This document shows positions 1 through 64,000 of a stretch of DNA of 64,000 nucleotides, piece after piece. The DNA is taken from NCBI GenBank assembly GCA_963817955.1, contig CAWFQK010000004.1, positions 1,440,001 through 1,504,000 of the forward strand, written 5' to 3'. The position numbers and the translations under genes were made by a program. The DNA is from an uncultured Gemmatimonadaceae bacterium (lineage in GTDB: Bacteria > Gemmatimonadota > Gemmatimonadetes > Gemmatimonadales > Gemmatimonadaceae). Each line of letters begins with the position of its first letter. Within the stretch, counting starts at the first letter, position 1. Below the pieces are notes generated by a model. That model did not search any database and had not been told where the DNA came from. It saw only the letters and a program-made list of their open reading frames with translations.

Positions 1-864
1 CAGGATGCGTGTCGTGACACTGCCAATGAGCATCCGTGCGACGAATCCGTGACCATGACTGCCTGTTGCGACGAGATCCGCGTTGACACTCGTGGCGAAC
101 GCGAGCAGTTCCGTTGCGGGGTCGCCCTGGAGCAGGATGCGTTGCACGACGACGTCGGAAGGAATACGAAGCTGCTCACGTATCTTCTCGAGCGCCTCGC
201 CGGCGTCCTGGCGATACGAAGAACCATGACCGTGCCAATCGTACAACGTGCTGTCACGCGGGGCCACGTGTGCCAGATAGATAGTCGCTTGCGGCGCCGC
301 CAGCTCAATGGCCAGTCGCGCGGCGCGCAGACTGGTTTCGCTGAAGTCAATCGCAACGACAATACGGTGCAAGGCGCTCGTCAGGCCATTCGTGACAGCG
401 AGGACGGGCACAGCAGAAACACGAATGAGCCGCAGCGCCGTCTCATCGCCGAACAGGCGGTCGATGACGCGGTGGCGACCGAGGCCGGCGACGACCATGG
501 CGGCGTTGCCGTCGTGTGCAACGCGTGCGATCGTCGAGGCCGGATCGCCATGATAGACCTCGACGTCCAGATTGGCGTCGGACCAAAGACGGTGCATCTG
601 CTCGCTGACGAGGCGTTTCTGGTCCGCGCGTCGCGCGGCCTCGACATCCGGCGAAACCGGGATGGCCGCGTCCGCAGTCACAATCGGCATCGGCCGAACG
701 ACGGATACCACCCGAAGGGCATCGTCACCGCCGGCAAACAGGCGGGCAGCGATCAATGCTGGATCTGACTGTTCGCGACCGTCCGTCGCGACAATCACCG
801 GGGCCGCCTTGTCAGCTCGGATGCCAAGTTCCGGACCAACCGATGTGGAGAGCGTCGTTGCCAT
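1..864 (-). CDS. Universal stress protein, tandem USP domains (3' end outside window)
   Basis: Absent from the ORF track because it has no stop in the window. Manual translation from ATG 864: MATTLSTSVG...PVIVATDGREQS...HRIVVAIDFSETS...ADLVATGSHGHGFVARMLIGSVTTRIL. GGAGG RBS at 874-878. Confidence 0.9.
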   Translation of the reverse strand, partial: MATTLSTSVGPELGIRADKAAPVIVATDGREQSDPALIAARLFAGGDDALRVVSVVRPMPIVTADAAIPVSPDVEAARRADQKRLVSEQMHRLWSDANLDVEVYHGDPASTIARVAHDGNAAMVVAGLGRHRVIDRLFGDETALRLIRVSAVPVLAVTNGLTSALHRIVVAIDFSETSLRAARLAIELAAPQATIYLAHVAPRDSTLYDWHGHGSSYRQDAGEALEKIREQLRIPSDVVVQRILLQGDPATELLAFATSVNADLVATGSHGHGFVARMLIGSVTTRIL

Positions 865-993
865 CGCGTCCAACCTCCTCGAGTCCTGCGATCTCACTCG
901 CTGCGCCGAAGTTGCTTTGTGTTGGACCTCGAGACCGTCAGCGAAGTTCCGCCTTCGTGTCCGAAGAGTCCAAGGAAGTGTCGGTGACCGTAC

Positions 994-1542
994 CTACGCC
1001 CTGACCTTGCGAATTCGTTCGCTGTATGCACGGGTGATGTCCATGGTCGTGACAATGCCGCACAAGCGACCGCAATCGATCACCAGGACGCCATGGGAGC
1101 CGGTATGGCGCATGAGAACGGCGGCTTCCTGCGCACTCGCCAGTGGCGAGAGGATGGGCGGACTCGAGCTCATCGCCTCTTCCACCGTATGCTCGGAGAG
1201 CATGTCCCACTCCGGCGTTTCGCTTGCGCGGAATCGCTCGACGACATCGCCACCCGCATCGTCCCACAGCTCAGTGAAGTACTCCACCGGAGGAAGCTCA
1301 TCCTCCATCGCATCTGGCTCATCCCAGACATCCGCGACGTCGCGCTCCGTTGGCACGCCGGGAGTTGCCGACGCAAACGCGATGAGCGACTGCGCCGAGA
1401 GCAATCCGACGACGCGATCCCCGTTCACGACGGGAAGCGCACTGACGCCGATGCTCGTGAGCAAATCCACGGCATCACGCAAAGACGCACCCGGGCCAAT
1501 CGTGACCGGAGCAGGGGTCATGAGATCGCCAAGCATCAGCAT
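994..1542 (-). CDS. CBS-domain pair protein with acidic insertion
   Basis: DLMTPAPVTI...ALPVVNGDRVVGLLS and EAMSSSPPIL...CGIVTTMDI CBS motifs flank a D/E-rich linker. Start moved to ATG 1542. Confidence 0.85.
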   Translation of the reverse strand: MLMLGDLMTPAPVTIGPGASLRDAVDLLTSIGVSALPVVNGDRVVGLLSAQSLIAFASATPGVPTERDVADVWDEPDAMEDELPPVEYFTELWDDAGGDVVERFRASETPEWDMLSEHTVEEAMSSSPPILSPLASAQEAAVLMRHTGSHGVLVIDCGRLCGIVTTMDITRAYSERIRKVRA

Positions 1543-1638
1543 ATTGCGAAGTTCAGAACTCACTGTCAGTTTAGGAGTCGGTGATCCCACGTCGGTATGT
1601 CAGGTATTCGCGGTCGGGAACAAGGAGGACGCCCGACG

Positions 1639-2643
1639 TCAGAAGAGTCGAACGCTGATGTATTTTTTCGGGTTTGTCTGGATATCGGCGATCAGTCCGC
1701 GCAATTGGACCAACAGCGAATCGGTCTGCCGGTACATCGACGGATTGTTGATGAACAGGCCCGCTGATCCCTGACCGCCATTGATCTTGGTGAGCACCGA
1801 GTCTCCGGTCGCCAGGAAGCTGTCGAGCCGGCCCTGCGATCGCGCGAACCGATCCGAGAGATCCCGCACCTGACTCGTCGTTCGCCGCAGCTCGCTTGCG
1901 GCAACCGAGAGATCCGCGACGATGCTGCGCATCTCTGGCGACGTCGTGGCAGAGTCGACCCGGTTCGCCGTGATTTCAACGGTGGCGGCAGCGCGGTTGA
2001 GCGACGCCACCGTCTTGCGAAGCTGACCCGAGAGCGTATCGAGATCCGACGCATGCACGCGCACGACGTTTGACATGTTGGATGACAACTCCGCCACATT
2101 GCGAATCGAGCTACGTAACTCGCGTGCCGCGGCTTCGTCGAACGCGACCTCGACCCGTCCAGCGACGCTCGCCATGTCGCCAGCGATCTGGCCGGCCACG
2201 GCCGTCAGTTTGCCAATGCCAGGCAGCGTAGCTCCAGGGAGCACGCGCTGGTCGCGACCTGGATCAGCGATGTCGCGCTGGACAGCAGCGTCACGAGGCA
2301 GTGCACCGCGCTCGATGACGGTCGCCTGCCAATCGCCGAACAGACTGGACTCGTTGATCAGCACCACGGGATCACCGGGAAGTTGTACTCTCGGATCGAG
2401 CTTCATACGGACGTTCACCCAGCCGTCCGGCGCGAGCTCGATCGCTTGGATGCGCCCGCCGATGACGCCGCGGATGACGACTGAGTTTCCCACGCGCGCA
2501 TTGCCGACGTCACGGAACTGCGCCACCACTTCACGCTGCCGCTGTCCGACATCCGCCTGTTTGATCCAGGCAAGGCTGCCGGCGAGCGCGAGCGCGACGA
2601 CGAGGACCACGATGCCGACCAACACGTCATGATTGCGCCTCAT
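1639..2643 (-). CDS. mlaD: MlaD/MCE-family lipid transport substrate-binding protein
   Basis: N-terminal TM, MCE domain (FRDVGNARVGNSVVIRGVIGGRI; NESSLFGD), helical tail ending GSAGLFINNPSMY...NPKKYISVRLF. Confidence 0.88.
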   Translation of the reverse strand: MRRNHDVLVGIVVLVVALALAGSLAWIKQADVGQRQREVVAQFRDVGNARVGNSVVIRGVIGGRIQAIELAPDGWVNVRMKLDPRVQLPGDPVVLINESSLFGDWQATVIERGALPRDAAVQRDIADPGRDQRVLPGATLPGIGKLTAVAGQIAGDMASVAGRVEVAFDEAAARELRSSIRNVAELSSNMSNVVRVHASDLDTLSGQLRKTVASLNRAAATVEITANRVDSATTSPEMRSIVADLSVAASELRRTTSQVRDLSDRFARSQGRLDSFLATGDSVLTKINGGQGSAGLFINNPSMYRQTDSLLVQLRGLIADIQTNPKKYISVRLF

Positions 2644-3488
2644 CGCGGCCCCTCACGTCCGAGCAGCCACGTCACTGCCCAGAACGCATCGAGCACGAGG
2701 ATGAGCACGGCTGAGATCACGACGGCAGACGTGGCCGCGCGTCCCACACCAACGGCACCGCCACGCGTGTCGAGCCCGCGCACGCACCCCACGAGCGTGA
2801 CAGCGAGACCGAAGCTCGCCGCCTTCACGAGTCCATACTGCACGTCGAACGTGAGGAAGAAGAGCCGCACGCCTTTCACGAACTCCGGCGTTGACAGATG
2901 CAGCAACAACACCGAGGCGACCCAGCCGGCGCCGATCCCTGCGATCATCGCCGCGGCGACGATGACCGGGAACATGACGACGCCGGCGACTACACGAGGC
3001 AATACGAGGTACGGCAGCGGATCGTAACCGAGCGTCTCGAGCGCGTCGATCTGCTCCGTGACCTTCATCGTTCCCAGCTCCGCGGCGATATTGGCGCCGA
3101 CACGGCCGGCGAGCGCGAGCCCGGTGAGCACCGGCGCCAGCTCCAGCGTGATCGTCTTCTCCACGAGCGTGCCAACGAAGTAGAGCGGCACCGCGCCCGT
3201 GAAGGAGTAGCTCGCAAGCAGCGCGAGCACGATACCGGTGAACAGCGCGATGTAGAGGGCGATGGGCATCGACGCGACCCCGAGCTTCCACGCTTGATCG
3301 AGCGATTGCGGCAGCCACGTCCGAATGTCACGTGCGGACGCAAAGGTCTCGGCGACGAATCTGGCGCGCCCGCCCAACGATGCGAGCAACTGCTGGGTCA
3401 CCGCACCGATACTGCCGACCGCGCGCACCAGAATGCGACCGGTGGAACGGGACGGACGTGAGTCGACGACCTGAGTGGAAATGGCCAT
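2640..3488 (-). CDS. mlaE: MlaE-family ABC permease
   Basis: ELAPVLTGLALAGRVGANIAAELGTMKVTEQIDALETLGYDP signature. 4-bp overlap with mlaD. Start ATG 3488. Confidence 0.93.
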   Translation of the reverse strand: MAISTQVVDSRPSRSTGRILVRAVGSIGAVTQQLLASLGGRARFVAETFASARDIRTWLPQSLDQAWKLGVASMPIALYIALFTGIVLALLASYSFTGAVPLYFVGTLVEKTITLELAPVLTGLALAGRVGANIAAELGTMKVTEQIDALETLGYDPLPYLVLPRVVAGVVMFPVIVAAAMIAGIGAGWVASVLLLHLSTPEFVKGVRLFFLTFDVQYGLVKAASFGLAVTLVGCVRGLDTRGGAVGVGRAATSAVVISAVLILVLDAFWAVTWLLGREGPR

Positions 3489-3739
3489 GCTGAGTCCCGG
3501 TGAACAGCTCGTGAATTTCAACGTAGATCGCGCACGAATGAATTCCGTCGGGGAAGCAAGCGCCGAACGCCAGTGATCGCCCGACGTCCTCTTCCCGTGA
3601 TCCGCGATCGCCACGGTGCTGGACGTTGGCAGTCCGGCCTGCGCGCGTGCGACAAAGGCGGACGACGCTCGGCAGAACGCCCGACGCCCCAGGGGCTCGC
3701 GGGCGGCCATGGTTCACTCGAGGCCACACAGGAGCGCGT

Positions 3740-4072
3740 ATGAGCGGCATCAATACGGGGTCGCGCGGCGACGCCAAGAGCCATTCGAGTATGGCCAACG
3801 AGCGCGCCGCTGACGCACTCGACGCATTGGCCAAGCGCTTTCCACCGGGGCACGGCAACCGCAAGCGAGTTGCCGCCTACCGCAATGCAGCAGAGTCGTT
3901 GCGAACGACCGAACATGACATCGTCGACCTCTGGAAGCGCGGCGACGGCCGGGCGCTGACGACGATCAGCGGCGTCACGCCGGCGATCGCGCAGATGCTC
4001 GCGGAGTTGATCGCATCGAAGCGATTGCTGTTGACCGACCCGGTCAGGGAGGACGAAGAGGACGACGTGTGA
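3740..4072 (+). CDS. Stand-alone helix-hairpin-helix protein (PolX N-terminal 8-kDa domain-like)
   Basis: AGGAG RBS then ATG 3740. NERAADAL...NRKRVAAYRNAAESL...LTTISGVTPAIAQMLAELIAS matches the PolX N-terminal domain pattern. Acidic tail. Confidence 0.7.
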   Translation: MSGINTGSRGDAKSHSSMANERAADALDALAKRFPPGHGNRKRVAAYRNAAESLRTTEHDIVDLWKRGDGRALTTISGVTPAIAQMLAELIASKRLLLTDPVREDEEDDV

Positions 4073-4173
4073 ACGCGCGCGCGGAGCGGCTGCACCGGCG
4101 GCGCGTTGCGCACGGCACGACGTAACGCATGCAATCTTCGAACGCACTACGCACCGACGTACCCACAGAGGAG

Positions 4174-4200
4174 AACGCCGGCGCGTTGCGCCGGCGTTTT
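4174..4200. terminator. Probable bidirectional intrinsic terminator
   Basis: AACGCCGGCGC-GTT-GCGCCGGCGTT stem ending in a T-run, between the convergent HhH and Hsp20 genes. Confidence 0.7.
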
Positions 4201-4222
4201 CCGCTGTCGTACCGGCTCGCCA

Positions 4223-4702
4223 TCATTTCACAGCGATCTCGATCTTCCGGCCTTTCGTTTTCGCCTCGGCCGTCTTGGGAAGATGCACCTTCAGCACTCC
4301 CTTCTCGAACTCAGCCGTGATCTTCGCGGCATCGACCGTCTTCGGCAGCGTGAATGACCGCTGGAACGATCCATAGGTCCGCTCGAAGAGATGGTACTTC
4401 TTTTCCTCCTCCTCCTTCTTCTCTTCGAACTTCTCACCGCGGAGCGTCAGAACGCCTTCCTCGACCGAGATATCGATGTCCTTGCGCTCCAGACCCGGCA
4501 ACTCCGCCGTGAGCGTCAGTTCGAGATCGGATTCGATGATGTCCGTCGGCGGCATCCAACCGATCGGCTGGGCGAAGAACTCGGTGTCGAATGGCGCACG
4601 GACATTTCCTTCGAACATCTTCCGCATCCGATTCTCGAGATCGTCGAGCATCGGGATGGGGCCGAGCACAGGAAATGTGCGGCGTGATTTGATGATTGCC
4701 AT
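4223..4702 (-). CDS. Hsp20/alpha-crystallin small heat shock protein
   Basis: AELPGL..DIDISVEEGVLTLRGEK...ERTYGSFQRSFTLP...AEFEKGVLKVHLPK, C-terminal IEI motif, GGAGG RBS. Confidence 0.96.
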   Translation of the reverse strand: MAIIKSRRTFPVLGPIPMLDDLENRMRKMFEGNVRAPFDTEFFAQPIGWMPPTDIIESDLELTLTAELPGLERKDIDISVEEGVLTLRGEKFEEKKEEEEKKYHLFERTYGSFQRSFTLPKTVDAAKITAEFEKGVLKVHLPKTAEAKTKGRKIEIAVK

Positions 4703-4962
4703 ACGTACCTCCTCGTGAGAAACGTGCGTCCGCTATCCGGTCAGCTGAGAGCAATTCGAAGCTACGCCGCGCCAAATGAGTGACAGTCAGCCCCACACCC
4801 CACGGTCGCGTGCAGAAGCCCGACTTCGGCCACCCGCTTTTCCTGACTGTGGCGCGGCGTCGATCCCAGACGTCAGGCGACATGGGACATGTCCGTCCGA
4901 TCCGCTCATTCAACATGTCGTGTGTCAATCATGAGAACATCGGTGGTCTGACTCGCGGCCCG

Positions 4963-4999
4963 TCGGGTATGTCCCGTGGTTTGTTCAGCGCGTTCCCGA
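4963..4999. promoter_or_regulatory. Tandem putative NarL-family regulator boxes
   Basis: TCGGG-TATGT-CCCGT (4963) and TCAGC-GCGTT-CCCGA (4985), 22 bp apart, in the divergent hsp20/aeRF1-like intergenic region. Confidence 0.55.
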
Positions 5000-5081
5000 C
5001 GAGTCCGTCGTCACTGCCCTGACTGCCCACGTCGCCCCTGATGCGTACCATTTGGCACGGTACCGTTACCACAGGATGCCC

Positions 5082-6194
5082 ATGCTGCTGAACCGCGTGC
5101 AACTCGGCGAACTCGCGGATCACCTCCGCCAGACGCCGACTCTCAGCGCCTACATCGACACGTCGAGCGACGACCCCGCTGCCCGAGCTGCATGGCTTAC
5201 CGAGGCCCGCAATGCCATCGACGGCCTGCGGGAGAAACTCGTCAGCCGCCCGCACGCCGAGCAACTGGCGTTCGACCGCGCGGCGAGCCGGCTGGAAATG
5301 CGCTTGCGCGGTCTGCGCAACGCGCACCGAGCACCGAGCTGGATGCTCATTGTTGCCGATGGCGACGTGCATCATTTCGGCGCACTCCCGACGCGACTGA
5401 AGACCGAGCTGCACTGGCAACTCGGGCCACGGCTGGGGCCATACGCGCAGCTGCTCAAACAGGAGCGGCCCGTGATCGTCACCCTCATCGACGCGAAGTC
5501 GGTGACCTTGTATCGATACTCCGACGGCACCGTCCGTACGCTGACGACCAAGCATGCGCTCCGGCGCGGCGGACATGCTGATCATATGGGCGATACACCG
5601 CGCCAACATTTCCACGGCGGTACGCGCGGCACGACCGCACACGATGAAGCGGAACGCGCCCACCGCGTCGCAGCACAACGGCTCCTCTCGCGTGCCTCGG
5701 AGGCGATCGTGGCTGCGGCAATCGACGACGCATGGATTGTCATTGGCGGCGCACGCGAACTACCGGCGCAACTCCGCGAGTTGCTCCCATACGCCGCGCG
5801 CGAACGATCAATCGCCCTTCCCGATGCATTGCGCAAGCTGCCTCGCCAGGCCATCGCGCAGGTTGCTCTGCGTGGGGCCGAGTTGCTACGCGCCGAACGG
5901 GACCGTGTCGCGGTGGAGCAGCTACTCGAGCAAACAGGTGCTCACGCGAACGGCGTCGTTGGTGCGGTCGCGACGCTCGACGCGCTCGAGCACGGCGCGG
6001 CGTCCGAGTTGCTGCTCACACCGGGGTTCATCGACGCCCATGGCATGGAAGCTGACCGCGCCATTGATCACGCCCTTGACGATGGGACAGCAATTGAGGT
6101 CGTCACCGGAGCGGCGGCGGCCGATCTCGACGCACGCGGCGGCGGCGTCGGAGCGGTGCTGCGGTTTGCCATGCACGCACCGGCTACGAGCTAG
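5082..6194 (+). CDS. Bacterial aeRF1-like protein (baeRF family; Balon/Rv2629-like candidate)
   Basis: LSAYID N-terminus, WQLGPRLGPY motif, C-terminal eRF1-domain-3 end GGVGAVLRF, no GGQ. AGGA RBS before ATG 5082. Confidence 0.75.
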   Translation: MLLNRVQLGELADHLRQTPTLSAYIDTSSDDPAARAAWLTEARNAIDGLREKLVSRPHAEQLAFDRAASRLEMRLRGLRNAHRAPSWMLIVADGDVHHFGALPTRLKTELHWQLGPRLGPYAQLLKQERPVIVTLIDAKSVTLYRYSDGTVRTLTTKHALRRGGHADHMGDTPRQHFHGGTRGTTAHDEAERAHRVAAQRLLSRASEAIVAAAIDDAWIVIGGARELPAQLRELLPYAARERSIALPDALRKLPRQAIAQVALRGAELLRAERDRVAVEQLLEQTGAHANGVVGAVATLDALEHGAASELLLTPGFIDAHGMEADRAIDHALDDGTAIEVVTGAAAADLDARGGGVGAVLRFAMHAPATS

Positions 6195-6816
6195 TCGCAC
6201 GCCGCTGCAAGTGCTTCAGGCGTACATGCTCTTCGCGTTCTCGCTCCTCGAGCGTATGCGTCACGCCGGCGATCTGCCCGATCAGCCGCGGTTCAACGCG
6301 TTCACGCAGCAGACGTAGCTGCTGCGACGTGGCCGCCACGGCGTCGGCGAGCCGCGCCACACGGAGCTCGTTCGGCGCCGCAGCAATCAACAATTCGGCC
6401 AACGTCTCGTAGGCATCGGCGGCACGAACTAGTTCCCGCTCGGTACTGCCAGGTGGCGTTCCGCGCGCATCGAGTGTACGTCGCACGCGCGACGTCGGGC
6501 TCACGTCCGCCACGGGGACACCCCAGATCTGCGCCGGTGTCACGTCCACTTCGATGTTGCTTGCTGGGCGACCGACCGCGCGCAATGCGTCGACGCCGCA
6601 CACCGACACCGCATCCAACAGCGCTCGCGCCGCCTCGTTCACGTGCTGGCCAATCTCGGCCCGCGTATTGATCGCGGGACGGGCAAGACGAAACAGATGG
6701 CCAACCAGCGCTTGCCGCTTCCGGCTCACGGCGTCCGCGCCCTTGCGCACACGTTCGAGCTGCGCCCGCGCCCGCAGCAGATTGCTGCGCGTCGGTGTGA
6801 GCCGGGTCAGGCTCAT
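6184..6816 (-). CDS. ntpD: V/A-type ATP synthase subunit D
   Basis: PTRSNLLR...KGADAVSRKRQAL, IWGVPV, LEEREREEHVRLK. ATG 6816 overlaps the subunit B stop. Confidence 0.92.
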   Translation of the reverse strand: MSLTRLTPTRSNLLRARAQLERVRKGADAVSRKRQALVGHLFRLARPAINTRAEIGQHVNEAARALLDAVSVCGVDALRAVGRPASNIEVDVTPAQIWGVPVADVSPTSRVRRTLDARGTPPGSTERELVRAADAYETLAELLIAAAPNELRVARLADAVAATSQQLRLLRERVEPRLIGQIAGVTHTLEEREREEHVRLKHLQRRATSS

Positions 6817-8192
6817 TGTGCGCCACGCGTGTTGTGCGCTACCCAGGTTGTTGGCTTGATCCGGCTCATCTCCTCGCGCGGCATGGATTCCAGCATCCGC
6901 CACCCTGCTTGAAGCGTATCATCGACCGTGCGGCGCTCGTGTTGCGTGATGAACTCTCGCTCGAACCGTTCCGAAAAGTCGGCAGCGCGGCGATCGGCCT
7001 CTGTGAGACCAGCCATGCCAACGACGGCCGCCATCGTCACGGCCTCGCGTCCGCGCGCGTACAGAGCATAGAGCTGATCCGAAACCTCGCGATGCTCCGG
7101 TCGCGTGTGCCCCGCGCCAATGCCGGCGCCCATGAGGCGCGACAGCGACGGCAGGACGTCAATCGGGGGGTCGATGTTACGTCGGAACAGATCGCGGCTG
7201 AGCACGATTTGTCCTTCTGTGATATAGCCGGTGAGATCGGGAATCGGGTGCGTGATGTCGTCGTCCGGCAGTGTCACGACCGGGATTTGGGTGATCGAGC
7301 CGGGACAACCCTGGATGAGCCCCGCACGCTCGAACAGGCTGGCGAGGTCGGTATACATGTAGCCCGGATAGCCGCGGCGACCGGGCACCTCGTCGCGTGC
7401 CGCACCCATCTCACGCAATGCTTCGCAATAGTGCGTGATGTCAGCCATCACGACGAGCACGTGCATGCCACATTCGAATGCGAGATATTCGGCCTCGGTC
7501 AACGCCACGCGCGGCGCGAGCAGCCGCTCCACGGGAGGATCGCTGGCCTGATTGAGGTAGAGAATCATCCGCTCGGAGTGCACCGCGTCGCCAAGTCGCG
7601 TGAGGAAGCTCGCCGTCTCGCGCGCCGTGATGCCCATGCCGACGAAGATCACGGCATACTCTTGTTCGCCAGGCGCACGCGCCCAACCAACGATCCGCGC
7701 GGCGAGGTCGAGCGCCGGCAAGCCAGGTCCGGCGAAAATCGGCAGCTTCTGGCCGCGCACCAGCGTGGTGAGACCGTCAATCGCCGACATACCCGTTTCG
7801 ATGAAGTCGCTGGGACGTGCCCGGCGAGCGGGATTGATCGCCGCGCCGGTGATGGGCCGCACCGCCTCGCCGATTGGCGGCGGCATATCGTCCGCCGGTG
7901 CACCGCTGCCGCTCAGCACGCGACCGAGCAGATCGCGTCCCACCACGGTTTGCGACACTTGCCCGGTGAGCATGATGTCTGTTGCCGCCGGCACCATGCC
8001 GATCATCTCCTGTTGCACATGCACAACCGTCTCGCGCTCGGACGTGTCGATGACCTGTCCGCGCCGCTCGGGCTGTCCCGGCGCGACAATGCGCACCCAC
8101 TCACCCGCCGCGACGCGGCGGGTGTGCTCGATGACGAGCAGTTGGCCGACCGCCGAGGCCGCGCCACGATAGGTGCGCGCGATCGTTGTCAT
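6813..8192 (-). CDS. ntpB: V/A-type ATP synthase subunit B
   Basis: TLVRGQKLPIF, PGRRGYPGYMYTDLA, DDITHPIPDLTGYITEGQI, PPIDVLPSLSRLM. Start ATG 8192. Confidence 0.97.
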   Translation of the reverse strand: MTTIARTYRGAASAVGQLLVIEHTRRVAAGEWVRIVAPGQPERRGQVIDTSERETVVHVQQEMIGMVPAATDIMLTGQVSQTVVGRDLLGRVLSGSGAPADDMPPPIGEAVRPITGAAINPARRARPSDFIETGMSAIDGLTTLVRGQKLPIFAGPGLPALDLAARIVGWARAPGEQEYAVIFVGMGITARETASFLTRLGDAVHSERMILYLNQASDPPVERLLAPRVALTEAEYLAFECGMHVLVVMADITHYCEALREMGAARDEVPGRRGYPGYMYTDLASLFERAGLIQGCPGSITQIPVVTLPDDDITHPIPDLTGYITEGQIVLSRDLFRRNIDPPIDVLPSLSRLMGAGIGAGHTRPEHREVSDQLYALYARGREAVTMAAVVGMAGLTEADRRAADFSERFEREFITQHERRTVDDTLQAGWRMLESMPREEMSRIKPTTWVAHNTRGAQ

Positions 8193-9934
8193 GCGGCGAT
8201 CACCGGCACCATGCGATCGAGGACCGCATCCGCGTCCGCGGCACGCGCGTCCAGCTCGGATGCCGGTCCATCCCGCATGGCCGTGAGCGCGACGCGAAGG
8301 TCGAGCAACGGAACCGCCGCGAGCGGCTGTCCCTGCGCAATGACCGCCGACGCGAGTGTGAACGCGCGCGCGCAACGCACCACGAGCGCATATGTCTTGT
8401 GCGGCGAGGAGGCGACATCATTCGGATCATAGGCGCTCTGCCTGAGTACGACGTCGCGCACGATCTCCGCGACCTCGATCGTCAGCCGATCGAGGTCGGC
8501 GAGCGCGCTCAACCCGACGAGCCCCGCGATTTCGCGCAGTTCCTGGTCCCGCTGCAGGAGCACCGATAGCTCCGCGCGCGACGCCGTCCAGTCAGAGCCG
8601 CCTTCGCGCGTAAACCACGACGCCGTTGCCTCGACGTAGAGGCTATAGCTCGTGCCCCAGTCCACCGCCGGAAAGTGCCGCTGGTGTGCAAGGCCTGCGT
8701 CGAGCGCCCAGAGCGCGCCCGTCACGCGCAGCGCTGCCTGAGTGACGGGCTCCGAGAAATCACCTCCGGGCGGCGAGATGGCGCTCACGATCGTCACCGC
8801 TCCCGGGCGACGATCAGCGCCGCACGGGGTGACACGACCGGCACGTTCGAGGAATGTGCCGAAGCGCGCCGACAACGAGGTGGGATACCCTTCTTCGCCG
8901 GGCATCTCCTGAAGCCGAGAACTGATCTCGCGAAGCGCCTCCGCCCAGCGCGAGATGCTGTCGATCATCAACGCCACTCGATATCCCATATCGCGGTAGT
9001 ACTCCGCGATCGTGACGCCGAGGTAGATCGATGCTTCGCGAGCCGCGACGGGCATGTTCGATGTGTTGGCGATGAGCACCGCCCGACTCATGACGGAGCG
9101 GCCCGTCGCCGGGTGGAGAAGTTTTGGAAACTCCTGCACGACCTCCGCCATCTCGTTTCCACGCTCGCCGCAACCGACGTACACGACGAGATCCGCATCA
9201 CCATACTTGGCGAGTGAATGTTCGACGACCGTCTTTCCAGTGCCAAACCCACCAGGCACCGCCGCACTGCCTCCTTCCGCAACGGGAAAGAGGAAGTCGA
9301 AGACGCGCTGGCCGGTGATGAACGGCCGGTCCGGTTGCAGTCGACGGGCGAACGGCCGCGCAATGCGCAACGGCCATTGGTGCGCCAGCCGTAACGGCGT
9401 GCCGCTCATCAACGCGCCGATCTGATCATCGACAGTGAAGGCGCCGCTCTCCAGGGCAGCGATGGTTCCATCCACGCCGGGCGGGACGAGCACGTGATGG
9501 CTGAAATCCTCCTGTTCCAGGACTACTCCGAGTTCGTCTCCCGGACGAACGACGTCGCCTGGTTGGGCAGTAGCGGTGAACGACCAGCGCGCGGTTGCAT
9601 CGAGCGTCGGCGCGGCGACACCGGCGGGAATGAAATCGCCAACGGAAGCGGCAAGCCGGTCGAGCGGTCTGCCGACGCCGTCAAGCAGGGATCCGAGCAG
9701 CCCCGGTCCGAGCTGCGCACTGAGCGGAGATCCCGTGCTGACGACAGGCTCGCCGAGCTGCAGGCCCGTGGTGTCTTCGAAAACCTGGAGCATTGCGATA
9801 TCGCCGCGAAGACGAATGACCTCGCCAAGCAACCGCCGCTCGCCGACGTACACGAGCTCGTACAACGCCGCGTTGCGCATTGGCTGCGCCTCGACGATCG
9901 CGCCCGCGACGCGCACGACGGAGGGCGAGGTCAC
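8189..9934 (-). CDS. ntpA: V/A-type ATP synthase catalytic subunit A
   Basis: P-loop GGFGTGKT, VGCGERGNEM, NTSNMPVAAREAS, PPGGDFSEPVTQ. GTG 9934 overlaps the subunit F stop. Confidence 0.97.
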   Translation of the reverse strand: MTSPSVVRVAGAIVEAQPMRNAALYELVYVGERRLLGEVIRLRGDIAMLQVFEDTTGLQLGEPVVSTGSPLSAQLGPGLLGSLLDGVGRPLDRLAASVGDFIPAGVAAPTLDATARWSFTATAQPGDVVRPGDELGVVLEQEDFSHHVLVPPGVDGTIAALESGAFTVDDQIGALMSGTPLRLAHQWPLRIARPFARRLQPDRPFITGQRVFDFLFPVAEGGSAAVPGGFGTGKTVVEHSLAKYGDADLVVYVGCGERGNEMAEVVQEFPKLLHPATGRSVMSRAVLIANTSNMPVAAREASIYLGVTIAEYYRDMGYRVALMIDSISRWAEALREISSRLQEMPGEEGYPTSLSARFGTFLERAGRVTPCGADRRPGAVTIVSAISPPGGDFSEPVTQAALRVTGALWALDAGLAHQRHFPAVDWGTSYSLYVEATASWFTREGGSDWTASRAELSVLLQRDQELREIAGLVGLSALADLDRLTIEVAEIVRDVVLRQSAYDPNDVASSPHKTYALVVRCARAFTLASAVIAQGQPLAAVPLLDLRVALTAMRDGPASELDARAADADAVLDRMVPVIAA

Positions 9935-10263
9935 TGCAACCTCACACGGTAACCGATGGCGCGCTGCAGCAGATCGAGGATTTCGCTTGATCTGCCTTCG
10001 GGCTCCGCCGACCAATCGGGCGTGTTCAACGACAGGAGAATGGGCGTGGACTGCCGCGCAAGCTTGCGGCGGATGAACTCCGGTAGTGCCTGCACGACGG
10101 CCGGCTCTGCCACAACGATGCCGAGGTCCTCGTGCTGCAGGACCTCGGCGAGGCGAGCCACAGCCTCCTCGCGCGACTCGGTCTCGATAACCGGAATACC
10201 GGCGAGTGCAAAACCGGTAATGAGCGGGAATTCGCCAACCGCCAGCACCCGCATGCGGCTCAT
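9931..10263 (-). CDS. ntpF: V/A-type ATP synthase subunit F
   Basis: MSRMRVLAVGEFPLITGFALAGI...LLQRAIGYRVRL. Real start ATG 10263 lies inside the longer track ORF. Confidence 0.9.
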   Translation of the reverse strand: MSRMRVLAVGEFPLITGFALAGIPVIETESREEAVARLAEVLQHEDLGIVVAEPAVVQALPEFIRRKLARQSTPILLSLNTPDWSAEPEGRSSEILDLLQRAIGYRVRLQ

Positions 10264-11276
10264 GGGGTGACGAGGCGACTGATGATCCGCTTTCGCGGTA
10301 CCTGAAGCGTGATGCCCCAAATGATGCGCGCCAGATCCTGCAGCTCGGCGCGCAGCCGCAGCACGTATTCGAGCACCACCGATAACGAAAGTGGGTTGAG
10401 GCGTACGGTGCGTCGCAATTCGCGCAGCATCGCCGTAAGCATGGCACTCTCGTGCTCCTCGCCCCCCGATTCGGGAACAATTGGCGCCAGCACGGTGCCG
10501 CCGAAAATGCGCGCCAGACGAGCGCGAGCCTCGCTGGGCGTGCGTGCTGCCAGATCGTGAAACACTTCGAGTGTGATCAACTCTCCGCCTGGAATGAACA
10601 GCGCGTCGCGATCGTGCTCGAGCGCGCCGCCTGACGCCGCAATCGCGATACGCGCATTCTCGCCGTCGATCTGTAGCCTCACATAGCCCTCGAGCGGCTC
10701 GCCCAGATGTGCGGCAGCATCCAACGTGCGCTCCGCGTACTCGCGATCGATCGCGAGTTGCACCAGGAAGAGATCGGGGTGCGCGCGCATCGCTTCGCCC
10801 ATCATGGCACGACCGTACGGGTTGCCCCAGGCACTCAGCGTCGCGGCGACATCCTGCAGCCGCGGCTGCTGCGCCAACTCCTCCAGCGCAGCCAGGGGTA
10901 GCGCGGGCGTCGGAAGGAGACCGAGCACTCGTTGATCCGCCGGTGCATGGGATGCCACACCCCGGTTGATCGCGCGCAGGTTGCGTCGGTCCTCGTCTTC
11001 GAACAGCGGCGCGAGCGCCTCGACCCGGTCGCCGCACCATGCCGTAATGATCGTCAGGCGATCGCCGGCCACGCGCCGCGTGTCACGCTCGAGCTGCGCC
11101 GACGTCGGCACACCGCGATCGGCCGCGTGAGCGTATGCCGTCCCATCGAGGGCTCGCACGAGCGCCGGTATGTCGTGCGACGCAGCGAGCCGTTCGAGCT
11201 CGACACGCCCCATCAGGCGCGACGAGAGGCCACGCACCCGTGCGATCACATCGTCCCAGCTCGCTGTCGATATCAT
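10260..11276 (-). CDS. ntpC: V/A-type ATP synthase subunit C (AC39/d-like)
   Basis: ARVRGLSSRL, DRRNLRAINRG, FIPGG, PLSLSVVLEYVLRLRAELQDLARIIWG. Start ATG 11276. Confidence 0.9.
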   Translation of the reverse strand: MISTASWDDVIARVRGLSSRLMGRVELERLAASHDIPALVRALDGTAYAHAADRGVPTSAQLERDTRRVAGDRLTIITAWCGDRVEALAPLFEDEDRRNLRAINRGVASHAPADQRVLGLLPTPALPLAALEELAQQPRLQDVAATLSAWGNPYGRAMMGEAMRAHPDLFLVQLAIDREYAERTLDAAAHLGEPLEGYVRLQIDGENARIAIAASGGALEHDRDALFIPGGELITLEVFHDLAARTPSEARARLARIFGGTVLAPIVPESGGEEHESAMLTAMLRELRRTVRLNPLSLSVVLEYVLRLRAELQDLARIIWGITLQVPRKRIISRLVTP

Positions 11277-11848
11277 CCGGCCTCCACCGCGCGACATACG
11301 TCGATCGCGATCTGCGGGCGATTGGCGTTCAGCCACGCGTCCACGGTGTCTTCGATGATCACGTGTCCGCCGTCTCCGATCAACGTGAAGCCGGGCGGCG
11401 CGTTCGGCGATTCAGTCTTCCGCCACTGCGGCGTACTATCGATCGCGGTTCCGGACGGTACACGGGCTTCGACGTCCGTCGTGGCGGCGAATGTCACAAG
11501 CTCGGCGAGCCGGCGATGCATCGTGTCGCCATTCGCGGCATCGGCAAACCGCGGTGCGAGGCGCCGCCGTGCGCGCGCGCATACGCGATCGACCAAGGCG
11601 TGCTGCGCCTGTAGGAGCGCACCGCGGGCTGCACGCCGGGCGTCGGCGATGGCGTTGGCTTGGCGACGCATGGTTTCCGCTTCGCACTCGGCCAACGCGG
11701 TCGCGGTGCGGATCTGCGCGCGCGCCTCGGCCGCGTGTGACATAGCCTGCGCCTGTGCGTCCGCGTCGCGACGCACCTGCTCGAGCTCCGCCTGTGCACG
11801 ATCGCCAAGTTCGGCCAGCAGGCGATCGAGGTGTGTATCGTCCGTCAC
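11273..11848 (-). CDS. ntpE: V/A-type ATP synthase subunit E
   Basis: N-terminal coiled coil, then GFTLIGDGGHVIIEDTVDAWL. Lies between K and C. Confidence 0.8.
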   Translation of the reverse strand: MTDDTHLDRLLAELGDRAQAELEQVRRDADAQAQAMSHAAEARAQIRTATALAECEAETMRRQANAIADARRAARGALLQAQHALVDRVCARARRRLAPRFADAANGDTMHRRLAELVTFAATTDVEARVPSGTAIDSTPQWRKTESPNAPPGFTLIGDGGHVIIEDTVDAWLNANRPQIAIDVCRAVEAG

Positions 11849-12073
11849 TCAGGCCCCTCCGCCCCGCAGCACGATCATGACGGCGACCACGAATCCAAGG
11901 ATGGCGACCGTCTCTGGAATGGCGATCATGATCACCACGGTGGTACTGATCTCCGGCTTCTCGGCGAGGGCGGCGGCGCTTGCCGCGCCGATGCGTGACT
12001 GCGCCCACGCAGTCGCCAACGCCGCCACACTCATGACGAGCGCGGCGCTGATCGGAACCCACAACACGGTCAT
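11849..12073 (-). CDS. ntpK: V/A-type ATP synthase proteolipid subunit K (single hairpin, 74 aa)
   Basis: AWAQSRIGAASAAALAEKPE...IAIPETVAILGFVVA with the conserved Glu. ATG 12073 overlaps the subunit I stop. Confidence 0.93.
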   Translation of the reverse strand: MTVLWVPISAALVMSVAALATAWAQSRIGAASAAALAEKPEISTTVVIMIAIPETVAILGFVVAVMIVLRGGGA

Positions 12074-13968
12074 GATGGTCCTTTCGCCGTCACGGCGTGC
12101 CGCGGCTGACGATGCTGAAAGGGCTGATACGCCCTGCCGCCGGGGCTGTAGAATTGTTTGAAGAACTCCACGTAATGCAGGCGCAGCGCGTGGATGGTCG
12201 GGCTGAACAGGCCCATCGCGAAATTCACGAGGTGAAAGAGCAACCCGAAGAGCACGCCGACGAGCGCACTCCCGAACATGCCGACCATGTCGTTGGCGAC
12301 ACTGGCCAGTAACACCGATGCGGTACCAAGTGCCATGATGCGGACGTAGGACAACACGCTGGACAACGTCGAGAAGAACTCGATGGGCGCAACGATCCCC
12401 TCCAGGAATAACAACACGGGGAATCCGATCAGGACCGTAATGCCCAGTGGACCAAAGAGCCGCGCCGGCAGTACGTCGACGGCGGAGAGCAGCGCGAGAA
12501 CGATCAACACCATCATGGCGAGCTGCACGGCGCGGCTCGTTGCGACGCGCGGCTTGCTGCGGGCTTGGAGCATGCTCAACACCAGTCCGAGCACGGTGTG
12601 CGCGACTCCGACCCCTACGGCCACGAGCACCGCGGCGACGATTGCGTTCTCGCGGTCGAACAACACTGGCCGCAGGCCGAGCCACCGGCGACCGAGATTC
12701 CCGAACAGCTCGCCGAACAGGACGCCGAAGATGATGGCGAAGACCGCCGCCGACAGCGCAATCCGCGCCACGGTATTCCACAACGATGGTGGCTTGGCGC
12801 GCCAGAGAAGAACCGACGCGATGGCCGCCAGCACGACGCCATAGCCGATGTCGCCCAGGATCAAGCCGAACAGCATCGGAAAGCCGACGGCGACGAAGGG
12901 CGTCGGGTCGATCGATCCGTACCGTGGGAGGGGCAGGAACGCTGTGAGTGTCTCGAACGGTCGAAAGAGCCTTGGATTTGAAAGCACGACGGGGGCATCG
13001 TCGCTACGCCATTCTCCCCGCGCCAGCTCCTCGAGCACGATGTCGCCGCCGAGCCGTTGCTCGAAGACGGCGCGCAAGCGAGGCATGTCGCGCTGCGGAA
13101 TCCATCCCTCGATCGCGAAGGCATGTCGTGTCGCCGCTGAGCATTCCGCCGCTGCTGCGCCCGTCAGCCGATCCTGCGTCGTCGCCGCGATCCGCTGCAA
13201 CTCCGCGCCTGCGTCGGCGGCGAGGCTCGCGCGTGCCTTCAGAACCTCGTCGGTGGCGTGTGGAATCTCGCCGAGGCGCTCGAGAATTCGCGGCGCTGCC
13301 TGCGTGAGTGACTGATCGGCATAGCCAGTCGGCAGCGGCACTTCGGCAATCTTCACGACGCCGAACGCATGATCCATCTTCTCCCGCGCCGCCGCAGGCA
13401 CGGCAATGAGCGCAGCCGTGTCGCCGTTGGGAAGCGTGCGCGCGGTGACGCTCACCTCCACATTGAGCTCGGCACGTAACGCATCGCTGAGTTTCTGCAC
13501 GCGGTCGCGATCGGCACCCGGGAGCGTCACGCCGTACACACGCAGATGCTGCGCGTCCGCGAGCTGGGCGATCAACGCGCGAAACGCTTCGAGGAAGTCC
13601 TGATAGCGGCTGAGCAGCGTACGTTCATCCTCCAGCGTCTGCCGCTGAACACGGAGACGCTCCGCCGAGAGGCGTACGCGACGGGCCCGCCGGGCCCAGC
13701 GGGCGAGTTGCGGGCGCTCAGTCGCCGTGAGCTCACCGGGTTGCTGCGCGATGCCAAGCAACTCCATGGCCGCCGTTGCGTCGGCAAGGATGCGCCGGAG
13801 TGCTCGTTGCTCTCGCTCGGCGCGGCGATCCCGGACGGCAGCTTCCAGACCGTCTTCCGAAGGGAGCTTATCGAGTTGGACGCGGCCGAAGTCCTGCAAT
13901 ACGTCCAGCGTTCCGGGCAAACGATCGCGTGGCCCAATGATCCGAATCCGCGACATGGGGAGAATCAT
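12070..13968 (-). CDS. ntpI: V/A-type ATP synthase subunit I
   Basis: FAIEGWIP, LPRYGSIDPT, FGLILGDIGYG, essential Arg in LSYVRIMALG, HALRLHYVEFFKQFY. Start ATG 13968. Confidence 0.96.
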   Translation of the reverse strand: MILPMSRIRIIGPRDRLPGTLDVLQDFGRVQLDKLPSEDGLEAAVRDRRAEREQRALRRILADATAAMELLGIAQQPGELTATERPQLARWARRARRVRLSAERLRVQRQTLEDERTLLSRYQDFLEAFRALIAQLADAQHLRVYGVTLPGADRDRVQKLSDALRAELNVEVSVTARTLPNGDTAALIAVPAAAREKMDHAFGVVKIAEVPLPTGYADQSLTQAAPRILERLGEIPHATDEVLKARASLAADAGAELQRIAATTQDRLTGAAAAECSAATRHAFAIEGWIPQRDMPRLRAVFEQRLGGDIVLEELARGEWRSDDAPVVLSNPRLFRPFETLTAFLPLPRYGSIDPTPFVAVGFPMLFGLILGDIGYGVVLAAIASVLLWRAKPPSLWNTVARIALSAAVFAIIFGVLFGELFGNLGRRWLGLRPVLFDRENAIVAAVLVAVGVGVAHTVLGLVLSMLQARSKPRVATSRAVQLAMMVLIVLALLSAVDVLPARLFGPLGITVLIGFPVLLFLEGIVAPIEFFSTLSSVLSYVRIMALGTASVLLASVANDMVGMFGSALVGVLFGLLFHLVNFAMGLFSPTIHALRLHYVEFFKQFYSPGGRAYQPFQHRQPRHAVTAKGPS

Positions 13969-14324
13969 GGGATCCTCGCCGCGGCGGCAAACCAAGGCGT
14001 GCGATCGCCAATATCATCAGCGAGGCGGTCGATGAGCGCGTCGGGGGCGTGGACGTAGCGCTCTGTTTGCGCCTCGAATGACGCCTGGACCTCGGCGACG
14101 GCCGCGGCGAGGCGCGCATCGAGCTCGCGCTGTCGCTCAGCGACGCAGTGCCGGATATCTTCGTCGGCCCGCAGTTCGCGTTCTGCAGCATCGGCTTGGG
14201 CGCGCACGACGACGGCGCGCATATCGGCGCGAGCCGCGTCGAGCGACTGCTGCCATCCGCGTTCGGCTTCGACGAGCCGAGCGACGCCGCCGTGGATCGT
14301 TCGTGGGCCTTTGTCGGTGTGCAT
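13965..14324 (-). CDS. Putative V/A-type ATP synthase subunit G/H (peripheral stalk)
   Basis: About 119-aa Ala/Glu/Arg coiled coil (VARLVEAER...) as first gene of the operon. Stop overlaps the ntpI ATG. Start uncertain. Confidence 0.65.
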   Translation of the reverse strand: MHTDKGPRTIHGGVARLVEAERGWQQSLDAARADMRAVVVRAQADAAERELRADEDIRHCVAERQRELDARLAAAVAEVQASFEAQTERYVHAPDALIDRLADDIGDRTPWFAAAARIP

Positions 14325-14414
14325 GAACGGCAGTTTCGAGCACGCGTCGCGCACCCGGCGACGCTTACGTCTGATGCGCTCGTGAACGGTACGTTCGTGA
14401 GTATTGCGAGCCAC

Positions 14415-14538
14415 CGGGAAACCGCCTGATTGCCGTCGGCGACTCCCTGACCGCTAATTGTGTCAGCGATTCCCCTATCTGGCTTGACCACGAAAACCGC
14501 AAGAGGAGAAACCACACCAAACAGGAGCGATTCCCCTA
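14415..14538. promoter_or_regulatory. Cluster of putative regulator boxes upstream of the V-ATPase operon
   Basis: CGGGA-AACCG-CCTGA (14415), TCGGC-GACTC-CCTGA (14436), TCAGC-GATTC-CCCTA (14463), GGAGC-GATTC-CCCTA (14524). Exact 13-bp repeat AGCGATTCCCCTA at 14465 and 14526. Confidence 0.62.
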
Positions 14539-14618
14539 CTGGCCGCCAAGATTGGATAACCGACATTAGGTGGCAGGTTGACGAAGGGTCGACCGTCTAT
14601 TTCGTGTCAGGAGGATCT

Positions 14619-14828
14619 ATGGGTGGGGCACCAGTAGTAATTGCCCTTGTAGGACTCGTCATTCCGATCACACTCCTGCTTGCGGCGCTCGTCTTTGATG
14701 TCGTCGTTATGGTGTGGGCGTTGTTCCGGTGGTGGAATGATTCGCTGAGTCCCCGTGTCGTTGGGGTGCTCCGCGTAGTGGCCGGGCGGTATCGTCGCGC
14801 CCAACCCCTAGCGAGCGTCCCCTACTAA
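14619..14828 (+). CDS. Small membrane protein (69 aa), unknown function
   Basis: GGAGG RBS at 14610-14614, ATG 14619, long hydrophobic N-terminus and basic tail. Confidence 0.6.
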   Translation: MGGAPVVIALVGLVIPITLLLAALVFDVVVMVWALFRWWNDSLSPRVVGVLRVVAGRYRRAQPLASVPY

Positions 14829-14944
14829 CTAAGGGACTTGTTGTTTGGGTCGCGGCAAACGCCCGACGGCCGCCCCAGGGTGCACCTGATGCCGAGAGCG
14901 CTGTAGCACCGATACCATCCGGCGCAACGCCCTCGGCTCTAGGC

Positions 14945-15113
14945 ATGCCCAACCTCGAGCTGGCCTTGATGACCAGCCTTCTACTCGGAATTCGTCACGC
15001 CACCGTCCCGGACCACATCGGGCGTCGTCAGCATGCCCTTCGGGATCTATCTCACCTGGAAGATTGACTCCGGCAATGGCCTATTCACCGGCCGGCGGCC
15101 GTGTTCGCCGTGA
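14945..15113 (+). pseudogene. Internally deleted high-affinity nickel transporter (NiCoT/UreH-like) remnant
   Basis: ATG 14945 gives MPNLELALMTSLLLGIRHATVPDHI (RHAxDxDH-type motif). From 15021, in another frame, GVVSMPFGIYLTWKIDSGNGLFTG...stop resembles the family C-terminus. Confidence 0.65.
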
Positions 15114-15160
15114 GCCGGCGGCTTGCTACTACTATAGGAAAGAGTGGCGGTCAAATACCC

Positions 15161-15175
15161 CCGGTATTTCCCCTA
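15161..15175. promoter_or_regulatory. Putative regulator box upstream of the ccm operon
   Basis: CCGGT-ATTTC-CCCTA, with a CCTGA half-site 22 bp after the CCCTA half-site. Confidence 0.45.
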
Positions 15176-15277
15176 CAGGCCGGCCCCGCGCACCTGACAG
15201 ATTCTCACCCCCCTCGGACATAGGTTCGGCCGCATAACGCAGTTGCAGCCGTTCTTCCGTGGCTTGCGGAGTACAGG

Positions 15278-16009
15278 ATGCCAGCCCTTCCCAGTTCCGT
15301 CGCAGGATCCGCCGACGCGGGATGCGCGATCGATCTGCACGAAATCGCGCAACGTCTCGGGCACTCCTGGGCATTGCGCGGAGTAACGCTCGAAATACCC
15401 CCCGGTGAACTCGTAGCGATCGTTGGGCACAACGGCAGCGGCAAGACGACGCTGCTACGTGTCATCGCGACGGCCTTGCGCGCCACACGCGGACGGGGGA
15501 CGGTCTTTGGTCACGACCTGCGGCGCGACGCGAACGCCGTGCGCGGGATCAGCTCCATGTTGACGTACGGCGCCGGTCTATACGGCGACCTGAGTGCCGT
15601 GGAAAATCTCACGTTCGCGCAGCGCATGGCCGGCGAGCCACTCGACATGACCGTGCTGCGCCAAGTCCTCGACCACGTGGGTCTTGCCAAGGCGGCGGAT
15701 GCACGCGTGAGAACGTTCTCGTCCGGCATGCAACGCCGCGCCTCTCTCGCGCGGCTATTTCTGCGGCCAACGCCGCTCGTGCTGCTCGACGAACCTTACA
15801 ATAGCCTTGATCCGGGCGGCGGACGCCTTGTCGACGAGCTGTTGCTCGGGGTGCGGGCTCGCCAGGGTGTCGGCCTGGTGGTCCTCCACGATCTCGACCG
15901 AAGCGGCGTCGCCTTTGATCGCATAGTGGAATTGCGACAGGGACGCGTGGTGCTGGTGGAACAGCGTACCGCGGAGCCTCTTGTCCAGCGCGTCCTGGCG
16001 CGGGCATGA
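15278..16009 (+). CDS. ccmA: Cytochrome c maturation ABC ATPase CcmA
   Basis: Walker A GHNGSGKTT, signature FSSGMQRR, Walker B LLDEP. First gene of the ccm cluster. Confidence 0.93.
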   Translation: MPALPSSVAGSADAGCAIDLHEIAQRLGHSWALRGVTLEIPPGELVAIVGHNGSGKTTLLRVIATALRATRGRGTVFGHDLRRDANAVRGISSMLTYGAGLYGDLSAVENLTFAQRMAGEPLDMTVLRQVLDHVGLAKAADARVRTFSSGMQRRASLARLFLRPTPLVLLDEPYNSLDPGGGRLVDELLLGVRARQGVGLVVLHDLDRSGVAFDRIVELRQGRVVLVEQRTAEPLVQRVLARA

Positions 16010-16698
16010 GTATGTCGCTTATGCGAGAGTTGGGGCGGGCCCGCGCCATGGCTTGGAAGGATCTTCGGACCGAGCGGCGCTCTGCCGCCAACTTCAGCGG
16101 CGTGTTGTTCCTTGCGCTTCTCATGTTGCTGCTGTTCGGTTTTGCCCTCGGACCCGACGCGCAGGCCCTGCGCGACACGGCGGGCGGTATCATCTGGCTA
16201 TCGATCCTGTTCAGCGGGGTGCTGGCGTTCAACCGCTCCTACCAGATCGAACTGGACGACGGTGCGTTCGAGACGCTCCTGCTGTATCCCGGCGCACGAT
16301 GGCCGATTTTCATCGGCAAGCTCACGGCGAACCTGGCGTTCGTGCTCGCGGTTGAACTCGTGGTCGTGCCGCTTGCGGCGGTGCTCTTTCACGTCAACAT
16401 GACGAACGCCGTCCCGCAGCTCGCCGCGGTCCTGCTGCTCGGCACCTTCGGATTTGTGACGCTCGGCACCTTCTACGCCGCGGTCGCCAGTCGCACGCGT
16501 GCCCGCGAAGTGCTACTGCCTCTGCTACTCCTGCCCATGCTCGTCCCGGTGCTCATCGCCGCCGCGAAGGCGACGTCAGCGCTGACGAGCGGCGACATCA
16601 TGGGCGATATGCGTTCTTGGGTCAGTCTATTACTGGCCTTCGACCTGATCTTCTTCACCGCGTCGCTCGCGGTATACGACGTCGTCATCGCTGGATGA
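16006..16698 (+). CDS. ccmB: Heme exporter protein CcmB
   Basis: WKDLRTERRS, ELDDGAFETLLL, REVLLPLLLLP, about six TM segments. Confidence 0.94.
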   Translation: MSMSLMRELGRARAMAWKDLRTERRSAANFSGVLFLALLMLLLFGFALGPDAQALRDTAGGIIWLSILFSGVLAFNRSYQIELDDGAFETLLLYPGARWPIFIGKLTANLAFVLAVELVVVPLAAVLFHVNMTNAVPQLAAVLLLGTFGFVTLGTFYAAVASRTRAREVLLPLLLLPMLVPVLIAAAKATSALTSGDIMGDMRSWVSLLLAFDLIFFTASLAVYDVVIAG

Positions 16699-16723
16699 CC
16701 CAACGGGAACAGAGGGGAGATTC

Positions 16724-17479
16724 ATGACACGGGATTTCGCAGTCCAACTCGAGGGCGATCCGGTCGCCGTCGCGGAGCCGCGATGGCTCATGCCGTTAGG
16801 CATTTTTGCGCTCCTCGCGATGGCGGCGGCACAGGCCTACGGCGTCATCACGTCGCCGCCCGATCGTGACATGGGCAACCTGCAGAAGATCATGTACGTC
16901 CACGTGCCCGCGGCGGAGACGGCGTTCCTCTGCTTCTTCATCGTGCTGGTGGAAAGCGTCCGCTACCTCTGGACCTCCGCCGAGCGCCACGACCTGATCG
17001 CCGCTGCCGCCGCCGAGACGGGCGCCGTGCTCACCGCGCTCACATTGATGCTCGGCTCCATTTGGGGTCGCCCAACATGGGGCGTGTGGTGGACCTGGGA
17101 CGCACGCCTGACGTCGACGGCGGTGCTGCTTGTCGTGTTCGTTGGCTATCTCGTGCTGCGCGCCGTCACCGATGATCCCGAGCGCCGGGCCAAGTGGAGT
17201 GCCGCCATCGGCATCCTCGGCGCACTGAACGTACCGATCGTCTACATGTCCGTAAAATGGTGGCGCACGCTGCACCAGATGTCGTCCACGCCAAGCACGC
17301 TGTCGCCGGCGTACGTCATGAGTCTTCGTCTCACCCGCGTCGCGGCAATGCTCGTTGCCATCTACTTTGTCGCACGCCGTTACTACACCGCTCGTCTCGA
17401 ACGCGACAACGAGCAGGCCGCCGATTCCGCGGCGCTTGCCGGCGTCGAAGCCGAGGTTCTGGAGGAGAGTCATGTCTGA
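16724..17479 (+). CDS. ccmC: Heme exporter protein CcmC
   Basis: IMYVHVP, WWD domain WGRPTWGVWWTWDARLT, WWRTLHQ. Confidence 0.96.
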   Translation: MTRDFAVQLEGDPVAVAEPRWLMPLGIFALLAMAAAQAYGVITSPPDRDMGNLQKIMYVHVPAAETAFLCFFIVLVESVRYLWTSAERHDLIAAAAAETGAVLTALTLMLGSIWGRPTWGVWWTWDARLTSTAVLLVVFVGYLVLRAVTDDPERRAKWSAAIGILGALNVPIVYMSVKWWRTLHQMSSTPSTLSPAYVMSLRLTRVAAMLVAIYFVARRYYTARLERDNEQAADSAALAGVEAEVLEESHV

Positions 17480-17603
17480 GATGCCCTACGTCGTCGCCGC
17501 CTACGCGGTCACCTGGGTGGTGATCCTCGGATACGCTGGATACCTGGCGGCGCGCACGCGCCAGGCGAAGCGGCTGGCCGGCCATCATTCCAACGGGGGC
17601 TGA
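17472..17603 (+). CDS. ccmD: Heme exporter protein CcmD (43 aa)
   Basis: MSEMPYVVAAYAVTWVVILGYAGYL plus basic tail, GGAGG RBS, between ccmC and ccmE. Confidence 0.82.
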   Translation: MSEMPYVVAAYAVTWVVILGYAGYLAARTRQAKRLAGHHSNGG

Positions 17604-17606
17604 GCC

Positions 17607-18062
17607 ATGGCGACGAAGACGCGCAAGCGTATCGCGCAGGTCGGCGCCCTGGTAGTAGTTCTCGGGACGTTCGGCTGGCTGCTCTACGGCGGCATCGGCA
17701 ATAACCTGGTGTACTTCCTCACGCCGGGTGAGCTGCTTGCCAAAGGCACCGCGGCAATGGACGTGCCGGTGCGCCTCGGCGGACAGATCGTACCGGGATC
17801 GGTCACATGGAACGCGCAGACACTCGATCTTCGCTTCCGCGTCACCGACGGCACGAAGGAAGTGTCGGTACGCTCAACGGGCGCTCCGCCGCAGATGTTC
17901 CGTCCCGGAATCGGCGTCATCGTGGAAGGACGGTACGATCGCAGCGGATTGTTCCAGGCGACCACGCTCATGGTGCGCCACTCGAACGAGTACCATCCAC
18001 CCGCCGCCGGCCATTCGCCGAAGGAAGTGTACAAGACGCTGATCAAGGGGAACGCCTCATGA
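17607..18062 (+). CDS. ccmE: Heme chaperone CcmE
   Basis: NLVYFLTP, VRLGG, PPQMFRPG..VIVEG, heme-binding HxxxY (HSNEY). Confidence 0.95.
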   Translation: MATKTRKRIAQVGALVVVLGTFGWLLYGGIGNNLVYFLTPGELLAKGTAAMDVPVRLGGQIVPGSVTWNAQTLDLRFRVTDGTKEVSVRSTGAPPQMFRPGIGVIVEGRYDRSGLFQATTLMVRHSNEYHPPAAGHSPKEVYKTLIKGNAS

Positions 18063-20095
18063 TCAGTCTCATTGGGCAGAGCGCGCTGCAGGTGGCGCTC
18101 GCGATCTCCGTGCTCGGCATCATCGCGCTGCTCGCCGGCGGCAAGAAGGGGTCGCCGTCGATGCTCAGCGCCGGGTATGCTGCGGTCTACAGCAGCTTCG
18201 CGCTCGTCTGCGTGTCCACGATGGGAATGCTCGTCGCACTCGTCACGCATGACTTCAGCGTATCGTACGTGGCGCAAGTCGGAAGCCGCTCGACGCCGTT
18301 GTTCTTCACGATCATTTCCCTCTGGAGCGCACTCGAAGGCTCAATCCTCTTCTGGGGATTCTTGCTGTTCGGCTGCGCCGCACTCGCCGTACGTCTGCAC
18401 CGTAACGAACCCGGCCAGACCCTGCGCTATGCCGCCGCAACGTTGCTCGCGATCGGCGTGTTCTTTCTCATCCTGCTCATCGGCCCGGCGAATCCGTTCC
18501 ATCTCATCAGCCCGACGCCGGCTGACGGACCGGGTCCCAACCCCCTGTTGCAGAATCACCCGCTGATGGCGGTGCACCCACCGCTCCTCTATCTGGGGTA
18601 CGTCCTGTTTTCGGTGCCCTTCGCCTTGGCGGTCGGCGCCATGGTCTCCGGTGAAGTCGCGACGGATGGCTGGGTGCGCAGCGCGAAAGTGTGGACCGTG
18701 GCGGCGTGGATGTTTCTCTCTGCCGCGATCATTGCAGGCATGTGGTGGTCCTACGAAGTCCTCGGCTGGGGCGGCTATTGGGCGTGGGATCCCGTCGAGA
18801 ACGCGTCGTTCATGCCTTGGCTCACCGCGACCGCTTTTCTGCACTCCATTCTCGTGCAGGAACGACGCAAGATGCTGCGCGTCTGGAACCTCAACCTCAT
18901 CGTGGTGACGTTCGTGCTCACCGTGCTGGGCACGTTCCTTACCCGCAGCGGCATCCTGTCATCGGTGCACGCGTTCACGCAGGGAACCATCGGATACTAC
19001 TTCCTGGCGTTCATCGCGGTCGTGTTGGTGGGTTCGCTGGCACTCGTCGCCGGTTACGCGCCCGAGCTGCGCCAGCGCGGCTCGCTCGAGGACGTAGTCT
19101 CGCGAGAGACAGCATTCCTCTTTGCCAACCTCCTACTCAGCGTCATCACCTTCACGGTGTTGCTCGGCACGTTGTTCCCACTGGTCGCCGAGGCCATGCG
19201 CGGCATCAAGGTGTCCGTTGGAGCACCGTTCTTCAATCGCATGACCCTGCCGGTGATCATGGCCGTCATCTTCCTGCTCGGTGTCGGCCCGGGGCTACCA
19301 TGGCGGCGCACCGATCGGACGAAGCTCCGGGCTCAGATGCGCGGACCCGCCGTCGCAGGCGTGATTGTGGCGGTCATCGCACTCGTGGTGGGAGCGCGCG
19401 ACGTGTACGCAGTCCTCGCGTTCTCGCTCGGCGCGTTCGCTATGGTGACCAATCTTCAGGAATTCTGGATTGGCACGCGAGCGCGCATGCGTGCGCACGG
19501 TGAGCACGCGTTCACCGCGCTCGTTCGACTCACGGCCGCCAACCGACAGCGCTACGGCGGCTACATCGCCCACATCGGCGTGCTGGCCGCGGTCATTGGC
19601 ATCGCTGCGTCTTCCTCGTTCAAGACGGAGCGCGAGATCACGCTGACACCCGGTCAGACAGTGACGGTCGGTGGGCACGTGCTGCGTCTCGATAAGGTGT
19701 GGGGTCGCCAGGACGCCGGTCGCACGTCGATCGGCGCCGACATCTCGCTGTTGAACGATGGTCGTGTGATTGGCCATCTCGAGCCGCAACAACACTTTTT
19801 CGAATCCTCAGAACAACCGATTCCCACGCCGGCAGTCCGCAGCAATGCGCTGCACGACGTGTACGTCAATCTGATGGCCTTCAAGGAAGACGGATCGTCG
19901 GCGACGATTCGTGTGCTCATTGAGCCACTGGTGGCGTGGATCTGGGCGGGCGGTGGAATCGTGTGTCTGGGTGCGCTCGTTGGCTTGTGGCCCCGCAAGA
20001 AGCGGGTAGCACCCGAAGCGGTCGTGGCCCAAGCCCCAGCTCGCGCGGGCAGTCGGGCCAGTGCGGCAAATGTGCCGGCCGAGGTGGCGCCATGA
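18059..20095 (+). CDS. ccmF: Cytochrome c heme lyase CcmF
   Basis: HPPLLYLGY, WSYEVLGWGGYWAWDPVEN, LTRSGILSSVHAF. ATG 18059 overlaps the ccmE stop. Confidence 0.97.
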   Translation: MISLIGQSALQVALAISVLGIIALLAGGKKGSPSMLSAGYAAVYSSFALVCVSTMGMLVALVTHDFSVSYVAQVGSRSTPLFFTIISLWSALEGSILFWGFLLFGCAALAVRLHRNEPGQTLRYAAATLLAIGVFFLILLIGPANPFHLISPTPADGPGPNPLLQNHPLMAVHPPLLYLGYVLFSVPFALAVGAMVSGEVATDGWVRSAKVWTVAAWMFLSAAIIAGMWWSYEVLGWGGYWAWDPVENASFMPWLTATAFLHSILVQERRKMLRVWNLNLIVVTFVLTVLGTFLTRSGILSSVHAFTQGTIGYYFLAFIAVVLVGSLALVAGYAPELRQRGSLEDVVSRETAFLFANLLLSVITFTVLLGTLFPLVAEAMRGIKVSVGAPFFNRMTLPVIMAVIFLLGVGPGLPWRRTDRTKLRAQMRGPAVAGVIVAVIALVVGARDVYAVLAFSLGAFAMVTNLQEFWIGTRARMRAHGEHAFTALVRLTAANRQRYGGYIAHIGVLAAVIGIAASSSFKTEREITLTPGQTVTVGGHVLRLDKVWGRQDAGRTSIGADISLLNDGRVIGHLEPQQHFFESSEQPIPTPAVRSNALHDVYVNLMAFKEDGSSATIRVLIEPLVAWIWAGGGIVCLGALVGLWPRKKRVAPEAVVAQAPARAGSRASAANVPAEVAP

Positions 20096-20688
20096 GATGG
20101 AAACCTGCGGTCGCCGCGGCAGCGTTGGCAATTCCGGCCATCGCGTTGTTCGGTTTCGGTCTGACACGCGACCCTGGGGCGATTCCATCGCCACTTCCCG
20201 GGCGTGCCGCACCAACGTTCGTGCTTCCCGCATTCACGAGCGGCGAGCCGACGGAAACGCATCCCGGAAACATCCCGCAGGTGGACACGGTGCGGCTCGC
20301 CGCGCTGCGTGGGGATGTCGTCGTGCTGAACTTCTATGCATCGTGGTGCCTCGCCTGCCGCGACGAGCACTCGGTGCTCTCTCGAGTGGCGTCGCGGTAT
20401 GTCGGTAGCGACGTGCACTTCAATGGCGTGATCTACAACGACCAACCCGGCGCCGCGTTGCAGTGGCTGAAGGAAATGGGGCCGCTGCCGTATCCATCAC
20501 TTGTCGATCCGGGCTCGCATACGGCAATCGATTACGGTCTGTACGGCGTGCCTGAGACGTTCTTCATCGATCGCAACGGCCAAGTCGCGGATAAGCACGT
20601 TGGTCCGGTAACGGACAGCGTGCTCGTTGCCGAGATCGAGCGCCTGCGTGCGCAGCCGAAAACGGCCGCGAAGGCAGGCGCCCAATGA
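20092..20688 (+). CDS. ccmG: Thiol:disulfide oxidoreductase CcmG/DsbE
   Basis: TM anchor, LNFYASWCLAC, YGVPETFFID. ATG 20092. Confidence 0.93.
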   Translation: MRWKPAVAAAALAIPAIALFGFGLTRDPGAIPSPLPGRAAPTFVLPAFTSGEPTETHPGNIPQVDTVRLAALRGDVVVLNFYASWCLACRDEHSVLSRVASRYVGSDVHFNGVIYNDQPGAALQWLKEMGPLPYPSLVDPGSHTAIDYGLYGVPETFFIDRNGQVADKHVGPVTDSVLVAEIERLRAQPKTAAKAGAQ

Positions 20689-21143
20689 TCAGCGCTCGCC
20701 TGCCTCGCCTGTTCGGCATCCTGGTGACAGTCGCGTTTTCCACGGCCTCCCTCGGCGCGCTGCATGCGCTGCCCGCCCAGCAGCCGCCGCTCGCTCCGGC
20801 CGCCGCCGCGGAATCAACCCTTGATGCGCGCACGCGCGCCGTCGCTTCGGATCTGCGGTGTCCGGTATGCCAAGGACTTTCCATCCAGGACTCGCCATCG
20901 GAACTCGCGCAGCAGATGCGCGATCTGGTGAAGCAGCAACTCGACTCCGGCCGCTCGCCCGCTCAGATCAAGGACTACTTCGTCGGCCGATATGGTGAGT
21001 GGATTCTCATGGCACCGGAAGCGCACGGCTTCAACTGGCTGGTGTATCTCCTTCCATTTCTTGTGCTCGGATTCGGCGGATGGATCTTGTTGGTGGCACT
21101 CCGGCGATGGACGGTGAGCAAGGACGTCGATGCCAATCCGTAG
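20685..21143 (+). CDS. ccmH: Cytochrome c biogenesis protein CcmH
   Basis: LRCPVCQ, YFVGRYGEWIL, C-terminal TM. Confidence 0.95.
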   Translation: MISARLPRLFGILVTVAFSTASLGALHALPAQQPPLAPAAAAESTLDARTRAVASDLRCPVCQGLSIQDSPSELAQQMRDLVKQQLDSGRSPAQIKDYFVGRYGEWILMAPEAHGFNWLVYLLPFLVLGFGGWILLVALRRWTVSKDVDANP

Positions 21144-21174
21144 ACGTTAGCATTGTGGATCGAAGCTGATGTGG

Positions 21175-21206
21175 GAACGGCACACCATCTCGGTGTGCCG
21201 TTCTTT
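21175..21206 (+). terminator. Intrinsic terminator after ccmH
   Basis: Perfect 12-bp stem GAACGGCACACC-ATCTC-GGTGTGCCGTTC followed by TTT. Confidence 0.75.
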
Positions 21207-21212
21207 GCATGC

Positions 21213-21292
21213 ACAGGAAACGAGACATGGGATACGAGACACGGGGCACGGGACACGAGATGCCTGTCGTCCTGAGCGAAGCGAAGGATCTC
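21213..21292. repeat. Heptamer tandem array plus half of a REP-like palindromic element
   Basis: ACAGGAA ACGAGAC ATGGGAT ACGAGAC ACGGGGC ACGGGAC ACGAGAT (21213-21261), then TGTCGTCCTGAGCGAAGCGAAGGATCTC (21265-21292). Confidence 0.7.
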
Positions 21293-21342
21293 TGTGACCG
21301 GCTGGCTTGACGAGGACCTTCGGCAGAATACGCGCGCCCCTG

Positions 21343-21357
21343 TCATGAAACACCTGA
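21343..21357. promoter_or_regulatory. Putative regulator box upstream of the lipoprotein cytochrome
   Basis: TCATG-AAACA-CCTGA. A further GATTC-CCTGA half-site at 21480-21489. Confidence 0.45.
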
Positions 21358-21507
21358 CTGTGTTCGGGCACCGAGCCGACTGGAGACGCGCGAGGGGGGC
21401 GCGATACTGATTCCACACACAGGCGTGTGGGGCAGTTGATGAACCGGCTTGGAACGGTCTGCGCGAGATCCGTGAGACCGATTCCCTGAATCTTGGGAGA
21501 GAGATAT

Positions 21508-22962
21508 ATGTCACGCCGTATTACTCGAGTCGCGCAATTCGGCGCACTCCTCGCTGCGTCGGTCGCGATCGCCGCATGCGTGAATGACAATGTGGTATAT
21601 CGCGACCGGGCGCTGACCGTATCGGCACCACCCGCGGGGGCTGGCTTCGTCGGCTACACCGACACGGCGACCAAGCAGACCGCCTGTGGCAATTGTCACG
21701 TCGAGCAGCAAGCGAAGTGGGCGACCACGAAGCACGCCAGCGCGTGGGCAGACCTGCAGGCCAGCGGCCATTCGAGCAGTGCCTGCGAATCTTGCCATGC
21801 AGTGAGTAACCTGGGCAATGGAGTCGCCGACTCGAACGTCGCGTACGCCGCCACGAAGGACACTCGGTATACCGACGTTCAGTGCGAGAACTGCCACGGT
21901 CCTGGCCAGCAACACGTATCGACTCCGGCTATCACAAACCGGCCGCTCGCGTCGATCCAGGTGGACACGGGGACGAAGGACATCAACGGCTGCGGCCAGT
22001 GCCACACTGGTACGCACGAGCCGTTCGTGGACGAATGGAAGCAGACGTTCGCGCAGGGACACGCGCACCTCGAAGCGCACGCGCTCACGAGCACCGATCC
22101 CACGTGCGTGACCTGTCACACCGGTCAGGGCGCGCTCCTCAAGTTCAACGTCAACACTGCGTATAAGGAGAAGGATCAGATCACGACGAACCCGGTGGCG
22201 ATCACCTGCGCCGTGTGTCACGATCCGCACGCAGCGACAGTCGGCAAACAGCTGCGCTTCGCCATTGACACTCCCGATCCGACGCGGAATCTGTGCATGC
22301 AGTGCCACAATCGCGATTCGGGCCCGAATCCAACCTCATCGCGTGGACCGATGACTCCGGAGACGGCGACGTTGCTCGGTACCGCCGGCTGGTGGCCGCC
22401 GAACCTCACGCTTGTCGACACGTCCGCCATTCTCGCGACGCACGGCTCGAGCTCGAACACCAGATTGTGCGCTACGTGCCACGTGGTCAGAACTGCGGTC
22501 AACGATCCGAAGACTGGCAGCTTCGTATTCCAGGCGACCGGACACAACTTTGCCGCAATTCCCTGCTTGGACGCGAACGGCAAGCCGACGACTGGTGACT
22601 GTGCCATCTCCCAGCGAACCTTCACGGCGTGTGCCGGCAGCGGTTGCCATGCATCGGACGTCGTCGGCCGGTCGCTGTATATCACCGACAGCCTACGCAT
22701 CGCGGCGCTCGAGACGACGCTGAGCGGCCAACTGGGCAAGGCTCCGGCGAGTTCGCTTAACTACACGAGCACCACGCTCACAACGGCTAAGGGTGCGACA
22801 TGGAATCTGCAGGTCGCACAGAAACCAGGCGCATGGATCCACAATCCATTCCTGATTGAGGCGCTCCTCACGGCCTCGATCAAGCAGATGACGCTGGACT
22901 ACGGGATCGCACCGAGCACCAGCATCTCACTCGACAACATTCTGCGTCGGCGGATTCGGTAA
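21508..22962 (+). CDS. Lipoprotein multiheme cytochrome c (8 CxxCH + 1 CX4CH)
   Basis: Lipobox IAAC. Motifs CGNCH, CESCH, CENCH, CGQCH, CVTCH, CAVCH, CMQCH, CATCH and CAGSGCH. C-terminal helical region with WIHNP. ATG 21508 after GGAGA. Confidence 0.92.
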   Translation: MSRRITRVAQFGALLAASVAIAACVNDNVVYRDRALTVSAPPAGAGFVGYTDTATKQTACGNCHVEQQAKWATTKHASAWADLQASGHSSSACESCHAVSNLGNGVADSNVAYAATKDTRYTDVQCENCHGPGQQHVSTPAITNRPLASIQVDTGTKDINGCGQCHTGTHEPFVDEWKQTFAQGHAHLEAHALTSTDPTCVTCHTGQGALLKFNVNTAYKEKDQITTNPVAITCAVCHDPHAATVGKQLRFAIDTPDPTRNLCMQCHNRDSGPNPTSSRGPMTPETATLLGTAGWWPPNLTLVDTSAILATHGSSSNTRLCATCHVVRTAVNDPKTGSFVFQATGHNFAAIPCLDANGKPTTGDCAISQRTFTACAGSGCHASDVVGRSLYITDSLRIAALETTLSGQLGKAPASSLNYTSTTLTTAKGATWNLQVAQKPGAWIHNPFLIEALLTASIKQMTLDYGIAPSTSISLDNILRRRIR

Positions 22963-22992
22963 CCGACGGGCGGTAGGTTGGATCAGCACGGG

Positions 22993-23037
22993 ACGTACGC
23001 GGGCCGGAGGTTACCAAACCTTCGGCCCGTGGTACGT
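22993..23037 (+). terminator. Strong hairpin after the lipoprotein cytochrome gene
   Basis: GCGGGCCGGAGGTT-ACCA-AACCTTCGGCCCGT (two G-U pairs), extended by ACGTAC/GTACGT. No U-tract, so it may be an mRNA-stabilising stem. Confidence 0.45.
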
Positions 23038-23350
23038 AGAGGACCGTTGGATGGCATACGCCGTTCGCGACAACCCCAGCCCGTGTGTGTCCGTCCGATG
23101 CCGATGGCCACCGTCCGTGATCCCGCACACGCCGCACAGAGTTCTCCGATGACGTCGCGCACCCACACGGTGTTATGTACATCTGCGAATATGGCGGGCG
23201 CTACTCTGGCGCCCACGCGCGACGGTCCCGCAGCCATTACAAGGCGACCGCCATCAGCGCGTTCCCTTTGCACCTGGCGGTCAGGTGATCGTGACACGAT
23301 ATATTGCGCGGGCACGCTCGATAGGCGCTGATCTTTGGGCCGCCTCGGCG

Positions 23351-24718
23351 ATGCTGGCATTCATCTTCGCGCTGCTCGCGGCGGCCGCGCCATTGTGGGC
23401 GCAGGGGCCGCGGCTGGTAGCATCACGCGGCGGCGTGCAGTGCCAGAAGTGCCACGCCAACCATGAGTTTCTGGTGGGCAAAGCAAGAACGGAGCGAGGC
23501 GACTCGGCGCTGTATGTGCCAGACACGCTCCTGCGCGACTCGCGCCATGCAAAACTCAGTTGCGCCGACTGCCACCCTGGCTATGACAAAGGGTATCCGC
23601 ACAACGCGACTGTCGTGGCCGTGCCCTGTCAAAGCTGCCACGAGAAGGAAGGCCTGGCATGGGCACGCTCGATCCATGCGCCGAACGCCAAGACTGTCGG
23701 CGACGCTCCGACGTGCGTGAGTTGCCACACGCAGCACCACGTGCTCGGCGTCGAGGACCCTCGCTCGCCCACGTACGCGCTGAACGTGGCCAAGACGTGC
23801 GGAAAGTGCCACAGTGACCGCCGAATCATCGGCACGTACTTCACGAAGGCGAAGGATGCGCAGGCGCGAACGGCAGTGGCGGAGTACTACAAGACGGTTC
23901 ATGGCATAGCGAGCACCAAGTCCGGCCTGGTGGTATCTGCGACGTGCAACGACTGTCATGACGCACATCTCATCCTTCCGCCCGATTCGTCCGAGTCCAC
24001 CATCAATCGCGCGCACGTGGCGGCAACGTGCGGCGCGTGCCACGCCGGTGTGCTCGCAACCTTCGACTCGTCTTCGCATGGGCGGGCGTTCGCCTCGGGC
24101 AAGAAGACCAACACCGGTCACGCGGCGCCGGTGTGCATCGACTGCCACGCTGGACACAAGATCGTGGCCGCTCGCGACTCGGTGTGGTTTCGGGGCGTAG
24201 TGGCCGAGTGCGGCTCATGTCACGAACGACTGACCAAGACTTACTTCGAGACATACCACGGCCAGGTGACTGAGCTTGGCTTTGGGCTCACGGCCAAGTG
24301 CAGTGATTGCCATACCGCGCACTCAATGCTCCCACCCACCGATCCACGGTCGTCGGTGAACGCGGCCAACCTCGTAGCGACGTGCAGCAAGTGCCACGCG
24401 GGCGCGAATGCCAAGTTCGTGCAGTACATGCCGCACGGCGATCCACAGAATCGCGCGAAGAACCCCGGGCTGTTCTGGGTCTGGTTGTTCATGACGTCGC
24501 TCCTGGTGGGAGTATTCTCGTTCTTCGGCCTCCACACATTCCTGTGGCTGATGCGCCTGACATTGGATCGGCTGCACGGGGGCGGTGCGGCCAAGCCTCC
24601 GGTAGCAGAGCCCGTGACGGAGAGTGGTGAGGAGCATGCCGGTGTTCGCGCACCAGAAACAACAATCGCCGGCACGAGGCGCGAGCCTATCGGGCCCGGA
24701 ACTCGGGAGAAGCAATGA
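23351..24718 (+). CDS. 11-heme periplasmic cytochrome c with C-terminal TM (CbcL-like c domain)
   Basis: Signal peptide APLWA-Q, 11 CxxCH, end CSKCHAGANAKFVQYMPH...FMTSLLVGVFSFFGLHTFLW resembles the CbcL junction. Start may be GTG 23285. Confidence 0.9.
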   Translation: MLAFIFALLAAAAPLWAQGPRLVASRGGVQCQKCHANHEFLVGKARTERGDSALYVPDTLLRDSRHAKLSCADCHPGYDKGYPHNATVVAVPCQSCHEKEGLAWARSIHAPNAKTVGDAPTCVSCHTQHHVLGVEDPRSPTYALNVAKTCGKCHSDRRIIGTYFTKAKDAQARTAVAEYYKTVHGIASTKSGLVVSATCNDCHDAHLILPPDSSESTINRAHVAATCGACHAGVLATFDSSSHGRAFASGKKTNTGHAAPVCIDCHAGHKIVAARDSVWFRGVVAECGSCHERLTKTYFETYHGQVTELGFGLTAKCSDCHTAHSMLPPTDPRSSVNAANLVATCSKCHAGANAKFVQYMPHGDPQNRAKNPGLFWVWLFMTSLLVGVFSFFGLHTFLWLMRLTLDRLHGGGAAKPPVAEPVTESGEEHAGVRAPETTIAGTRREPIGPGTREKQ

Positions 24719-25626
24719 GCAACGAGCCGTTCGTTACGGCGGCGACGGCGATTCCCGTCTCCGTGAGAGGTACCGAGGCCAAACCACTGGCTGTATCCGA
24801 CCAGGGCGCTGGGCCGTACATCCGCCGCTTCGGAGCGGTGGAGCGTACGACGCATGCGCTCGTGATGGTCTCGTTCTTCGGCCTCGTAATCACGGGCGTG
24901 CCCCTGCGCTTCGCATCTGCGCCCTGGGCCGTACCGCTCATGCAGTTCCTGGGGGGCGCAGCCGCAGCAGCGGTTCTGCACCGGTTTTGCGCCGTGATCA
25001 CGTTCGGTTACTTCGGGCTGCATCTGGGCATGGTCGTCAAGAATTTCATGCGCGCCGAGAGCAAGTTGTCGATCTTCTGGGGCCCTCGCTCAATGGTGCC
25101 GCAGCCGAAGGACATTCGAGACGTCATCGGCATGTTCCGCTGGTTCATCCGCGGCGGAGTCCGTCCGAAGTTCGACCGCTACAGTTACATGGAAAAGTTC
25201 GACTATTGGGCCGTGTTCTGGGGTGTCGGAATCATCGGCGGTTCAGGCCTGCTGCTCTGGTTCCCGACATTCTTCTCGCATGTTCTGCCCGGGTGGGCGT
25301 TCAACGTTGCGACGATCGTTCACGGCGACGAAGCACTGCTCGCGCTTGGCTTCATCTTCACGATCCATTTCTTCAACGTTCACTTCCGACCCGAGAAATT
25401 CCCGATCGACCTGGTGATCTTTACCGGCCGCGCACGGGCGGAGTACTTCGAGGAAGAGCATCCGCTGGAATACGAGCGAGAACTGCACTCCGGCCGGTTG
25501 GCCGCATTGCAGACATCGGCCCCATCGCGATCGACGTACCTCTGGTCGATGGCGTTCGGATTCGCGGCCCTTGCGCTGGGCGTGTTCCTGGTTGGCCTGG
25601 TCATCTACGCAGTGTTGAGAGGATGA
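24715..25626 (+). CDS. Di-heme cytochrome b (FdnI/HydC-type; CbcL-like b domain)
   Basis: THALVMVSF, LHRFCA, YMEKFDYWAVFWG, IVHGDEALLALGFIFTIHFFNVHFRPEKFPID. Own RBS and ATGA overlap. Confidence 0.92.
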   Translation: MSNEPFVTAATAIPVSVRGTEAKPLAVSDQGAGPYIRRFGAVERTTHALVMVSFFGLVITGVPLRFASAPWAVPLMQFLGGAAAAAVLHRFCAVITFGYFGLHLGMVVKNFMRAESKLSIFWGPRSMVPQPKDIRDVIGMFRWFIRGGVRPKFDRYSYMEKFDYWAVFWGVGIIGGSGLLLWFPTFFSHVLPGWAFNVATIVHGDEALLALGFIFTIHFFNVHFRPEKFPIDLVIFTGRARAEYFEEEHPLEYERELHSGRLAALQTSAPSRSTYLWSMAFGFAALALGVFLVGLVIYAVLRG

Positions 25627-27095
25627 ACGCGTTTCGGCGCGGCGTAGCCGGCGGCCTGTTCGTCAGGCTCGCCCGCGCCGTTGCCGTCGGCTTGCTCGTT
25701 GGCATCAGCGGAAGCGCACTCACGAGCTGTTCTTCCAGCGCGCCGCCGCCTCGAGCGACGCGCGACACCACGGCGCATGTCGCAGTGTTGCAGGGCAGCG
25801 ACCGGGACGCGCCCACGCGTGTGCTGAGCACCGAATGTACGGATTGCCATCCGCATACGCATGACGCCGTGCTCGGCCGCGGCCCGTCAGCATCAGCACG
25901 GTGTGGCGCGTGCCACGCGTCCGTCCACGACACGATCCAGGCGCTGTACGCTGGCCTGACGCGCCGCGCCGCAGTGCGGCCCGATCCCATGTTCGTGGCG
26001 CGCGTTCAGTGCGCCGAGTGCCATTCTGATACGACGCTGGCCATGCGTGCCGGCGCCGCGCGACTGGCAGCCGTCGATCGCGCGTGTACGAGCTGTCACG
26101 GCCCCAAGTTCGTGGGCATGCTCCCGCGATGGAGCACGGGAATGCAGTGGCGTACCCGCGCCGTATCGGAATACGTGAATCGTGCTGCGGCCGACCCGCG
26201 GCTCACCACGGCCCCATCTGCCCGCGCACGCATCCAGGCTGCGAAACAGACAGTGATCCTGGTGACGACCGCCGGCGCTCTGCACAACGTGCGCGGTGCC
26301 GATGCCCTGCTCCGTAGCGCACTCGATAGCGCAGCGGCCGCGTACACCGGCCCCGGCCTGGCCGTGCCGGAGCGTCCGACGCTCGGTCCCGATCCCGCAC
26401 GCGTCTCGTGTGTCGGGTGCCACTATGGCATAGAGGGCGCTCGCGATTCTGTGTTCGGTCAGCCCTTCGATCACAGTGCGCATGTGTTGCGTGGCAACGT
26501 GGCATGCAATGCATGCCATAGCGCTGTCGACTATATCGTGCCCGGCAAGCACGAGGTGGACAAACGACACGGCAGGACGATGGTCACGCCTGCGTCGTGC
26601 AACGCATGCCACCACAATGCGACGTCCGCCGTGGCGTGCAGCACGTGTCACGCGGGCGATGCGCGGCTCGCACGCGCAATCCGCGTGGCAATGCCGCTGC
26701 GCCTCCGCCCGCCGAACGCGCCGACGTCTCGCGACGTGGCGTTCGAGCATCGTGACCATGCGAAGGTAGAGTGCGCGAGCTGCCATACCGCGCGCACGGC
26801 GGTGCGCACCACCGCGGCGTGCGCGACCTGTCATCAGACCCATCATGTCGCGGTAGCGCAGTGCATGAAGTGCCATGGGTCGGACATGCACGCGGCGCAC
26901 AAGGCTGCGGACCACCTGGCGTGCACCAATTGCCACGCCCGCGAGACCCTGGCACTGCTCACCCCCGACCGCAGCTTCTGCGTGAGCTGCCACGCGGATC
27001 GCGCCGCACACAAGGGCGGCCGCGAGTGCTCGGCGTGTCACATGCAAAGCACGCCGTCAGAGCTGCGCAAGAGAATTCTCAGCGGAACGCGCTGA
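25623..27095 (+). CDS. Lipoprotein 14-heme cytochrome c
   Basis: ATG 25623 overlaps the cytochrome b stop. Lipobox LTSC, 14 CxxCH, internal helical segment with GALHN. Confidence 0.92.
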   Translation: MNAFRRGVAGGLFVRLARAVAVGLLVGISGSALTSCSSSAPPPRATRDTTAHVAVLQGSDRDAPTRVLSTECTDCHPHTHDAVLGRGPSASARCGACHASVHDTIQALYAGLTRRAAVRPDPMFVARVQCAECHSDTTLAMRAGAARLAAVDRACTSCHGPKFVGMLPRWSTGMQWRTRAVSEYVNRAAADPRLTTAPSARARIQAAKQTVILVTTAGALHNVRGADALLRSALDSAAAAYTGPGLAVPERPTLGPDPARVSCVGCHYGIEGARDSVFGQPFDHSAHVLRGNVACNACHSAVDYIVPGKHEVDKRHGRTMVTPASCNACHHNATSAVACSTCHAGDARLARAIRVAMPLRLRPPNAPTSRDVAFEHRDHAKVECASCHTARTAVRTTAACATCHQTHHVAVAQCMKCHGSDMHAAHKAADHLACTNCHARETLALLTPDRSFCVSCHADRAAHKGGRECSACHMQSTPSELRKRILSGTR

Positions 27096-27105
27096 TCGCG
27101 GGCAC

Positions 27106-28899
27106 ATGGGACTATTCTCCAAGGATCTCGTTCTCCTGCATCCGCCGTCAGTCTACGACTTCCGGCGGAACGGCACGTTGTTCGGCCCAATCAGCGACGT
27201 CATTCCATCCACGCCGGTGTTCGAGATGTATCCGATGGGTTTCACCACCATCGCCGCGCATCTCGAGAACGCGGGCTTCAACGTGGAGATCGTCAACATC
27301 GCGTACCGGATGTTGTCGGACGCCACATACGACGCCGAAGCTGCGATTGCCGCCTTGCATCCGCGCATCTTCGGCATTGATCTCCACTGGCTGCCGCACG
27401 CGCATGGCGCGCTGGAACTGGCGCGCATCGTCAAGAAGCACCACCCTGGGACGCCCGTCGTCATGGGCGGCCTGTCCGCGTCGTACTTCCACGAGGAGCT
27501 CGTCCGGTATCCCTGGGTCGATTACGTACTGCGCGGCGACTCGACTGAGGAGCCGATCCTCCAGCTGATGCAGGCGCTGCAAAGCGGCGACCCACCGACG
27601 GCGGTGCCGAACCTCACGTGGATCGACGCGCGCGGAGAGGTGGTGGTGAACCCGCTCACCCACGTGCCGGACGACATCGACGACATCGCCATCCCGAATT
27701 ACCGGTACGCGATTCGGTCGGTCTTCAAGTACGCGAGTCTGGCGAACGTCATTCCCTTCGTCGATTGGATGAGCTATCCGATAACCGGGCTCCTGACGTC
27801 GCGAGGGTGTTCGTTGGACTGCTCCATCTGTGGCGGGTCGCGGAGCGCGTACCGCACCATGTGCAACCGCCGGCGGCCGGCATTCCGCTCGCCGGAAGCC
27901 CTGATCCGCGACATCCGGCAGATCCGGGAATTCAGCGACGCGCCGATCATCCTGCTGAACGATATCCGCCATGGCGGCCGGGCCTATAGCGAACGTTTCC
28001 TCGATTTGCTGGAGCGCGAGCGCGCGCCGAACGAGATCATCTTCGAGTTGTTCTGGCCGGCGGACGACGCGTTCTTCGAGCGTGTCGCCCGAGCGTCGCC
28101 GCGGTTCAGCCTCGAGATGACGCCGGAGAGTCCAGACGAGGGGCTGCGACGCATCAACGGCAAGTTTGCGTGCACGAACGCGGAGATCGAGGACACCGTG
28201 GCGGCTGCGCTTCGCCATGGCGTGAATCGGATTGACATCTTCTTCATGGTCGGTATCCCCCGCCAGACCTATCTGCAGGCGGTCGGCGCCGTCGACTACT
28301 GCCGCGAGCTACTCGAGAAGTTCGCCGGTGACCACCGCCTGGCATTCTTCGTAGCTCCTCTCGGCCCGTTCCTCGATCCGGCGAGCCGGGCATTCGAGCA
28401 TCCAGAACAGTTCGGCTATCGACTCATTCACCGCACGCTCGAAGAGCATAGACGCGCGCTCACATCGCCGAGCTGGAAATACCTGCTGAACTATGAGATG
28501 GAGACGATGAGCCGTGACGACATCGTGGATGCGACGTACGAGTCGGCGCTACGGCTTGCTCGGCTCAAGCGCGACTACGGCTATATGGACGACGCCACGT
28601 GCGCCGAGCTCTCGGCGCGCATCGAGGCATCGCGCCACGCAATCGCCGAGGTGGACTGCATTCTCGCTCTGCCAGAAGGCGAGAACCGCGAGGATCGCCT
28701 CGCAGCCGTGCGCGCACGTTTCGCGGACTTGCCCGCGCAGACGGTGGCCGTGAAGCAGGAGCTCTTGCGCTGGCCAACCCCCGGGGGGTTCGCCAGCTCG
28801 GTGCGGCTGGCGCAGCTGGGCGCGCGGCTCATGCGCACAGAAGTCTATCTGTTCTCGAAGCGTGTGCGGCGGCTGTGGGCCGCACACGCCGATCCGTGA
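27106..28899 (+). CDS. Cobalamin-binding radical SAM protein (TIGR04190/Ta0216-like from recall)
   Basis: N-terminus DLVLLHPPSVYDFR...FEMYPMG, B12-domain GIDLHWLPHAHG / VMGGLSAS, CxxxCxxC in RGCSLDCSIC. Confidence 0.88.
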   Translation: MGLFSKDLVLLHPPSVYDFRRNGTLFGPISDVIPSTPVFEMYPMGFTTIAAHLENAGFNVEIVNIAYRMLSDATYDAEAAIAALHPRIFGIDLHWLPHAHGALELARIVKKHHPGTPVVMGGLSASYFHEELVRYPWVDYVLRGDSTEEPILQLMQALQSGDPPTAVPNLTWIDARGEVVVNPLTHVPDDIDDIAIPNYRYAIRSVFKYASLANVIPFVDWMSYPITGLLTSRGCSLDCSICGGSRSAYRTMCNRRRPAFRSPEALIRDIRQIREFSDAPIILLNDIRHGGRAYSERFLDLLERERAPNEIIFELFWPADDAFFERVARASPRFSLEMTPESPDEGLRRINGKFACTNAEIEDTVAAALRHGVNRIDIFFMVGIPRQTYLQAVGAVDYCRELLEKFAGDHRLAFFVAPLGPFLDPASRAFEHPEQFGYRLIHRTLEEHRRALTSPSWKYLLNYEMETMSRDDIVDATYESALRLARLKRDYGYMDDATCAELSARIEASRHAIAEVDCILALPEGENREDRLAAVRARFADLPAQTVAVKQELLRWPTPGGFASSVRLAQLGARLMRTEVYLFSKRVRRLWAAHADP

Positions 28900-28903
28900 A
28901 CCT

Positions 28904-30916
28904 CTAACCTCCTACATGCGCCACCACTGCCGCCTTTGCGTTCCCCATCGGCGGCACTTTGTGGCACGACTCGCACGCACGACCAGGCTTGTGGTTCGTC
29001 TGCGCTACGTGGCACGTCGTGCACACCTGCCGCGACCAGTGATCCACGGCTGGCACTGACTTGTGACACTGAACGCACGCGACGTGATCGGTCGCCTTGT
29101 GCTTTGCCAGTGAGCCGCCACGATGACAGCTGAGGCATGCCGCCTGGGGCTGGTGGTGCTGCGCATGGCAGTTGTCGCAGTTCAGCGCACGCGCGCTCAT
29201 GGCCGGCGCCGTGTGGCACGCGCTGCATGCGACCTTGGCGGCGAGATGGGAGGCGTGCGTGAAGTCACCAGCGGGCGCGTGCAGCGTGTCGACCGGAACG
29301 CCCCCTGGGCCGGCATGGCACTGCGCACAGTTGCGCGCCTGCGCCTGCACGGACGGATGGTGGCACGCGTCGCAACTCGCCGCTGACTTGATCGTCGTGC
29401 CGCCGTGATCGGCGAATGACGTGTGACAGCCACTGCACTGGAGCCCGGCACGCAACACATGCTGCGAGTGATCGAACGACCGGCCGTCCAAGATGCCGCG
29501 CTGCTGCTCCACGCCCATGTGGCACTGCAGACATTCGTTATCGCTCACCGGCGGCCCCAGATTCACCACCGGCATGCGATACGACAGGTGCGTGTCGTCC
29601 GCCGCTTGGCGCACGAGCTCGAGCGAGCTCCGCAGCAACCCGTCGGCGTAGCTGATATTGTGCACGCCTTTGCCCGCGCGCACGAGCGCAATGTTCTCCG
29701 CCGCCATTCCGAGCAGGCTGTCGGCGACGGCGCGCTGGTTCAACGGCAACGCCACCGCCGCAGCGCGCGCTTGCTGCATGACAGGCTCCACCAGATTCAG
29801 CTTCCGATCCATCGCGCGCTGCCAGCTCGGAAGCATGTTTGCGTAGCGGACGCCGTGGCAAGACAGACAGGCGGACTCGTTCGCGACCTGCACCGTGCCG
29901 TGACCGGGCTTTCGAGACGCGTCGTTGTGGCATCCCACGCAGGAGACGCGGGCCTTGTACATCGAGCTCGGCCCCTTCTGCGTGAGATGTCCGCCGGTCC
30001 CGGCGTAGAGCTTCTGCTGCGCGACATGCGTGTTCTGATGGCAGCTCTTGCAGTCCAGCTCCACCGTGGTCGAGACGGAAATGATCCGGTGATCGATCCC
30101 GGTGTGGCATTGGACACACGCGATGTTCTCCTGCCCCACGTGCACTTTGTGCAGCATGGGCGAGTCCGTGATGCGCGCCAGTCGAGCGGGTTCGTTGTGG
30201 CAGGTGACACACCGGGCCGCATCCACGTTACCGGTGCCCTGGGTGACTTCGTTGTGGCATGACAGGCAGTCGATCCGATCCTTGACGTACTGCGGATGAT
30301 CGACGACGAAGCCCTCTTTGGAGTTGACCCGCGGCGGCGCGGGATGGCAGCCGGTGCAGGTGGCAAGCGGCTGGCCGTTGGGACGCCCCTTGAAGTGGCA
30401 GAGGACACAGGTGTTCTCGGTGACGGCAATGTGCGAGCCCTGCACGATCTGCGAGTGACAACTGGTGCAGTGCAGCTCAATGCCGCGACGCACCTGCCCG
30501 AGGTGACGTGTATGGTCAAAGCGTACTCCTTTGTAATCCACCTGCCCCTCGATGAGCCGCGTCGAGTGGCAGCCCGAACGGAGGCACGCCGCGTCATCCA
30601 TCTTCGCCCAGGGGCGAGTGTTGGCAGTACCAGTGAAGTACTTCACCACCATGTTCGCGGCCTGCACCTTGGTCATCGCCTCGGCTTTGATGCCCGGGGC
30701 GATGTGGCACTTGATACAGGCCACATCGCGATGCGTCGACTTCGTCCACGAGTCATGGTACGGCTTCATGATGTGGCAGCTACCGCAGAACCACGGTTGG
30801 CTGGACACCTGAACGAACGCGGTTGTGCTGACAGCAAGCAGGATGATGCCGAGGATGACTACAGGAACCGCGATGCGCGCAGCTCGCGACACCCGCCTAC
30901 GGGCTGTGGGCGACAT
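28904..30916 (-). CDS. Membrane-anchored 22-heme cytochrome c with NapC/NrfH-like N-terminus
   Basis: N-terminal TM, first motif CGSCHIM (CxxCHxM), 21 CxxCH plus CLRSGCH, internal GKGVHN helical segment. Confidence 0.92.
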   Translation of the reverse strand: MSPTARRRVSRAARIAVPVVILGIILLAVSTTAFVQVSSQPWFCGSCHIMKPYHDSWTKSTHRDVACIKCHIAPGIKAEAMTKVQAANMVVKYFTGTANTRPWAKMDDAACLRSGCHSTRLIEGQVDYKGVRFDHTRHLGQVRRGIELHCTSCHSQIVQGSHIAVTENTCVLCHFKGRPNGQPLATCTGCHPAPPRVNSKEGFVVDHPQYVKDRIDCLSCHNEVTQGTGNVDAARCVTCHNEPARLARITDSPMLHKVHVGQENIACVQCHTGIDHRIISVSTTVELDCKSCHQNTHVAQQKLYAGTGGHLTQKGPSSMYKARVSCVGCHNDASRKPGHGTVQVANESACLSCHGVRYANMLPSWQRAMDRKLNLVEPVMQQARAAAVALPLNQRAVADSLLGMAAENIALVRAGKGVHNISYADGLLRSSLELVRQAADDTHLSYRMPVVNLGPPVSDNECLQCHMGVEQQRGILDGRSFDHSQHVLRAGLQCSGCHTSFADHGGTTIKSAASCDACHHPSVQAQARNCAQCHAGPGGVPVDTLHAPAGDFTHASHLAAKVACSACHTAPAMSARALNCDNCHAQHHQPQAACLSCHRGGSLAKHKATDHVACVQCHKSVPAVDHWSRQVCTTCHVAQTNHKPGRACESCHKVPPMGNAKAAVVAHVGG

Positions 30917-30919
30917 CGG

Positions 30920-32218
30920 TTATGGCTCCTCGTTCCCGGCGCCGCGGCGAAGCGCTCGCAGCGTGAGCCACGCCAGCGCGACCGCCGCCAACGAGAGGAA
31001 CCATACGGGGAGCAGCAGCAGCTTGTGCTCCAACAGCACCTCCTCGCTTGCGGCCGACATGCGATCGAGCTCGATCGATGCCGCGCTCACGCGACTCTCC
31101 TGGTTCTCAACGCGCTCGAGATCGAGCCCGTGCTGCACCTGTGCGATCTGTAGGTAGTCAGTGAGTGCCGACTGGTAACGGAAGCGCGCGTCGCTCGTGC
31201 GCTGCCCCGAAACCGCAAGACGGTCCACGGCGCGCTCGGCCGACCGCAGGTCCGAGGTCGCCTGCATCATGCGACGCTGCAGGTCTACACCGACCTGGTG
31301 TAGCTTCGTGTCGCGAGCGTGGCACCGGTCGCACATCGCGGAGATGCTGTCGTCAGCAATACGCTGCGTGCCGTGGTTCCCGTGGCACGCCAGGCACCCT
31401 TGGATCCGCCCCGCGCGCGTGGCGGGCCCGTGCGGCCCAGCATTGAATGCCTGTGCCACGAGCTGGTGGCAACTGCCGCAGACGCTCGACACCTCGGTGC
31501 GCGTGGGCGGCAGCGCCGAATGCGCACCGTGGCAAGCTACGCACGTTGGGGCGGCAAAGTCCCGCTTCTCGAACAATGTCTTGCCGTGCGCGCTGTTGCG
31601 GAACTGGTCGAGCTGGTCGGTACGCAAGTTGTACTTCTGCATCAGCCGCGTGTTGGCATGGCAGTGCCCGCACGTGGTTGGGATGTTGGTCGGATACACG
31701 CGACTGCGCGCATCGTACGGCGGATAGATGATGTGCGTGCCATGACAATCGGTGCACGTTGGTGCATCGACGTTGTTCCCCGCGAACAGAAGCTGCCCGT
31801 GGCGGCTGGTGCGGAACTCCGCGAGCTGGCCGGTGGGCAACCCATACTCGCGCATCCTATTTGGATCAGAGTGGCATGAGCCGCACAGCCGTGCAACAGC
31901 TACCTTGTTCAGCGCGCCGGTGAAGCCGTTGCCGTGCGCCGCGGGAAGGAGGCGTGCAGAAGGATCGCCGCCGTGGCAGTCGACACAGCGCACGCCGTGC
32001 TCAGAGTGCACGCCGACGTCGGCGGCCTCCCGTTGGGCCGCGTGACAGACCAGGCAATTATTGCCCGCGTTCGCCTCGGGCGTCTGCCAAACCGTAGTCG
32101 GTGCCGGGACCGCCGCCGCTGTGTGCATGGCCTGAGGCGCGGCTTGTGCCGGCACGAGGCTCGCGGCAAGCACGAGAGCGGTAGCGCCAAGGAGGCGAGT
32201 GATCGTGGCGCGCATCAT
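30920..32218 (-). CDS. 9-heme cytochrome c with C-terminal membrane anchor
   Basis: ATG 32218 overlaps the cytochrome b stop. Signal peptide, 9 CxxCH, coiled coil and C-terminal TM. Confidence 0.92.
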   Translation of the reverse strand: MMRATITRLLGATALVLAASLVPAQAAPQAMHTAAAVPAPTTVWQTPEANAGNNCLVCHAAQREAADVGVHSEHGVRCVDCHGGDPSARLLPAAHGNGFTGALNKVAVARLCGSCHSDPNRMREYGLPTGQLAEFRTSRHGQLLFAGNNVDAPTCTDCHGTHIIYPPYDARSRVYPTNIPTTCGHCHANTRLMQKYNLRTDQLDQFRNSAHGKTLFEKRDFAAPTCVACHGAHSALPPTRTEVSSVCGSCHQLVAQAFNAGPHGPATRAGRIQGCLACHGNHGTQRIADDSISAMCDRCHARDTKLHQVGVDLQRRMMQATSDLRSAERAVDRLAVSGQRTSDARFRYQSALTDYLQIAQVQHGLDLERVENQESRVSAASIELDRMSAASEEVLLEHKLLLLPVWFLSLAAVALAWLTLRALRRGAGNEEP

Positions 32219-33450
32219 CGTGACGTTGGAGCGGCAACGACCGTGTCGACGGGCGCCGCCGGCGTATATACCGGAGTGAGCTCGCTGGCAGTGGAGACGG
32301 AGCGCAGATGCCACCCCGCGGCCCACGCCAACGCGAAGCCGAAGAAGAACGCGAAACCAAAACCCGCAACGAGCGGATGGCGTCGCAGTTGCCGGTCAGG
32401 AGCACGATCGAACACGGGAAGAACCACGAGCGCGACACCCAGCAGTACGAACACGCCGAAGCCCCATGCGCCGAGATAATGAAGCAGCGCGCGTGAGACG
32501 TCGGCAACGAACCACGTGGCATGCAACGCCGTGGGCGGATGGGCCGGGTCGGCCGGAGGAGCGATTTCGCGCGGCCACAGCACGGCAGCCGTGACTACGA
32601 CGGCGACGACGAGCACGCCCACGCTCATGGAGCGCAAGAGGTGGTGCGGGAAGAATGGCACGCCCTCGCGATCACGATCTGCCGCTGGTGTCACGCCATC
32701 GCGCACCACAGGCGCGAGGCCGTGCTTGCGCAGCAGCGTGAAGTGCAGCATCAGGAGCCCGAGCGCGGCCCACGGCAGCAGAATCACGTGGATCGCGAAG
32801 AACCGGCTCAGCGTAGCGCCCGAAACCAGCGGATCGCCGCGAAGCAGTTCGGCCAGCCAGCCACCAATGAGCGGCACGCGACTGATGACATCCACACCCT
32901 GCGTGGTGGTCCAGTACGCCCACTGGTCCCACGGCAGCAGATAACCGGTGGCGCCAAATCCCAATATGACGAGTAGCAGCAGCAGTCCGACGAGCCAGTT
33001 CGTCTCGCGCGGTGGCTTGTACGCGCGGCCGAAGAACACGCGCGCCATGTGCGCCAGCACGGCCACGACGATCAGGTTCGCACTCCACCGATGCAGATCG
33101 CGCATCAGCCATCCGAACGAAATGCCGGAGACGATGTGCTGAATGCTCTGGTACGCCTCTTCGGCCGATGGCCGGTAGTAGAACGAGAGGAGCACCCCCG
33201 TGGCGACGAGAATGATGAACAGCAGGTACGTGACTCCGCCGAACGCCTGGCGCCAGCCGACGTGGCGCGGAACCCGGTTGGCCAAGGCTTTACGAAATGC
33301 CTCGCCAATTGGTAGTTGGGTGTCGATGGGGCCATAGAGCAGGCCCACGAAGCGCAGCAGCCCGAGCAGGCTTGCATCGGTGCTCGCCTTGATGTCGGGC
33401 CAAAGACGCTGAGTCCAAATCCGAGCGATGCCGCTTTCGGAGTCTGCCAT
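32215..33450 (-). CDS. Cytochrome b of Rieske/cytb family (fused b6+IV type), PEWY motif degenerate
   Basis: RDLHRWSAN...HMARVFF, RETNWLVG, GYLLPWDQ, RFFAIH-x14-H. The expected PEWY position reads ATWF. Confidence 0.92.
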   Translation of the reverse strand: MADSESGIARIWTQRLWPDIKASTDASLLGLLRFVGLLYGPIDTQLPIGEAFRKALANRVPRHVGWRQAFGGVTYLLFIILVATGVLLSFYYRPSAEEAYQSIQHIVSGISFGWLMRDLHRWSANLIVVAVLAHMARVFFGRAYKPPRETNWLVGLLLLLVILGFGATGYLLPWDQWAYWTTTQGVDVISRVPLIGGWLAELLRGDPLVSGATLSRFFAIHVILLPWAALGLLMLHFTLLRKHGLAPVVRDGVTPAADRDREGVPFFPHHLLRSMSVGVLVVAVVVTAAVLWPREIAPPADPAHPPTALHATWFVADVSRALLHYLGAWGFGVFVLLGVALVVLPVFDRAPDRQLRRHPLVAGFGFAFFFGFALAWAAGWHLRSVSTASELTPVYTPAAPVDTVVAAPTSR

Positions 33451-33451
33451 G

Positions 33452-33922
33452 TCAGGGCCTCCCTACGTAGACGGCGCCATCGCGCACGAACGTGGAGTAA
33501 CGCTTCAGCGGCACCGTCGTGAGCCCGCGTACCACGTTGCCGTGCAGATCGTAGACGAGGTAGCCGCAGGCGGAGGCTACGCGCATCGACGTGGCATCCC
33601 AGTGCAAGATGCAGCCGTCGTTCGGCGCCGTGCCCTGGAGCGCCGTGTAGGTGGTCGAGTCCGCGCGAACCACAAGAATCACCTGGTCCCCCCAGCGAAC
33701 AATGCGGCTGCTTCCTACGGGCAGGCTCGTCTCAGGTGCCACGCGGAACGCGGGCTGGAGTTCGGGGAGCTGGAGCTGTTCGGGCGGCAGCAGGTAGACG
33801 AAGACGGCGAGGAGCGCGCCCATCAACATGAGTGAGAGAACTCCGCCGAGCAGGTATTCACCAAAGCCCGGCGTCCATGTCCGGGACGCAGGGATCGGCT
33901 CGGTTGTGTCAGGCATCACCAC
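33452..33922 (-). CDS. Rieske-fold protein lacking [2Fe-2S] ligands
   Basis: TM anchor, then YTALQGTAPNDGCILHWD...VASACGYLVYDLHGNVVRG...PL, aligning without gaps to Rieske boxes CxHxGC and CPCHG. Directly upstream of cytochrome b. GGAGG RBS. Confidence 0.85.
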   Translation of the reverse strand: MVMPDTTEPIPASRTWTPGFGEYLLGGVLSLMLMGALLAVFVYLLPPEQLQLPELQPAFRVAPETSLPVGSSRIVRWGDQVILVVRADSTTYTALQGTAPNDGCILHWDATSMRVASACGYLVYDLHGNVVRGLTTVPLKRYSTFVRDGAVYVGRP

Positions 33923-34065
33923 TGGTCAGCCTCCGTTCTCGCTGATGTGCAACTGCGCTGCTTCCGCATAGCCAATCGTGCGATCGCTGGTGGTAGGTCG
34001 CTTGCGCGACGACATGACCAACCCGGCGACTGCTGTAACTCAGCGGTTTCCGGCCGCGTAGTCTG

Positions 34066-34124
34066 TCAGCGAAAACCAGAATCGCTGTCGGGAGTTAGCG
34101 TGCGGGTGGGAAGGCATGCTCCTA
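34066..34124. promoter_or_regulatory. Three 22-bp-phased putative regulator boxes upstream of the pseudo-Rieske operon
   Basis: TCAGC-GAAAA-CCAGA (34066), TCGGG half-site (34088), GAAGG-CATGC-TCCTA (34110). Confidence 0.5.
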
Positions 34125-34167
34125 CGTCATGCGCGAGAGCACATCCAACGGAAGATCATCGTGAGCG

Positions 34168-35751
34168 TTACTTCGAGAGCGGATCGGTGATGTGGCAGGT
34201 CAGGCACATGATCTTGTTACGGGCTGACATCCGACTCGCGTCGAAATTCTGTCCGTGCGGGTTCACCTTCAACCCGGTGCTTGCATGACAGCGCAGGCAA
34301 TCACGCTGCTGGTGACAGGTGGTGCAGCCGGTCATTCCTTGCCGCGCTGCTTGACCATGCTGTAGGAGCCAGAGCGGCTGCCCGGTGTGCACGGCACCTG
34401 TACGTGCTCCGCTCACGGTAATATTCGTCTTTTCATGGCACGAACGACAGAACGTCTCGGTGCGATGACAGGACGTACAGTTCTGGTCTTGCCCATACGC
34501 CACCGCCGCGTGCCGAGCAACGAAGTCGAGCGCATGATAGCGCTTGGAACCAGACCCCTCGTGACAGGTGGTACATTGGCGCTGCTCGTGACATCCCAGA
34601 CAGTCTAGCCGGCCGCTCGCTGCCGTCGACTTGTGCTGCGTCGCGAATCCCGCGGGATGCACTTTCGAGCCGGACCCCTCGTGACACGTCGCACATTGGC
34701 GCTGCTCGTGACATCCCAGGCAATCGACACGACCGCTCGCTGCCACCGACTTGTGCTGCATCGCGAATCCCAGAGGATGCGCCTTCACCAAAATCGTATC
34801 CCCGTGCGTCGCGCCGCGCGCGGGTAACCGAGCAAACGTCAGTCCGGTGTCAACACGCGCGACTCGCAACACGACACCCGGCGCCACTCCCGGCGCCGGC
34901 ATCGGAAGCCGTGCGATGACTGCGGCCGCGTTTGACCCTCTGTGACAGGACTGACAGCTCGGCTGCGTGTGGCAGTTGGCACAGCCCTCCGCTTGCTTTG
35001 ACGCAATGGTTCCGTGGTCGGCAGACCATGTCTCGCTCCGATGATTCACCGGGGTTGAATACGAGGCAGCTTTCCCCTTCATCAACTGAGCCACCCGCGA
35101 GTCGCTTCCCAACGCGCCGATCGCGGGAACGCGCGCCGCGTTCGGATGGCAGCGCGCGCAGCTCTCGCGAGCATGACACGTGGCGCAGCGCTCGACATCC
35201 GCGCTGGTTCGCGGCGCGTGCGCTGAGGCAAAATCCGCGCGTCCGTGCGATGTGGGTTTCGGGAAGGTCGCGATCGCGCTCGCGGGCAATGCGCGCGCCT
35301 CTGTTAGCGGGACATGGCACGTCTTGCATATCGCACTCTCTGCAAGATGTTCCGGTGCCTCATGGCAAGAGAGGCATACAGTGGGCGCTGCGCGCCGCAC
35401 CTGCATCCAACCCGCCTGCTTGTTTTCGGCATGACAACTCTGACACACTGCCGACGTTCCCTTCGCCTGGGGGTCCCGCGGATGCTCAACGTGTGCAAAC
35501 CGCAGGTTCGTCGGCTGCGGGGTGGCGCCCGACCATGTCGTGACCGCCACATCCCGGCCGTTATGGCACTGGGCGCACGTACTAGGCGCGGGCATCGCCG
35601 TGGTCGCGTCACCCGAGAGAATGCCCGCGTGGCACCCCGCGCAGTCCGGAAAGAGCTTCGCATGTTGCGCGTGCGGAAATCCCGATGACCGCTGCGCGTG
35701 CAAGGCCCCTGTCGACAGAAGCGCGATACCCAGCCAAGCGCCGATTCTCAT
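34168..35751 (-). CDS. 18-heme periplasmic cytochrome c (porin partner)
   Basis: Signal peptide ALHA-Q, 18 CxxCH, six paired CxxCH-x4/5-CxxCH modules. 4-bp overlap with the porin gene. Confidence 0.93.
   Translation of the reverse strand: MRIGAWLGIALLSTGALHAQRSSGFPHAQHAKLFPDCAGCHAGILSGDATTAMPAPSTCAQCHNGRDVAVTTWSGATPQPTNLRFAHVEHPRDPQAKGTSAVCQSCHAENKQAGWMQVRRAAPTVCLSCHEAPEHLAESAICKTCHVPLTEARALPASAIATFPKPTSHGRADFASAHAPRTSADVERCATCHARESCARCHPNAARVPAIGALGSDSRVAQLMKGKAASYSTPVNHRSETWSADHGTIASKQAEGCANCHTQPSCQSCHRGSNAAAVIARLPMPAPGVAPGVVLRVARVDTGLTFARLPARGATHGDTILVKAHPLGFAMQHKSVAASGRVDCLGCHEQRQCATCHEGSGSKVHPAGFATQHKSTAASGRLDCLGCHEQRQCTTCHEGSGSKRYHALDFVARHAAVAYGQDQNCTSCHRTETFCRSCHEKTNITVSGARTGAVHTGQPLWLLQHGQAARQGMTGCTTCHQQRDCLRCHASTGLKVNPHGQNFDASRMSARNKIMCLTCHITDPLSK
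34541..34780 (-). repeat. 120-bp intragenic tandem duplication (two-heme module)
   Basis: HPLGFAMQHKSVAASGRVDCLGCHEQRQCATCHEGSGSKV versus HPAGFATQHKSTAASGRLDCLGCHEQRQCTTCHEGSGSKR. The repeat is visible at DNA level with period 120. Confidence 0.93.
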
Positions 35752-37214
35752 TGGATCCTCAATGCGCCGGGGCTACCAAGCGTCCACTCGAGCCGCACCG
35801 TGCCGCGCCGTTGATTCCAATTCACTAACTGTGGCGCGTCGCTGCCTGTGTGATGATACAGCAGCATATCGGCTACGAGGCGCAAATCGGGGAACAGGCG
35901 CACCGCAGCCTCTCCGCCTCCACCGACCACCCGGCCCGAACCGATCTGGAATTCATAGATGTTCTGAAAGGCCAATCCGTGGAGTGCGAGCGACAGGCCA
36001 TCGCTTGGCGCCCAACGCAGCGCAACGTCTTCATCGCTGGTCGACGCGCCGAAATCGATATCGGCGTTGTAGCTCCCCTGGACCGACCATGCGTTGGACG
36101 CCCGGAAGGAGCCGGTTGCGCCAACGCGCCAGCCGCTCGCGCGGAGCGGCAGGAACGCGACGCCACTCTGCGTGTCATCGTACGACCGTCGCCCGCCCGA
36201 TGCACCCAGGCTCACGCGAGCATCGCTGCTCGCCCAATCCAGGTTGCCGGAGACTTCTTTGTAGCCCACGGGAGCAAATGCGCCCCAGATCGTCCAGAGA
36301 TCGAAGTAGGGCGCGTAATGGCGTGCCTCGATCCGCGCCGTCGCCGATCGCGGCAGCACGAAGCGGAGCGCCAGAGAGAGATCGTTGAAGGTGCCGGTCG
36401 CCAGGTCGCGCGTGAGCTCGCCCGACAACGTGCTCTTCCCGGCATGCAGTTCGCCATCGGCGGCGACCCGCTCGGAATAGAGTCCGGCGCGATCTCGACG
36501 GATCTCGCGTTGGTACTGCACGCGGAACGCGCCGAGTGCATTGGGACGAAGCTGCGCCGTTGCCCCGATCACGTACGCACCATCGGTCGGCGGAAGATCT
36601 TCGACTGGCGCGAGCACACTAGCGTCGAGCGGTCGATTGAGCCCAGACACGAGGGTGCCACCACCATACACTTCGGCAGATACGCTACTCATCGGCCGCA
36701 GGAGCACCGATCCACCATCGAAGTTGAAGACGCCGAGCGACGAGGTGATCCACTGGCGGCCAAGCCTCGCACGCGCTCGGGAGCGGTCCATCTCGATGTA
36801 GGCATCGAGCGCATCGAACGTCTGCGTCGCTTGTGGCCACAGGTCGCGCGCATCGCCCGCTGCTCCGCGCGCCCGCAGTTGCGCGTGCACGCTGATTCCC
36901 TCACCGAAGCCCCAGCCCGTGACGTCAAGATCCTGGGTCATGGCGACGAGGGCGTTCCTGGACGCTGACCGAAGGAACGTGCAGTACTGGTTCAGCGCAT
37001 CGCATCGCGCGAGTATGCCGGACGTCGTGCGGCGATATACGCCGTACGCCGAATCCGTCGATGCATAGGCAATGCTATCGAGCACGAGCGGCTGCAGCTC
37101 GATGTATTGAGCCGAGCTGGCCCCCCTGATGACGACGCCCTGCGCCGCCGCCCTGCTCGCCGTCACGGCAACGAGGGCGGCCGTGAGGGCGATTCCTGCA
37201 ATATGGCGCCTCAT
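35748..37214 (-). CDS. Putative outer-membrane beta-barrel porin of a porin-cytochrome pair
   Basis: Signal peptide, many amphipathic strands with aromatic girdle (RARLGRQWI, FRVQYQRE, WSVQGSY, TVRLEWTL). Translationally coupled to the 18-heme cytochrome. Confidence 0.78.
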   Translation of the reverse strand: MRRHIAGIALTAALVAVTASRAAAQGVVIRGASSAQYIELQPLVLDSIAYASTDSAYGVYRRTTSGILARCDALNQYCTFLRSASRNALVAMTQDLDVTGWGFGEGISVHAQLRARGAAGDARDLWPQATQTFDALDAYIEMDRSRARARLGRQWITSSLGVFNFDGGSVLLRPMSSVSAEVYGGGTLVSGLNRPLDASVLAPVEDLPPTDGAYVIGATAQLRPNALGAFRVQYQREIRRDRAGLYSERVAADGELHAGKSTLSGELTRDLATGTFNDLSLALRFVLPRSATARIEARHYAPYFDLWTIWGAFAPVGYKEVSGNLDWASSDARVSLGASGGRRSYDDTQSGVAFLPLRASGWRVGATGSFRASNAWSVQGSYNADIDFGASTSDEDVALRWAPSDGLSLALHGLAFQNIYEFQIGSGRVVGGGGEAAVRLFPDLRLVADMLLYHHTGSDAPQLVNWNQRRGTVRLEWTLGSPGALRIQ

Positions 37215-37293
37215 CGTACAGCTCAGTTCATGAGAAAACAGGTCGCGCAGTCGCTTACGGTGTCATAATCGCCAACCGGGGGTCGCCGCTCAG

Positions 37294-37436
37294 TCGGTAA
37301 GCACCCGCGCCCGTGTCGGGGCGATTGCGACAGCACGCCGCCCCCTTTCCCCCTTTCCACAGCGGCGCGTACGAAGTGTCGGGCAATGTCCGCATGCTGT
37401 CAGGACGGCCGGACGTCGGCGTAGGCGAATCGCGAA
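37294..37436. promoter_or_regulatory. Putative regulator boxes upstream of the porin-cytochrome operon
   Basis: TCGGT-AAGCA-CCCGC (37294), TCGGG-GCGAT-TGCGA (37316), TCGGG-CAATG-TCCGC (37379), TCAGG half-site (37400). Spacings of 21-22 bp. Confidence 0.45.
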
Positions 37437-37475
37437 GGGGAGTGACGTCGGCGGCAGTTACGAGGCTGGGAGATG

Positions 37476-37511
37476 CGCAATGGGGCTGCGGATTTCCGCA
37501 GCCCCATTGCG
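37476..37511. terminator. Perfect 16-bp hairpin downstream of the Spy-like gene
   Basis: CGCAATGGGGCTGCGG-ATTT-CCGCAGCCCCATTGCG. Weak U-tract. Confidence 0.6.
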
Positions 37512-37537
37512 TGGTCGGTCGCAAACGCCGCCGGGTC

Positions 37538-38002
37538 TCACCCAGGCTGGCCGGCGCGCCGCCGGAGCAGGCGACGAACCGCCACCACATTCTTGTCGAA
37601 CGTCGTCTGCTGCTCTGGCGTCAGCACGCTGCGCAGGTCGGTCAACGCCAGGCGGACATTCTTCACGCCCTCGCGCCGAACCGCAACCAACTCACGGCGC
37701 GCGGCGTGTGCAGCCGCTGTGTCTTTTGCCTGACGCGCCGCACGAAGCTTGGCAGCGATCGGCTTCGCCGATTCTGCGAGCTCCTTGAATTTCGGTGAGT
37801 ACTTGGCCGACACGAGGCCAAGGTCTGCTCGTTCGGTGTCAGTCAACACGATGCCACGCAGCGAGACACGGACGACGCGCGCTACGAATGGACGCTGCGC
37901 GGCCTGCTGGGATGTGGTGGTCTGGGCACCGCCCTGTGCGGCAGCGATGCTCACGGTGGTTAGCGTGAGCGCGGCGGCGAGGAGGAGAGGCGTACGGCGC
38001 AT
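37538..38002 (-). CDS. Spy/CpxP-family periplasmic protein
   Basis: Signal peptide, LTDTE and VLTPEQQTTFD (LTxxQ) motifs, all-helical. ATG 38002. Confidence 0.75.
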   Translation of the reverse strand: MRRTPLLLAAALTLTTVSIAAAQGGAQTTTSQQAAQRPFVARVVRVSLRGIVLTDTERADLGLVSAKYSPKFKELAESAKPIAAKLRAARQAKDTAAAHAARRELVAVRREGVKNVRLALTDLRSVLTPEQQTTFDKNVVAVRRLLRRRAGQPG

Positions 38003-38147
38003 GTGGAATCCCAATTGTCTGGTATGTGAGCGCGTGTCGCACGCACTCCACACACCAGACGTTGGGTAGTGGGCTGGCGTTAAGGCTGCTGTAGAAGCTT
38101 CAAGGGAATTCCGATCCGCGCATCAGACCAATCGGAACCGATATCAG

Positions 38148-38600
38148 CTACTTGGTGCCCACGGCACTCTTGGGCTTTGGCGTCTGCGTTGGTGCGTCAG
38201 GATTGTGCAGCGCACGCATGGCGCTGTCCGACAGCATCGGCGTCACACCGTTGCGACCGGCGATCTCTTTGGACGCGCTGTCAGCCAGCGCCTTATTATG
38301 AAGCTTCTGGGCGACCATGTAGATGCCGAAGTACGGTGCAGCGTCACTCGGCGCCGCCGCTGCGGCCGTGCGGTACTCCTTGAGCGCAGACTCGAACGCG
38401 CCCGTGCGGAACTCCGCGTTGCCCTTGTCCAGCGCATTGCGCGCGGCTTCCGGCAATGCATCACGCACAGCAGACCTGCCGGTGGACGCCGACGTCGCGA
38501 CCAGCGGTTGCTTGGGCGGGTTCTGTGAACGCGAACAGGCGAGCAGGCCGGCGACCGCAGCCAGCACGACGGGAAACAAGCGCGGCGAAGAGACAAGCAT
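38148..38600 (-). CDS. TPR-containing lipoprotein
   Basis: Lipobox LLAC, TPR LDKGNAEFRTGAFESALKEYRTA...PYFG. ATG 38600. Confidence 0.72.
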   Translation of the reverse strand: MLVSSPRLFPVVLAAVAGLLACSRSQNPPKQPLVATSASTGRSAVRDALPEAARNALDKGNAEFRTGAFESALKEYRTAAAAAPSDAAPYFGIYMVAQKLHNKALADSASKEIAGRNGVTPMLSDSAMRALHNPDAPTQTPKPKSAVGTK

Positions 38601-38695
38601 GGCGGACCTCAGTGTCGGAAATGGAGAACCAAACGACACACCCAGTATCCCGTCTCGGAGAGTCAATCACAATCGCCGGAACGCCACGTTCCACG

Positions 38696-38710
38696 TCAGG
38701 CAACGCCTCA
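38696..38710. promoter_or_regulatory. Putative regulator box upstream of the hydrogenase operon
   Basis: TCAGG-CAACG-CCTCA in the divergent intergenic region. Confidence 0.5.
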
Positions 38711-38867
38711 CGGCAGTGTCCGAAAACATGCCTTCGCAAATCAGTCTTATGCGTCTACTGGGCGGTGCCCATCGCAACAATTGTACACGGCACGCGTGAA
38801 CGCCGTAGCCAGCCTCGCACACCCTTTAGGTGGTGCGGCAATCCACGCCCAGTCAGGAGTCCGTTCC

Positions 38868-40058
38868 GTGCTTACTCCGCATCCGGTCGCGTGGTCGGAC
38901 GACGAGTCGCTCGCAACGCACCTCGAACATCGCGGCATCACTCGACGCGATTTCCTCGAGTTCTGCGGGCAGATGGCCGCCGTCCTGGGTCTCTCGACCA
39001 TCGCTGTGCCGCGCATCGCCGAGGCGATGGAGACCCTTCGCCGTCCCAGTGTGATCTGGCTGCAGTTGCAGGAGTGTACTGGATGTGTCGAAAGCGTGCT
39101 CCGGACGTCGGATCCGACGATCGGCGATCTCGTGCTCGACGTCATCTCGCTCGACTATCAGCATACGCTCATGGCCGCTGCGGGCACGGCGGCGGAGAAA
39201 GCGCTGACCGCCGCGCGAACGGCGAACGCCGGGAAGTATCTGCTCGTCGTCACGGGCTCGGTGCCGACGAATGCCAACGGAATGTATACGATGATCGGCG
39301 GGCAGACCGCGCGCTCGATTCTCGAAGCGACGGCCAAGGACGCCGCGGCGGTGATCGCTCTCGGCGCGTGCGCACACTGGGGCAGCGTGCAAGCGTCCAA
39401 GCCGAACCCCACGGGAGCCGTCGGCGTGTCGGAGATCGTCCGCGACAAACCGGTCGTCAACATTGCCGGCTGCCCGCCGATTGCCGATGTCGTGACCGCA
39501 ACGATCGTGCACTATCTCACATTCAATCGGCTGCCGGCGCTCGACTTCGACGGGCGGCCACGGTTCGCCTATCAGAACCGCATTCACGACCAGTGCTCCA
39601 AACGGGCGCACTACGACGCGGGCCAGTTCGTGCAAGCGTTCGATGACGAGGGCGCGCGTAAGGGCTACTGCCTCTACGAAGTCGGGTGCAAAGGTCCAGC
39701 GACTTTCTCGCCCTGCCCGATCTTCATGTGGAACTCGCGCACGAGTTGGCCGATTGGGGCGGGACATCCATGCATCGGCTGTACGGAACGGAACTTCTGG
39801 GACACCATGACACCGTTCTACAACCGACTGCCGAACATTGCGGGCATCGGCGTGGAACACACGGCCGACATCGTTGGCGTTTCGCTCGCGGCCGGCGCGC
39901 TGGCGGGCGTCGCCGCGCACGCCGCGGCCACGGGCATCTACCAGATCCAGACACGCCGCAAGCAGGTCACGCACGAAATCCCGAGTGCTGCCGCGCCGAA
40001 CGGCGCGTACGTGTCGCCCGAGGAATCCAAACAGCCGGCGCACCGGGGAGAGGAATGA
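38868..40058 (+). CDS. hyaA: Group 1 [NiFe] hydrogenase small subunit
   Basis: Tat motif TRRDFL, ECTGC, GCPP, HDQC, CLYEVGCKGP, WPIGAGHPCIGC, C-terminal TM. AGGAG then GTG 38868. Confidence 0.96.
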   Translation: MLTPHPVAWSDDESLATHLEHRGITRRDFLEFCGQMAAVLGLSTIAVPRIAEAMETLRRPSVIWLQLQECTGCVESVLRTSDPTIGDLVLDVISLDYQHTLMAAAGTAAEKALTAARTANAGKYLLVVTGSVPTNANGMYTMIGGQTARSILEATAKDAAAVIALGACAHWGSVQASKPNPTGAVGVSEIVRDKPVVNIAGCPPIADVVTATIVHYLTFNRLPALDFDGRPRFAYQNRIHDQCSKRAHYDAGQFVQAFDDEGARKGYCLYEVGCKGPATFSPCPIFMWNSRTSWPIGAGHPCIGCTERNFWDTMTPFYNRLPNIAGIGVEHTADIVGVSLAAGALAGVAAHAAATGIYQIQTRRKQVTHEIPSAAAPNGAYVSPEESKQPAHRGEE

Positions 40059-40060
40059 CC

Positions 40061-41773
40061 ATGGCCAAGACAAGAATTGTGGTCGATCCCATCACGCGCA
40101 TCGAAGGCCACCTGCGCATCGAAGCGCAGACCGAGGCTGGCAAGATCACCAGCGCCTGGGCATCGGCAACGCAGTTCCGCGGGATCGAGATGATTCTGCA
40201 GGGCCGCGATCCACGTGACGCTTGGGCGTTCGCGCAGCGCATTTGCGGCGTCTGCACCGTGGTCCACGCGGTCGCCTCATGTCGCGCCGTCGAGGACGCG
40301 CTGGATATTCGCATCCCGGCGAACGCCAACACGATTCGCAATCTCGTTCTCGGAATGCAGTTCGTGCAGGACCACGTCATTCACTTCTATCACCTGCACG
40401 CACTCGACTGGGTGGACGTCGTGAGCGCGCTCTCGGCCAACCCCACGAAGGCGGCACAGATTGCCGCGTCGCTATCACCCTGGCCGAACAACTCGGCTAC
40501 GCACTTCAAAGAAGTGCAGGACCGCGTAAAGAAATTCGTCGGCTCTGGTCAACTCGGCATCTTCACGAACGGCTATTGGGGCCATCCGGCGTATAAGCTC
40601 CCGCCCGAAGTCAACCTCATCGCGGTCACGCACTATCTGGAAGCACTCGACTGGCAGCGCGACATCATTCGGCTCCACGCCATCTTCGGCGGCAAGAACC
40701 CGCACCCCAATTTTCTCGTTGGCGGCATGGCCTCGGCCATCAATCTCGATGAAGACGCGACGATCAACAGCGCGCGTCTCGCAGACGTGCAGGGGATGAT
40801 CACGCGGGCGCAACGGTTCGTTGAGCAGGTGTATTGGCCGGACCTCGTCGCGATTGCGGGCTACTACAAGGACTGGGCAGCGATCGGCGGCGGCGTCGGG
40901 AATTATCTCGCCGTCGGCGAGTTCCCCGAAACCGACATTCGCGACCTCAACTCGCTGTACTTCCCGCGCGGTGTGATCATGAACAAGGATCTCACCAAGG
41001 TCCATCCGTACGATCACACTGGCGTCTCCGAGTTCATCCACAGCTCGTGGTACGACTATGGGAAGGGCGACGTGGGCCTGCACCCGTACGAGGGCGAGAC
41101 GAACCCGAAGTACACCGGGCCCGACGCGCCCTGGACGTATCTGCAGGATTCCACGAAGTACTCGTGGATGAAGGCCCCGCGCTACAACGGCCACCCGATG
41201 GAAGTCGGACCACTGGCCCGTGTGCTGGTCGCCTACGCCTCGGGACACAAGGAAGTCCAAGCGATGGCGAATGACACGTTGAAAGCGCTCAATGCGCCCC
41301 CGACTGCGCTCTTCTCCACGCTCGGCCGCACGGCCGCACGCGGTATTGAGACGGTGCTCATCGCGCGCCGGCTCAGCACCTGGTACGATACGCTCGTCAA
41401 CCGCATCAAGGCCGGCGACGTGGCGACGTTCGCGCCGGCGAAGTTCGATCCTTCGACCTGGCCGGCCAAGTCGCGCGGCTACGGCGCACTCGACGCGCCC
41501 CGTGGGGCCCTCGGCCACTGGGTCGAGATCGAAAATCACAAGATCACACGGTACCAGTGCGTGGTGCCGACGACGTGGAACGCCTCGCCCCGCGACGCGC
41601 AGGGGCAGGTTGGACCGTACGAAGCGGCGCTCACGGACAACCACCCGCTGGCAATCCCCGATCAGCCGATCGAGATTCTGCGCACGATTCACTCGTTCGA
41701 TCCCTGCATCGCCTGCGGCGTGCACGTGCTCGACGCCACGGGCAAGGAGATCGGGGAGGTCACGGTGCAATGA
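40061..41773 (+). CDS. hyaB: Group 1 [NiFe] hydrogenase large subunit
   Basis: DPITRIEGH, L1 QRICGVCTVVH, L2 SFDPCIACGVH plus a cleavable C-terminal tail. Confidence 0.97.
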   Translation: MAKTRIVVDPITRIEGHLRIEAQTEAGKITSAWASATQFRGIEMILQGRDPRDAWAFAQRICGVCTVVHAVASCRAVEDALDIRIPANANTIRNLVLGMQFVQDHVIHFYHLHALDWVDVVSALSANPTKAAQIAASLSPWPNNSATHFKEVQDRVKKFVGSGQLGIFTNGYWGHPAYKLPPEVNLIAVTHYLEALDWQRDIIRLHAIFGGKNPHPNFLVGGMASAINLDEDATINSARLADVQGMITRAQRFVEQVYWPDLVAIAGYYKDWAAIGGGVGNYLAVGEFPETDIRDLNSLYFPRGVIMNKDLTKVHPYDHTGVSEFIHSSWYDYGKGDVGLHPYEGETNPKYTGPDAPWTYLQDSTKYSWMKAPRYNGHPMEVGPLARVLVAYASGHKEVQAMANDTLKALNAPPTALFSTLGRTAARGIETVLIARRLSTWYDTLVNRIKAGDVATFAPAKFDPSTWPAKSRGYGALDAPRGALGHWVEIENHKITRYQCVVPTTWNASPRDAQGQVGPYEAALTDNHPLAIPDQPIEILRTIHSFDPCIACGVHVLDATGKEIGEVTVQ

Positions 41774-42549
41774 GCACCCTCACTCCGCAGGATCTCGATC
41801 GCGAGCCACATTGGAAATCGCCTGATGACCGGCGGATGTCCACGACGTTCGAGGAGGCCATTCCCCAGGGCCTGTCCGAACACCGCTGGGTCTACCTGTG
41901 GCACTGGCCGCTTCGCGCCATGCACTGGATTGCCGCTGCCTCGATCGTTGTCCTCATCCTGACCGGCTTCTACATCGGCCGGCCGTACTTCATGTCCACC
42001 ACCGCCCAGTCGTCATTCACACTGCAGTGGGTACGCCTGGTGCACTTCATCGCTGCCGGTGTGTTGATTGCCACCGCGATCGTACGCACGTATTGGTTGT
42101 TTGCCGGCAACCGGTTCGAGCGGCTGCCGGCGCTCTTTCCGGTGCGGCCGCGCGACTGGCGCAATCTCGTACGGATGGTGCAGTACTACCTGCTCATCCA
42201 TCCAAAGCGCGCGCCGCGCTACCTCGGACACAACCCGCTGCAGCAGACGTTCTACACCTTCACGTACTTTGTGGCGGCACTGATGGTCCTGACCGGATTC
42301 ATTCTCATTGGACAGGCGAATCCCGGCGGCGTACTGATGCATACGTTTGGTCGCCTCGCTCCGGTGCTCGGCGGCATGCAGATGGTCCGCGTCATCCATC
42401 ATGTGGCCACGTGGTACTTCCCGATTTTCATCATCTTCCATGTCTATCTGGCCATTCGTGCAGACCTGCTGGAGCGCAGCGGAACGATGTCGTCTATGGT
42501 GAGCGGCGGGCGCTTCGTGCCCGTCGAGGAGCAGTATGCAGATGGTTGA
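41770..42549 (+). CDS. hyaC: Hydrogenase b-type cytochrome subunit
   Basis: PLRAMHW, VRLVHF, YLGHNPLQ, IHHVATW..FHVYLAIRAD. ATG 41770. Confidence 0.94.
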   Translation: MSTLTPQDLDREPHWKSPDDRRMSTTFEEAIPQGLSEHRWVYLWHWPLRAMHWIAAASIVVLILTGFYIGRPYFMSTTAQSSFTLQWVRLVHFIAAGVLIATAIVRTYWLFAGNRFERLPALFPVRPRDWRNLVRMVQYYLLIHPKRAPRYLGHNPLQQTFYTFTYFVAALMVLTGFILIGQANPGGVLMHTFGRLAPVLGGMQMVRVIHHVATWYFPIFIIFHVYLAIRADLLERSGTMSSMVSGGRFVPVEEQYADG

Positions 42550-43054
42550 AGAACTGGTATCGGGCCTCGACGTCGTCATGGGCGTCGGGAACCCGCTCAT
42601 GGGCGACGACGGGCTCGGGATTGCCGCCGTCGCCGCGTTGCGTACGCGGTGGATGGATTCGACAAAGTTGGTCATCGTGGATGGCGGTACGTGGGGAATG
42701 AATCTGCTCCCCCTCATCGAGGGGGCGCGCCGGCTCATGATCATCGACGCGATCGATCGCGGCCTCCCGCCCGGCGCGCGGATCGAGCTCGAACGTGAGG
42801 AGATCCCGCGGTATCTCGGTCTCAAGCTGTCACCGCATCAGCTCGACCTGCGCGAAGTTCTGGCGCTCGCCGAGTTGCGCGGCACGCTGCCTGAGGAGAC
42901 GATCGCCATCGGCGTGCAGCCGGATCGCGTGGAATTGTCGCTCGAGCTCTCGCCCGTCGTTGCGGCGAAACTGCCCGGGCTCCTGAGCGACATCGAGGAG
43001 CAGCTCGTACGCTGGGGACACCGGCCTGTGGACACGCGCGTGATTCATGCATGA
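42536..43054 (+). CDS. hyaD: Hydrogenase maturation endopeptidase
   Basis: GVGNPLMGDDGLG, VDGGT, IDAID, SPHQ. Confidence 0.95.
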   Translation: MQMVEELVSGLDVVMGVGNPLMGDDGLGIAAVAALRTRWMDSTKLVIVDGGTWGMNLLPLIEGARRLMIIDAIDRGLPPGARIELEREEIPRYLGLKLSPHQLDLREVLALAELRGTLPEETIAIGVQPDRVELSLELSPVVAAKLPGLLSDIEEQLVRWGHRPVDTRVIHA

Positions 43055-43307
43055 GATGGGTGTCGCGATGGAGATCTGCCGCATTGCCGAAGCACGCGTC
43101 GGCACCGAATCCGCGGCGTTCGTCACGCGGTTGGCGGTAACGATAGGCGACGAGGCGGGCGTCGAGCCGTCAAGCCTCGAGTTCTGTCTCGACGCGCTTC
43201 TGGCACAGCCGCCGTTCGGCGGCGCCACGGCGCAGATCATCTCAACGACGGGTGACACTCTTCGTTTGGACTACTTGGAGATCGACGATGACCGTGAGAG
43301 TGATTGA
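43047..43307 (+). CDS. hypA: Nickel metallochaperone HypA, short form without zinc domain
   Basis: MHE Ni motif, IGDEAGVEPSSLEF, terminal GDTLRLDYLEI. Only 86 aa, no CxxC pairs. Confidence 0.88.
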   Translation: MHEMGVAMEICRIAEARVGTESAAFVTRLAVTIGDEAGVEPSSLEFCLDALLAQPPFGGATAQIISTTGDTLRLDYLEIDDDRESD

Positions 43308-43977
43308 CATTCGCGAGCGCGTCATGGAGCAGAACGACCGGATCGCCGCGCTCGTCCGGCAACGTCTCGACGATTCGGGCGTTCCGGCGCTCAACCTCAT
43401 GTCGTCACCCGGTGCCGGCAAGACGTCGTTGCTCGAACGCACGCTCGCCGATCAGGGATCGCTGCTTCGCATCGCGACCGTCGTGGGAGACGTGCAGACT
43501 CAGAATGACGCCGACCGTCTCGCACGGCACACCGATCGCCTGGTGCAAGCTGTGGTCACGGGCGGGGCCTGCCATCTCGACGCGCGTCAGGTGATGGCGG
43601 CGCTCGATGCCATCGACCTGTACGACGTCGACCTGCTGTTCATCGAGAACGTCGGCAATCTCGTCTGCCCGGCGAGCTGGCAGCTGGGCGAAAGCGCGAA
43701 CGTCGTACTCTTTGCCGTCACCGAGGGCGAAGACAAGCCGCTCAAGTATCCGAAGATGTTTCAGAAGTCGCACTACGCGCTCATCACAAAGACCGACTTG
43801 CTGCCGTACCTCGACTTCGACGTCGATCGTGCGATCGGGTACCTACGTGACGTCAACCCAAATATCGATGTCATCCTGACCTCATCGCGCACAGGCGAGG
43901 GGCTCCACGATTGGTACACGCTGCTCCACCGGCATGTTCACGGCGCACGCCATGTGGAACCCGAAGTAGTCGCGTGA
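43288..43977 (+). CDS. hypB: Hydrogenase nickel-insertion GTPase HypB
   Basis: SSPGAGKT, GACHLDA, ENVGNLVCP, EGEDKPLKYP, TKTDL. ATG 43288. Confidence 0.96.
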   Translation: MTVRVIDIRERVMEQNDRIAALVRQRLDDSGVPALNLMSSPGAGKTSLLERTLADQGSLLRIATVVGDVQTQNDADRLARHTDRLVQAVVTGGACHLDARQVMAALDAIDLYDVDLLFIENVGNLVCPASWQLGESANVVLFAVTEGEDKPLKYPKMFQKSHYALITKTDLLPYLDFDVDRAIGYLRDVNPNIDVILTSSRTGEGLHDWYTLLHRHVHGARHVEPEVVA

Positions 43978-46322
43978 TCGCATCTGCGAACCATTCTCGC
44001 TATCGCGTGCATGTCACGGGCGTCGTGCAGGGTGTCGGCTTCAGGCCCTTCGTCCACCGTCTGGCGAATCGGCACGGGTTGGCGGGATGGGTCCGTAACG
44101 AATCAGGCAACGTTGAGATCGTCGTCGCTGGTGCGCCGACCGATGTAAGTGCCTTTCTGGCCGACTTGGCCGGGGAAGCGCCGCCGCTTGCCCGAATCGA
44201 TCGTATCGACACGGAACCGGCTCCGTCGGCCACTGGGCCCGTCACCGGAGACGGTGAAGCCGACGACGTTGCGTTCAGAATTCTGGCAAGCGTATCGGTT
44301 GAAGGACGACGGCAGCCCGTGCCCGCCGATGTTGCTCTCTGTGCGGCGTGCGAGCGCGAACTCTTCGACCCCAGGGACCGCCGCGTCCGGTATCCGTTCA
44401 TCACCTGCACCGATTGTGGCCCGCGCTTCACGCTCATCGAGGCGTTGCCTTACGACCGCGAGCGCACCGCGATGCGCCGCTTCACACAGTGCCCCGCGTG
44501 CCAGGCCGAGTATCTCGCGCCGCACGACCGCCGGTATCACAGCGAAACGAACAGCTGTCCCGTCTGTGGTCCGCTGCTCTGGGCGCGTCTTCCCGGCGCG
44601 CCGACCACGCGACCGGCGGCGGATGACCCATGTATCCGCTCGTCGCTCAGCCTCGCTGCCGCGACGCTGCGCGGCGGCGGCATTGTCGCCATTCGCGGTG
44701 TCGGCGGTTTTCATCTCGCGGTGGACGCCACGAACGACGGCGCCGTACGACGCTTGCGCGAGCGCAAACATCGGGAAGCGAAACCGCTCGCCGTCATGGT
44801 TCGCACCATCGAGGAGGCCGCTGCGATCGCTCGGATCGGTGCAGGCGAGGCCGACCTCCTGACGAGCCCGGAACGTCCGGTGGTGCTCCTGCCGTGCCGC
44901 CGTGATGCGATGATCGCCCCCTCGGTTGCGCCCGGACTCGCGACGATCGGCGTCATGCTCGCCTATACCCCGCTGCACCATCTACTGATTGCCGGCATAG
45001 AGCGGCCGCTGGTGATGACGAGCGGTAATCGCAGCGAAGAACCAATTGCCGCGTCGATCACCGACGCGGCAGCTCGACTCGACGATATTGCCGACCTGTT
45101 TCTGCTGCACGATCGCGAGATCGAATCGCCGATGGACGACAGTGTCGTACGCGTGCAGGGCGACCGCACGATGATGATCCGCCGCGCCCGCGGTTATGCG
45201 CCGCTTCCAATCAAGTTGCCAGCCTCGACACCGCTGCCCATCCTCGCCGTTGGCGGCCATCTCAAGAACACATTCACGCTGGCGGTTGGCGACGAAGCAT
45301 TCGTCAGCCCGCATCTTGGCGATCTCGACGGGCTCGAGACGCTCGATCATTTTCGGACCACACTCGATCGGTACTCCCGCCTCTTTCGCGTCATTCCGAA
45401 AGTGGTCGTGCGCGATCTTCATTCCGGATACTTGAGCTCCCGGATTGCCGATGACTTGGACGCCGAGCATCGTATCCTGGTGCAGCATCATCATGCGCAC
45501 ATCGCAGCCGTCCTCGGCGAACACAAACACGACGGCCGGGTCATTGGCGTGGCATTCGATGGCACGGGCGCCGGGGACGATGGTACAGTGTGGGGCGCCG
45601 AGTTCTTGTCGGCGACGCAAGCACACTTCTCGCGCGTCGCGCACCTGCGATGTGCGCCGCTTCCCGGCGGCGACCTCGCGGTTCGTTCACCCTGGCGATC
45701 GGCACTTGGCTACCTCTCCCTTGAACCGAGCCTGGCAGCGTCATTCGCCTGCGCCTTCCATGGAGTCGACGAACGTGAACGTCGGGCAGCCGAGCACCAA
45801 CTCCGTCGACATCTCAATTGTCCGCTGGCGTCGTCCATGGGACGGTTGTTCGACGCGGCTGCGGCTATTCTCGGAGTATGCAGGTACGCGCGTTTCGAGG
45901 GTGACGCCGCCATGCAACTCGAAGCGCTCGCCGGATCATCGAATGAACGTCTACTGCCCTTCCCCATCACCCGGGATGCCGCTGGGGACTTGCAGCTCGA
46001 TCCCTTGCCCTTGCTCGACGCGCTCGCCTGCGGGCTTCGCCGCGGAGTCTCCCTGGCGTCGCTCGCCGCTGCATTTCACGAATCGGTGGCCGCCGCCACG
46101 GCAGCCCTCACCGCGGACCTTTGCGACCTGACCGGCGTCGCCGTCGTTGCTCTTGGTGGCGGCGTGTTCCAGAACGCGCGGCTGGGTGCGTCGCTACGCT
46201 CCCGCCTCGCAGACAAGGGCCTCACGGTCCTGATGCCCACGTTGCTGCCCGCCAACGATGGCGGGCTCAGTTACGGACAAGCAGTCACCGCGACGGCAAT
46301 CCTCCGCGAACGCGGCGAGTAG
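43974..46322 (+). CDS. hypF: Carbamoyltransferase HypF
   Basis: GVVQGVGFRPF, two zinc fingers, QHHHAH, PANDGGLSYGQ. GTG 43974. Confidence 0.96.
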   Translation: MIASANHSRYRVHVTGVVQGVGFRPFVHRLANRHGLAGWVRNESGNVEIVVAGAPTDVSAFLADLAGEAPPLARIDRIDTEPAPSATGPVTGDGEADDVAFRILASVSVEGRRQPVPADVALCAACERELFDPRDRRVRYPFITCTDCGPRFTLIEALPYDRERTAMRRFTQCPACQAEYLAPHDRRYHSETNSCPVCGPLLWARLPGAPTTRPAADDPCIRSSLSLAAATLRGGGIVAIRGVGGFHLAVDATNDGAVRRLRERKHREAKPLAVMVRTIEEAAAIARIGAGEADLLTSPERPVVLLPCRRDAMIAPSVAPGLATIGVMLAYTPLHHLLIAGIERPLVMTSGNRSEEPIAASITDAAARLDDIADLFLLHDREIESPMDDSVVRVQGDRTMMIRRARGYAPLPIKLPASTPLPILAVGGHLKNTFTLAVGDEAFVSPHLGDLDGLETLDHFRTTLDRYSRLFRVIPKVVVRDLHSGYLSSRIADDLDAEHRILVQHHHAHIAAVLGEHKHDGRVIGVAFDGTGAGDDGTVWGAEFLSATQAHFSRVAHLRCAPLPGGDLAVRSPWRSALGYLSLEPSLAASFACAFHGVDERERRAAEHQLRRHLNCPLASSMGRLFDAAAAILGVCRYARFEGDAAMQLEALAGSSNERLLPFPITRDAAGDLQLDPLPLLDALACGLRRGVSLASLAAAFHESVAAATAALTADLCDLTGVAVVALGGGVFQNARLGASLRSRLADKGLTVLMPTLLPANDGGLSYGQAVTATAILRERGE

Positions 46323-46349
46323 TCGCATCTACCGACCAGGAGGCGTCAC

Positions 46350-46643
46350 ATGTGTTTGGGCATTCCGGGTAGAATCGTCGAGATCCGGACGGATCGGGAC
46401 CTCCTCATGGGTACAGTCGATTTTGGCGGTGTCCGACGCGATGCGTGCCTTGCGTATGTCGCGGACGACATCCACGTCGGCGACTACGCCATCGTCCACG
46501 TGGGTTTCGCGATCGCGAAAGTCGACGAAGCCGAAGCGCAGCGCACCTTCGCCGTGCTGCGCGAGATGAGCCAGCTCGACGAGATGGAATGGGTGACCGA
46601 GGCAATCCCCGCCGACGCGCCCACGTCGGGGCCACCTTCATGA
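46350..46643 (+). CDS. hypC: Hydrogenase chaperone HypC
   Basis: MCLGIPG, VHVGFAI, GGAGG RBS. Confidence 0.96.
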
Positions 46644-47770
46644 AATACCTCACTGAGTATCGCGACGGAACCATCGGTCGCGCCATCGCGGAGCGCATTC
46701 GGCAAACGGCAACGCGGCGGTGGACCTTGATGGAGCTATGCGGGGGACAGACGCACACGATCGTGCGCCAGGGCATCGATGAGCTGCTCGACGGCGTCGT
46801 CGAAATGATTCATGGTCCGGGGTGTCCAGTGTGCGTGACGCCGCTGGAACAGATCGATCGGGCCGTCCACCTTGCGGCACAATCGGGCGTGATCTTCACG
46901 TCGTTCGGCGACATGCTGCGCGTGCCCGGAAGCGACCGCGACCTGCTCCAGGTGCGCGCCCGCGGCGGAACCGTGCGCATCGTGTACTCGCCGCTCGACG
47001 CCGTGACGCTGGCAATCAAGAACCCGGACAAGCAGGTGGTGTTCTTCGCCGTCGGGTTCGAGACGACGGCTCCCGCGAACGCCATGGCCGTCTGGCGCGC
47101 CGCGCAGCTTGGCGTGCGCAACTTTAGCATGCTCGTATCGCACGTCACGGTACCGCCGGCGATGTTGGCGATTATCGACGCCCCCGACAATCGCGTGCAG
47201 GGATTCCTTGCGGCGGGGCACGTGTGCACGGTCATGGGATGGGAAGAGTACGAGCCGATCGCGGCCAAGTACCACGTCCCGATCGTCGTCACGGGGTTCG
47301 AACCGATCGACTTGCTCGAGGGAATTTGGCTCGCGGTACGGCAGCTCGAAGGGAACCAGGCGTTCGTCGAGAATCAATACGTGCGCTCGGTGAAGCGTGA
47401 GGGCAACGCGGCAGCTCGCGATCTCGTGTCTACGGTCTTTCGGCTCGCCGACCGGAAGTGGCGCGGCATTGGAGAAATACCCGCAAGTGGACTGGCACTG
47501 CGCGACGAATACGCCGATTTCGACGCCGAGCGTCGCTTCGCACTTGATGACATCGTGACGAATGAACCGATGGAGTGCCGCGCCGGCGACGTGCTCCGCG
47601 GTCGAATCAAACCCTACGAATGTTCGATGTTCGGCACGGCGTGCACGCCCGAGCGCCCGATGGGCGCGCCGATGGTGTCGACCGAAGGCGCATGCGCGGC
47701 ATACTTCAACTACGGGCGCAGTCGCCCAGTCACGGCTGCGGGCGCGACGGCAGCAAAGGAGGGAGCATGA
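46640..47770 (+). CDS. hypD: Hydrogenase maturation protein HypD
   Basis: [31 protein letters not shown] 46640. Confidence 0.96.
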
Positions 47771-48828
47771 GCACCGCGACAACGTCGAACGGATTCACCT
47801 GTCCCGTGGGCGCGACGGCGCACGACTGTGTCGTACTCGGCCACGGGTCGGGGGGCAAGTTGAGTGCGGCCCTGCTCCAACACTACTTCCTTCCGCACTT
47901 CAAGAGTCCCGTGCTACGGCGCTTGGGCGATGGCGCTGTGGTGAACGCGGGGTCGGTCAATGTCGTGCTCTCCACTGACACGTTCGTCGTGAGTCCGCTC
48001 GAGTTTCCGGGAGGCAATATCGGATCGCTCGCAGTGAACGGCACCGTGAACGACCTGGCCATGATGGGTGCGCGACCGTACTACCTCACGGCTGGTTTCA
48101 TCATTGAGGAAGGATTGCCGCTCGAACAACTCGATCGCATCGTCCGGTCCATGGCGGACGCGGCGCGTATCGCGGGCGTCCAGATCGTGGCCGGCGATAC
48201 GAAAGTCGTGGAACGCGGCAAAGGCGATGGCTTGTTCATCAACACCACCGGTCTCGGCATGGCCGATTCGGAGTTTGCTCCGTCACCTGACGCAGTGAAG
48301 GCAGGCGACGTCGTACTCGTCTCCGGTCCAATCGGCGTGCACGGCATGACGATCCTGTCGACGCGTGAGGGACTGGAGTTCGAGGCCGATCTCGCGAGCG
48401 ACACGGTCTGCCTCTATCCGCTTGTGCAAGCGCTCAGCCGGGCGACCGGCGGCGCGGTGTCGGCTATGCGCGATCCAACCCGCGGGGGCGTGGCGAGCGC
48501 CATCAACGAGATCGCAGCCACCTCGCGCATTGGCGTGCTGCTCGACGAAGCGTCCATGCCCATTCCACCGGCCGTCGCCGGCGCCTGCGAAATGCTCGGC
48601 TTGGATCCTCTGTATGTGGCCAATGAGGGCAATTTCGTAGCGTTCGTGCCGCCGCAGCACGCCGATGCCGCACTCACCGCGTTGCGGAATCATCCCCTTG
48701 GGCGCCACGCGGCGCGGATCGGCACCGCGGTGAATGAGCACCCGGGTATCGTCGCCATGCGCACTGGGCTCGGAGGCACACGCATCGTCGATCTGCTGCC
48801 TGGAGACCAGCTTCCGCGAATCTGCTGA
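47767..48828 (+). CDS. hypE: Carbamoyl dehydratase HypE
   Basis: [20 protein letters not shown]-terminal PRIC. ATG 47767. Confidence 0.97.
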
Positions 48829-48962
48829 ACCCGCGATCTCATTCGGCAAGGGTTTGCCGCACACTACGCGCCTTGCGGCCTGACTGTCGTCGATCTCCCG
48901 GACGGTAACTTGGGATTCCGGACCGGTAATGATCGGTCCGGTGGTTCTGACCGGAGTGTGTG

Positions 48963-49874
48963 ATGTTCACGAACTTTCTCGTCCCGCTCGACGGATCACC
49001 GCTCGCCGAGCAGGCGTTGCCGACGGCGGTATCGTTGGTGAAACAACGCCATGGCCGCCTCGAGTTGGCAGTCGTACACGAACCGGTTCCGTTCGATGGG
49101 CTGGAGGACGCGCCGTGGAACTCCATGAGCGAGTCCATGCAGGACCGCTATGTCACGGACCGTGCGGAGCAGCTTCGGACCGCATGTGAGGGCGTGGTGG
49201 GCTGCGCGCTCCTGCACGGCAACGCCGCTGATGAGATCTGCCGGCGAGCGTGCGATGTCGGCGCGGACATGATCGTCATGAGTTCCCATGCCCGCACTGG
49301 CTTGACACGCGCGCTCGCCGGCAGCGTCGCCGATGCAGTGATCCGTCAGGCGGGTCTCCCCGTCCTCCTGCTCCGCCAGCCTCAGGACGATCGCCCGGCA
49401 CACGCACCGCCGCTGGAATTCAAGAAGATTCTCGTGCCGGTGGACGATTCCGCGGAGTCCCGCGGCATCTTCGAAGCGGCCGCCGCCGTCGCCCGCCCGG
49501 GTATGACTGAACTCGTGATCCTGCGCGTCGTGCCGCCGGTGCACATCATGATGGACGCCACGTTCCCGTATGGGTACGTGTCCGGTCCGCCGGACGAAGA
49601 TGCGACGACACAACGCGTCGCCGACGCGGACCAGGAGATCGCCGGCGCCGCGATGGATCTCACGCAGCGGTCCGCATGCGCCGTGGATCGTCACGTCGTG
49701 GTGGCGGAACGCGCCGGCGCCGCCATTCTCGATTTCGCGCGGAAACATGACGTCGATCTGATCGCCATGACCACGCATGGCCGCGGCGCGTCGCGCATGT
49801 TCATCGGTAGCGTGGCCGACGCAGTGCTTCGCGGCGGTGACGTGCCAATGTTGCTGCTCAGACCGAAGGGCTAA
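48963..49874 (+). CDS. Universal stress protein, tandem USP domains
   Basis: LVPLDGS...MSSHARTG...GSVAD and ILVPVDDS...MTTHGRG...GSVAD. Confidence 0.93.
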   Translation: MFTNFLVPLDGSPLAEQALPTAVSLVKQRHGRLELAVVHEPVPFDGLEDAPWNSMSESMQDRYVTDRAEQLRTACEGVVGCALLHGNAADEICRRACDVGADMIVMSSHARTGLTRALAGSVADAVIRQAGLPVLLLRQPQDDRPAHAPPLEFKKILVPVDDSAESRGIFEAAAAVARPGMTELVILRVVPPVHIMMDATFPYGYVSGPPDEDATTQRVADADQEIAGAAMDLTQRSACAVDRHVVVAERAGAAILDFARKHDVDLIAMTTHGRGASRMFIGSVADAVLRGGDVPMLLLRPKG

Positions 49875-50035
49875 GCGGGACACGGGTGGAACTCGAAACT
49901 CGTCGACCGGTGGGCCGACTGCTACGGAGCAGCCAGCGACATCCAGCCAGAATAGAGCCCGGAGCCCAATCCCCGCCTCACGATCGGTACGAGAAAGCAT
50001 GCATGCTCGACAACGCGAAGCCGTGTCCCTTATCC

Positions 50036-50692
50036 CTACGCGATCACGGCGAGGTCGTCCTCGACCATACTCACGCCAGGCGCGCCCCACGCAGCGGCTT
50101 CGGCATCCTTCCGCTCGGTGAACGAGTGCACCGTGCCGCGAAGTGTGACCTTTCCTTCATGCGTTTCGACTCTGATGTTCTTGGCGTCGAGCTCTGCATG
50201 ACGCTTGAGTGCGGTCTCGACACGCGCCTTGATGTCCGACGTCGTAACACGCGGTGTCAGCTTGACGACGTTTGTCACGCCCTTGACGCCGGTCAAGTAC
50301 CGGACGGCGCGCTCGGCGGCAATGCGCTGGTACTGCCACTCGACCTCGCCCTCGAGCCAGATCCATCCGCCCTGGACGCGAGCCTTCACCGCGGGCACCG
50401 GCACTTCCACGTCCCAATCGAGCGCGTTGGCCGCCGCGTGAGCGATCTCGGTATCCGTCCTCGTGGTCGATGACGGAATTTTCACATGGATATCCTCGGC
50501 GATGGCGCGAATGCCGGCGACACGTTCAGTCGCCTTCAAGGCGGCGAATCGCTTGGCGAAGCTCTCGACCTCGCCAGACAATGTGACCACCGCGTCATTG
50601 ACCGCCACACCAATCTCGGCCTGGCCAACAGCAGGATCCCACTTCAGCTCATCCATGATGTCGCGCTGGAGCATGGAGTCGGTCTTGAACAT
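50036..50692 (-). CDS. Triple BON-domain (OsmY-like) protein
   Basis: Three BON repeats (VTLSGEV, IWLEGEV, VTLRGTV...APGVSMVEDDL). No signal peptide. Confidence 0.93.
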   Translation of the reverse strand: MFKTDSMLQRDIMDELKWDPAVGQAEIGVAVNDAVVTLSGEVESFAKRFAALKATERVAGIRAIAEDIHVKIPSSTTRTDTEIAHAAANALDWDVEVPVPAVKARVQGGWIWLEGEVEWQYQRIAAERAVRYLTGVKGVTNVVKLTPRVTTSDIKARVETALKRHAELDAKNIRVETHEGKVTLRGTVHSFTERKDAEAAAWGAPGVSMVEDDLAVIA

Positions 50693-50766
50693 ACGTCCCC
50701 CTGATGCAGTATGGGTCGATCATCCCCGAGCATTACCAATGTCGATGCGCCCCTCGCACCTGGTCA

Positions 50767-50803
50767 TCAGGCAAGCCTTGGCGGACGGTAGGATTCTCTC
50801 CGG
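50767..50803. promoter_or_regulatory. Tandem putative regulator boxes between the BON and CBS genes
   Basis: TCAGG-CAAGC-CTTGG (50767) and TAGGA-TTCTC-TCCGG (50789), 22 bp apart. Confidence 0.45.
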
Positions 50804-50897
50804 CGTGATTCACCCCACTCGCCGACAGACGCGTTCCACACGGGTTCTAGCTTGAGAACGAACGGCGCATGACGCGCCGCAACCCGGGAGTAGCGCC

Positions 50898-51341
50898 ATG
50901 CTCATCAAGGACATCATGACCCTCAGCCCAGTCGCGACGGTACTCGACGACTCGGTGATGCAGGCGGCGGAGATGATGCACGATTGGGATGTCGGTCTGT
51001 TGCCGGTCGTCGAGAGCCAGATCCACAAACGCTTGCTCGGTGTGATCTCCGACCGCGACATCGTCGTACGCTGCATCGCCGCTGGACAGTCAGCCTTCTG
51101 CCGGGTCGCTGATCACATGACGAAAGCGCCCATCGCGACGGTGTACGCGGAGGCCAGTGTCGACCAGGCCATCGACACGATGAAACGCAGGAAGGTTCGC
51201 CGCCTGCCGGTGGTCGACGAGAACGAAGTCGTCGTCGGGATGATCACGCAAGCAGACATCGCGCGCCACGTCGCTCCGCAGACCGTGGGCGAACTTCTGC
51301 AGACGATCTCCGAGCCGGTGGAGACGGAAGCGCGGGTTTGA
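50898..51341 (+). CDS. CBS-domain protein (Hrp1/Rv2626c-like)
   Basis: IKDIMT, VGLLPVV, GVISDRDIVVRC, VRRLPVVD..GMITQADI. Confidence 0.92.
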   Translation: MLIKDIMTLSPVATVLDDSVMQAAEMMHDWDVGLLPVVESQIHKRLLGVISDRDIVVRCIAAGQSAFCRVADHMTKAPIATVYAEASVDQAIDTMKRRKVRRLPVVDENEVVVGMITQADIARHVAPQTVGELLQTISEPVETEARV

Positions 51342-51359
51342 GGGTTTCTCGCCCTTCCC

Positions 51360-52601
51360 TCAGTACGGCACGTCCACCCCCGAGACCACGCGCCACGTAT
51401 CCCGCGCGATGAGTAGTTCCTCATCAGTTGGAATGACCCAGAGTTCCGTGCGGGAACCCTCCCGGTCGATCCGCGCTTCTGTCCCGCACGTTGCGGCGTT
51501 CTTCTCCGGGTCGAGCTGAATCCCCAGCCACTCGAGGCCGCCGAGGATTCTCGCCCGCACATCCGGTGAGTTCTCGCCGATCCCGCCGGCGAGAACGATG
51601 GCATCCGCTCCATTCATTGCCGCGAGATACGCGCCGATGTACTTCTTCACGCGATAGGCAAAGACGTTGATCGCCAGACGCGCGCGACGATCGGCGTGCT
51701 CCGACTCCTCGGCGAGCAGCTCACGCATGTCCGCCGTGAGGCCAGAAATGCCGAGCAGGCCGGATTGCTTGTTCAGCATGGCGTCGATGTCGCGGAGCGT
51801 CATCCCCTCCTTGATCGAGACAAAATCCAGGATCGCCGGATCGAGGTCGCCGGATCGTGTGCCCATCACGAGTCCTTCCAGCGGCGTGAACCCCATCGAC
51901 GTGTCGATCGAATCGCCTCCGACGATGGCGCATGCCGACGCCCCGTTGCCGAGGTGCAGCGTGATGATCTTCGTCTCCTCGCGCGACCGTTTCGTCAGCT
52001 GCCGGTACCGGTACGCGATGTACCGGTGTGATGTGCCGTGAAAGCCGTACCGGCGCACTCCGTACCGGCGATAGAACTGATACGGAACCGCGTACACGTA
52101 CGCGGTATCAGGCAGGCTGTGGTGAAACGCTGTGTCGAACACGGCGACTTGCGGCACGCCAGCGCCGAGCACGGCGCGCGCGGCCGCGATGCCACGGAGA
52201 TTGTGCGGGTTGTGCAGCGGCGCGAGATCGATGAGGTCCTCGACCCCGCGCCACACCTCGTCGTCCACCCGCATCGAATGCGTGAAGCGCTCACCGCCAT
52301 GCACCACGCGATGCCCCACTGCCTCGATCTCGCCGGCGCGTGTGATCGGCACGCCAGACTCGGCGCTCGTCAGCCACTCGATGACGTACTCGACGGCATG
52401 CGCGTGGTCGCGAAGCTGCACGCTCGTCTTGATTGGTCTCCGACCTTCCGCCGAGAGCGCGACGATGGCCTCGCCGCCGATGCGCTCCACCTGACCGCGC
52501 GCCAGCCGCCGGTCGCGGGCTTGGGCGATCGACGCCTCGTCGGTGTCAATGAGCTGGAACTTGAGTGTGGACGAGCCGACGTTGAGAACGAGAATGTGCA
52601 C
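51360..52601 (-). CDS. ackA: Acetate kinase
   Basis: [54 protein letters not shown]. Start GTG 52601, or TTG 52649. Confidence 0.97.
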
Positions 52602-52604
52602 GGG

Positions 52605-52653
52605 CGATGGACGATGGGGGACGAACAGCGAACAATGACCAACGAGCAACGAG
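52605..52653. repeat. Degenerate heptamer tandem array at the ackA 5' end
   Basis: CGATGGA CGATGGG GGACGAA CAGCGAA CAATGAC CAACGAG CAACGAG. Confidence 0.55.
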
Positions 52654-52659
52654 TCTCCA

Positions 52660-52833
52660 TCAATATGTCATCCCACGGCAACCTGTGCCCCATCGACTGA
52701 ATGCCGCAGGCCCGATGCGGCGCACCCGGCCCGCGAGCGGGCGCGTTCCGCCCCATTCGGCGATGTCCACCGTATCGCCCATTGCGATCCGCACCGCATC
52801 CGTCGTCAGGACGTCGGCGATGACCTCGATCAT
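52660..52833 (-). pseudogene. Fragment of a HlyD/membrane-fusion (efflux adaptor) gene
   Basis: IEVIADVLTTDAVRIAMGDTVDIAEWGGTRPLAGRVRRIGPAAFS resembles an internal beta-barrel segment of HlyD-family adaptors. Only 57 codons. Confidence 0.62.
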
Positions 52834-53735
52834 GTTGTGATGACAGGTGGCGGAACAACCAGCACGGGACATGGCCCCTCGTGCAAGACGCCAGTCAGGG
52901 TGCTGCCGAGCAACGCGGCGGCCAGCGCGCTGCTGCCGCGACGCCCGAGAACGATCATGTCCGCATCGATTGCCTTTGCCGTCTCCGCGATGACCTCGGC
53001 CGGCTTGCCATACGAGACTGCTGCCGCGACGTTCGCGCCCACCATACCGGCTGCCACGAGCTCGTTGAGCCACCGCACGCCATCGCGAGCCAGTTCGTCG
53101 CGAATCTCCTGCTCGGCCGCGGCATCCGTTCCCGCATGCGCGTATGACATCGAAGCGATGTGGCTATACACCGCGTTCGACAGCACATGGAGCAGCGTGA
53201 TGTCGGCGCCGAAATGCTGTGCCAGCTTCGATGCGGTGGCCAAGAGGGACGGCGTGATGCTCGCGTCTTCCACCGGGACCAGCAGCTTCCGAACGCGCCC
53301 AGGACGCGGTTTCGCCATGATCAGCACGGGCACCGCCGCATTGCGCACGAGGCGATCGGCGGTCGTGCCCAGCCAGCTGCCGCCGCCCTTTCGTTCACCA
53401 TGCTGGCCGACGACGATCACGTCGGCAGTCACATCGCGCGCCAACTCGCCGAGTACTTCGTACGGCGCGCCCACGCGTGTCTCCGTGCGGATCGGTGACG
53501 CACTGAGAAACGTCGTCACGTCGGCGAACTGGCTCGCGGCGTAGGTTTCGGCGGCGCCGATCATGTCGCTGCGCGACGGCAGCTTGGCTGCGGCGAACGT
53601 GGGCGTGTGCGGTACGTCGATCACATGCGCGAGAATCAACTCGGCATCAGGCGCGACGTACTGCGCAATCCACTTCGCCGCGTCGATTGCCGGCTCGCTG
53701 AAGTCCATTCCGATGAGCACCCGGTTCCATGTCAT
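52830..53735 (-). CDS. Universal stress protein, tandem USP domains
   Basis: VLIGMDFS...VGQHG...LGTTAD and LLVPVE...LGRRG...LGST...PCPVLVVP. ATG 53735. Confidence 0.92.
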   Translation of the reverse strand: MTWNRVLIGMDFSEPAIDAAKWIAQYVAPDAELILAHVIDVPHTPTFAAAKLPSRSDMIGAAETYAASQFADVTTFLSASPIRTETRVGAPYEVLGELARDVTADVIVVGQHGERKGGGSWLGTTADRLVRNAAVPVLIMAKPRPGRVRKLLVPVEDASITPSLLATASKLAQHFGADITLLHVLSNAVYSHIASMSYAHAGTDAAAEQEIRDELARDGVRWLNELVAAGMVGANVAAAVSYGKPAEVIAETAKAIDADMIVLGRRGSSALAAALLGSTLTGVLHEGPCPVLVVPPPVITT

Positions 53736-53869
53736 GGGCCTACCCTCGTTGATGGGTGAGGACGGCGGTGGCGGACGGGTCCATTGCCGGACGGCCCACA
53801 CGACCGCACCAGACCACGAACATGCGCGATGGCGCGCGGCGCGTCTGTCCGTGCTTCGGCGGCCTGCGG

Positions 53870-53884
53870 TCAGGGAAGCCCGGT
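53870..53884. promoter_or_regulatory. Putative regulator box upstream of USP
   Basis: TCAGG-GAAGC-CCGGT. Confidence 0.45.
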
Positions 53885-53917
53885 GTTGTCCTACTGCCGG
53901 AGCCCAATCGCCGCGGG

Positions 53918-54373
53918 TCAGCCCCCGCTGGTCGCCATTCGGCCGGTGATCTCGTCGGCGAAGATGCGGAATACGCTTGTCCGGTGTGGCGTCGCGTCGC
54001 TGGCTGTCATGGCCTCAGCGTCGATTTCGCGCAGCAAGTCGAGCGCGCGTTCGTACGCCTCCCTATCCCTGTCTCCGCCACCTGGCTCGAGAAAATACAG
54101 CGTGCCGTGCGCCACGACGCTGCGCCAGTCGAAACGCCCCTCGATCTCGTCGACTTGGAACGCCACCCAGGGATGGTGCCGGACAGCAACGAGTTTGGTG
54201 CCTGGCGACGTGCGCCCGTAGATGCAGCCTTCGGCGAACACGTACGAGATCGGTTCCACATCCACACGGTCATGGAAGCTGAACGCCAGTCGTCCAATAT
54301 GATGTCGCTCCAGCAGCGCCACGCACTCGCCACGCGAGAGATCGCTGAACTCGGGTCGATTGGTGCGAGCCAT
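53918..54373 (-). CDS. Pyridoxamine 5'-phosphate oxidase-like flavin-binding protein
   Basis: LSRGECVALL..GRLA, GTKL, VAFQVDE...WRSVVAHG, ITGR. Confidence 0.9.
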   Translation of the reverse strand: MARTNRPEFSDLSRGECVALLERHHIGRLAFSFHDRVDVEPISYVFAEGCIYGRTSPGTKLVAVRHHPWVAFQVDEIEGRFDWRSVVAHGTLYFLEPGGGDRDREAYERALDLLREIDAEAMTASDATPHRTSVFRIFADEITGRMATSGG

Positions 54374-54385
54374 GTTGCCTCCACG

Positions 54386-56218
54386 TCATATTGTGGACCG
54401 CGTCGCCGTCGGAATCGAAAACAAGAATGTCGCGCCCTGTCCGGGAATGCTCTCCAGCCAGATCGTGCCCCCATGCGCTTCGACCATCCCCTTGGCGATG
54501 GACAATCCAAGACCGGTACCACGGATGCGCGCCGCATCAGATGATTGCCAATATCGCTCGAACACCCGCATCTGATGTTCCGGCGCGACGCCAGGGCCAG
54601 TGTCGCGTACGCTGAACACCACCTGTCCGTCACGCGGCTCCGCGCCGATCGTGATCTGGCCGCCGCTGGGCGTGAACTTCAACGCGTTTCGCACGAGGTT
54701 CCCTAATACCTGCACGATCCGCGCGCTGTCGGCCATCACGAGCGGTAAGTTCGTCGGCAATCGCTGCGCAAGACTAACGCCGTGTTGCATCGCTTCCACT
54801 TCGAACATGTGCCACGTCTGCAGCACGAGTTGCGCCGGTTCACTCGGCCACGCTTCCACCGACAGACGCCCTTGCTCCAAGCTCGCTTCGTCGAGAAGAT
54901 CCTGAATCAAGCGGTTCGTCCACGCCGCTGACTCGCGAATCGTCGTCAACAATTCGTGGCGAGCCTGCTCGGAGGTCGGTGGGTTCTCGTCGAGTGCACG
55001 TGCGCACATGGAGATGGCAGTGATCGGATTGCGCAGGTCGTGCGACACGACACCAAGCACCTCTTCGCGTGCGCGGTTCGCGCGCTGCGCCACCGCATAG
55101 AGGCGCGCGTTCTCCAGCATCGTCGCGGCCGAGCCGGCGAACTTCTCGGCAAGGACGCGCGTTTCCGCCGACAGCGAACGCCGCGCGTTCACGGCGATCA
55201 ACGTCAACGCTCCAAGCATCTGGTCGCCGGCAACGAGCGGAACGATCAGGAGAGCGCGCGCGCCGAGCGCCGTCCACGCGGCAATCGCGCCAGCCTCTTC
55301 ATTGCCCTCGAGCCATGACGCGTCCACGGCCACGACCTGCTCGGCGCGACGGCGACGGATGACGTCAATGACGGGCGAGGGAGAATCCCACGAGAGCGGC
55401 GCAATGGCCAACTGCTGCATGGCCGCCGAGAGCGACTCACGATGCCGCCGCCCAACCATCCGTCGCAGGCCTCCGTTGCTCGTCACTACATCGACGAATG
55501 CCGCGTCGGCAAGGCGAGGCACGGCGAGATCGACCACCGCTTGCAGGGTGGCGTCGAAGTCAAGCGACTGTGCGAGGGCCGCCGATGTTTCGGCCATGAA
55601 CCGCTCGTCCTCCTCCGTGCGCTTGCGCTCCGTGACGTCACGGAGGACGACGGTGAACAGCATGCCCTGTTCGGTGACGAGTTTGGAGATCGACGCCTCG
55701 GCGGGGAACTCCGTCCCGTCGGCTCGCAAACCGAATATCTCGCGCCGTTCAGCCATGCGGCGTGCGCTCTCGGCCGCACGCGCGAAATGCTCCATGTGCA
55801 ATTCGTGCGCGGCGCGATACCGCGGCGGGAGCAGCAGCGCGAGATGGCGACCCACGACGTCCCCGGCCGCGTGGCCAAAAATCTGCTCGGCGCCATGGTT
55901 GAAGTGCACGACAGTCTGGTCGTGATCCACCGTAATGATGGCGTCGGCCGCGATGGCGAGAATGCCTGAGAACTTCGCCTCGGACGCGCGGAGCGCGCTG
56001 TCAGCACGCTCCTGTTCCGCCATCAAACGCTCGAACGAGTGCTGCCGCGCAAGCAGCAACACCAGCGTGGCCCCGACAATCAGGAGCGCGGCGAGCCGCA
56101 GCCAAGGCCGCGGGCCGCCTGACGAGAGCTCCCATAAGGTGATGCTGATCGGAACGAGTAGCGTTACGACCGAAAGCCACAGCGCGGAGCGAATTCTTTG
56201 GGAGTAGGCGACGGGCAT
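54386..56218 (-). CDS. Sensor histidine kinase, 2TM-PAS(FixL-like)-GAF-HisKA-HATPase
   Basis: PAS FNHGAEQIFG...LLPPRYRAAH...GLRADGTEFP, GAF, H-box SHDLRNP, NALKFT, DTGPG, GTGLGL. Confidence 0.93.
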   Translation of the reverse strand: MPVAYSQRIRSALWLSVVTLLVPISITLWELSSGGPRPWLRLAALLIVGATLVLLLARQHSFERLMAEQERADSALRASEAKFSGILAIAADAIITVDHDQTVVHFNHGAEQIFGHAAGDVVGRHLALLLPPRYRAAHELHMEHFARAAESARRMAERREIFGLRADGTEFPAEASISKLVTEQGMLFTVVLRDVTERKRTEEDERFMAETSAALAQSLDFDATLQAVVDLAVPRLADAAFVDVVTSNGGLRRMVGRRHRESLSAAMQQLAIAPLSWDSPSPVIDVIRRRRAEQVVAVDASWLEGNEEAGAIAAWTALGARALLIVPLVAGDQMLGALTLIAVNARRSLSAETRVLAEKFAGSAATMLENARLYAVAQRANRAREEVLGVVSHDLRNPITAISMCARALDENPPTSEQARHELLTTIRESAAWTNRLIQDLLDEASLEQGRLSVEAWPSEPAQLVLQTWHMFEVEAMQHGVSLAQRLPTNLPLVMADSARIVQVLGNLVRNALKFTPSGGQITIGAEPRDGQVVFSVRDTGPGVAPEHQMRVFERYWQSSDAARIRGTGLGLSIAKGMVEAHGGTIWLESIPGQGATFLFSIPTATRSTI

Positions 56219-56256
56219 AGGTCCGCGGTCAGGCCCGCGCCGGTCTCCCGAGTCGG

Positions 56257-56919
56257 TCAGACTTCGGCGAGGAGACCGAGCTTCAAGGCGAATTGAACAT
56301 AGTCCGAGCGGTGGGCCAATCCAAGCTTTTCCTGGATTCGCTGCTTGTAAGTATCAACCGTTTTTGGACTTATGAACAGCCGCTCGCCTATCTCCGGGGC
56401 CGAATAGCCCTGCGCCACCAAACGAAGTACGTCGCGCTCGCGCTGCGTCAGCTTATCGAAGCGCTCGCGCTCGCTCTGCGCGGGATCCTTCTTCGTGAGG
56501 TTCTTCGCGAGCACGCGCGCTGCCGCGGGACGGACGTAAACGTCGCCGTGGGCTACGGCACGCACGGCATCGACCAATTCGCGGTCTGCTGCGCTCTTCA
56601 CGAGGTAGCCGGCAGCACCGGCTTCCATCAGCGGTACCAGATAATCCTCTTCGGCATGCATCGTCAGAATGAGGACTCTGGCCGAAAGGCCTTTCTGAAC
56701 GATCTCCTTGGTCGCAGCGGTGCCGTCAACATCCGGCATCGAAAGATCCATAACAACGACATCCGGGTTGAATCGCTCCGCGAGCGCCACGGCTTCACGA
56801 CCGGTCTTCGCTTCTCCGATCACTTCAATGTCCTTCGCGACGCCAAGGACGGCTTTCAGTCCGGCGCGCACCACGGCGTGGTCATCGGCCAGCACGACTT
56901 GAATACGATCTCCTAACAT
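56257..56919 (-). CDS. NarL/NreC-family response regulator
   Basis: LADDH, VVMDLSMP, GYLVK, HTH LTQRE...ISPKTVDTYK. Confidence 0.96.
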   Translation of the reverse strand: MLGDRIQVVLADDHAVVRAGLKAVLGVAKDIEVIGEAKTGREAVALAERFNPDVVVMDLSMPDVDGTAATKEIVQKGLSARVLILTMHAEEDYLVPLMEAGAAGYLVKSAADRELVDAVRAVAHGDVYVRPAAARVLAKNLTKKDPAQSERERFDKLTQRERDVLRLVAQGYSAPEIGERLFISPKTVDTYKQRIQEKLGLAHRSDYVQFALKLGLLAEV

Positions 56920-56929
56920 GACAATCCCC

Positions 56930-58009
56930 CTATCGGTTGCGGTCCGGTGCCGGCGTCAATGGAATCGAGGCGACTACCGCGGTGCCGCCGCCTTCCGCCG
57001 TTCTGACTTCCAGCCAACCGTCGATGAGCGCAACGCGCTCGCGCATCGACAGGAGCCCCATGCCATGACGATCCCGTTCGACGCTCTCAAGGTCGAACCC
57101 GCGGCCATCATCGAGCACTTCGAGCCGCGCCAAGGTGGGGTCGACGGAAACGGTGACGTGGATATGCTGTGGCGCGGCATGTCGCACGGCGTTCCGTACT
57201 GCTTCCTGCGCTACACGGTAGAGCACCGCAGCGACCGCCTGCGGGAGTTCACCCGCCGCCGCTGCAGCGTTGACGTCCACGTCGATGCCAGTACCGTGCG
57301 ATGCGTCGCGCGACAGCTTGCGCAATGCGGCCACAAGGCCGAGATCGTCGAGAACACGAGGATGCACGGTTTGCGCCAGAGTCCGTACCTCCTCGGTAAG
57401 TTCTTCCGCCGCATCCCGCGCATCGGCTAGGCGCTTGGCGAGCACCGGGTCGGTCGAGTCTCGCGCGGCAGAAGAAATCTGCAACAACAGCGCTGCCAGA
57501 CGCTGCGCTGTCGAATCGTGCAGTTCGCGCGCTAACGCAGCGCGCTCACGGTCGCCAACCTCGATCACTTCCGTAGCCAGATTCCGCATGCGCGCGCGGT
57601 CCGAGGCCAGCCCATCGAGCAGAATATTGAACATCGCGCCGATCCGCAACACTTCGCGGTCAGCCACGTTCGATTGATCGACACGAGCGCCGAAGTCGCC
57701 GTGCCACACGCGCGATGCCGCATCCTCGAGATCGCGAATGGGCCTGAGGGCCACCAGCACGAGCAAGGAATGCAGCACAACCGAGCATGCCGCAGCCACG
57801 ATGCAAATGGTGGTGGTGTGCACCGACGACACAGCAAAAGCCACGAGCGTTGCCACGACGATCAAATTCGCGCCGACGAGCTTGGCAAGCAGCGGCACGC
57901 GTAGCGCAGCGAGACGCATGGCGCGCCTGGACGCGTTGGAGCGCGTCTCTCCGCGAAGCAGCGGTACGATCTGAGGCACGATCTCTGGCTTCAGAATCAC
58001 GAACGACAT
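56930..58009 (-). CDS. HisKA_3 (NarX/NreB-type) histidine kinase with TM hairpin and HAMP
   Basis: Two TMs, HAMP, ERAALARELHD, YRVAQEAVRN, DDGRGF, GMGL. Confidence 0.94.
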   Translation of the reverse strand: MSFVILKPEIVPQIVPLLRGETRSNASRRAMRLAALRVPLLAKLVGANLIVVATLVAFAVSSVHTTTICIVAAACSVVLHSLLVLVALRPIRDLEDAASRVWHGDFGARVDQSNVADREVLRIGAMFNILLDGLASDRARMRNLATEVIEVGDRERAALARELHDSTAQRLAALLLQISSAARDSTDPVLAKRLADARDAAEELTEEVRTLAQTVHPRVLDDLGLVAALRKLSRDASHGTGIDVDVNAAAAAGELPQAVAAVLYRVAQEAVRNAVRHAAPQHIHVTVSVDPTLARLEVLDDGRGFDLESVERDRHGMGLLSMRERVALIDGWLEVRTAEGGGTAVVASIPLTPAPDRNR

Positions 58010-58146
58010 GGCCCTGCCCGCGTGGAACGACGATCGACCTTGTCTCAGACCCGTGCCATCGCACGATCCGGCAAATGGCGCCGGTTTGCTAAGGGATCAT
58101 ATGATTGCACAACCCTTTGCTCTGTCGGGCGCTGGTGGAAAAGCCG

Positions 58147-58183
58147 ACGGGGAACCCCTGAGTATTTCTCAGGAATTCCCCGA
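58147..58183. promoter_or_regulatory. Tandem regulator boxes upstream of the two-component operon (possible autoregulation)
   Basis: ACGGG-GAACC-CCTGA (58147) and TCAGG-AATTC-CCCGA (58169), 22 bp apart, together a 13/15 inverted repeat. Confidence 0.68.
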
Positions 58184-58215
58184 CAAACCTTCCCTTCCTA
58201 CTGCTTACGGCCTGC

Positions 58216-58848
58216 TTACGGCTTGACGATCGCCGTTGCAACCGACCGACCACCAATCATCAATTCGAAGTTCACCTTGACTTCGTCACCAGTCTTCAAA
58301 CGTCCGAAGATCGCCGTGGGTGGCTGGATTCCAAAGTCGGTCATCTTGACTGGAATGCTGCCAATCGCCTTCACGCTGCCATCGGGCATCCGTGTGGCGA
58401 TCACGTCCATCGTCACCTCGTTCACCTTCCCAGCAATCGCGAGCTTGCCGATCGTGTGCAGCGTGAACGCATCCTTCGATTCGCCCGGCGCTGCCTCGAA
58501 TGTACCGAGGATGTAGCTGATTTCCGGCGAGCCATCGACTTTCAGCGCCTTGTAGACGTTGCCATCCATCCCGCCGTGGTCGCACTTCAGGCTCTTCACC
58601 GGAATCTTCACTTCCACTCGCTTCAACGTCTTGGGCGCGGTCGCGCCGAACTGGGCAATGGCGGCCTTGTCAACATCGACACTGGCGTCGAGAGTCGTGG
58701 CTTTGCAGCTCCAGGAGTGAAGGTTCGATGTACCGTCGATCCAGAGCTTGCTGTCAGCGGCAACTGCAATACGGGCAATATCTTGAGCGCGTGCCGTAGT
58801 CGCGACAAGGGCGAGAAGCGCGACAGTGGCTAATTGAGTTCTGGTCAT
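58216..58848 (-). CDS. YceI-family periplasmic lipid/polyisoprenoid-binding protein
   Basis: Signal peptide ARA-Q, IDGTSNLHSW, GKLAIAG, MTDFGIQPP...GDEVKVNF. GGAGG then ATG 58848. Confidence 0.9.
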   Translation of the reverse strand: MTRTQLATVALLALVATTARAQDIARIAVAADSKLWIDGTSNLHSWSCKATTLDASVDVDKAAIAQFGATAPKTLKRVEVKIPVKSLKCDHGGMDGNVYKALKVDGSPEISYILGTFEAAPGESKDAFTLHTIGKLAIAGKVNEVTMDVIATRMPDGSVKAIGSIPVKMTDFGIQPPTAIFGRLKTGDEVKVNFELMIGGRSVATAIVKP

Positions 58849-58970
58849 CCTTCCTCCGTCGAGAACGCGATGGCTGTCTGTGCCGGTCGGCACGCAGGTG
58901 GTCCATCGAACTGGAGGCAAGCTAGGTCTTGGCGAGAAGTGCTTCTGTCAGGAGGATGAATGAATGGCGG

Positions 58971-59031
58971 TAGGGACAATTCGGCTCCCTAGTAGCACAA
59001 TCACCGCCAATCGAAGTCAGGGATTCCCCGT
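58971..59031. promoter_or_regulatory. Putative regulator boxes upstream of the yceI-like gene
   Basis: TCAGG-GATTC-CCCGT (59017) and a TAGGG half-site (58971). Confidence 0.55.
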
Positions 59032-59071
59032 GTCGCGCCTCGCCTCGATCTCGACAACTATCGGCTCATGA

Positions 59072-60262
59072 TCACCGCCCCGCCGTGACCACGGCCACTC
59101 CCATCGCGATCGCGAGCATCGCCCCAACGAAGCCTGAGACGCCTAGCCAGTGCGCGCGCTCCCAGAACATCCCCCCCACTGGCCCCGCGACGCTCGCGCC
59201 GATGTAGTAGAAAAACAGGTATAACGCCGATGCCTGCGCCTTTGCCTGCTCGGCGCGGAGACCCACCCAACTGCTCGCCACTGAGTGACCGGCAAAAAAT
59301 CCAAACGTGACCACCGCGATGCCCACGACGACGAGCGGCAACGGTCGCATGAGTGTCAGGGCAATCCCGCCGAACATTAGGGCGACCATCAGCGATAACA
59401 TGCGTCCCCTTCCCGCGCGATCGGCAAGCGATCCGATCCACGCCGACGCGAAGATACCAACGAGATACACGACAAAGATCAGTCCAACCGCCGCTTGGCT
59501 GAGTGAGTACGGCGGTTCGAGGAGATGATATGTGGCGTAGTTGTATGTCGTGACAAACGCGCCCATGAGCAGAAAGCCGATCGCATAGAGGGCCACCAGA
59601 TTCGGGTGCCGGAGTTGCTCGGCGTACGTACGCGCCAATGCGCGCACGCGGAGCGGGCGCGACACGAAGTGCCGCGATGGGGGCAGCGTGCGCCAGAAAA
59701 TGGTCGCGGCGACGAGACCGAGCACACCGATCGCCGCGACGGCGACGCGCCACGAGAACAGGTCAGTCAGCAGCGCCGTCAGCAGTCGCCCGATCATGCC
59801 GCCCAAGCCGTTGCCGCCAATGGCCAAACCCATCGCCAGGCCGATGGAGCCCGGATGGACTTCCTCCGCGAGGTAGGCCATCGAGATGGCCGGCAGGCCG
59901 GCAAACGTGATTCCCGCCAGCGCGCGAATGACCAGGAAGAGGTGCCAATGCCCGACAAACGCCGACAGAACCGTCAGGACTGCCGATGCGAACAGCGACG
60001 CCACCATCATCGACTTGCGGCCGCGCACCTCGGAGATCGCTCCCGCCACGATCATCGCCGGCGCGAGCAGCCCGGTCGTCAATGACAGCGACAGGCTGCT
60101 CTGTGCGGCGTTCACGTGAAAGTCGCGCGCGAACACCGGCATGAGCGGCTGCACGCAATAGAGCAGCGAGAAGGTCGCGAAGCCGGCCGAGAAGAGCGCG
60201 AGGTTGGTGCGACGGAACTCCGGCGTTCCGTGATGGATGTAGGTGTCGTCGCGCTGGGGCAC
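59072..60262 (-). CDS. MFS transporter, YnfM-like
   Basis: GFATFSLLYCVQPLMP, SEVRGRK, AYLAEE, QASALYLFFYY, about 12 TMs. Start uncertain (60262-60310). Confidence 0.9.
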   Translation of the reverse strand: MPQRDDTYIHHGTPEFRRTNLALFSAGFATFSLLYCVQPLMPVFARDFHVNAAQSSLSLSLTTGLLAPAMIVAGAISEVRGRKSMMVASLFASAVLTVLSAFVGHWHLFLVIRALAGITFAGLPAISMAYLAEEVHPGSIGLAMGLAIGGNGLGGMIGRLLTALLTDLFSWRVAVAAIGVLGLVAATIFWRTLPPSRHFVSRPLRVRALARTYAEQLRHPNLVALYAIGFLLMGAFVTTYNYATYHLLEPPYSLSQAAVGLIFVVYLVGIFASAWIGSLADRAGRGRMLSLMVALMFGGIALTLMRPLPLVVVGIAVVTFGFFAGHSVASSWVGLRAEQAKAQASALYLFFYYIGASVAGPVGGMFWERAHWLGVSGFVGAMLAIAMGVAVVTAGR

Positions 60263-60319
60263 GCTAGGCAAAATAACGTGCACCGGAACGCGACGGACCC
60301 TTACTCCCAACCCTCCCCG

Positions 60320-62821
60320 TCAGCGTCCAATTCCAGCCCGTATGACGCCGAGTTGCTCCGGAGTGCCACTGAACAAACCCTCCGGGTATCGCGTGTACTG
60401 CAGCATCTGCGCGTAGATCCCGGCCTGGTCGTACACATTCAATCCCAGCCCGGCGAGGTATTGCAGCCGCAGATTGCGGTCGTGATTGATCTGCGCGTCC
60501 GCCAGCCATGGCCGGAGCATTGGCTCGTTGCCGGCGAACGTAGCAAAGAGCTGCGTGGCCGAGTTGAAACCAATCTCCCGCAACGACTGGGCGACGGTCG
60601 CATATTCCGGACGCGTCAGCCGTTGTTCGATATCGTCGACGTCGATCTTCATCGGGCCGAGCTGGCCGACCACCACGAGGTCGTACCCGCCACCATTGTT
60701 CGTATTGCCAAAGATGACGCCATTCGGGAACGCCTGAAAGAACGTCGCGACTTCGCTCTTCACCGCTTCCGTGTTGCTCTCGTAGAGCTGCACGAACAGC
60801 GTGACGACGCCGCCCGGGTTCAGGTGATCCTTCACGACGTCGAAGAACTCCTTGGTGTACAGGGTTGCCGCGCCCTTCACCCAGGGGTCGAGCGGATCGG
60901 AGGTCACCGCGTCGAATTTCTGTTTCGTGGTCAGAATGAAGTGGCGCGCATCGTCGATCTCCACGGTCACTTTCGGATTCGTCACGACGTTGTAGTTGTG
61001 CGCGCCAAAATATTTCGAAACAACCTTTGGAACGAGCGGCTCGATCTCGGCGATCGTCTCGTGCTCCACGGCAGGGCTGATACTCACGGCACCGGCCGTC
61101 ACGCCCGCGCCACACCCGATCACCAGCACCGACCGCGCGTGTACAGGCAAGAGCGTCGTCAGATGGCCGAGCATGCGCTGCAGCCGCATGTCTTGCGGCT
61201 CACTCGACGCTTGGACCTTGCCCGCATTGTGATAGTTGAGCACACCATTGCTGAGCTGCGAGACCGCAACCGACGAGTTCATGCCCTCGCCCACGTAAAT
61301 GAAGTCGTGTTCGTTTGTCAGCCGGCTCGCGAACCAGCGGCCGTAGCCGACGAGCAGCGGCGGAACGGGCGGCACCGACCGCATGCACAAGACAGCGACC
61401 ACGACGGCCACCACCCCATACACGGCACCTCTGAGACGCCCGCGCACGAGTACGCCCGCCGCCGGCGTGTTCGCCGCGACAATGGGGAGAAACGCGATGA
61501 TCGCGCTGATCGCAGCCGTCGCGATCAGAATGCGCTGCGCCTGTTGTGTGCCTAACCACGCAATGATCAACAGGCTGCCGCACAACGCCCCCACGATGCC
61601 GCCAATGGTGTTCGCGGCGTACACCGTCCCCACGAGCCGTCCCGGGTCCTTCTCCCCGCGACCGACCGCGGACAGGGCCAGGGGAAAGCTCGCACCCCAC
61701 AGCAGCGCCGCCGGCAGCACCACCCAGAGGCATCGCACGAGATCCATCTGAAAGGTGAAGGTCGGACTGATCGACAAACTGGGATTCACCGGCCAGTACG
61801 GGAGGAAGCGAGTCATGGAGTACGCGGCCCAAGCAATGGCGGCCGTCAACAGGAGTTGACAGATGCCGAGCGCCGTCTTGGGGTCTTTCAATGATCTCGA
61901 AAGCAGGGAACCGGCGCTGCTGCCAATGCCGAGCCCGACGAGGAACGCGGCGAGAATGAGCGAGAATGTGTACGTCGTCGCTCCGAGCAAGAGTGACAAC
62001 AGACGCGTCCACACCGCTTCGGCGGCAAGCGCCGTCGCGCCCGACAAGGCGATCGTGACGTAGACCGGCCACGTGCCGCGCGGAATCAACTGCCGCGGCT
62101 CGTCCGACCGATCGTCGTCCACCACGGTGTGCGCCGTCACACCGGCCAGCGCCAGACTCGCCAGCGCGACGGCGACGTCGATCGCCACGGCGACATACGT
62201 CGCGACCGACATGTCGTGAACGCGCAGCAGATAGAATCCGGCGAACAAGCAGCCGAACACCGCGCCGGCGATGTTGCTGCCGTAGAAGAAGCCAAGCCAG
62301 GAGACGCCCTCCTGCGTCGTCTCCACCCAGCGCGCAATGGCCGGCAGCGTGGCGCCCATCAGCAGGGTTGGCGGCAGGAGACAGAGCGCGCAGAAGAGTC
62401 CACGCACGAACAATCCACTCATGCCATGCACGGCGATCGCGAAGTACAACCCGCCCGCGTATGGCATGCCCCACAACACGAGCAGGCCAAAGGCGGCGAT
62501 CGCCGCTTCGAGCGCCGCGTAGACGCGCAGCGGATGCCGTTGGCGCGACACGTACTTGGCCAGCAATGCGCTGCCGAGACACATGCCGCCCATGAACGTC
62601 CCGAGCAGCACACCGAGCGAGATCGCCGAGGAGCCAATGATGAGACTCAACAACTGGAACCACACGATCTCGTAAATCAGCGCCGCACATCCGCTGCCGA
62701 TGAACAACAGCACGAGCGCGGGTAGATAGCGATGCGCAATGGGAGACGACACCGTTGCGACGGGCGCTCCGGACGTGGTGTACGCTTGGGTACGGCGAGG
62801 ATTCTTGGTCGTAGACGACAC
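60320..62821 (-). CDS. Fused membrane domain/spermidine synthase-like protein
   Basis: SGCAALIYEIVW, LMGATLP, YAANTIG repeats, then Rossmann fold VLVIGCGAGVT, EIEP, DDARHF, HLNPGG. Confidence 0.9.
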   Translation of the reverse strand: MSSTTKNPRRTQAYTTSGAPVATVSSPIAHRYLPALVLLFIGSGCAALIYEIVWFQLLSLIIGSSAISLGVLLGTFMGGMCLGSALLAKYVSRQRHPLRVYAALEAAIAAFGLLVLWGMPYAGGLYFAIAVHGMSGLFVRGLFCALCLLPPTLLMGATLPAIARWVETTQEGVSWLGFFYGSNIAGAVFGCLFAGFYLLRVHDMSVATYVAVAIDVAVALASLALAGVTAHTVVDDDRSDEPRQLIPRGTWPVYVTIALSGATALAAEAVWTRLLSLLLGATTYTFSLILAAFLVGLGIGSSAGSLLSRSLKDPKTALGICQLLLTAAIAWAAYSMTRFLPYWPVNPSLSISPTFTFQMDLVRCLWVVLPAALLWGASFPLALSAVGRGEKDPGRLVGTVYAANTIGGIVGALCGSLLIIAWLGTQQAQRILIATAAISAIIAFLPIVAANTPAAGVLVRGRLRGAVYGVVAVVVAVLCMRSVPPVPPLLVGYGRWFASRLTNEHDFIYVGEGMNSSVAVSQLSNGVLNYHNAGKVQASSEPQDMRLQRMLGHLTTLLPVHARSVLVIGCGAGVTAGAVSISPAVEHETIAEIEPLVPKVVSKYFGAHNYNVVTNPKVTVEIDDARHFILTTKQKFDAVTSDPLDPWVKGAATLYTKEFFDVVKDHLNPGGVVTLFVQLYESNTEAVKSEVATFFQAFPNGVIFGNTNNGGGYDLVVVGQLGPMKIDVDDIEQRLTRPEYATVAQSLREIGFNSATQLFATFAGNEPMLRPWLADAQINHDRNLRLQYLAGLGLNVYDQAGIYAQMLQYTRYPEGLFSGTPEQLGVIRAGIGR

Positions 62822-62882
62822 GGCTCGGATGGGACGAAGGAGGATGATGCCGGCTGCGGGAGGGAGGCAGACGGTATGTTAA

Positions 62883-64000
<1,118 letters not shown>

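Follow-up and report, generated by a model that had tools for sequence, protein, structure and literature searches.

Gene organization of the locus

In the 64-kb stretch of DNA analysed here (the window), genes for a Rieske-like protein, a cytochrome b, a 9-haem and a 21-haem c-type cytochrome follow one another on the reverse strand, next to those of a predicted outer-membrane β-barrel and an 18-haem cytochrome, with a companion cluster on the forward strand (Table 1). Only 1 nt separates the TGA of the Rieske-like gene from the ATG of the cytochrome b gene, and the cytochrome b TGA overlaps the ATG of the 9-haem gene as ATGA. The Rieske-like protein would have 154 residues if translation starts at the ATG at 33916. 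The window also encodes Ccm cytochrome c maturation, a [NiFe] uptake hydrogenase with Hyp genes and a V/A-type ATPase.

The family was sampled as 120 protein homologues and 80 genomic loci, 76 of the latter named Gemmatimonadota, and all sequences come from metagenome-assembled genomes. The gene order was counted in the 67 loci with at least 3.3 kb of downstream DNA, 66 of which carry the core in the order Rieske-like, cytochrome b, 9-haem, 21-haem. The cluster-free pair always stands amid multihaem cytochromes.

Table 1. Features of the locus, with window coordinates.
Feature	Position	Strand	Basis
Companion cluster	21493..27095	+	Pfam, NCBIfam, haem counts
8-haem cytochrome	21493-22962	+	haem count, companion cluster
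11-haem cytochrome	23285-24718	+	haem count, companion cluster
b561/FdnI-like dihaem cytochrome b	24715-25626	+	Pfam, NCBIfam, companion cluster
14-haem cytochrome	25623-27095	+	haem count, companion cluster
21-haem c-type cytochrome, 670 aa, N-terminal TM helix, NrfH/NapC-type head (CGSCHIM)	28904..30916	-	PF03264, NCBIfam, PDB
9-haem c-type cytochrome, signal peptide, C-terminal hydrophobic anchor	30920..32218	-	9 CxxCH; Pfam multihaem families
Cytochrome b, 411 aa, unsplit, 7 hydrophobic helices	32215..33450	-	PF00033, PDB 7r0w_I, hydropathy profile
ATWF at PEWY position	32509..32520	-	residues 311-314; 5/5 printed alignments
Cluster-free Rieske-fold subunit, 156 aa	33452..33922	-	PDB match, AlphaFold2 model, Foldseek
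Former cluster box 2, SACGY	33560..33574	-	residues 117-121, aligned on CPCHG of 8hn2_A
Former cluster box 1, APNDGC	33611..33628	-	residues 99-104, aligned on CTHLGC of 8hn2_A
18-haem c-type cytochrome, 527 aa, signal peptide	34168..35751	-	18 CxxCH; Pfam multihaem and MtrC/MtrF-like domain matches
Predicted outer-membrane β-barrel, 488 aa	35748..37214	-	model; Foldseek

The Rieske-like subunit

The Rieske-like protein consists of an N-terminal TM helix (about residues 20–44) followed by a periplasmic Rieske domain. Its best PDB match by phmmer is the soluble domain of the Chlorobaculum tepidum Rieske protein (8hn2_A, E 7.6e-12), the b6f Rieske subunits being weaker matches, and the Pfam search found no family for the window protein at E 0.01 or better. 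The AlphaFold2 model (pLDDT 91.5) gives the same picture: 8hn2_A heads the Foldseek PDB list (TM 0.81 on the target, RMSD 1.2 Å, 96 columns) and further Rieske proteins come next, so that the protein has the Rieske fold.

The alignment to 8hn2_A places the two former cluster boxes where the initial annotation had read them. The ligand positions Cys/His/Cys/His are occupied by Ala/Asn/Ser/Gly, and the disulfide cysteines C104 and C119 are both retained with 14 residues between them. RGLTTVPL aligns with SGPQPLPL, so that GLTT indeed stands where the GPxP loop is expected. C104 and C119 are invariant in the family alignment (A1). Box 1 follows the pattern [AS][PS]x[DE]GC in 118 of the 120 homologues and in 79 of the 80 loci, L016 reading SPSDEC, and box 2 follows SxCx[YHF...] in homologues and loci alike. 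All 118 homologues that fit the motif pattern are ligand-free (P0083 and P0095 lie outside it), as are the Rieske-like proteins of all 80 loci. Because the same changes recur throughout the family, the replacements go beyond chance. The twin-arginine motif, which had been reported as missing, was sought as RRx-hydrophobic-hydrophobic and occurs in none of the 109 family members with a readable N-terminus. Measured against the Rieske subunit of a Rieske/cytochrome b complex, the protein has the fold, the disulfide-bridged cluster subdomain and the N-terminal TM helix; it lacks [2Fe-2S] binding via CxH...CxxH and the twin-arginine export signal.

Cytochrome b

The cytochrome b matches PF00033 (E 4.7e-50) and the cytochrome b6 7r0w_I (E 2.9e-54). 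Its N-terminal half is b6-like, and a conserved N-terminal extension of about 45 residues lies on the N side. The four haem ligands expected from the initial annotation, His120, His134, His221 and His236, are present for haems bL and bH and are invariant in 120/120 homologues and in every complete cytochrome b among the 76 readable loci; GYLLPWDQ is also kept. There is no Cys for haem ci in the protein, Ala occupying this position.

The Qo motif is changed as had been claimed. ATWF aligns with PEWY of bc1 cytochrome b or b6f subunit IV at the same place in all five printed alignments, which are each weak (E 0.003–0.013) and concordant. Throughout the family this position reads [STA][TSNF]W[IVLFPA] (120/120 proteins and all 76 cytochrome b genes that could be read in the loci), and PEWY occurs in 0/120 homologues and 0/76 readable loci. 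Only the Trp of the motif survives, the Pro and Glu being found in no member of either set, and the residues after the former PEWY position have become fixed as W-x-V-[AV]-D-V-S. The sequence is likewise none of the known variants PDWY, PVWY, APWY, PDWF, PPWF and GPWF that are listed in PMC4122944, where loss of the PEWY glutamate alone is described as leaving activity in canonical enzymes.

Multihaem subunits and the barrel pair

The third gene of the core encodes exactly nine CxxCH motifs in 67/67 complete homologues, and a C-terminal hydrophobic segment is present in 65 of these 67. Cytochrome c1 and cytochrome f likewise have a C-terminal anchor. The head of the 21-haem cytochrome scores 37.7 bits against PF03264 (cut-off 24.1) and aligns over residues 15–83 with NrfH in the PDB (2j7a_C, E 1.9e-5). 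Since its score against the NCBIfam NrfH profile (E 2.6e-13) is 50 bits and misses the equivalog cut-off of 134, this match holds at the family level only. CxxCHxM is present in 66/66 homologues, and K83 is invariant in the family. The TM helix, CxxCHxM and profile match that characterize NrfH/NapC/NirT quinol dehydrogenases are thus all found in this head.

The barrel model (pLDDT 79.5) has about 26 strands after a signal helix. Its Foldseek matches are outer-membrane barrels only, with TM values of at most 0.44, and MtrB (6r2q_B) appears merely at rank 35 with TM 0.40; there is no Pfam or NCBIfam match for the barrel. A barrel homologue, linked as a pair with a multihaem cytochrome, was found in 27 of the 80 loci, many of which end early. 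In the window the barrel gene's stop codon and the ATG of the 18-haem gene overlap, and an 18-haem homologue follows the barrel gene in 20 loci, the linked partner carrying 16–18 haems. When compared with porin-cytochrome conduits of the MtrAB/Pcc type, the locus offers a predicted barrel, the gene overlap and the recurrent pair, without a match to a conduit family. The lack of a known conduit family and the presence in 27/80 loci only were counted against an envelope-spanning explanation. The genes of the companion cluster sit within one co-oriented gene string in L018. Its 11-haem and b561 pair resembles the dihaem b plus multihaem c arrangement of Geobacter CbcL/CbcBA; the b cytochromes CbcB and CbcL belong to the HydC/FdnI type and not to the bc type (bioRxiv 10.1101/2021.04.15.440034).

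Conservation, selection and ancestry

The cluster-free Rieske/cytochrome b module belongs to widespread soil and sediment bacteria of the Gemmatimonadota, and we found no published description of it. In the tree, the cluster-free rows that were sampled all fall into one clade (22/22, SH-aLRT 99). For the eight closest pairs listed, dN/dS is 0.05–0.27 in the Rieske-like gene and 0.06–0.19 in cytochrome b. The losses are real, concordant and old, and the genes are under purifying selection, not in decay, because the state is fixed in homologues and loci, dN/dS is low and the clade is single and well supported. The sequence state, fold, conservation, selection and synteny on which these statements depend are what the analysis shows. 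Few segments are as well conserved as the three loops of the Rieske fold that once bound the cluster and the cd loop of cytochrome b, which argues for a P-side interface that is still in use rather than a passive remnant.

Loss of the ligands and loss of PEWY, whose co-variation the initial annotation had asked to see tested, go together without exception: 76 pairs are ligand-free and non-PEWY, six are canonical with PEWY, and none is mixed. The co-variation comes down to a single evolutionary event rather than repeated ones. Fourteen of the 80 loci contain canonical Rieske genes with a Tat motif (GRRAFLKW or SRRRFVDW). At six of these loci (L028, L042, L048, L053, L059 and L065) a canonical Rieske gene and a PEWY cytochrome b gene lie 2–3 kb upstream, each such Rieske gene preceding its own cytochrome b. 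Because these canonical pairs coexist with the cluster-free pair, the latter is a specialised paralogue. The 64-kb window holds no canonical Rieske motif and no PEWY cytochrome b. A canonical pair elsewhere had been named as a finding that could overturn the initial interpretation; such pairs do lie close by in relatives, are absent from the window, and are read here as paralogy.

Comparison with known systems

The module most readily invites comparison with the 'green' type complexes (b6f and the Chlorobi bc complex). Both have the Rieske fold with its disulfide pair and N-terminal TM helix, a cytochrome b of seven helices in which the four haem His and the LPWDQ of the cd loop are present, and the gene order Rieske, cytochrome b and then a C-terminally anchored c-type cytochrome. 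In contrast to them, the module is devoid of the [2Fe-2S] ligands, the Tat motif, PEWY or its listed variants and the haem ci Cys, its cytochrome b is unsplit and carries an N-terminal extension, and its c-type subunits bear 9 and 21 haems instead of one.

In NCBIfam the window cytochrome b scores best against ExtP (NF040969, E 3.1e-66), with 223.1 bits where the equivalog cut-off is 290, and its C-terminal part has a weak match to ExtQ (NF040970, 19.4 bits, also short of its cut-off of 150). The Geobacter cluster extHIJKLMNOPQS (GSU2930-2940) is described in PMC5877670 and PMC2825233 as encoding the Rieske protein ExtO, the cytochrome b ExtP, ExtQ, the multihaem ExtM/N/S/KL and the porin-like ExtI. 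Like the module, it combines an outer-membrane barrel and several multihaem cytochromes with a bc-type core (PMC5877670). However, ExtO is a Rieske Fe-S protein by that description whereas the window protein is ligand-free, ExtP and ExtQ are split whereas the window cytochrome b is not, and the window barrel has no family match to ExtI in profile searches. The anammox complexes of Kuenenia are also alike in combining a Rieske/cytochrome b core with TM-anchored multihaem c-type cytochromes, but their Rieske proteins bind [2Fe-2S], as described with crystal structures in PMC12954380, and the Rieske-like protein of the module has no ligands for it. The Rieske domain of Kuste4569 (9rk4_A) ranks 6 in the Foldseek list of the Rieske-like model.

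NirD-type small subunits (Rieske_2, PF13806) have a Rieske fold that is often without cluster ligands. The nitrite-reductase small subunits 3c0d_C and 4aiv appear at Foldseek ranks 45 and 49, and the homologue in L048 reaches 28.6 bits against PF13806 (cut-off 27). The window protein does not reach the PF13806 gathering score and is not, like a NirD-like protein, a soluble partner of NirB; unlike NirD-type subunits, it has a membrane anchor and a periplasmic orientation, and a cytochrome b always comes next to it in gene order. A NirD identity was rejected, as the closest match in both sequence and structure is the bc-type Rieske protein and the window protein has no Pfam match. The 21-haem subunit resembles NrfH/NapC/CymA in beginning with an NrfH-like TM helix and CxxCHxM, and differs from them in having 17 further haems fused to this head and a bc-type cytochrome b encoded alongside.

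A possible electron route and its alternatives

What defines a Rieske/cytochrome b complex is that the Rieske cluster is paired with cytochrome b, and such complexes conserve energy through bifurcation at the Qo site. In the established Q-cycle, classical Rieske-dependent bifurcation at Qo cannot proceed when the [2Fe-2S] cluster is absent. What, then, does the remaining machine do? On balance, and with modest confidence, we lean towards a non-bifurcating quinone:multihaem-cytochrome oxidoreductase within an envelope-spanning electron chain, a reading that takes in the complex, the linear path and a structural role of the Rieske domain. The Rieske-like protein, cytochrome b, 9-haem and 21-haem cytochromes would make up a single complex of the inner membrane that descends from a b6f-type Rieske/cytochrome b complex and has lost the [2Fe-2S] cluster and classical Qo chemistry. 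Electrons would be exchanged linearly, without bifurcation, between the membrane quinone pool and about 30 periplasmic c-type haems. The two b haems could act as a wire across the membrane that leads to or from a quinone site on the N side; alternatively or additionally, the NrfH-like head of the 21-haem subunit may provide a P-side quinol site. The cofactor-free Rieske domain, presumably inserted independently of Tat and stabilised by its disulfide, would have been retained for a docking or shaping role at the P-side face of cytochrome b. The barrel, the 16–18-haem cytochrome and the b561/multihaem pair might then join the module to an extracellular or periplasmic redox partner, for example metal oxides; the uptake hydrogenase encoded nearby might donate the electrons. 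The four-protein assembly, the path and direction of the electrons and the physiological partner are what we infer from the observations above. In favour of this explanation we count the fixed ligand-free and non-PEWY state with fold, disulfide Cys and b-haem His preserved, the purifying selection, the ordered core with its 9-haem subunit and NrfH-type head, the linked barrel pair, the Ccm, hydrogenase and ATPase genes of the window, and the match to ExtP of the ext cluster.

The initial annotation had proposed a repurposed, non-bifurcating complex. Its repurposing agrees with the concordant old losses, the selection and the multihaem neighbours, whereas its purely structural Rieske fold and direct wiring through the b haems meet counter-indications. 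Since the operon brings its own NrfH/NapC-type quinol-dehydrogenase head, cytochrome b need not oxidise quinol, and this dispensability counts against the explanation favoured here; in addition, the conserved cluster loops and cd loop are no less compatible with an active P-side site than with a passive scaffold. The activity left in canonical enzymes after loss of the PEWY glutamate alone (PMC4122944) is a further point against it.

Two of the alternatives differ in where the quinol chemistry takes place. If the NrfH-like head did all of it, cytochrome b and the Rieske-like protein would be a redox-inert or merely electron-storing membrane platform on which the multihaem subunits are anchored and organised. 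The complete NrfH/NapC head with its invariant signature and the loss of both hallmarks of Qo catalysis agree with such a platform, which we nevertheless consider unlikely: the four haem His are invariant in all homologues and complete locus genes, the N-side extension of cytochrome b is strongly conserved, and constraint on cytochrome b is as tight as that on the Rieske-like gene, exceeding what a passive anchor would lead one to expect. Another possibility is that the P-side quinol pocket remains catalytic and a c-type haem has replaced [2Fe-2S] as first acceptor, the candidates being haem 1 of the NrfH-like head and, in the 9-haem subunit, a haem close to the membrane. That haem would be positioned by the cluster-free Rieske fold, and electrons would be split between haem c and haem bL in a persisting Q-cycle-like manner, with no iron-sulfur centre. 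Haem 1 of NrfH lies at the membrane surface, adjoining its quinol site, and the head with CxxCHxM and the invariant K83 is always present; the strong conservation of the three former cluster loops and the cd loop, the fixed W-x-V-[AV]-D-V-S and the retention of both b haems point in the same direction. However, the Pro and Glu of the Qo motif are gone from every member, NrfH-family proteins oxidise quinol alone, without cytochrome b, and a fixed haem would not obviously be the gated high-potential acceptor on which bifurcation depends. We hold this haem substitution to be distinctly improbable.

The remaining two alternatives fare worse. The cluster might come in trans from a canonical Rieske protein, or from a canonical Rieske/cytochrome b complex, whose genes lie elsewhere, and the Tat-motif Rieske genes of 14 loci, in six of which they lie 2–3 kb upstream together with a PEWY cytochrome b, supply candidates; but those six are each paired with their own PEWY cytochrome b, the cluster-free family has also lost the Qo motif, the window contains neither canonical gene, and the Rieske-like subunit would fill the docking site, so that there is very little to be said for it. 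Simple decay, in which the genes would be degenerating remnants of a bc complex, could account for the loss of all catalytic hallmarks. It is contradicted by the intact reading frames in the window, a state fixed across 80 loci, the dN/dS values of close pairs, the conserved synteny and new residues that are invariant family-wide, and can be set aside with near certainty; the dN/dS comparison that the initial annotation had called for and the conserved gene order both contradict it.

A phylum-wide lineage under selection that keeps both proteins but has dispensed with cluster, Tat route and Qo motif alike amounts to a natural experiment on the remaining machine. It could reveal how a Q-cycle enzyme becomes a linear quinone-to-cytochrome wire, or whether haem can replace the cluster. 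The locus suggests a rebuilt electron route between membrane quinones and the cell exterior, which would indicate envelope-spanning electron transfer in the Gemmatimonadota, bacteria that are common in soils and sediments and whose physiology is poorly understood.

There is also a consequence for annotation. Some source annotations name genes of this family 'ubiquinol-cytochrome c reductase iron-sulfur subunit', a name contradicted by the sequence, and others use 'nitrite reductase/ring-hydroxylating ferredoxin subunit'.

Fold of the Rieske-like protein and loss of its cluster ligands

The Rieske-like protein of the window matched no Pfam model. Its best solved relative is the Chlorobaculum tepidum Rieske domain (8hn2_A, E = 7.6e-12), followed more weakly by b6f Rieske subunits. 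In the alignment with 8hn2_A, APNDGC falls on CTHLGC and SACGY on CPCHG, the two disulfide cysteines are kept with 14 residues between them, and GLTTVP takes the position of GPQPLP. The initial annotation, which had described the replacement of all four cluster ligands, the survival of both cysteines and a changed GPxP loop, is thereby borne out. The AlphaFold2 model, built from 36 family sequences (mean pLDDT 91.5), consists of one transmembrane helix followed by a β domain. A Foldseek search of the PDB, proposed as the check for a Rieske fold, returned 8hn2_A first (TM-score 0.81 on the target, RMSD 1.2 Å, 96 columns), and the lower matches are other Rieske proteins, including the Kuenenia Kuste4569 domain and b6f subunits; a chance resemblance is ruled out by this fold match. 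The absence of a twin-arginine motif, also noticed at the outset, extends to the family: the consensus is missing from all 109 readable N-termini, whereas the canonical Rieske genes at the same loci do carry it. Conservation is strongest in the three loops that formerly held the cluster, which read [AS]PxDGCxLxW, RVxSPCxY and YDLHGNVVRGLTTVPL, and the linker after the transmembrane helix is likewise among the most conserved segments.

Haem sites and the former Qo motif of cytochrome b

The adjacent cytochrome b matches PF00033 (E = 4.7e-50) and cyanobacterial b6 (E = 2.9e-54). Its C-terminal 165 residues alone gave weak matches (E 0.003–0.013) to bc1 cytochrome b and b6f subunit IV. ATWF had been read at the PEWY position, at 32509–32520; these coordinates are exact, and all five printed alignments of the separate C-terminal search give the identical placement, which rules out a misalignment. 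Among the best 120 cytochrome b homologues, the four haem histidines that had been recognized in the window are kept in every one and GYLLPWDQ, the cd loop retained in the family, in 118. PEWY occurs in none of these 120, where the column shows [STA][TSNF]W[IVLF], and the residues that follow are newly fixed as W-x-V-[AV]-D-V-S. Haem ci is absent, with an alanine at its cysteine position. The protein has gained an N-terminal extension of about 45 residues, which canonical Gemmatimonadota cytochrome b lacks and in which many positions are invariant (D19, S23, T24, D25, R33, G36, L37, Y39 and G40 within residues 1–45). This extension would be cytoplasmic, close to the Qi region.

Conservation and selection across the family

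The ligand-free state is fixed in the family. Among the best 120 Rieske-like homologues (58–100% identity), 118 fit the pattern xxxxGC-12-xxCxx and all 118 are without any of the four ligands; the other two, P0083 and P0095, lie outside the pattern and outside this count. A search of 1.84 billion representatives yielded 188 proteins with E ≤ 0.001. Of the full or partial representatives in which both boxes can be read, the nearest 13 (P0241–P0254) are ligand-free, and canonical CxH...CxCH sequences start at about 33% identity. The 22 cluster-free sequences among the 85 in a maximum-likelihood tree of Rieske proteins group in one clade (SH-aLRT 99) with a long stem, apart from the canonical Rieske proteins of Gemmatimonadota, which fall into two clades; the tree, a quick-search, unrooted one of a short domain, gives no sister group for the cluster-free clade.

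Scanning the species genomes of GTDB gave 140 matching stretches, 95 of which encode a relative; 80 loci (cited here by L numbers), all from MAGs, were kept. The source is titled Gemmatimonadota or a subgroup in 76 of them and "uncultured bacterium" in two. The remaining two, L043 and L079, come from a Steroidobacteraceae and an Akkermansiaceae MAG, on contigs of only 7.2 kb and 32 kb; given these short contigs and proteins typical of the Gemmatimonadota family, mis-binning seems more likely than transfer. The Rieske-like gene is ligand-free in all 80 loci (L016 reads SPSDEC/SPCTY), and PEWY occurs in none of the 76 with a readable column, L045, L054, L057 and L059 ending before it. Of the 67 loci whose sequence extends 3.3 kb or more downstream, all except L031 have the ordered core of Rieske-like, cytochrome b, 9-haem and 21-haem genes (66 loci). 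In two long-read MAGs, cytochrome b is spread over several reading frames (L052, 5581–8646; L055, 5973–8574), probably through homopolymer assembly error and not through real disruption.

Simple decay had been named as the outcome to check by dN/dS. In the eight closest pairs listed (Nei-Gojobori), dN/dS is 0.05–0.27 for the Rieske-like gene and 0.06–0.19 for cytochrome b; the pairs that include the window (four listed per gene) give 0.17–0.23 at dS of about 0.9–1.1. The medians over all pairs with dS < 1.5, 0.31 and 0.26 respectively, are inflated by saturation. Decay into pseudogenes is ruled out by these ratios together with the conserved synteny.

Coexistence with canonical pairs

Canonical Rieske genes turned up in 14 loci, and a different Rieske-type motif in L067, when all loci and the window were scanned for motifs; the 64-kb window contains neither a canonical Rieske motif nor a PEWY cytochrome b. 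Pfam confirmed the scan for L018 and L048. In six loci (L028, L042, L048, L053, L059 and L065) the canonical Rieske gene is directly followed by a PEWY cytochrome b (an open frame of 370–379 residues), and the cluster-free pair comes a few kb further downstream. The PEWY cytochromes b were considered as partners of the cluster-free Rieske genes and rejected, since alignment assigns them to the separate canonical pairs. Ligand loss does co-vary with PEWY loss, a check that the initial annotation had proposed: there are 76 cluster-free pairs against six canonical ones, and none is mixed. This complete association reflects a single origin. The window cytochrome b shares 40% identity over 275 residues with the canonical one of L048, the similarity stopping at the former PEWY, and the two Rieske proteins share 26%. 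Because canonical pairs coexist at the same loci, the cluster-free pair is, as judged from the sequences of loci carrying both, a diverged paralogue and not the sole bc-type complex.

Upstream of the L048 canonical pair (370–5170), two genes for 4-CxxCH cytochromes, both with class I cytochrome c domains, accompany those for an NrfD-type membrane protein and a 4Fe-4S dicluster protein; the set appears to encode another quinone-reactive complex close by.

Gene layout and multihaem cytochromes

Genes of the module and its surroundings in the window
Feature	Coordinates	Strand	Remarks
Predicted barrel protein, 488 aa, without family match	35748–37214	minus	first of co-oriented gene string
18-CxxCH cytochrome	34168–35751	minus	start overlaps stop of 488-aa protein gene
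Rieske-like gene	33452–33922	minus	
Cytochrome b	32215–33450	minus	Pfam PF00033
9-CxxCH cytochrome	30920–32218	minus	haem motif count
21-CxxCH cytochrome	28904–30916	minus	haem motif count, Pfam
8-haem, 11-haem, b561 and 14-haem genes	21493–27095	plus	window equivalents of genes in the L018 string
Complete [NiFe] uptake hydrogenase: small and large subunits and cytochrome b, with HycI, HypA, HypF, HypC and HypE-like	38781–48828	plus	adjoins module
V/A-type ATPase genes	6184–13995	minus	close to module

The G+C content is 61–67% across the window. The genes are intact and coupled, as originally described: the Rieske-like stop lies 1 nt from the cytochrome b start, and at the end of the cytochrome b gene its stop and the ATG of the following gene share the sequence ATGA. 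A gap of 245 nt separates the 18-CxxCH cytochrome gene from the Rieske-like gene. In L018, one co-oriented string with stop/start overlaps at several junctions runs through 8-haem, Rieske-like, cytochrome b, 9-haem, 21-haem, a multihaem protein with a C-terminal anchor, a b561-type cytochrome, the barrel, 16-haem and canonical Rieske genes. Hydrogenase subunits adjoin the module in six other loci (L004, L007, L020, L054, L058 and L060), and Ccm cytochrome c maturation genes also occur within the window (Pfam). V/A-type ATPase genes are near the module in L018 too (3–5812).

The 9-haem protein has exactly nine CxxCH motifs in all 67 complete copies and a C-terminal hydrophobic segment in 65 of them. 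The 21-haem protein carries an N-terminal transmembrane helix and CxxCHxM in 66/66 copies; its head matches PF03264 above the cut-off and NCBIfam NrfH (E = 2.6e-13). Residues 15–83 align with the solved Desulfovibrio NrfH (2j7a_C), with FCGSCHIM on FCTSCHIM and the invariant K83 on the last aligned lysine of NrfH, a residue of its quinol site. With this NrfH-type head, the operon has a second, independent quinone-reactive module, which the initial annotation had missed.

The model of the 488-aa protein (pLDDT 79.5) shows a signal helix and then about 26 β strands. Foldseek returned only outer-membrane barrels (TM-score ≤0.44), and the ESM Atlas only unnamed Gemmatimonadota clusters. A barrel homologue is present in 27 of the 80 loci, many of which end earlier, and is directly followed by an 18-haem cytochrome homologue in 20.

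On the plus strand of the window (23285–25626), an 11-haem NapC/NirT-like cytochrome gene is followed, with stop/start overlap, by one for a b561/FdnI-like dihaem cytochrome b. Both parts are fused into single proteins of 11 and 19 haems in L048 (15166–17205 and 17362–20262), which resemble Geobacter CbcL. A B12-binding radical SAM gene (TIGR04190, 683 bits; 27106–28899, plus strand) is convergent with the 21-haem gene; its homologues (62–79% identity) occur in nine other loci (L001, L007, L010, L012, L014, L025, L026, L036 and L045), directly adjoining the Rieske-like gene in some.

Possible function of the module

With no [2Fe-2S] cluster, textbook bifurcation at Qo cannot run. Within the family, free variation at two of the four former ligand positions makes a new metal site in the Rieske tip unlikely. 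We consider it improbable that a c haem has taken over from the Rieske cluster, a reading for which the strongly conserved P-side loops would speak. The best-fitting explanation for the two retained b haems, the NrfH head and the anchored multihaem subunits is a linear quinone:multihaem-cytochrome oxidoreductase. In such an enzyme the b haems would conduct electrons across the membrane like a wire, and the Rieske fold, inserted without Tat, would persist as a docking element. An envelope-spanning electron chain is suggested by the hydrogenase, the Ccm genes and the linked barrel–cytochrome pair; its layout would resemble that of the Geobacter ext cluster as outlined in parts of PMC5877670. The window cytochrome b has its best NCBIfam match, below the cut-off, in ExtP from that cluster. 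The assembly of the module, its electron path and direction, and its partner we infer.

CbcBA is ruled out as a homologue of the window cytochrome b, CbcB being HydC-type according to sections of bioRxiv 10.1101/2021.04.15.440034. Searches of openly accessible article texts yielded no paper in which a bc-type complex has a Rieske subunit that lacks the cluster. The Qo motif variants in the available portion of PMC4122944 include none like STW[IV], and the same portion mentions a cytochrome b branch without a Rieske protein; in excerpts of PMC3509893, the cytochromes b of Gemmatimonadetes fall among groups A1/A2, close to the green clade. Further background was drawn from extracts of PMC5600118, PMC2825233, PMC5317091 and PMC12954380.

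A separate Rieske homologue family of about 216 aa also forms one clade (SH-aLRT 99). It comprises the representatives P0257, P0265, P0279, P0292 and P0374, with P0266, P0267 and P0295. The first histidine ligand is changed to tyrosine or phenylalanine in five of these eight (CTY, CSY or CTF versus CTH), and box 2 still reads CxCH, with CPCC in one.
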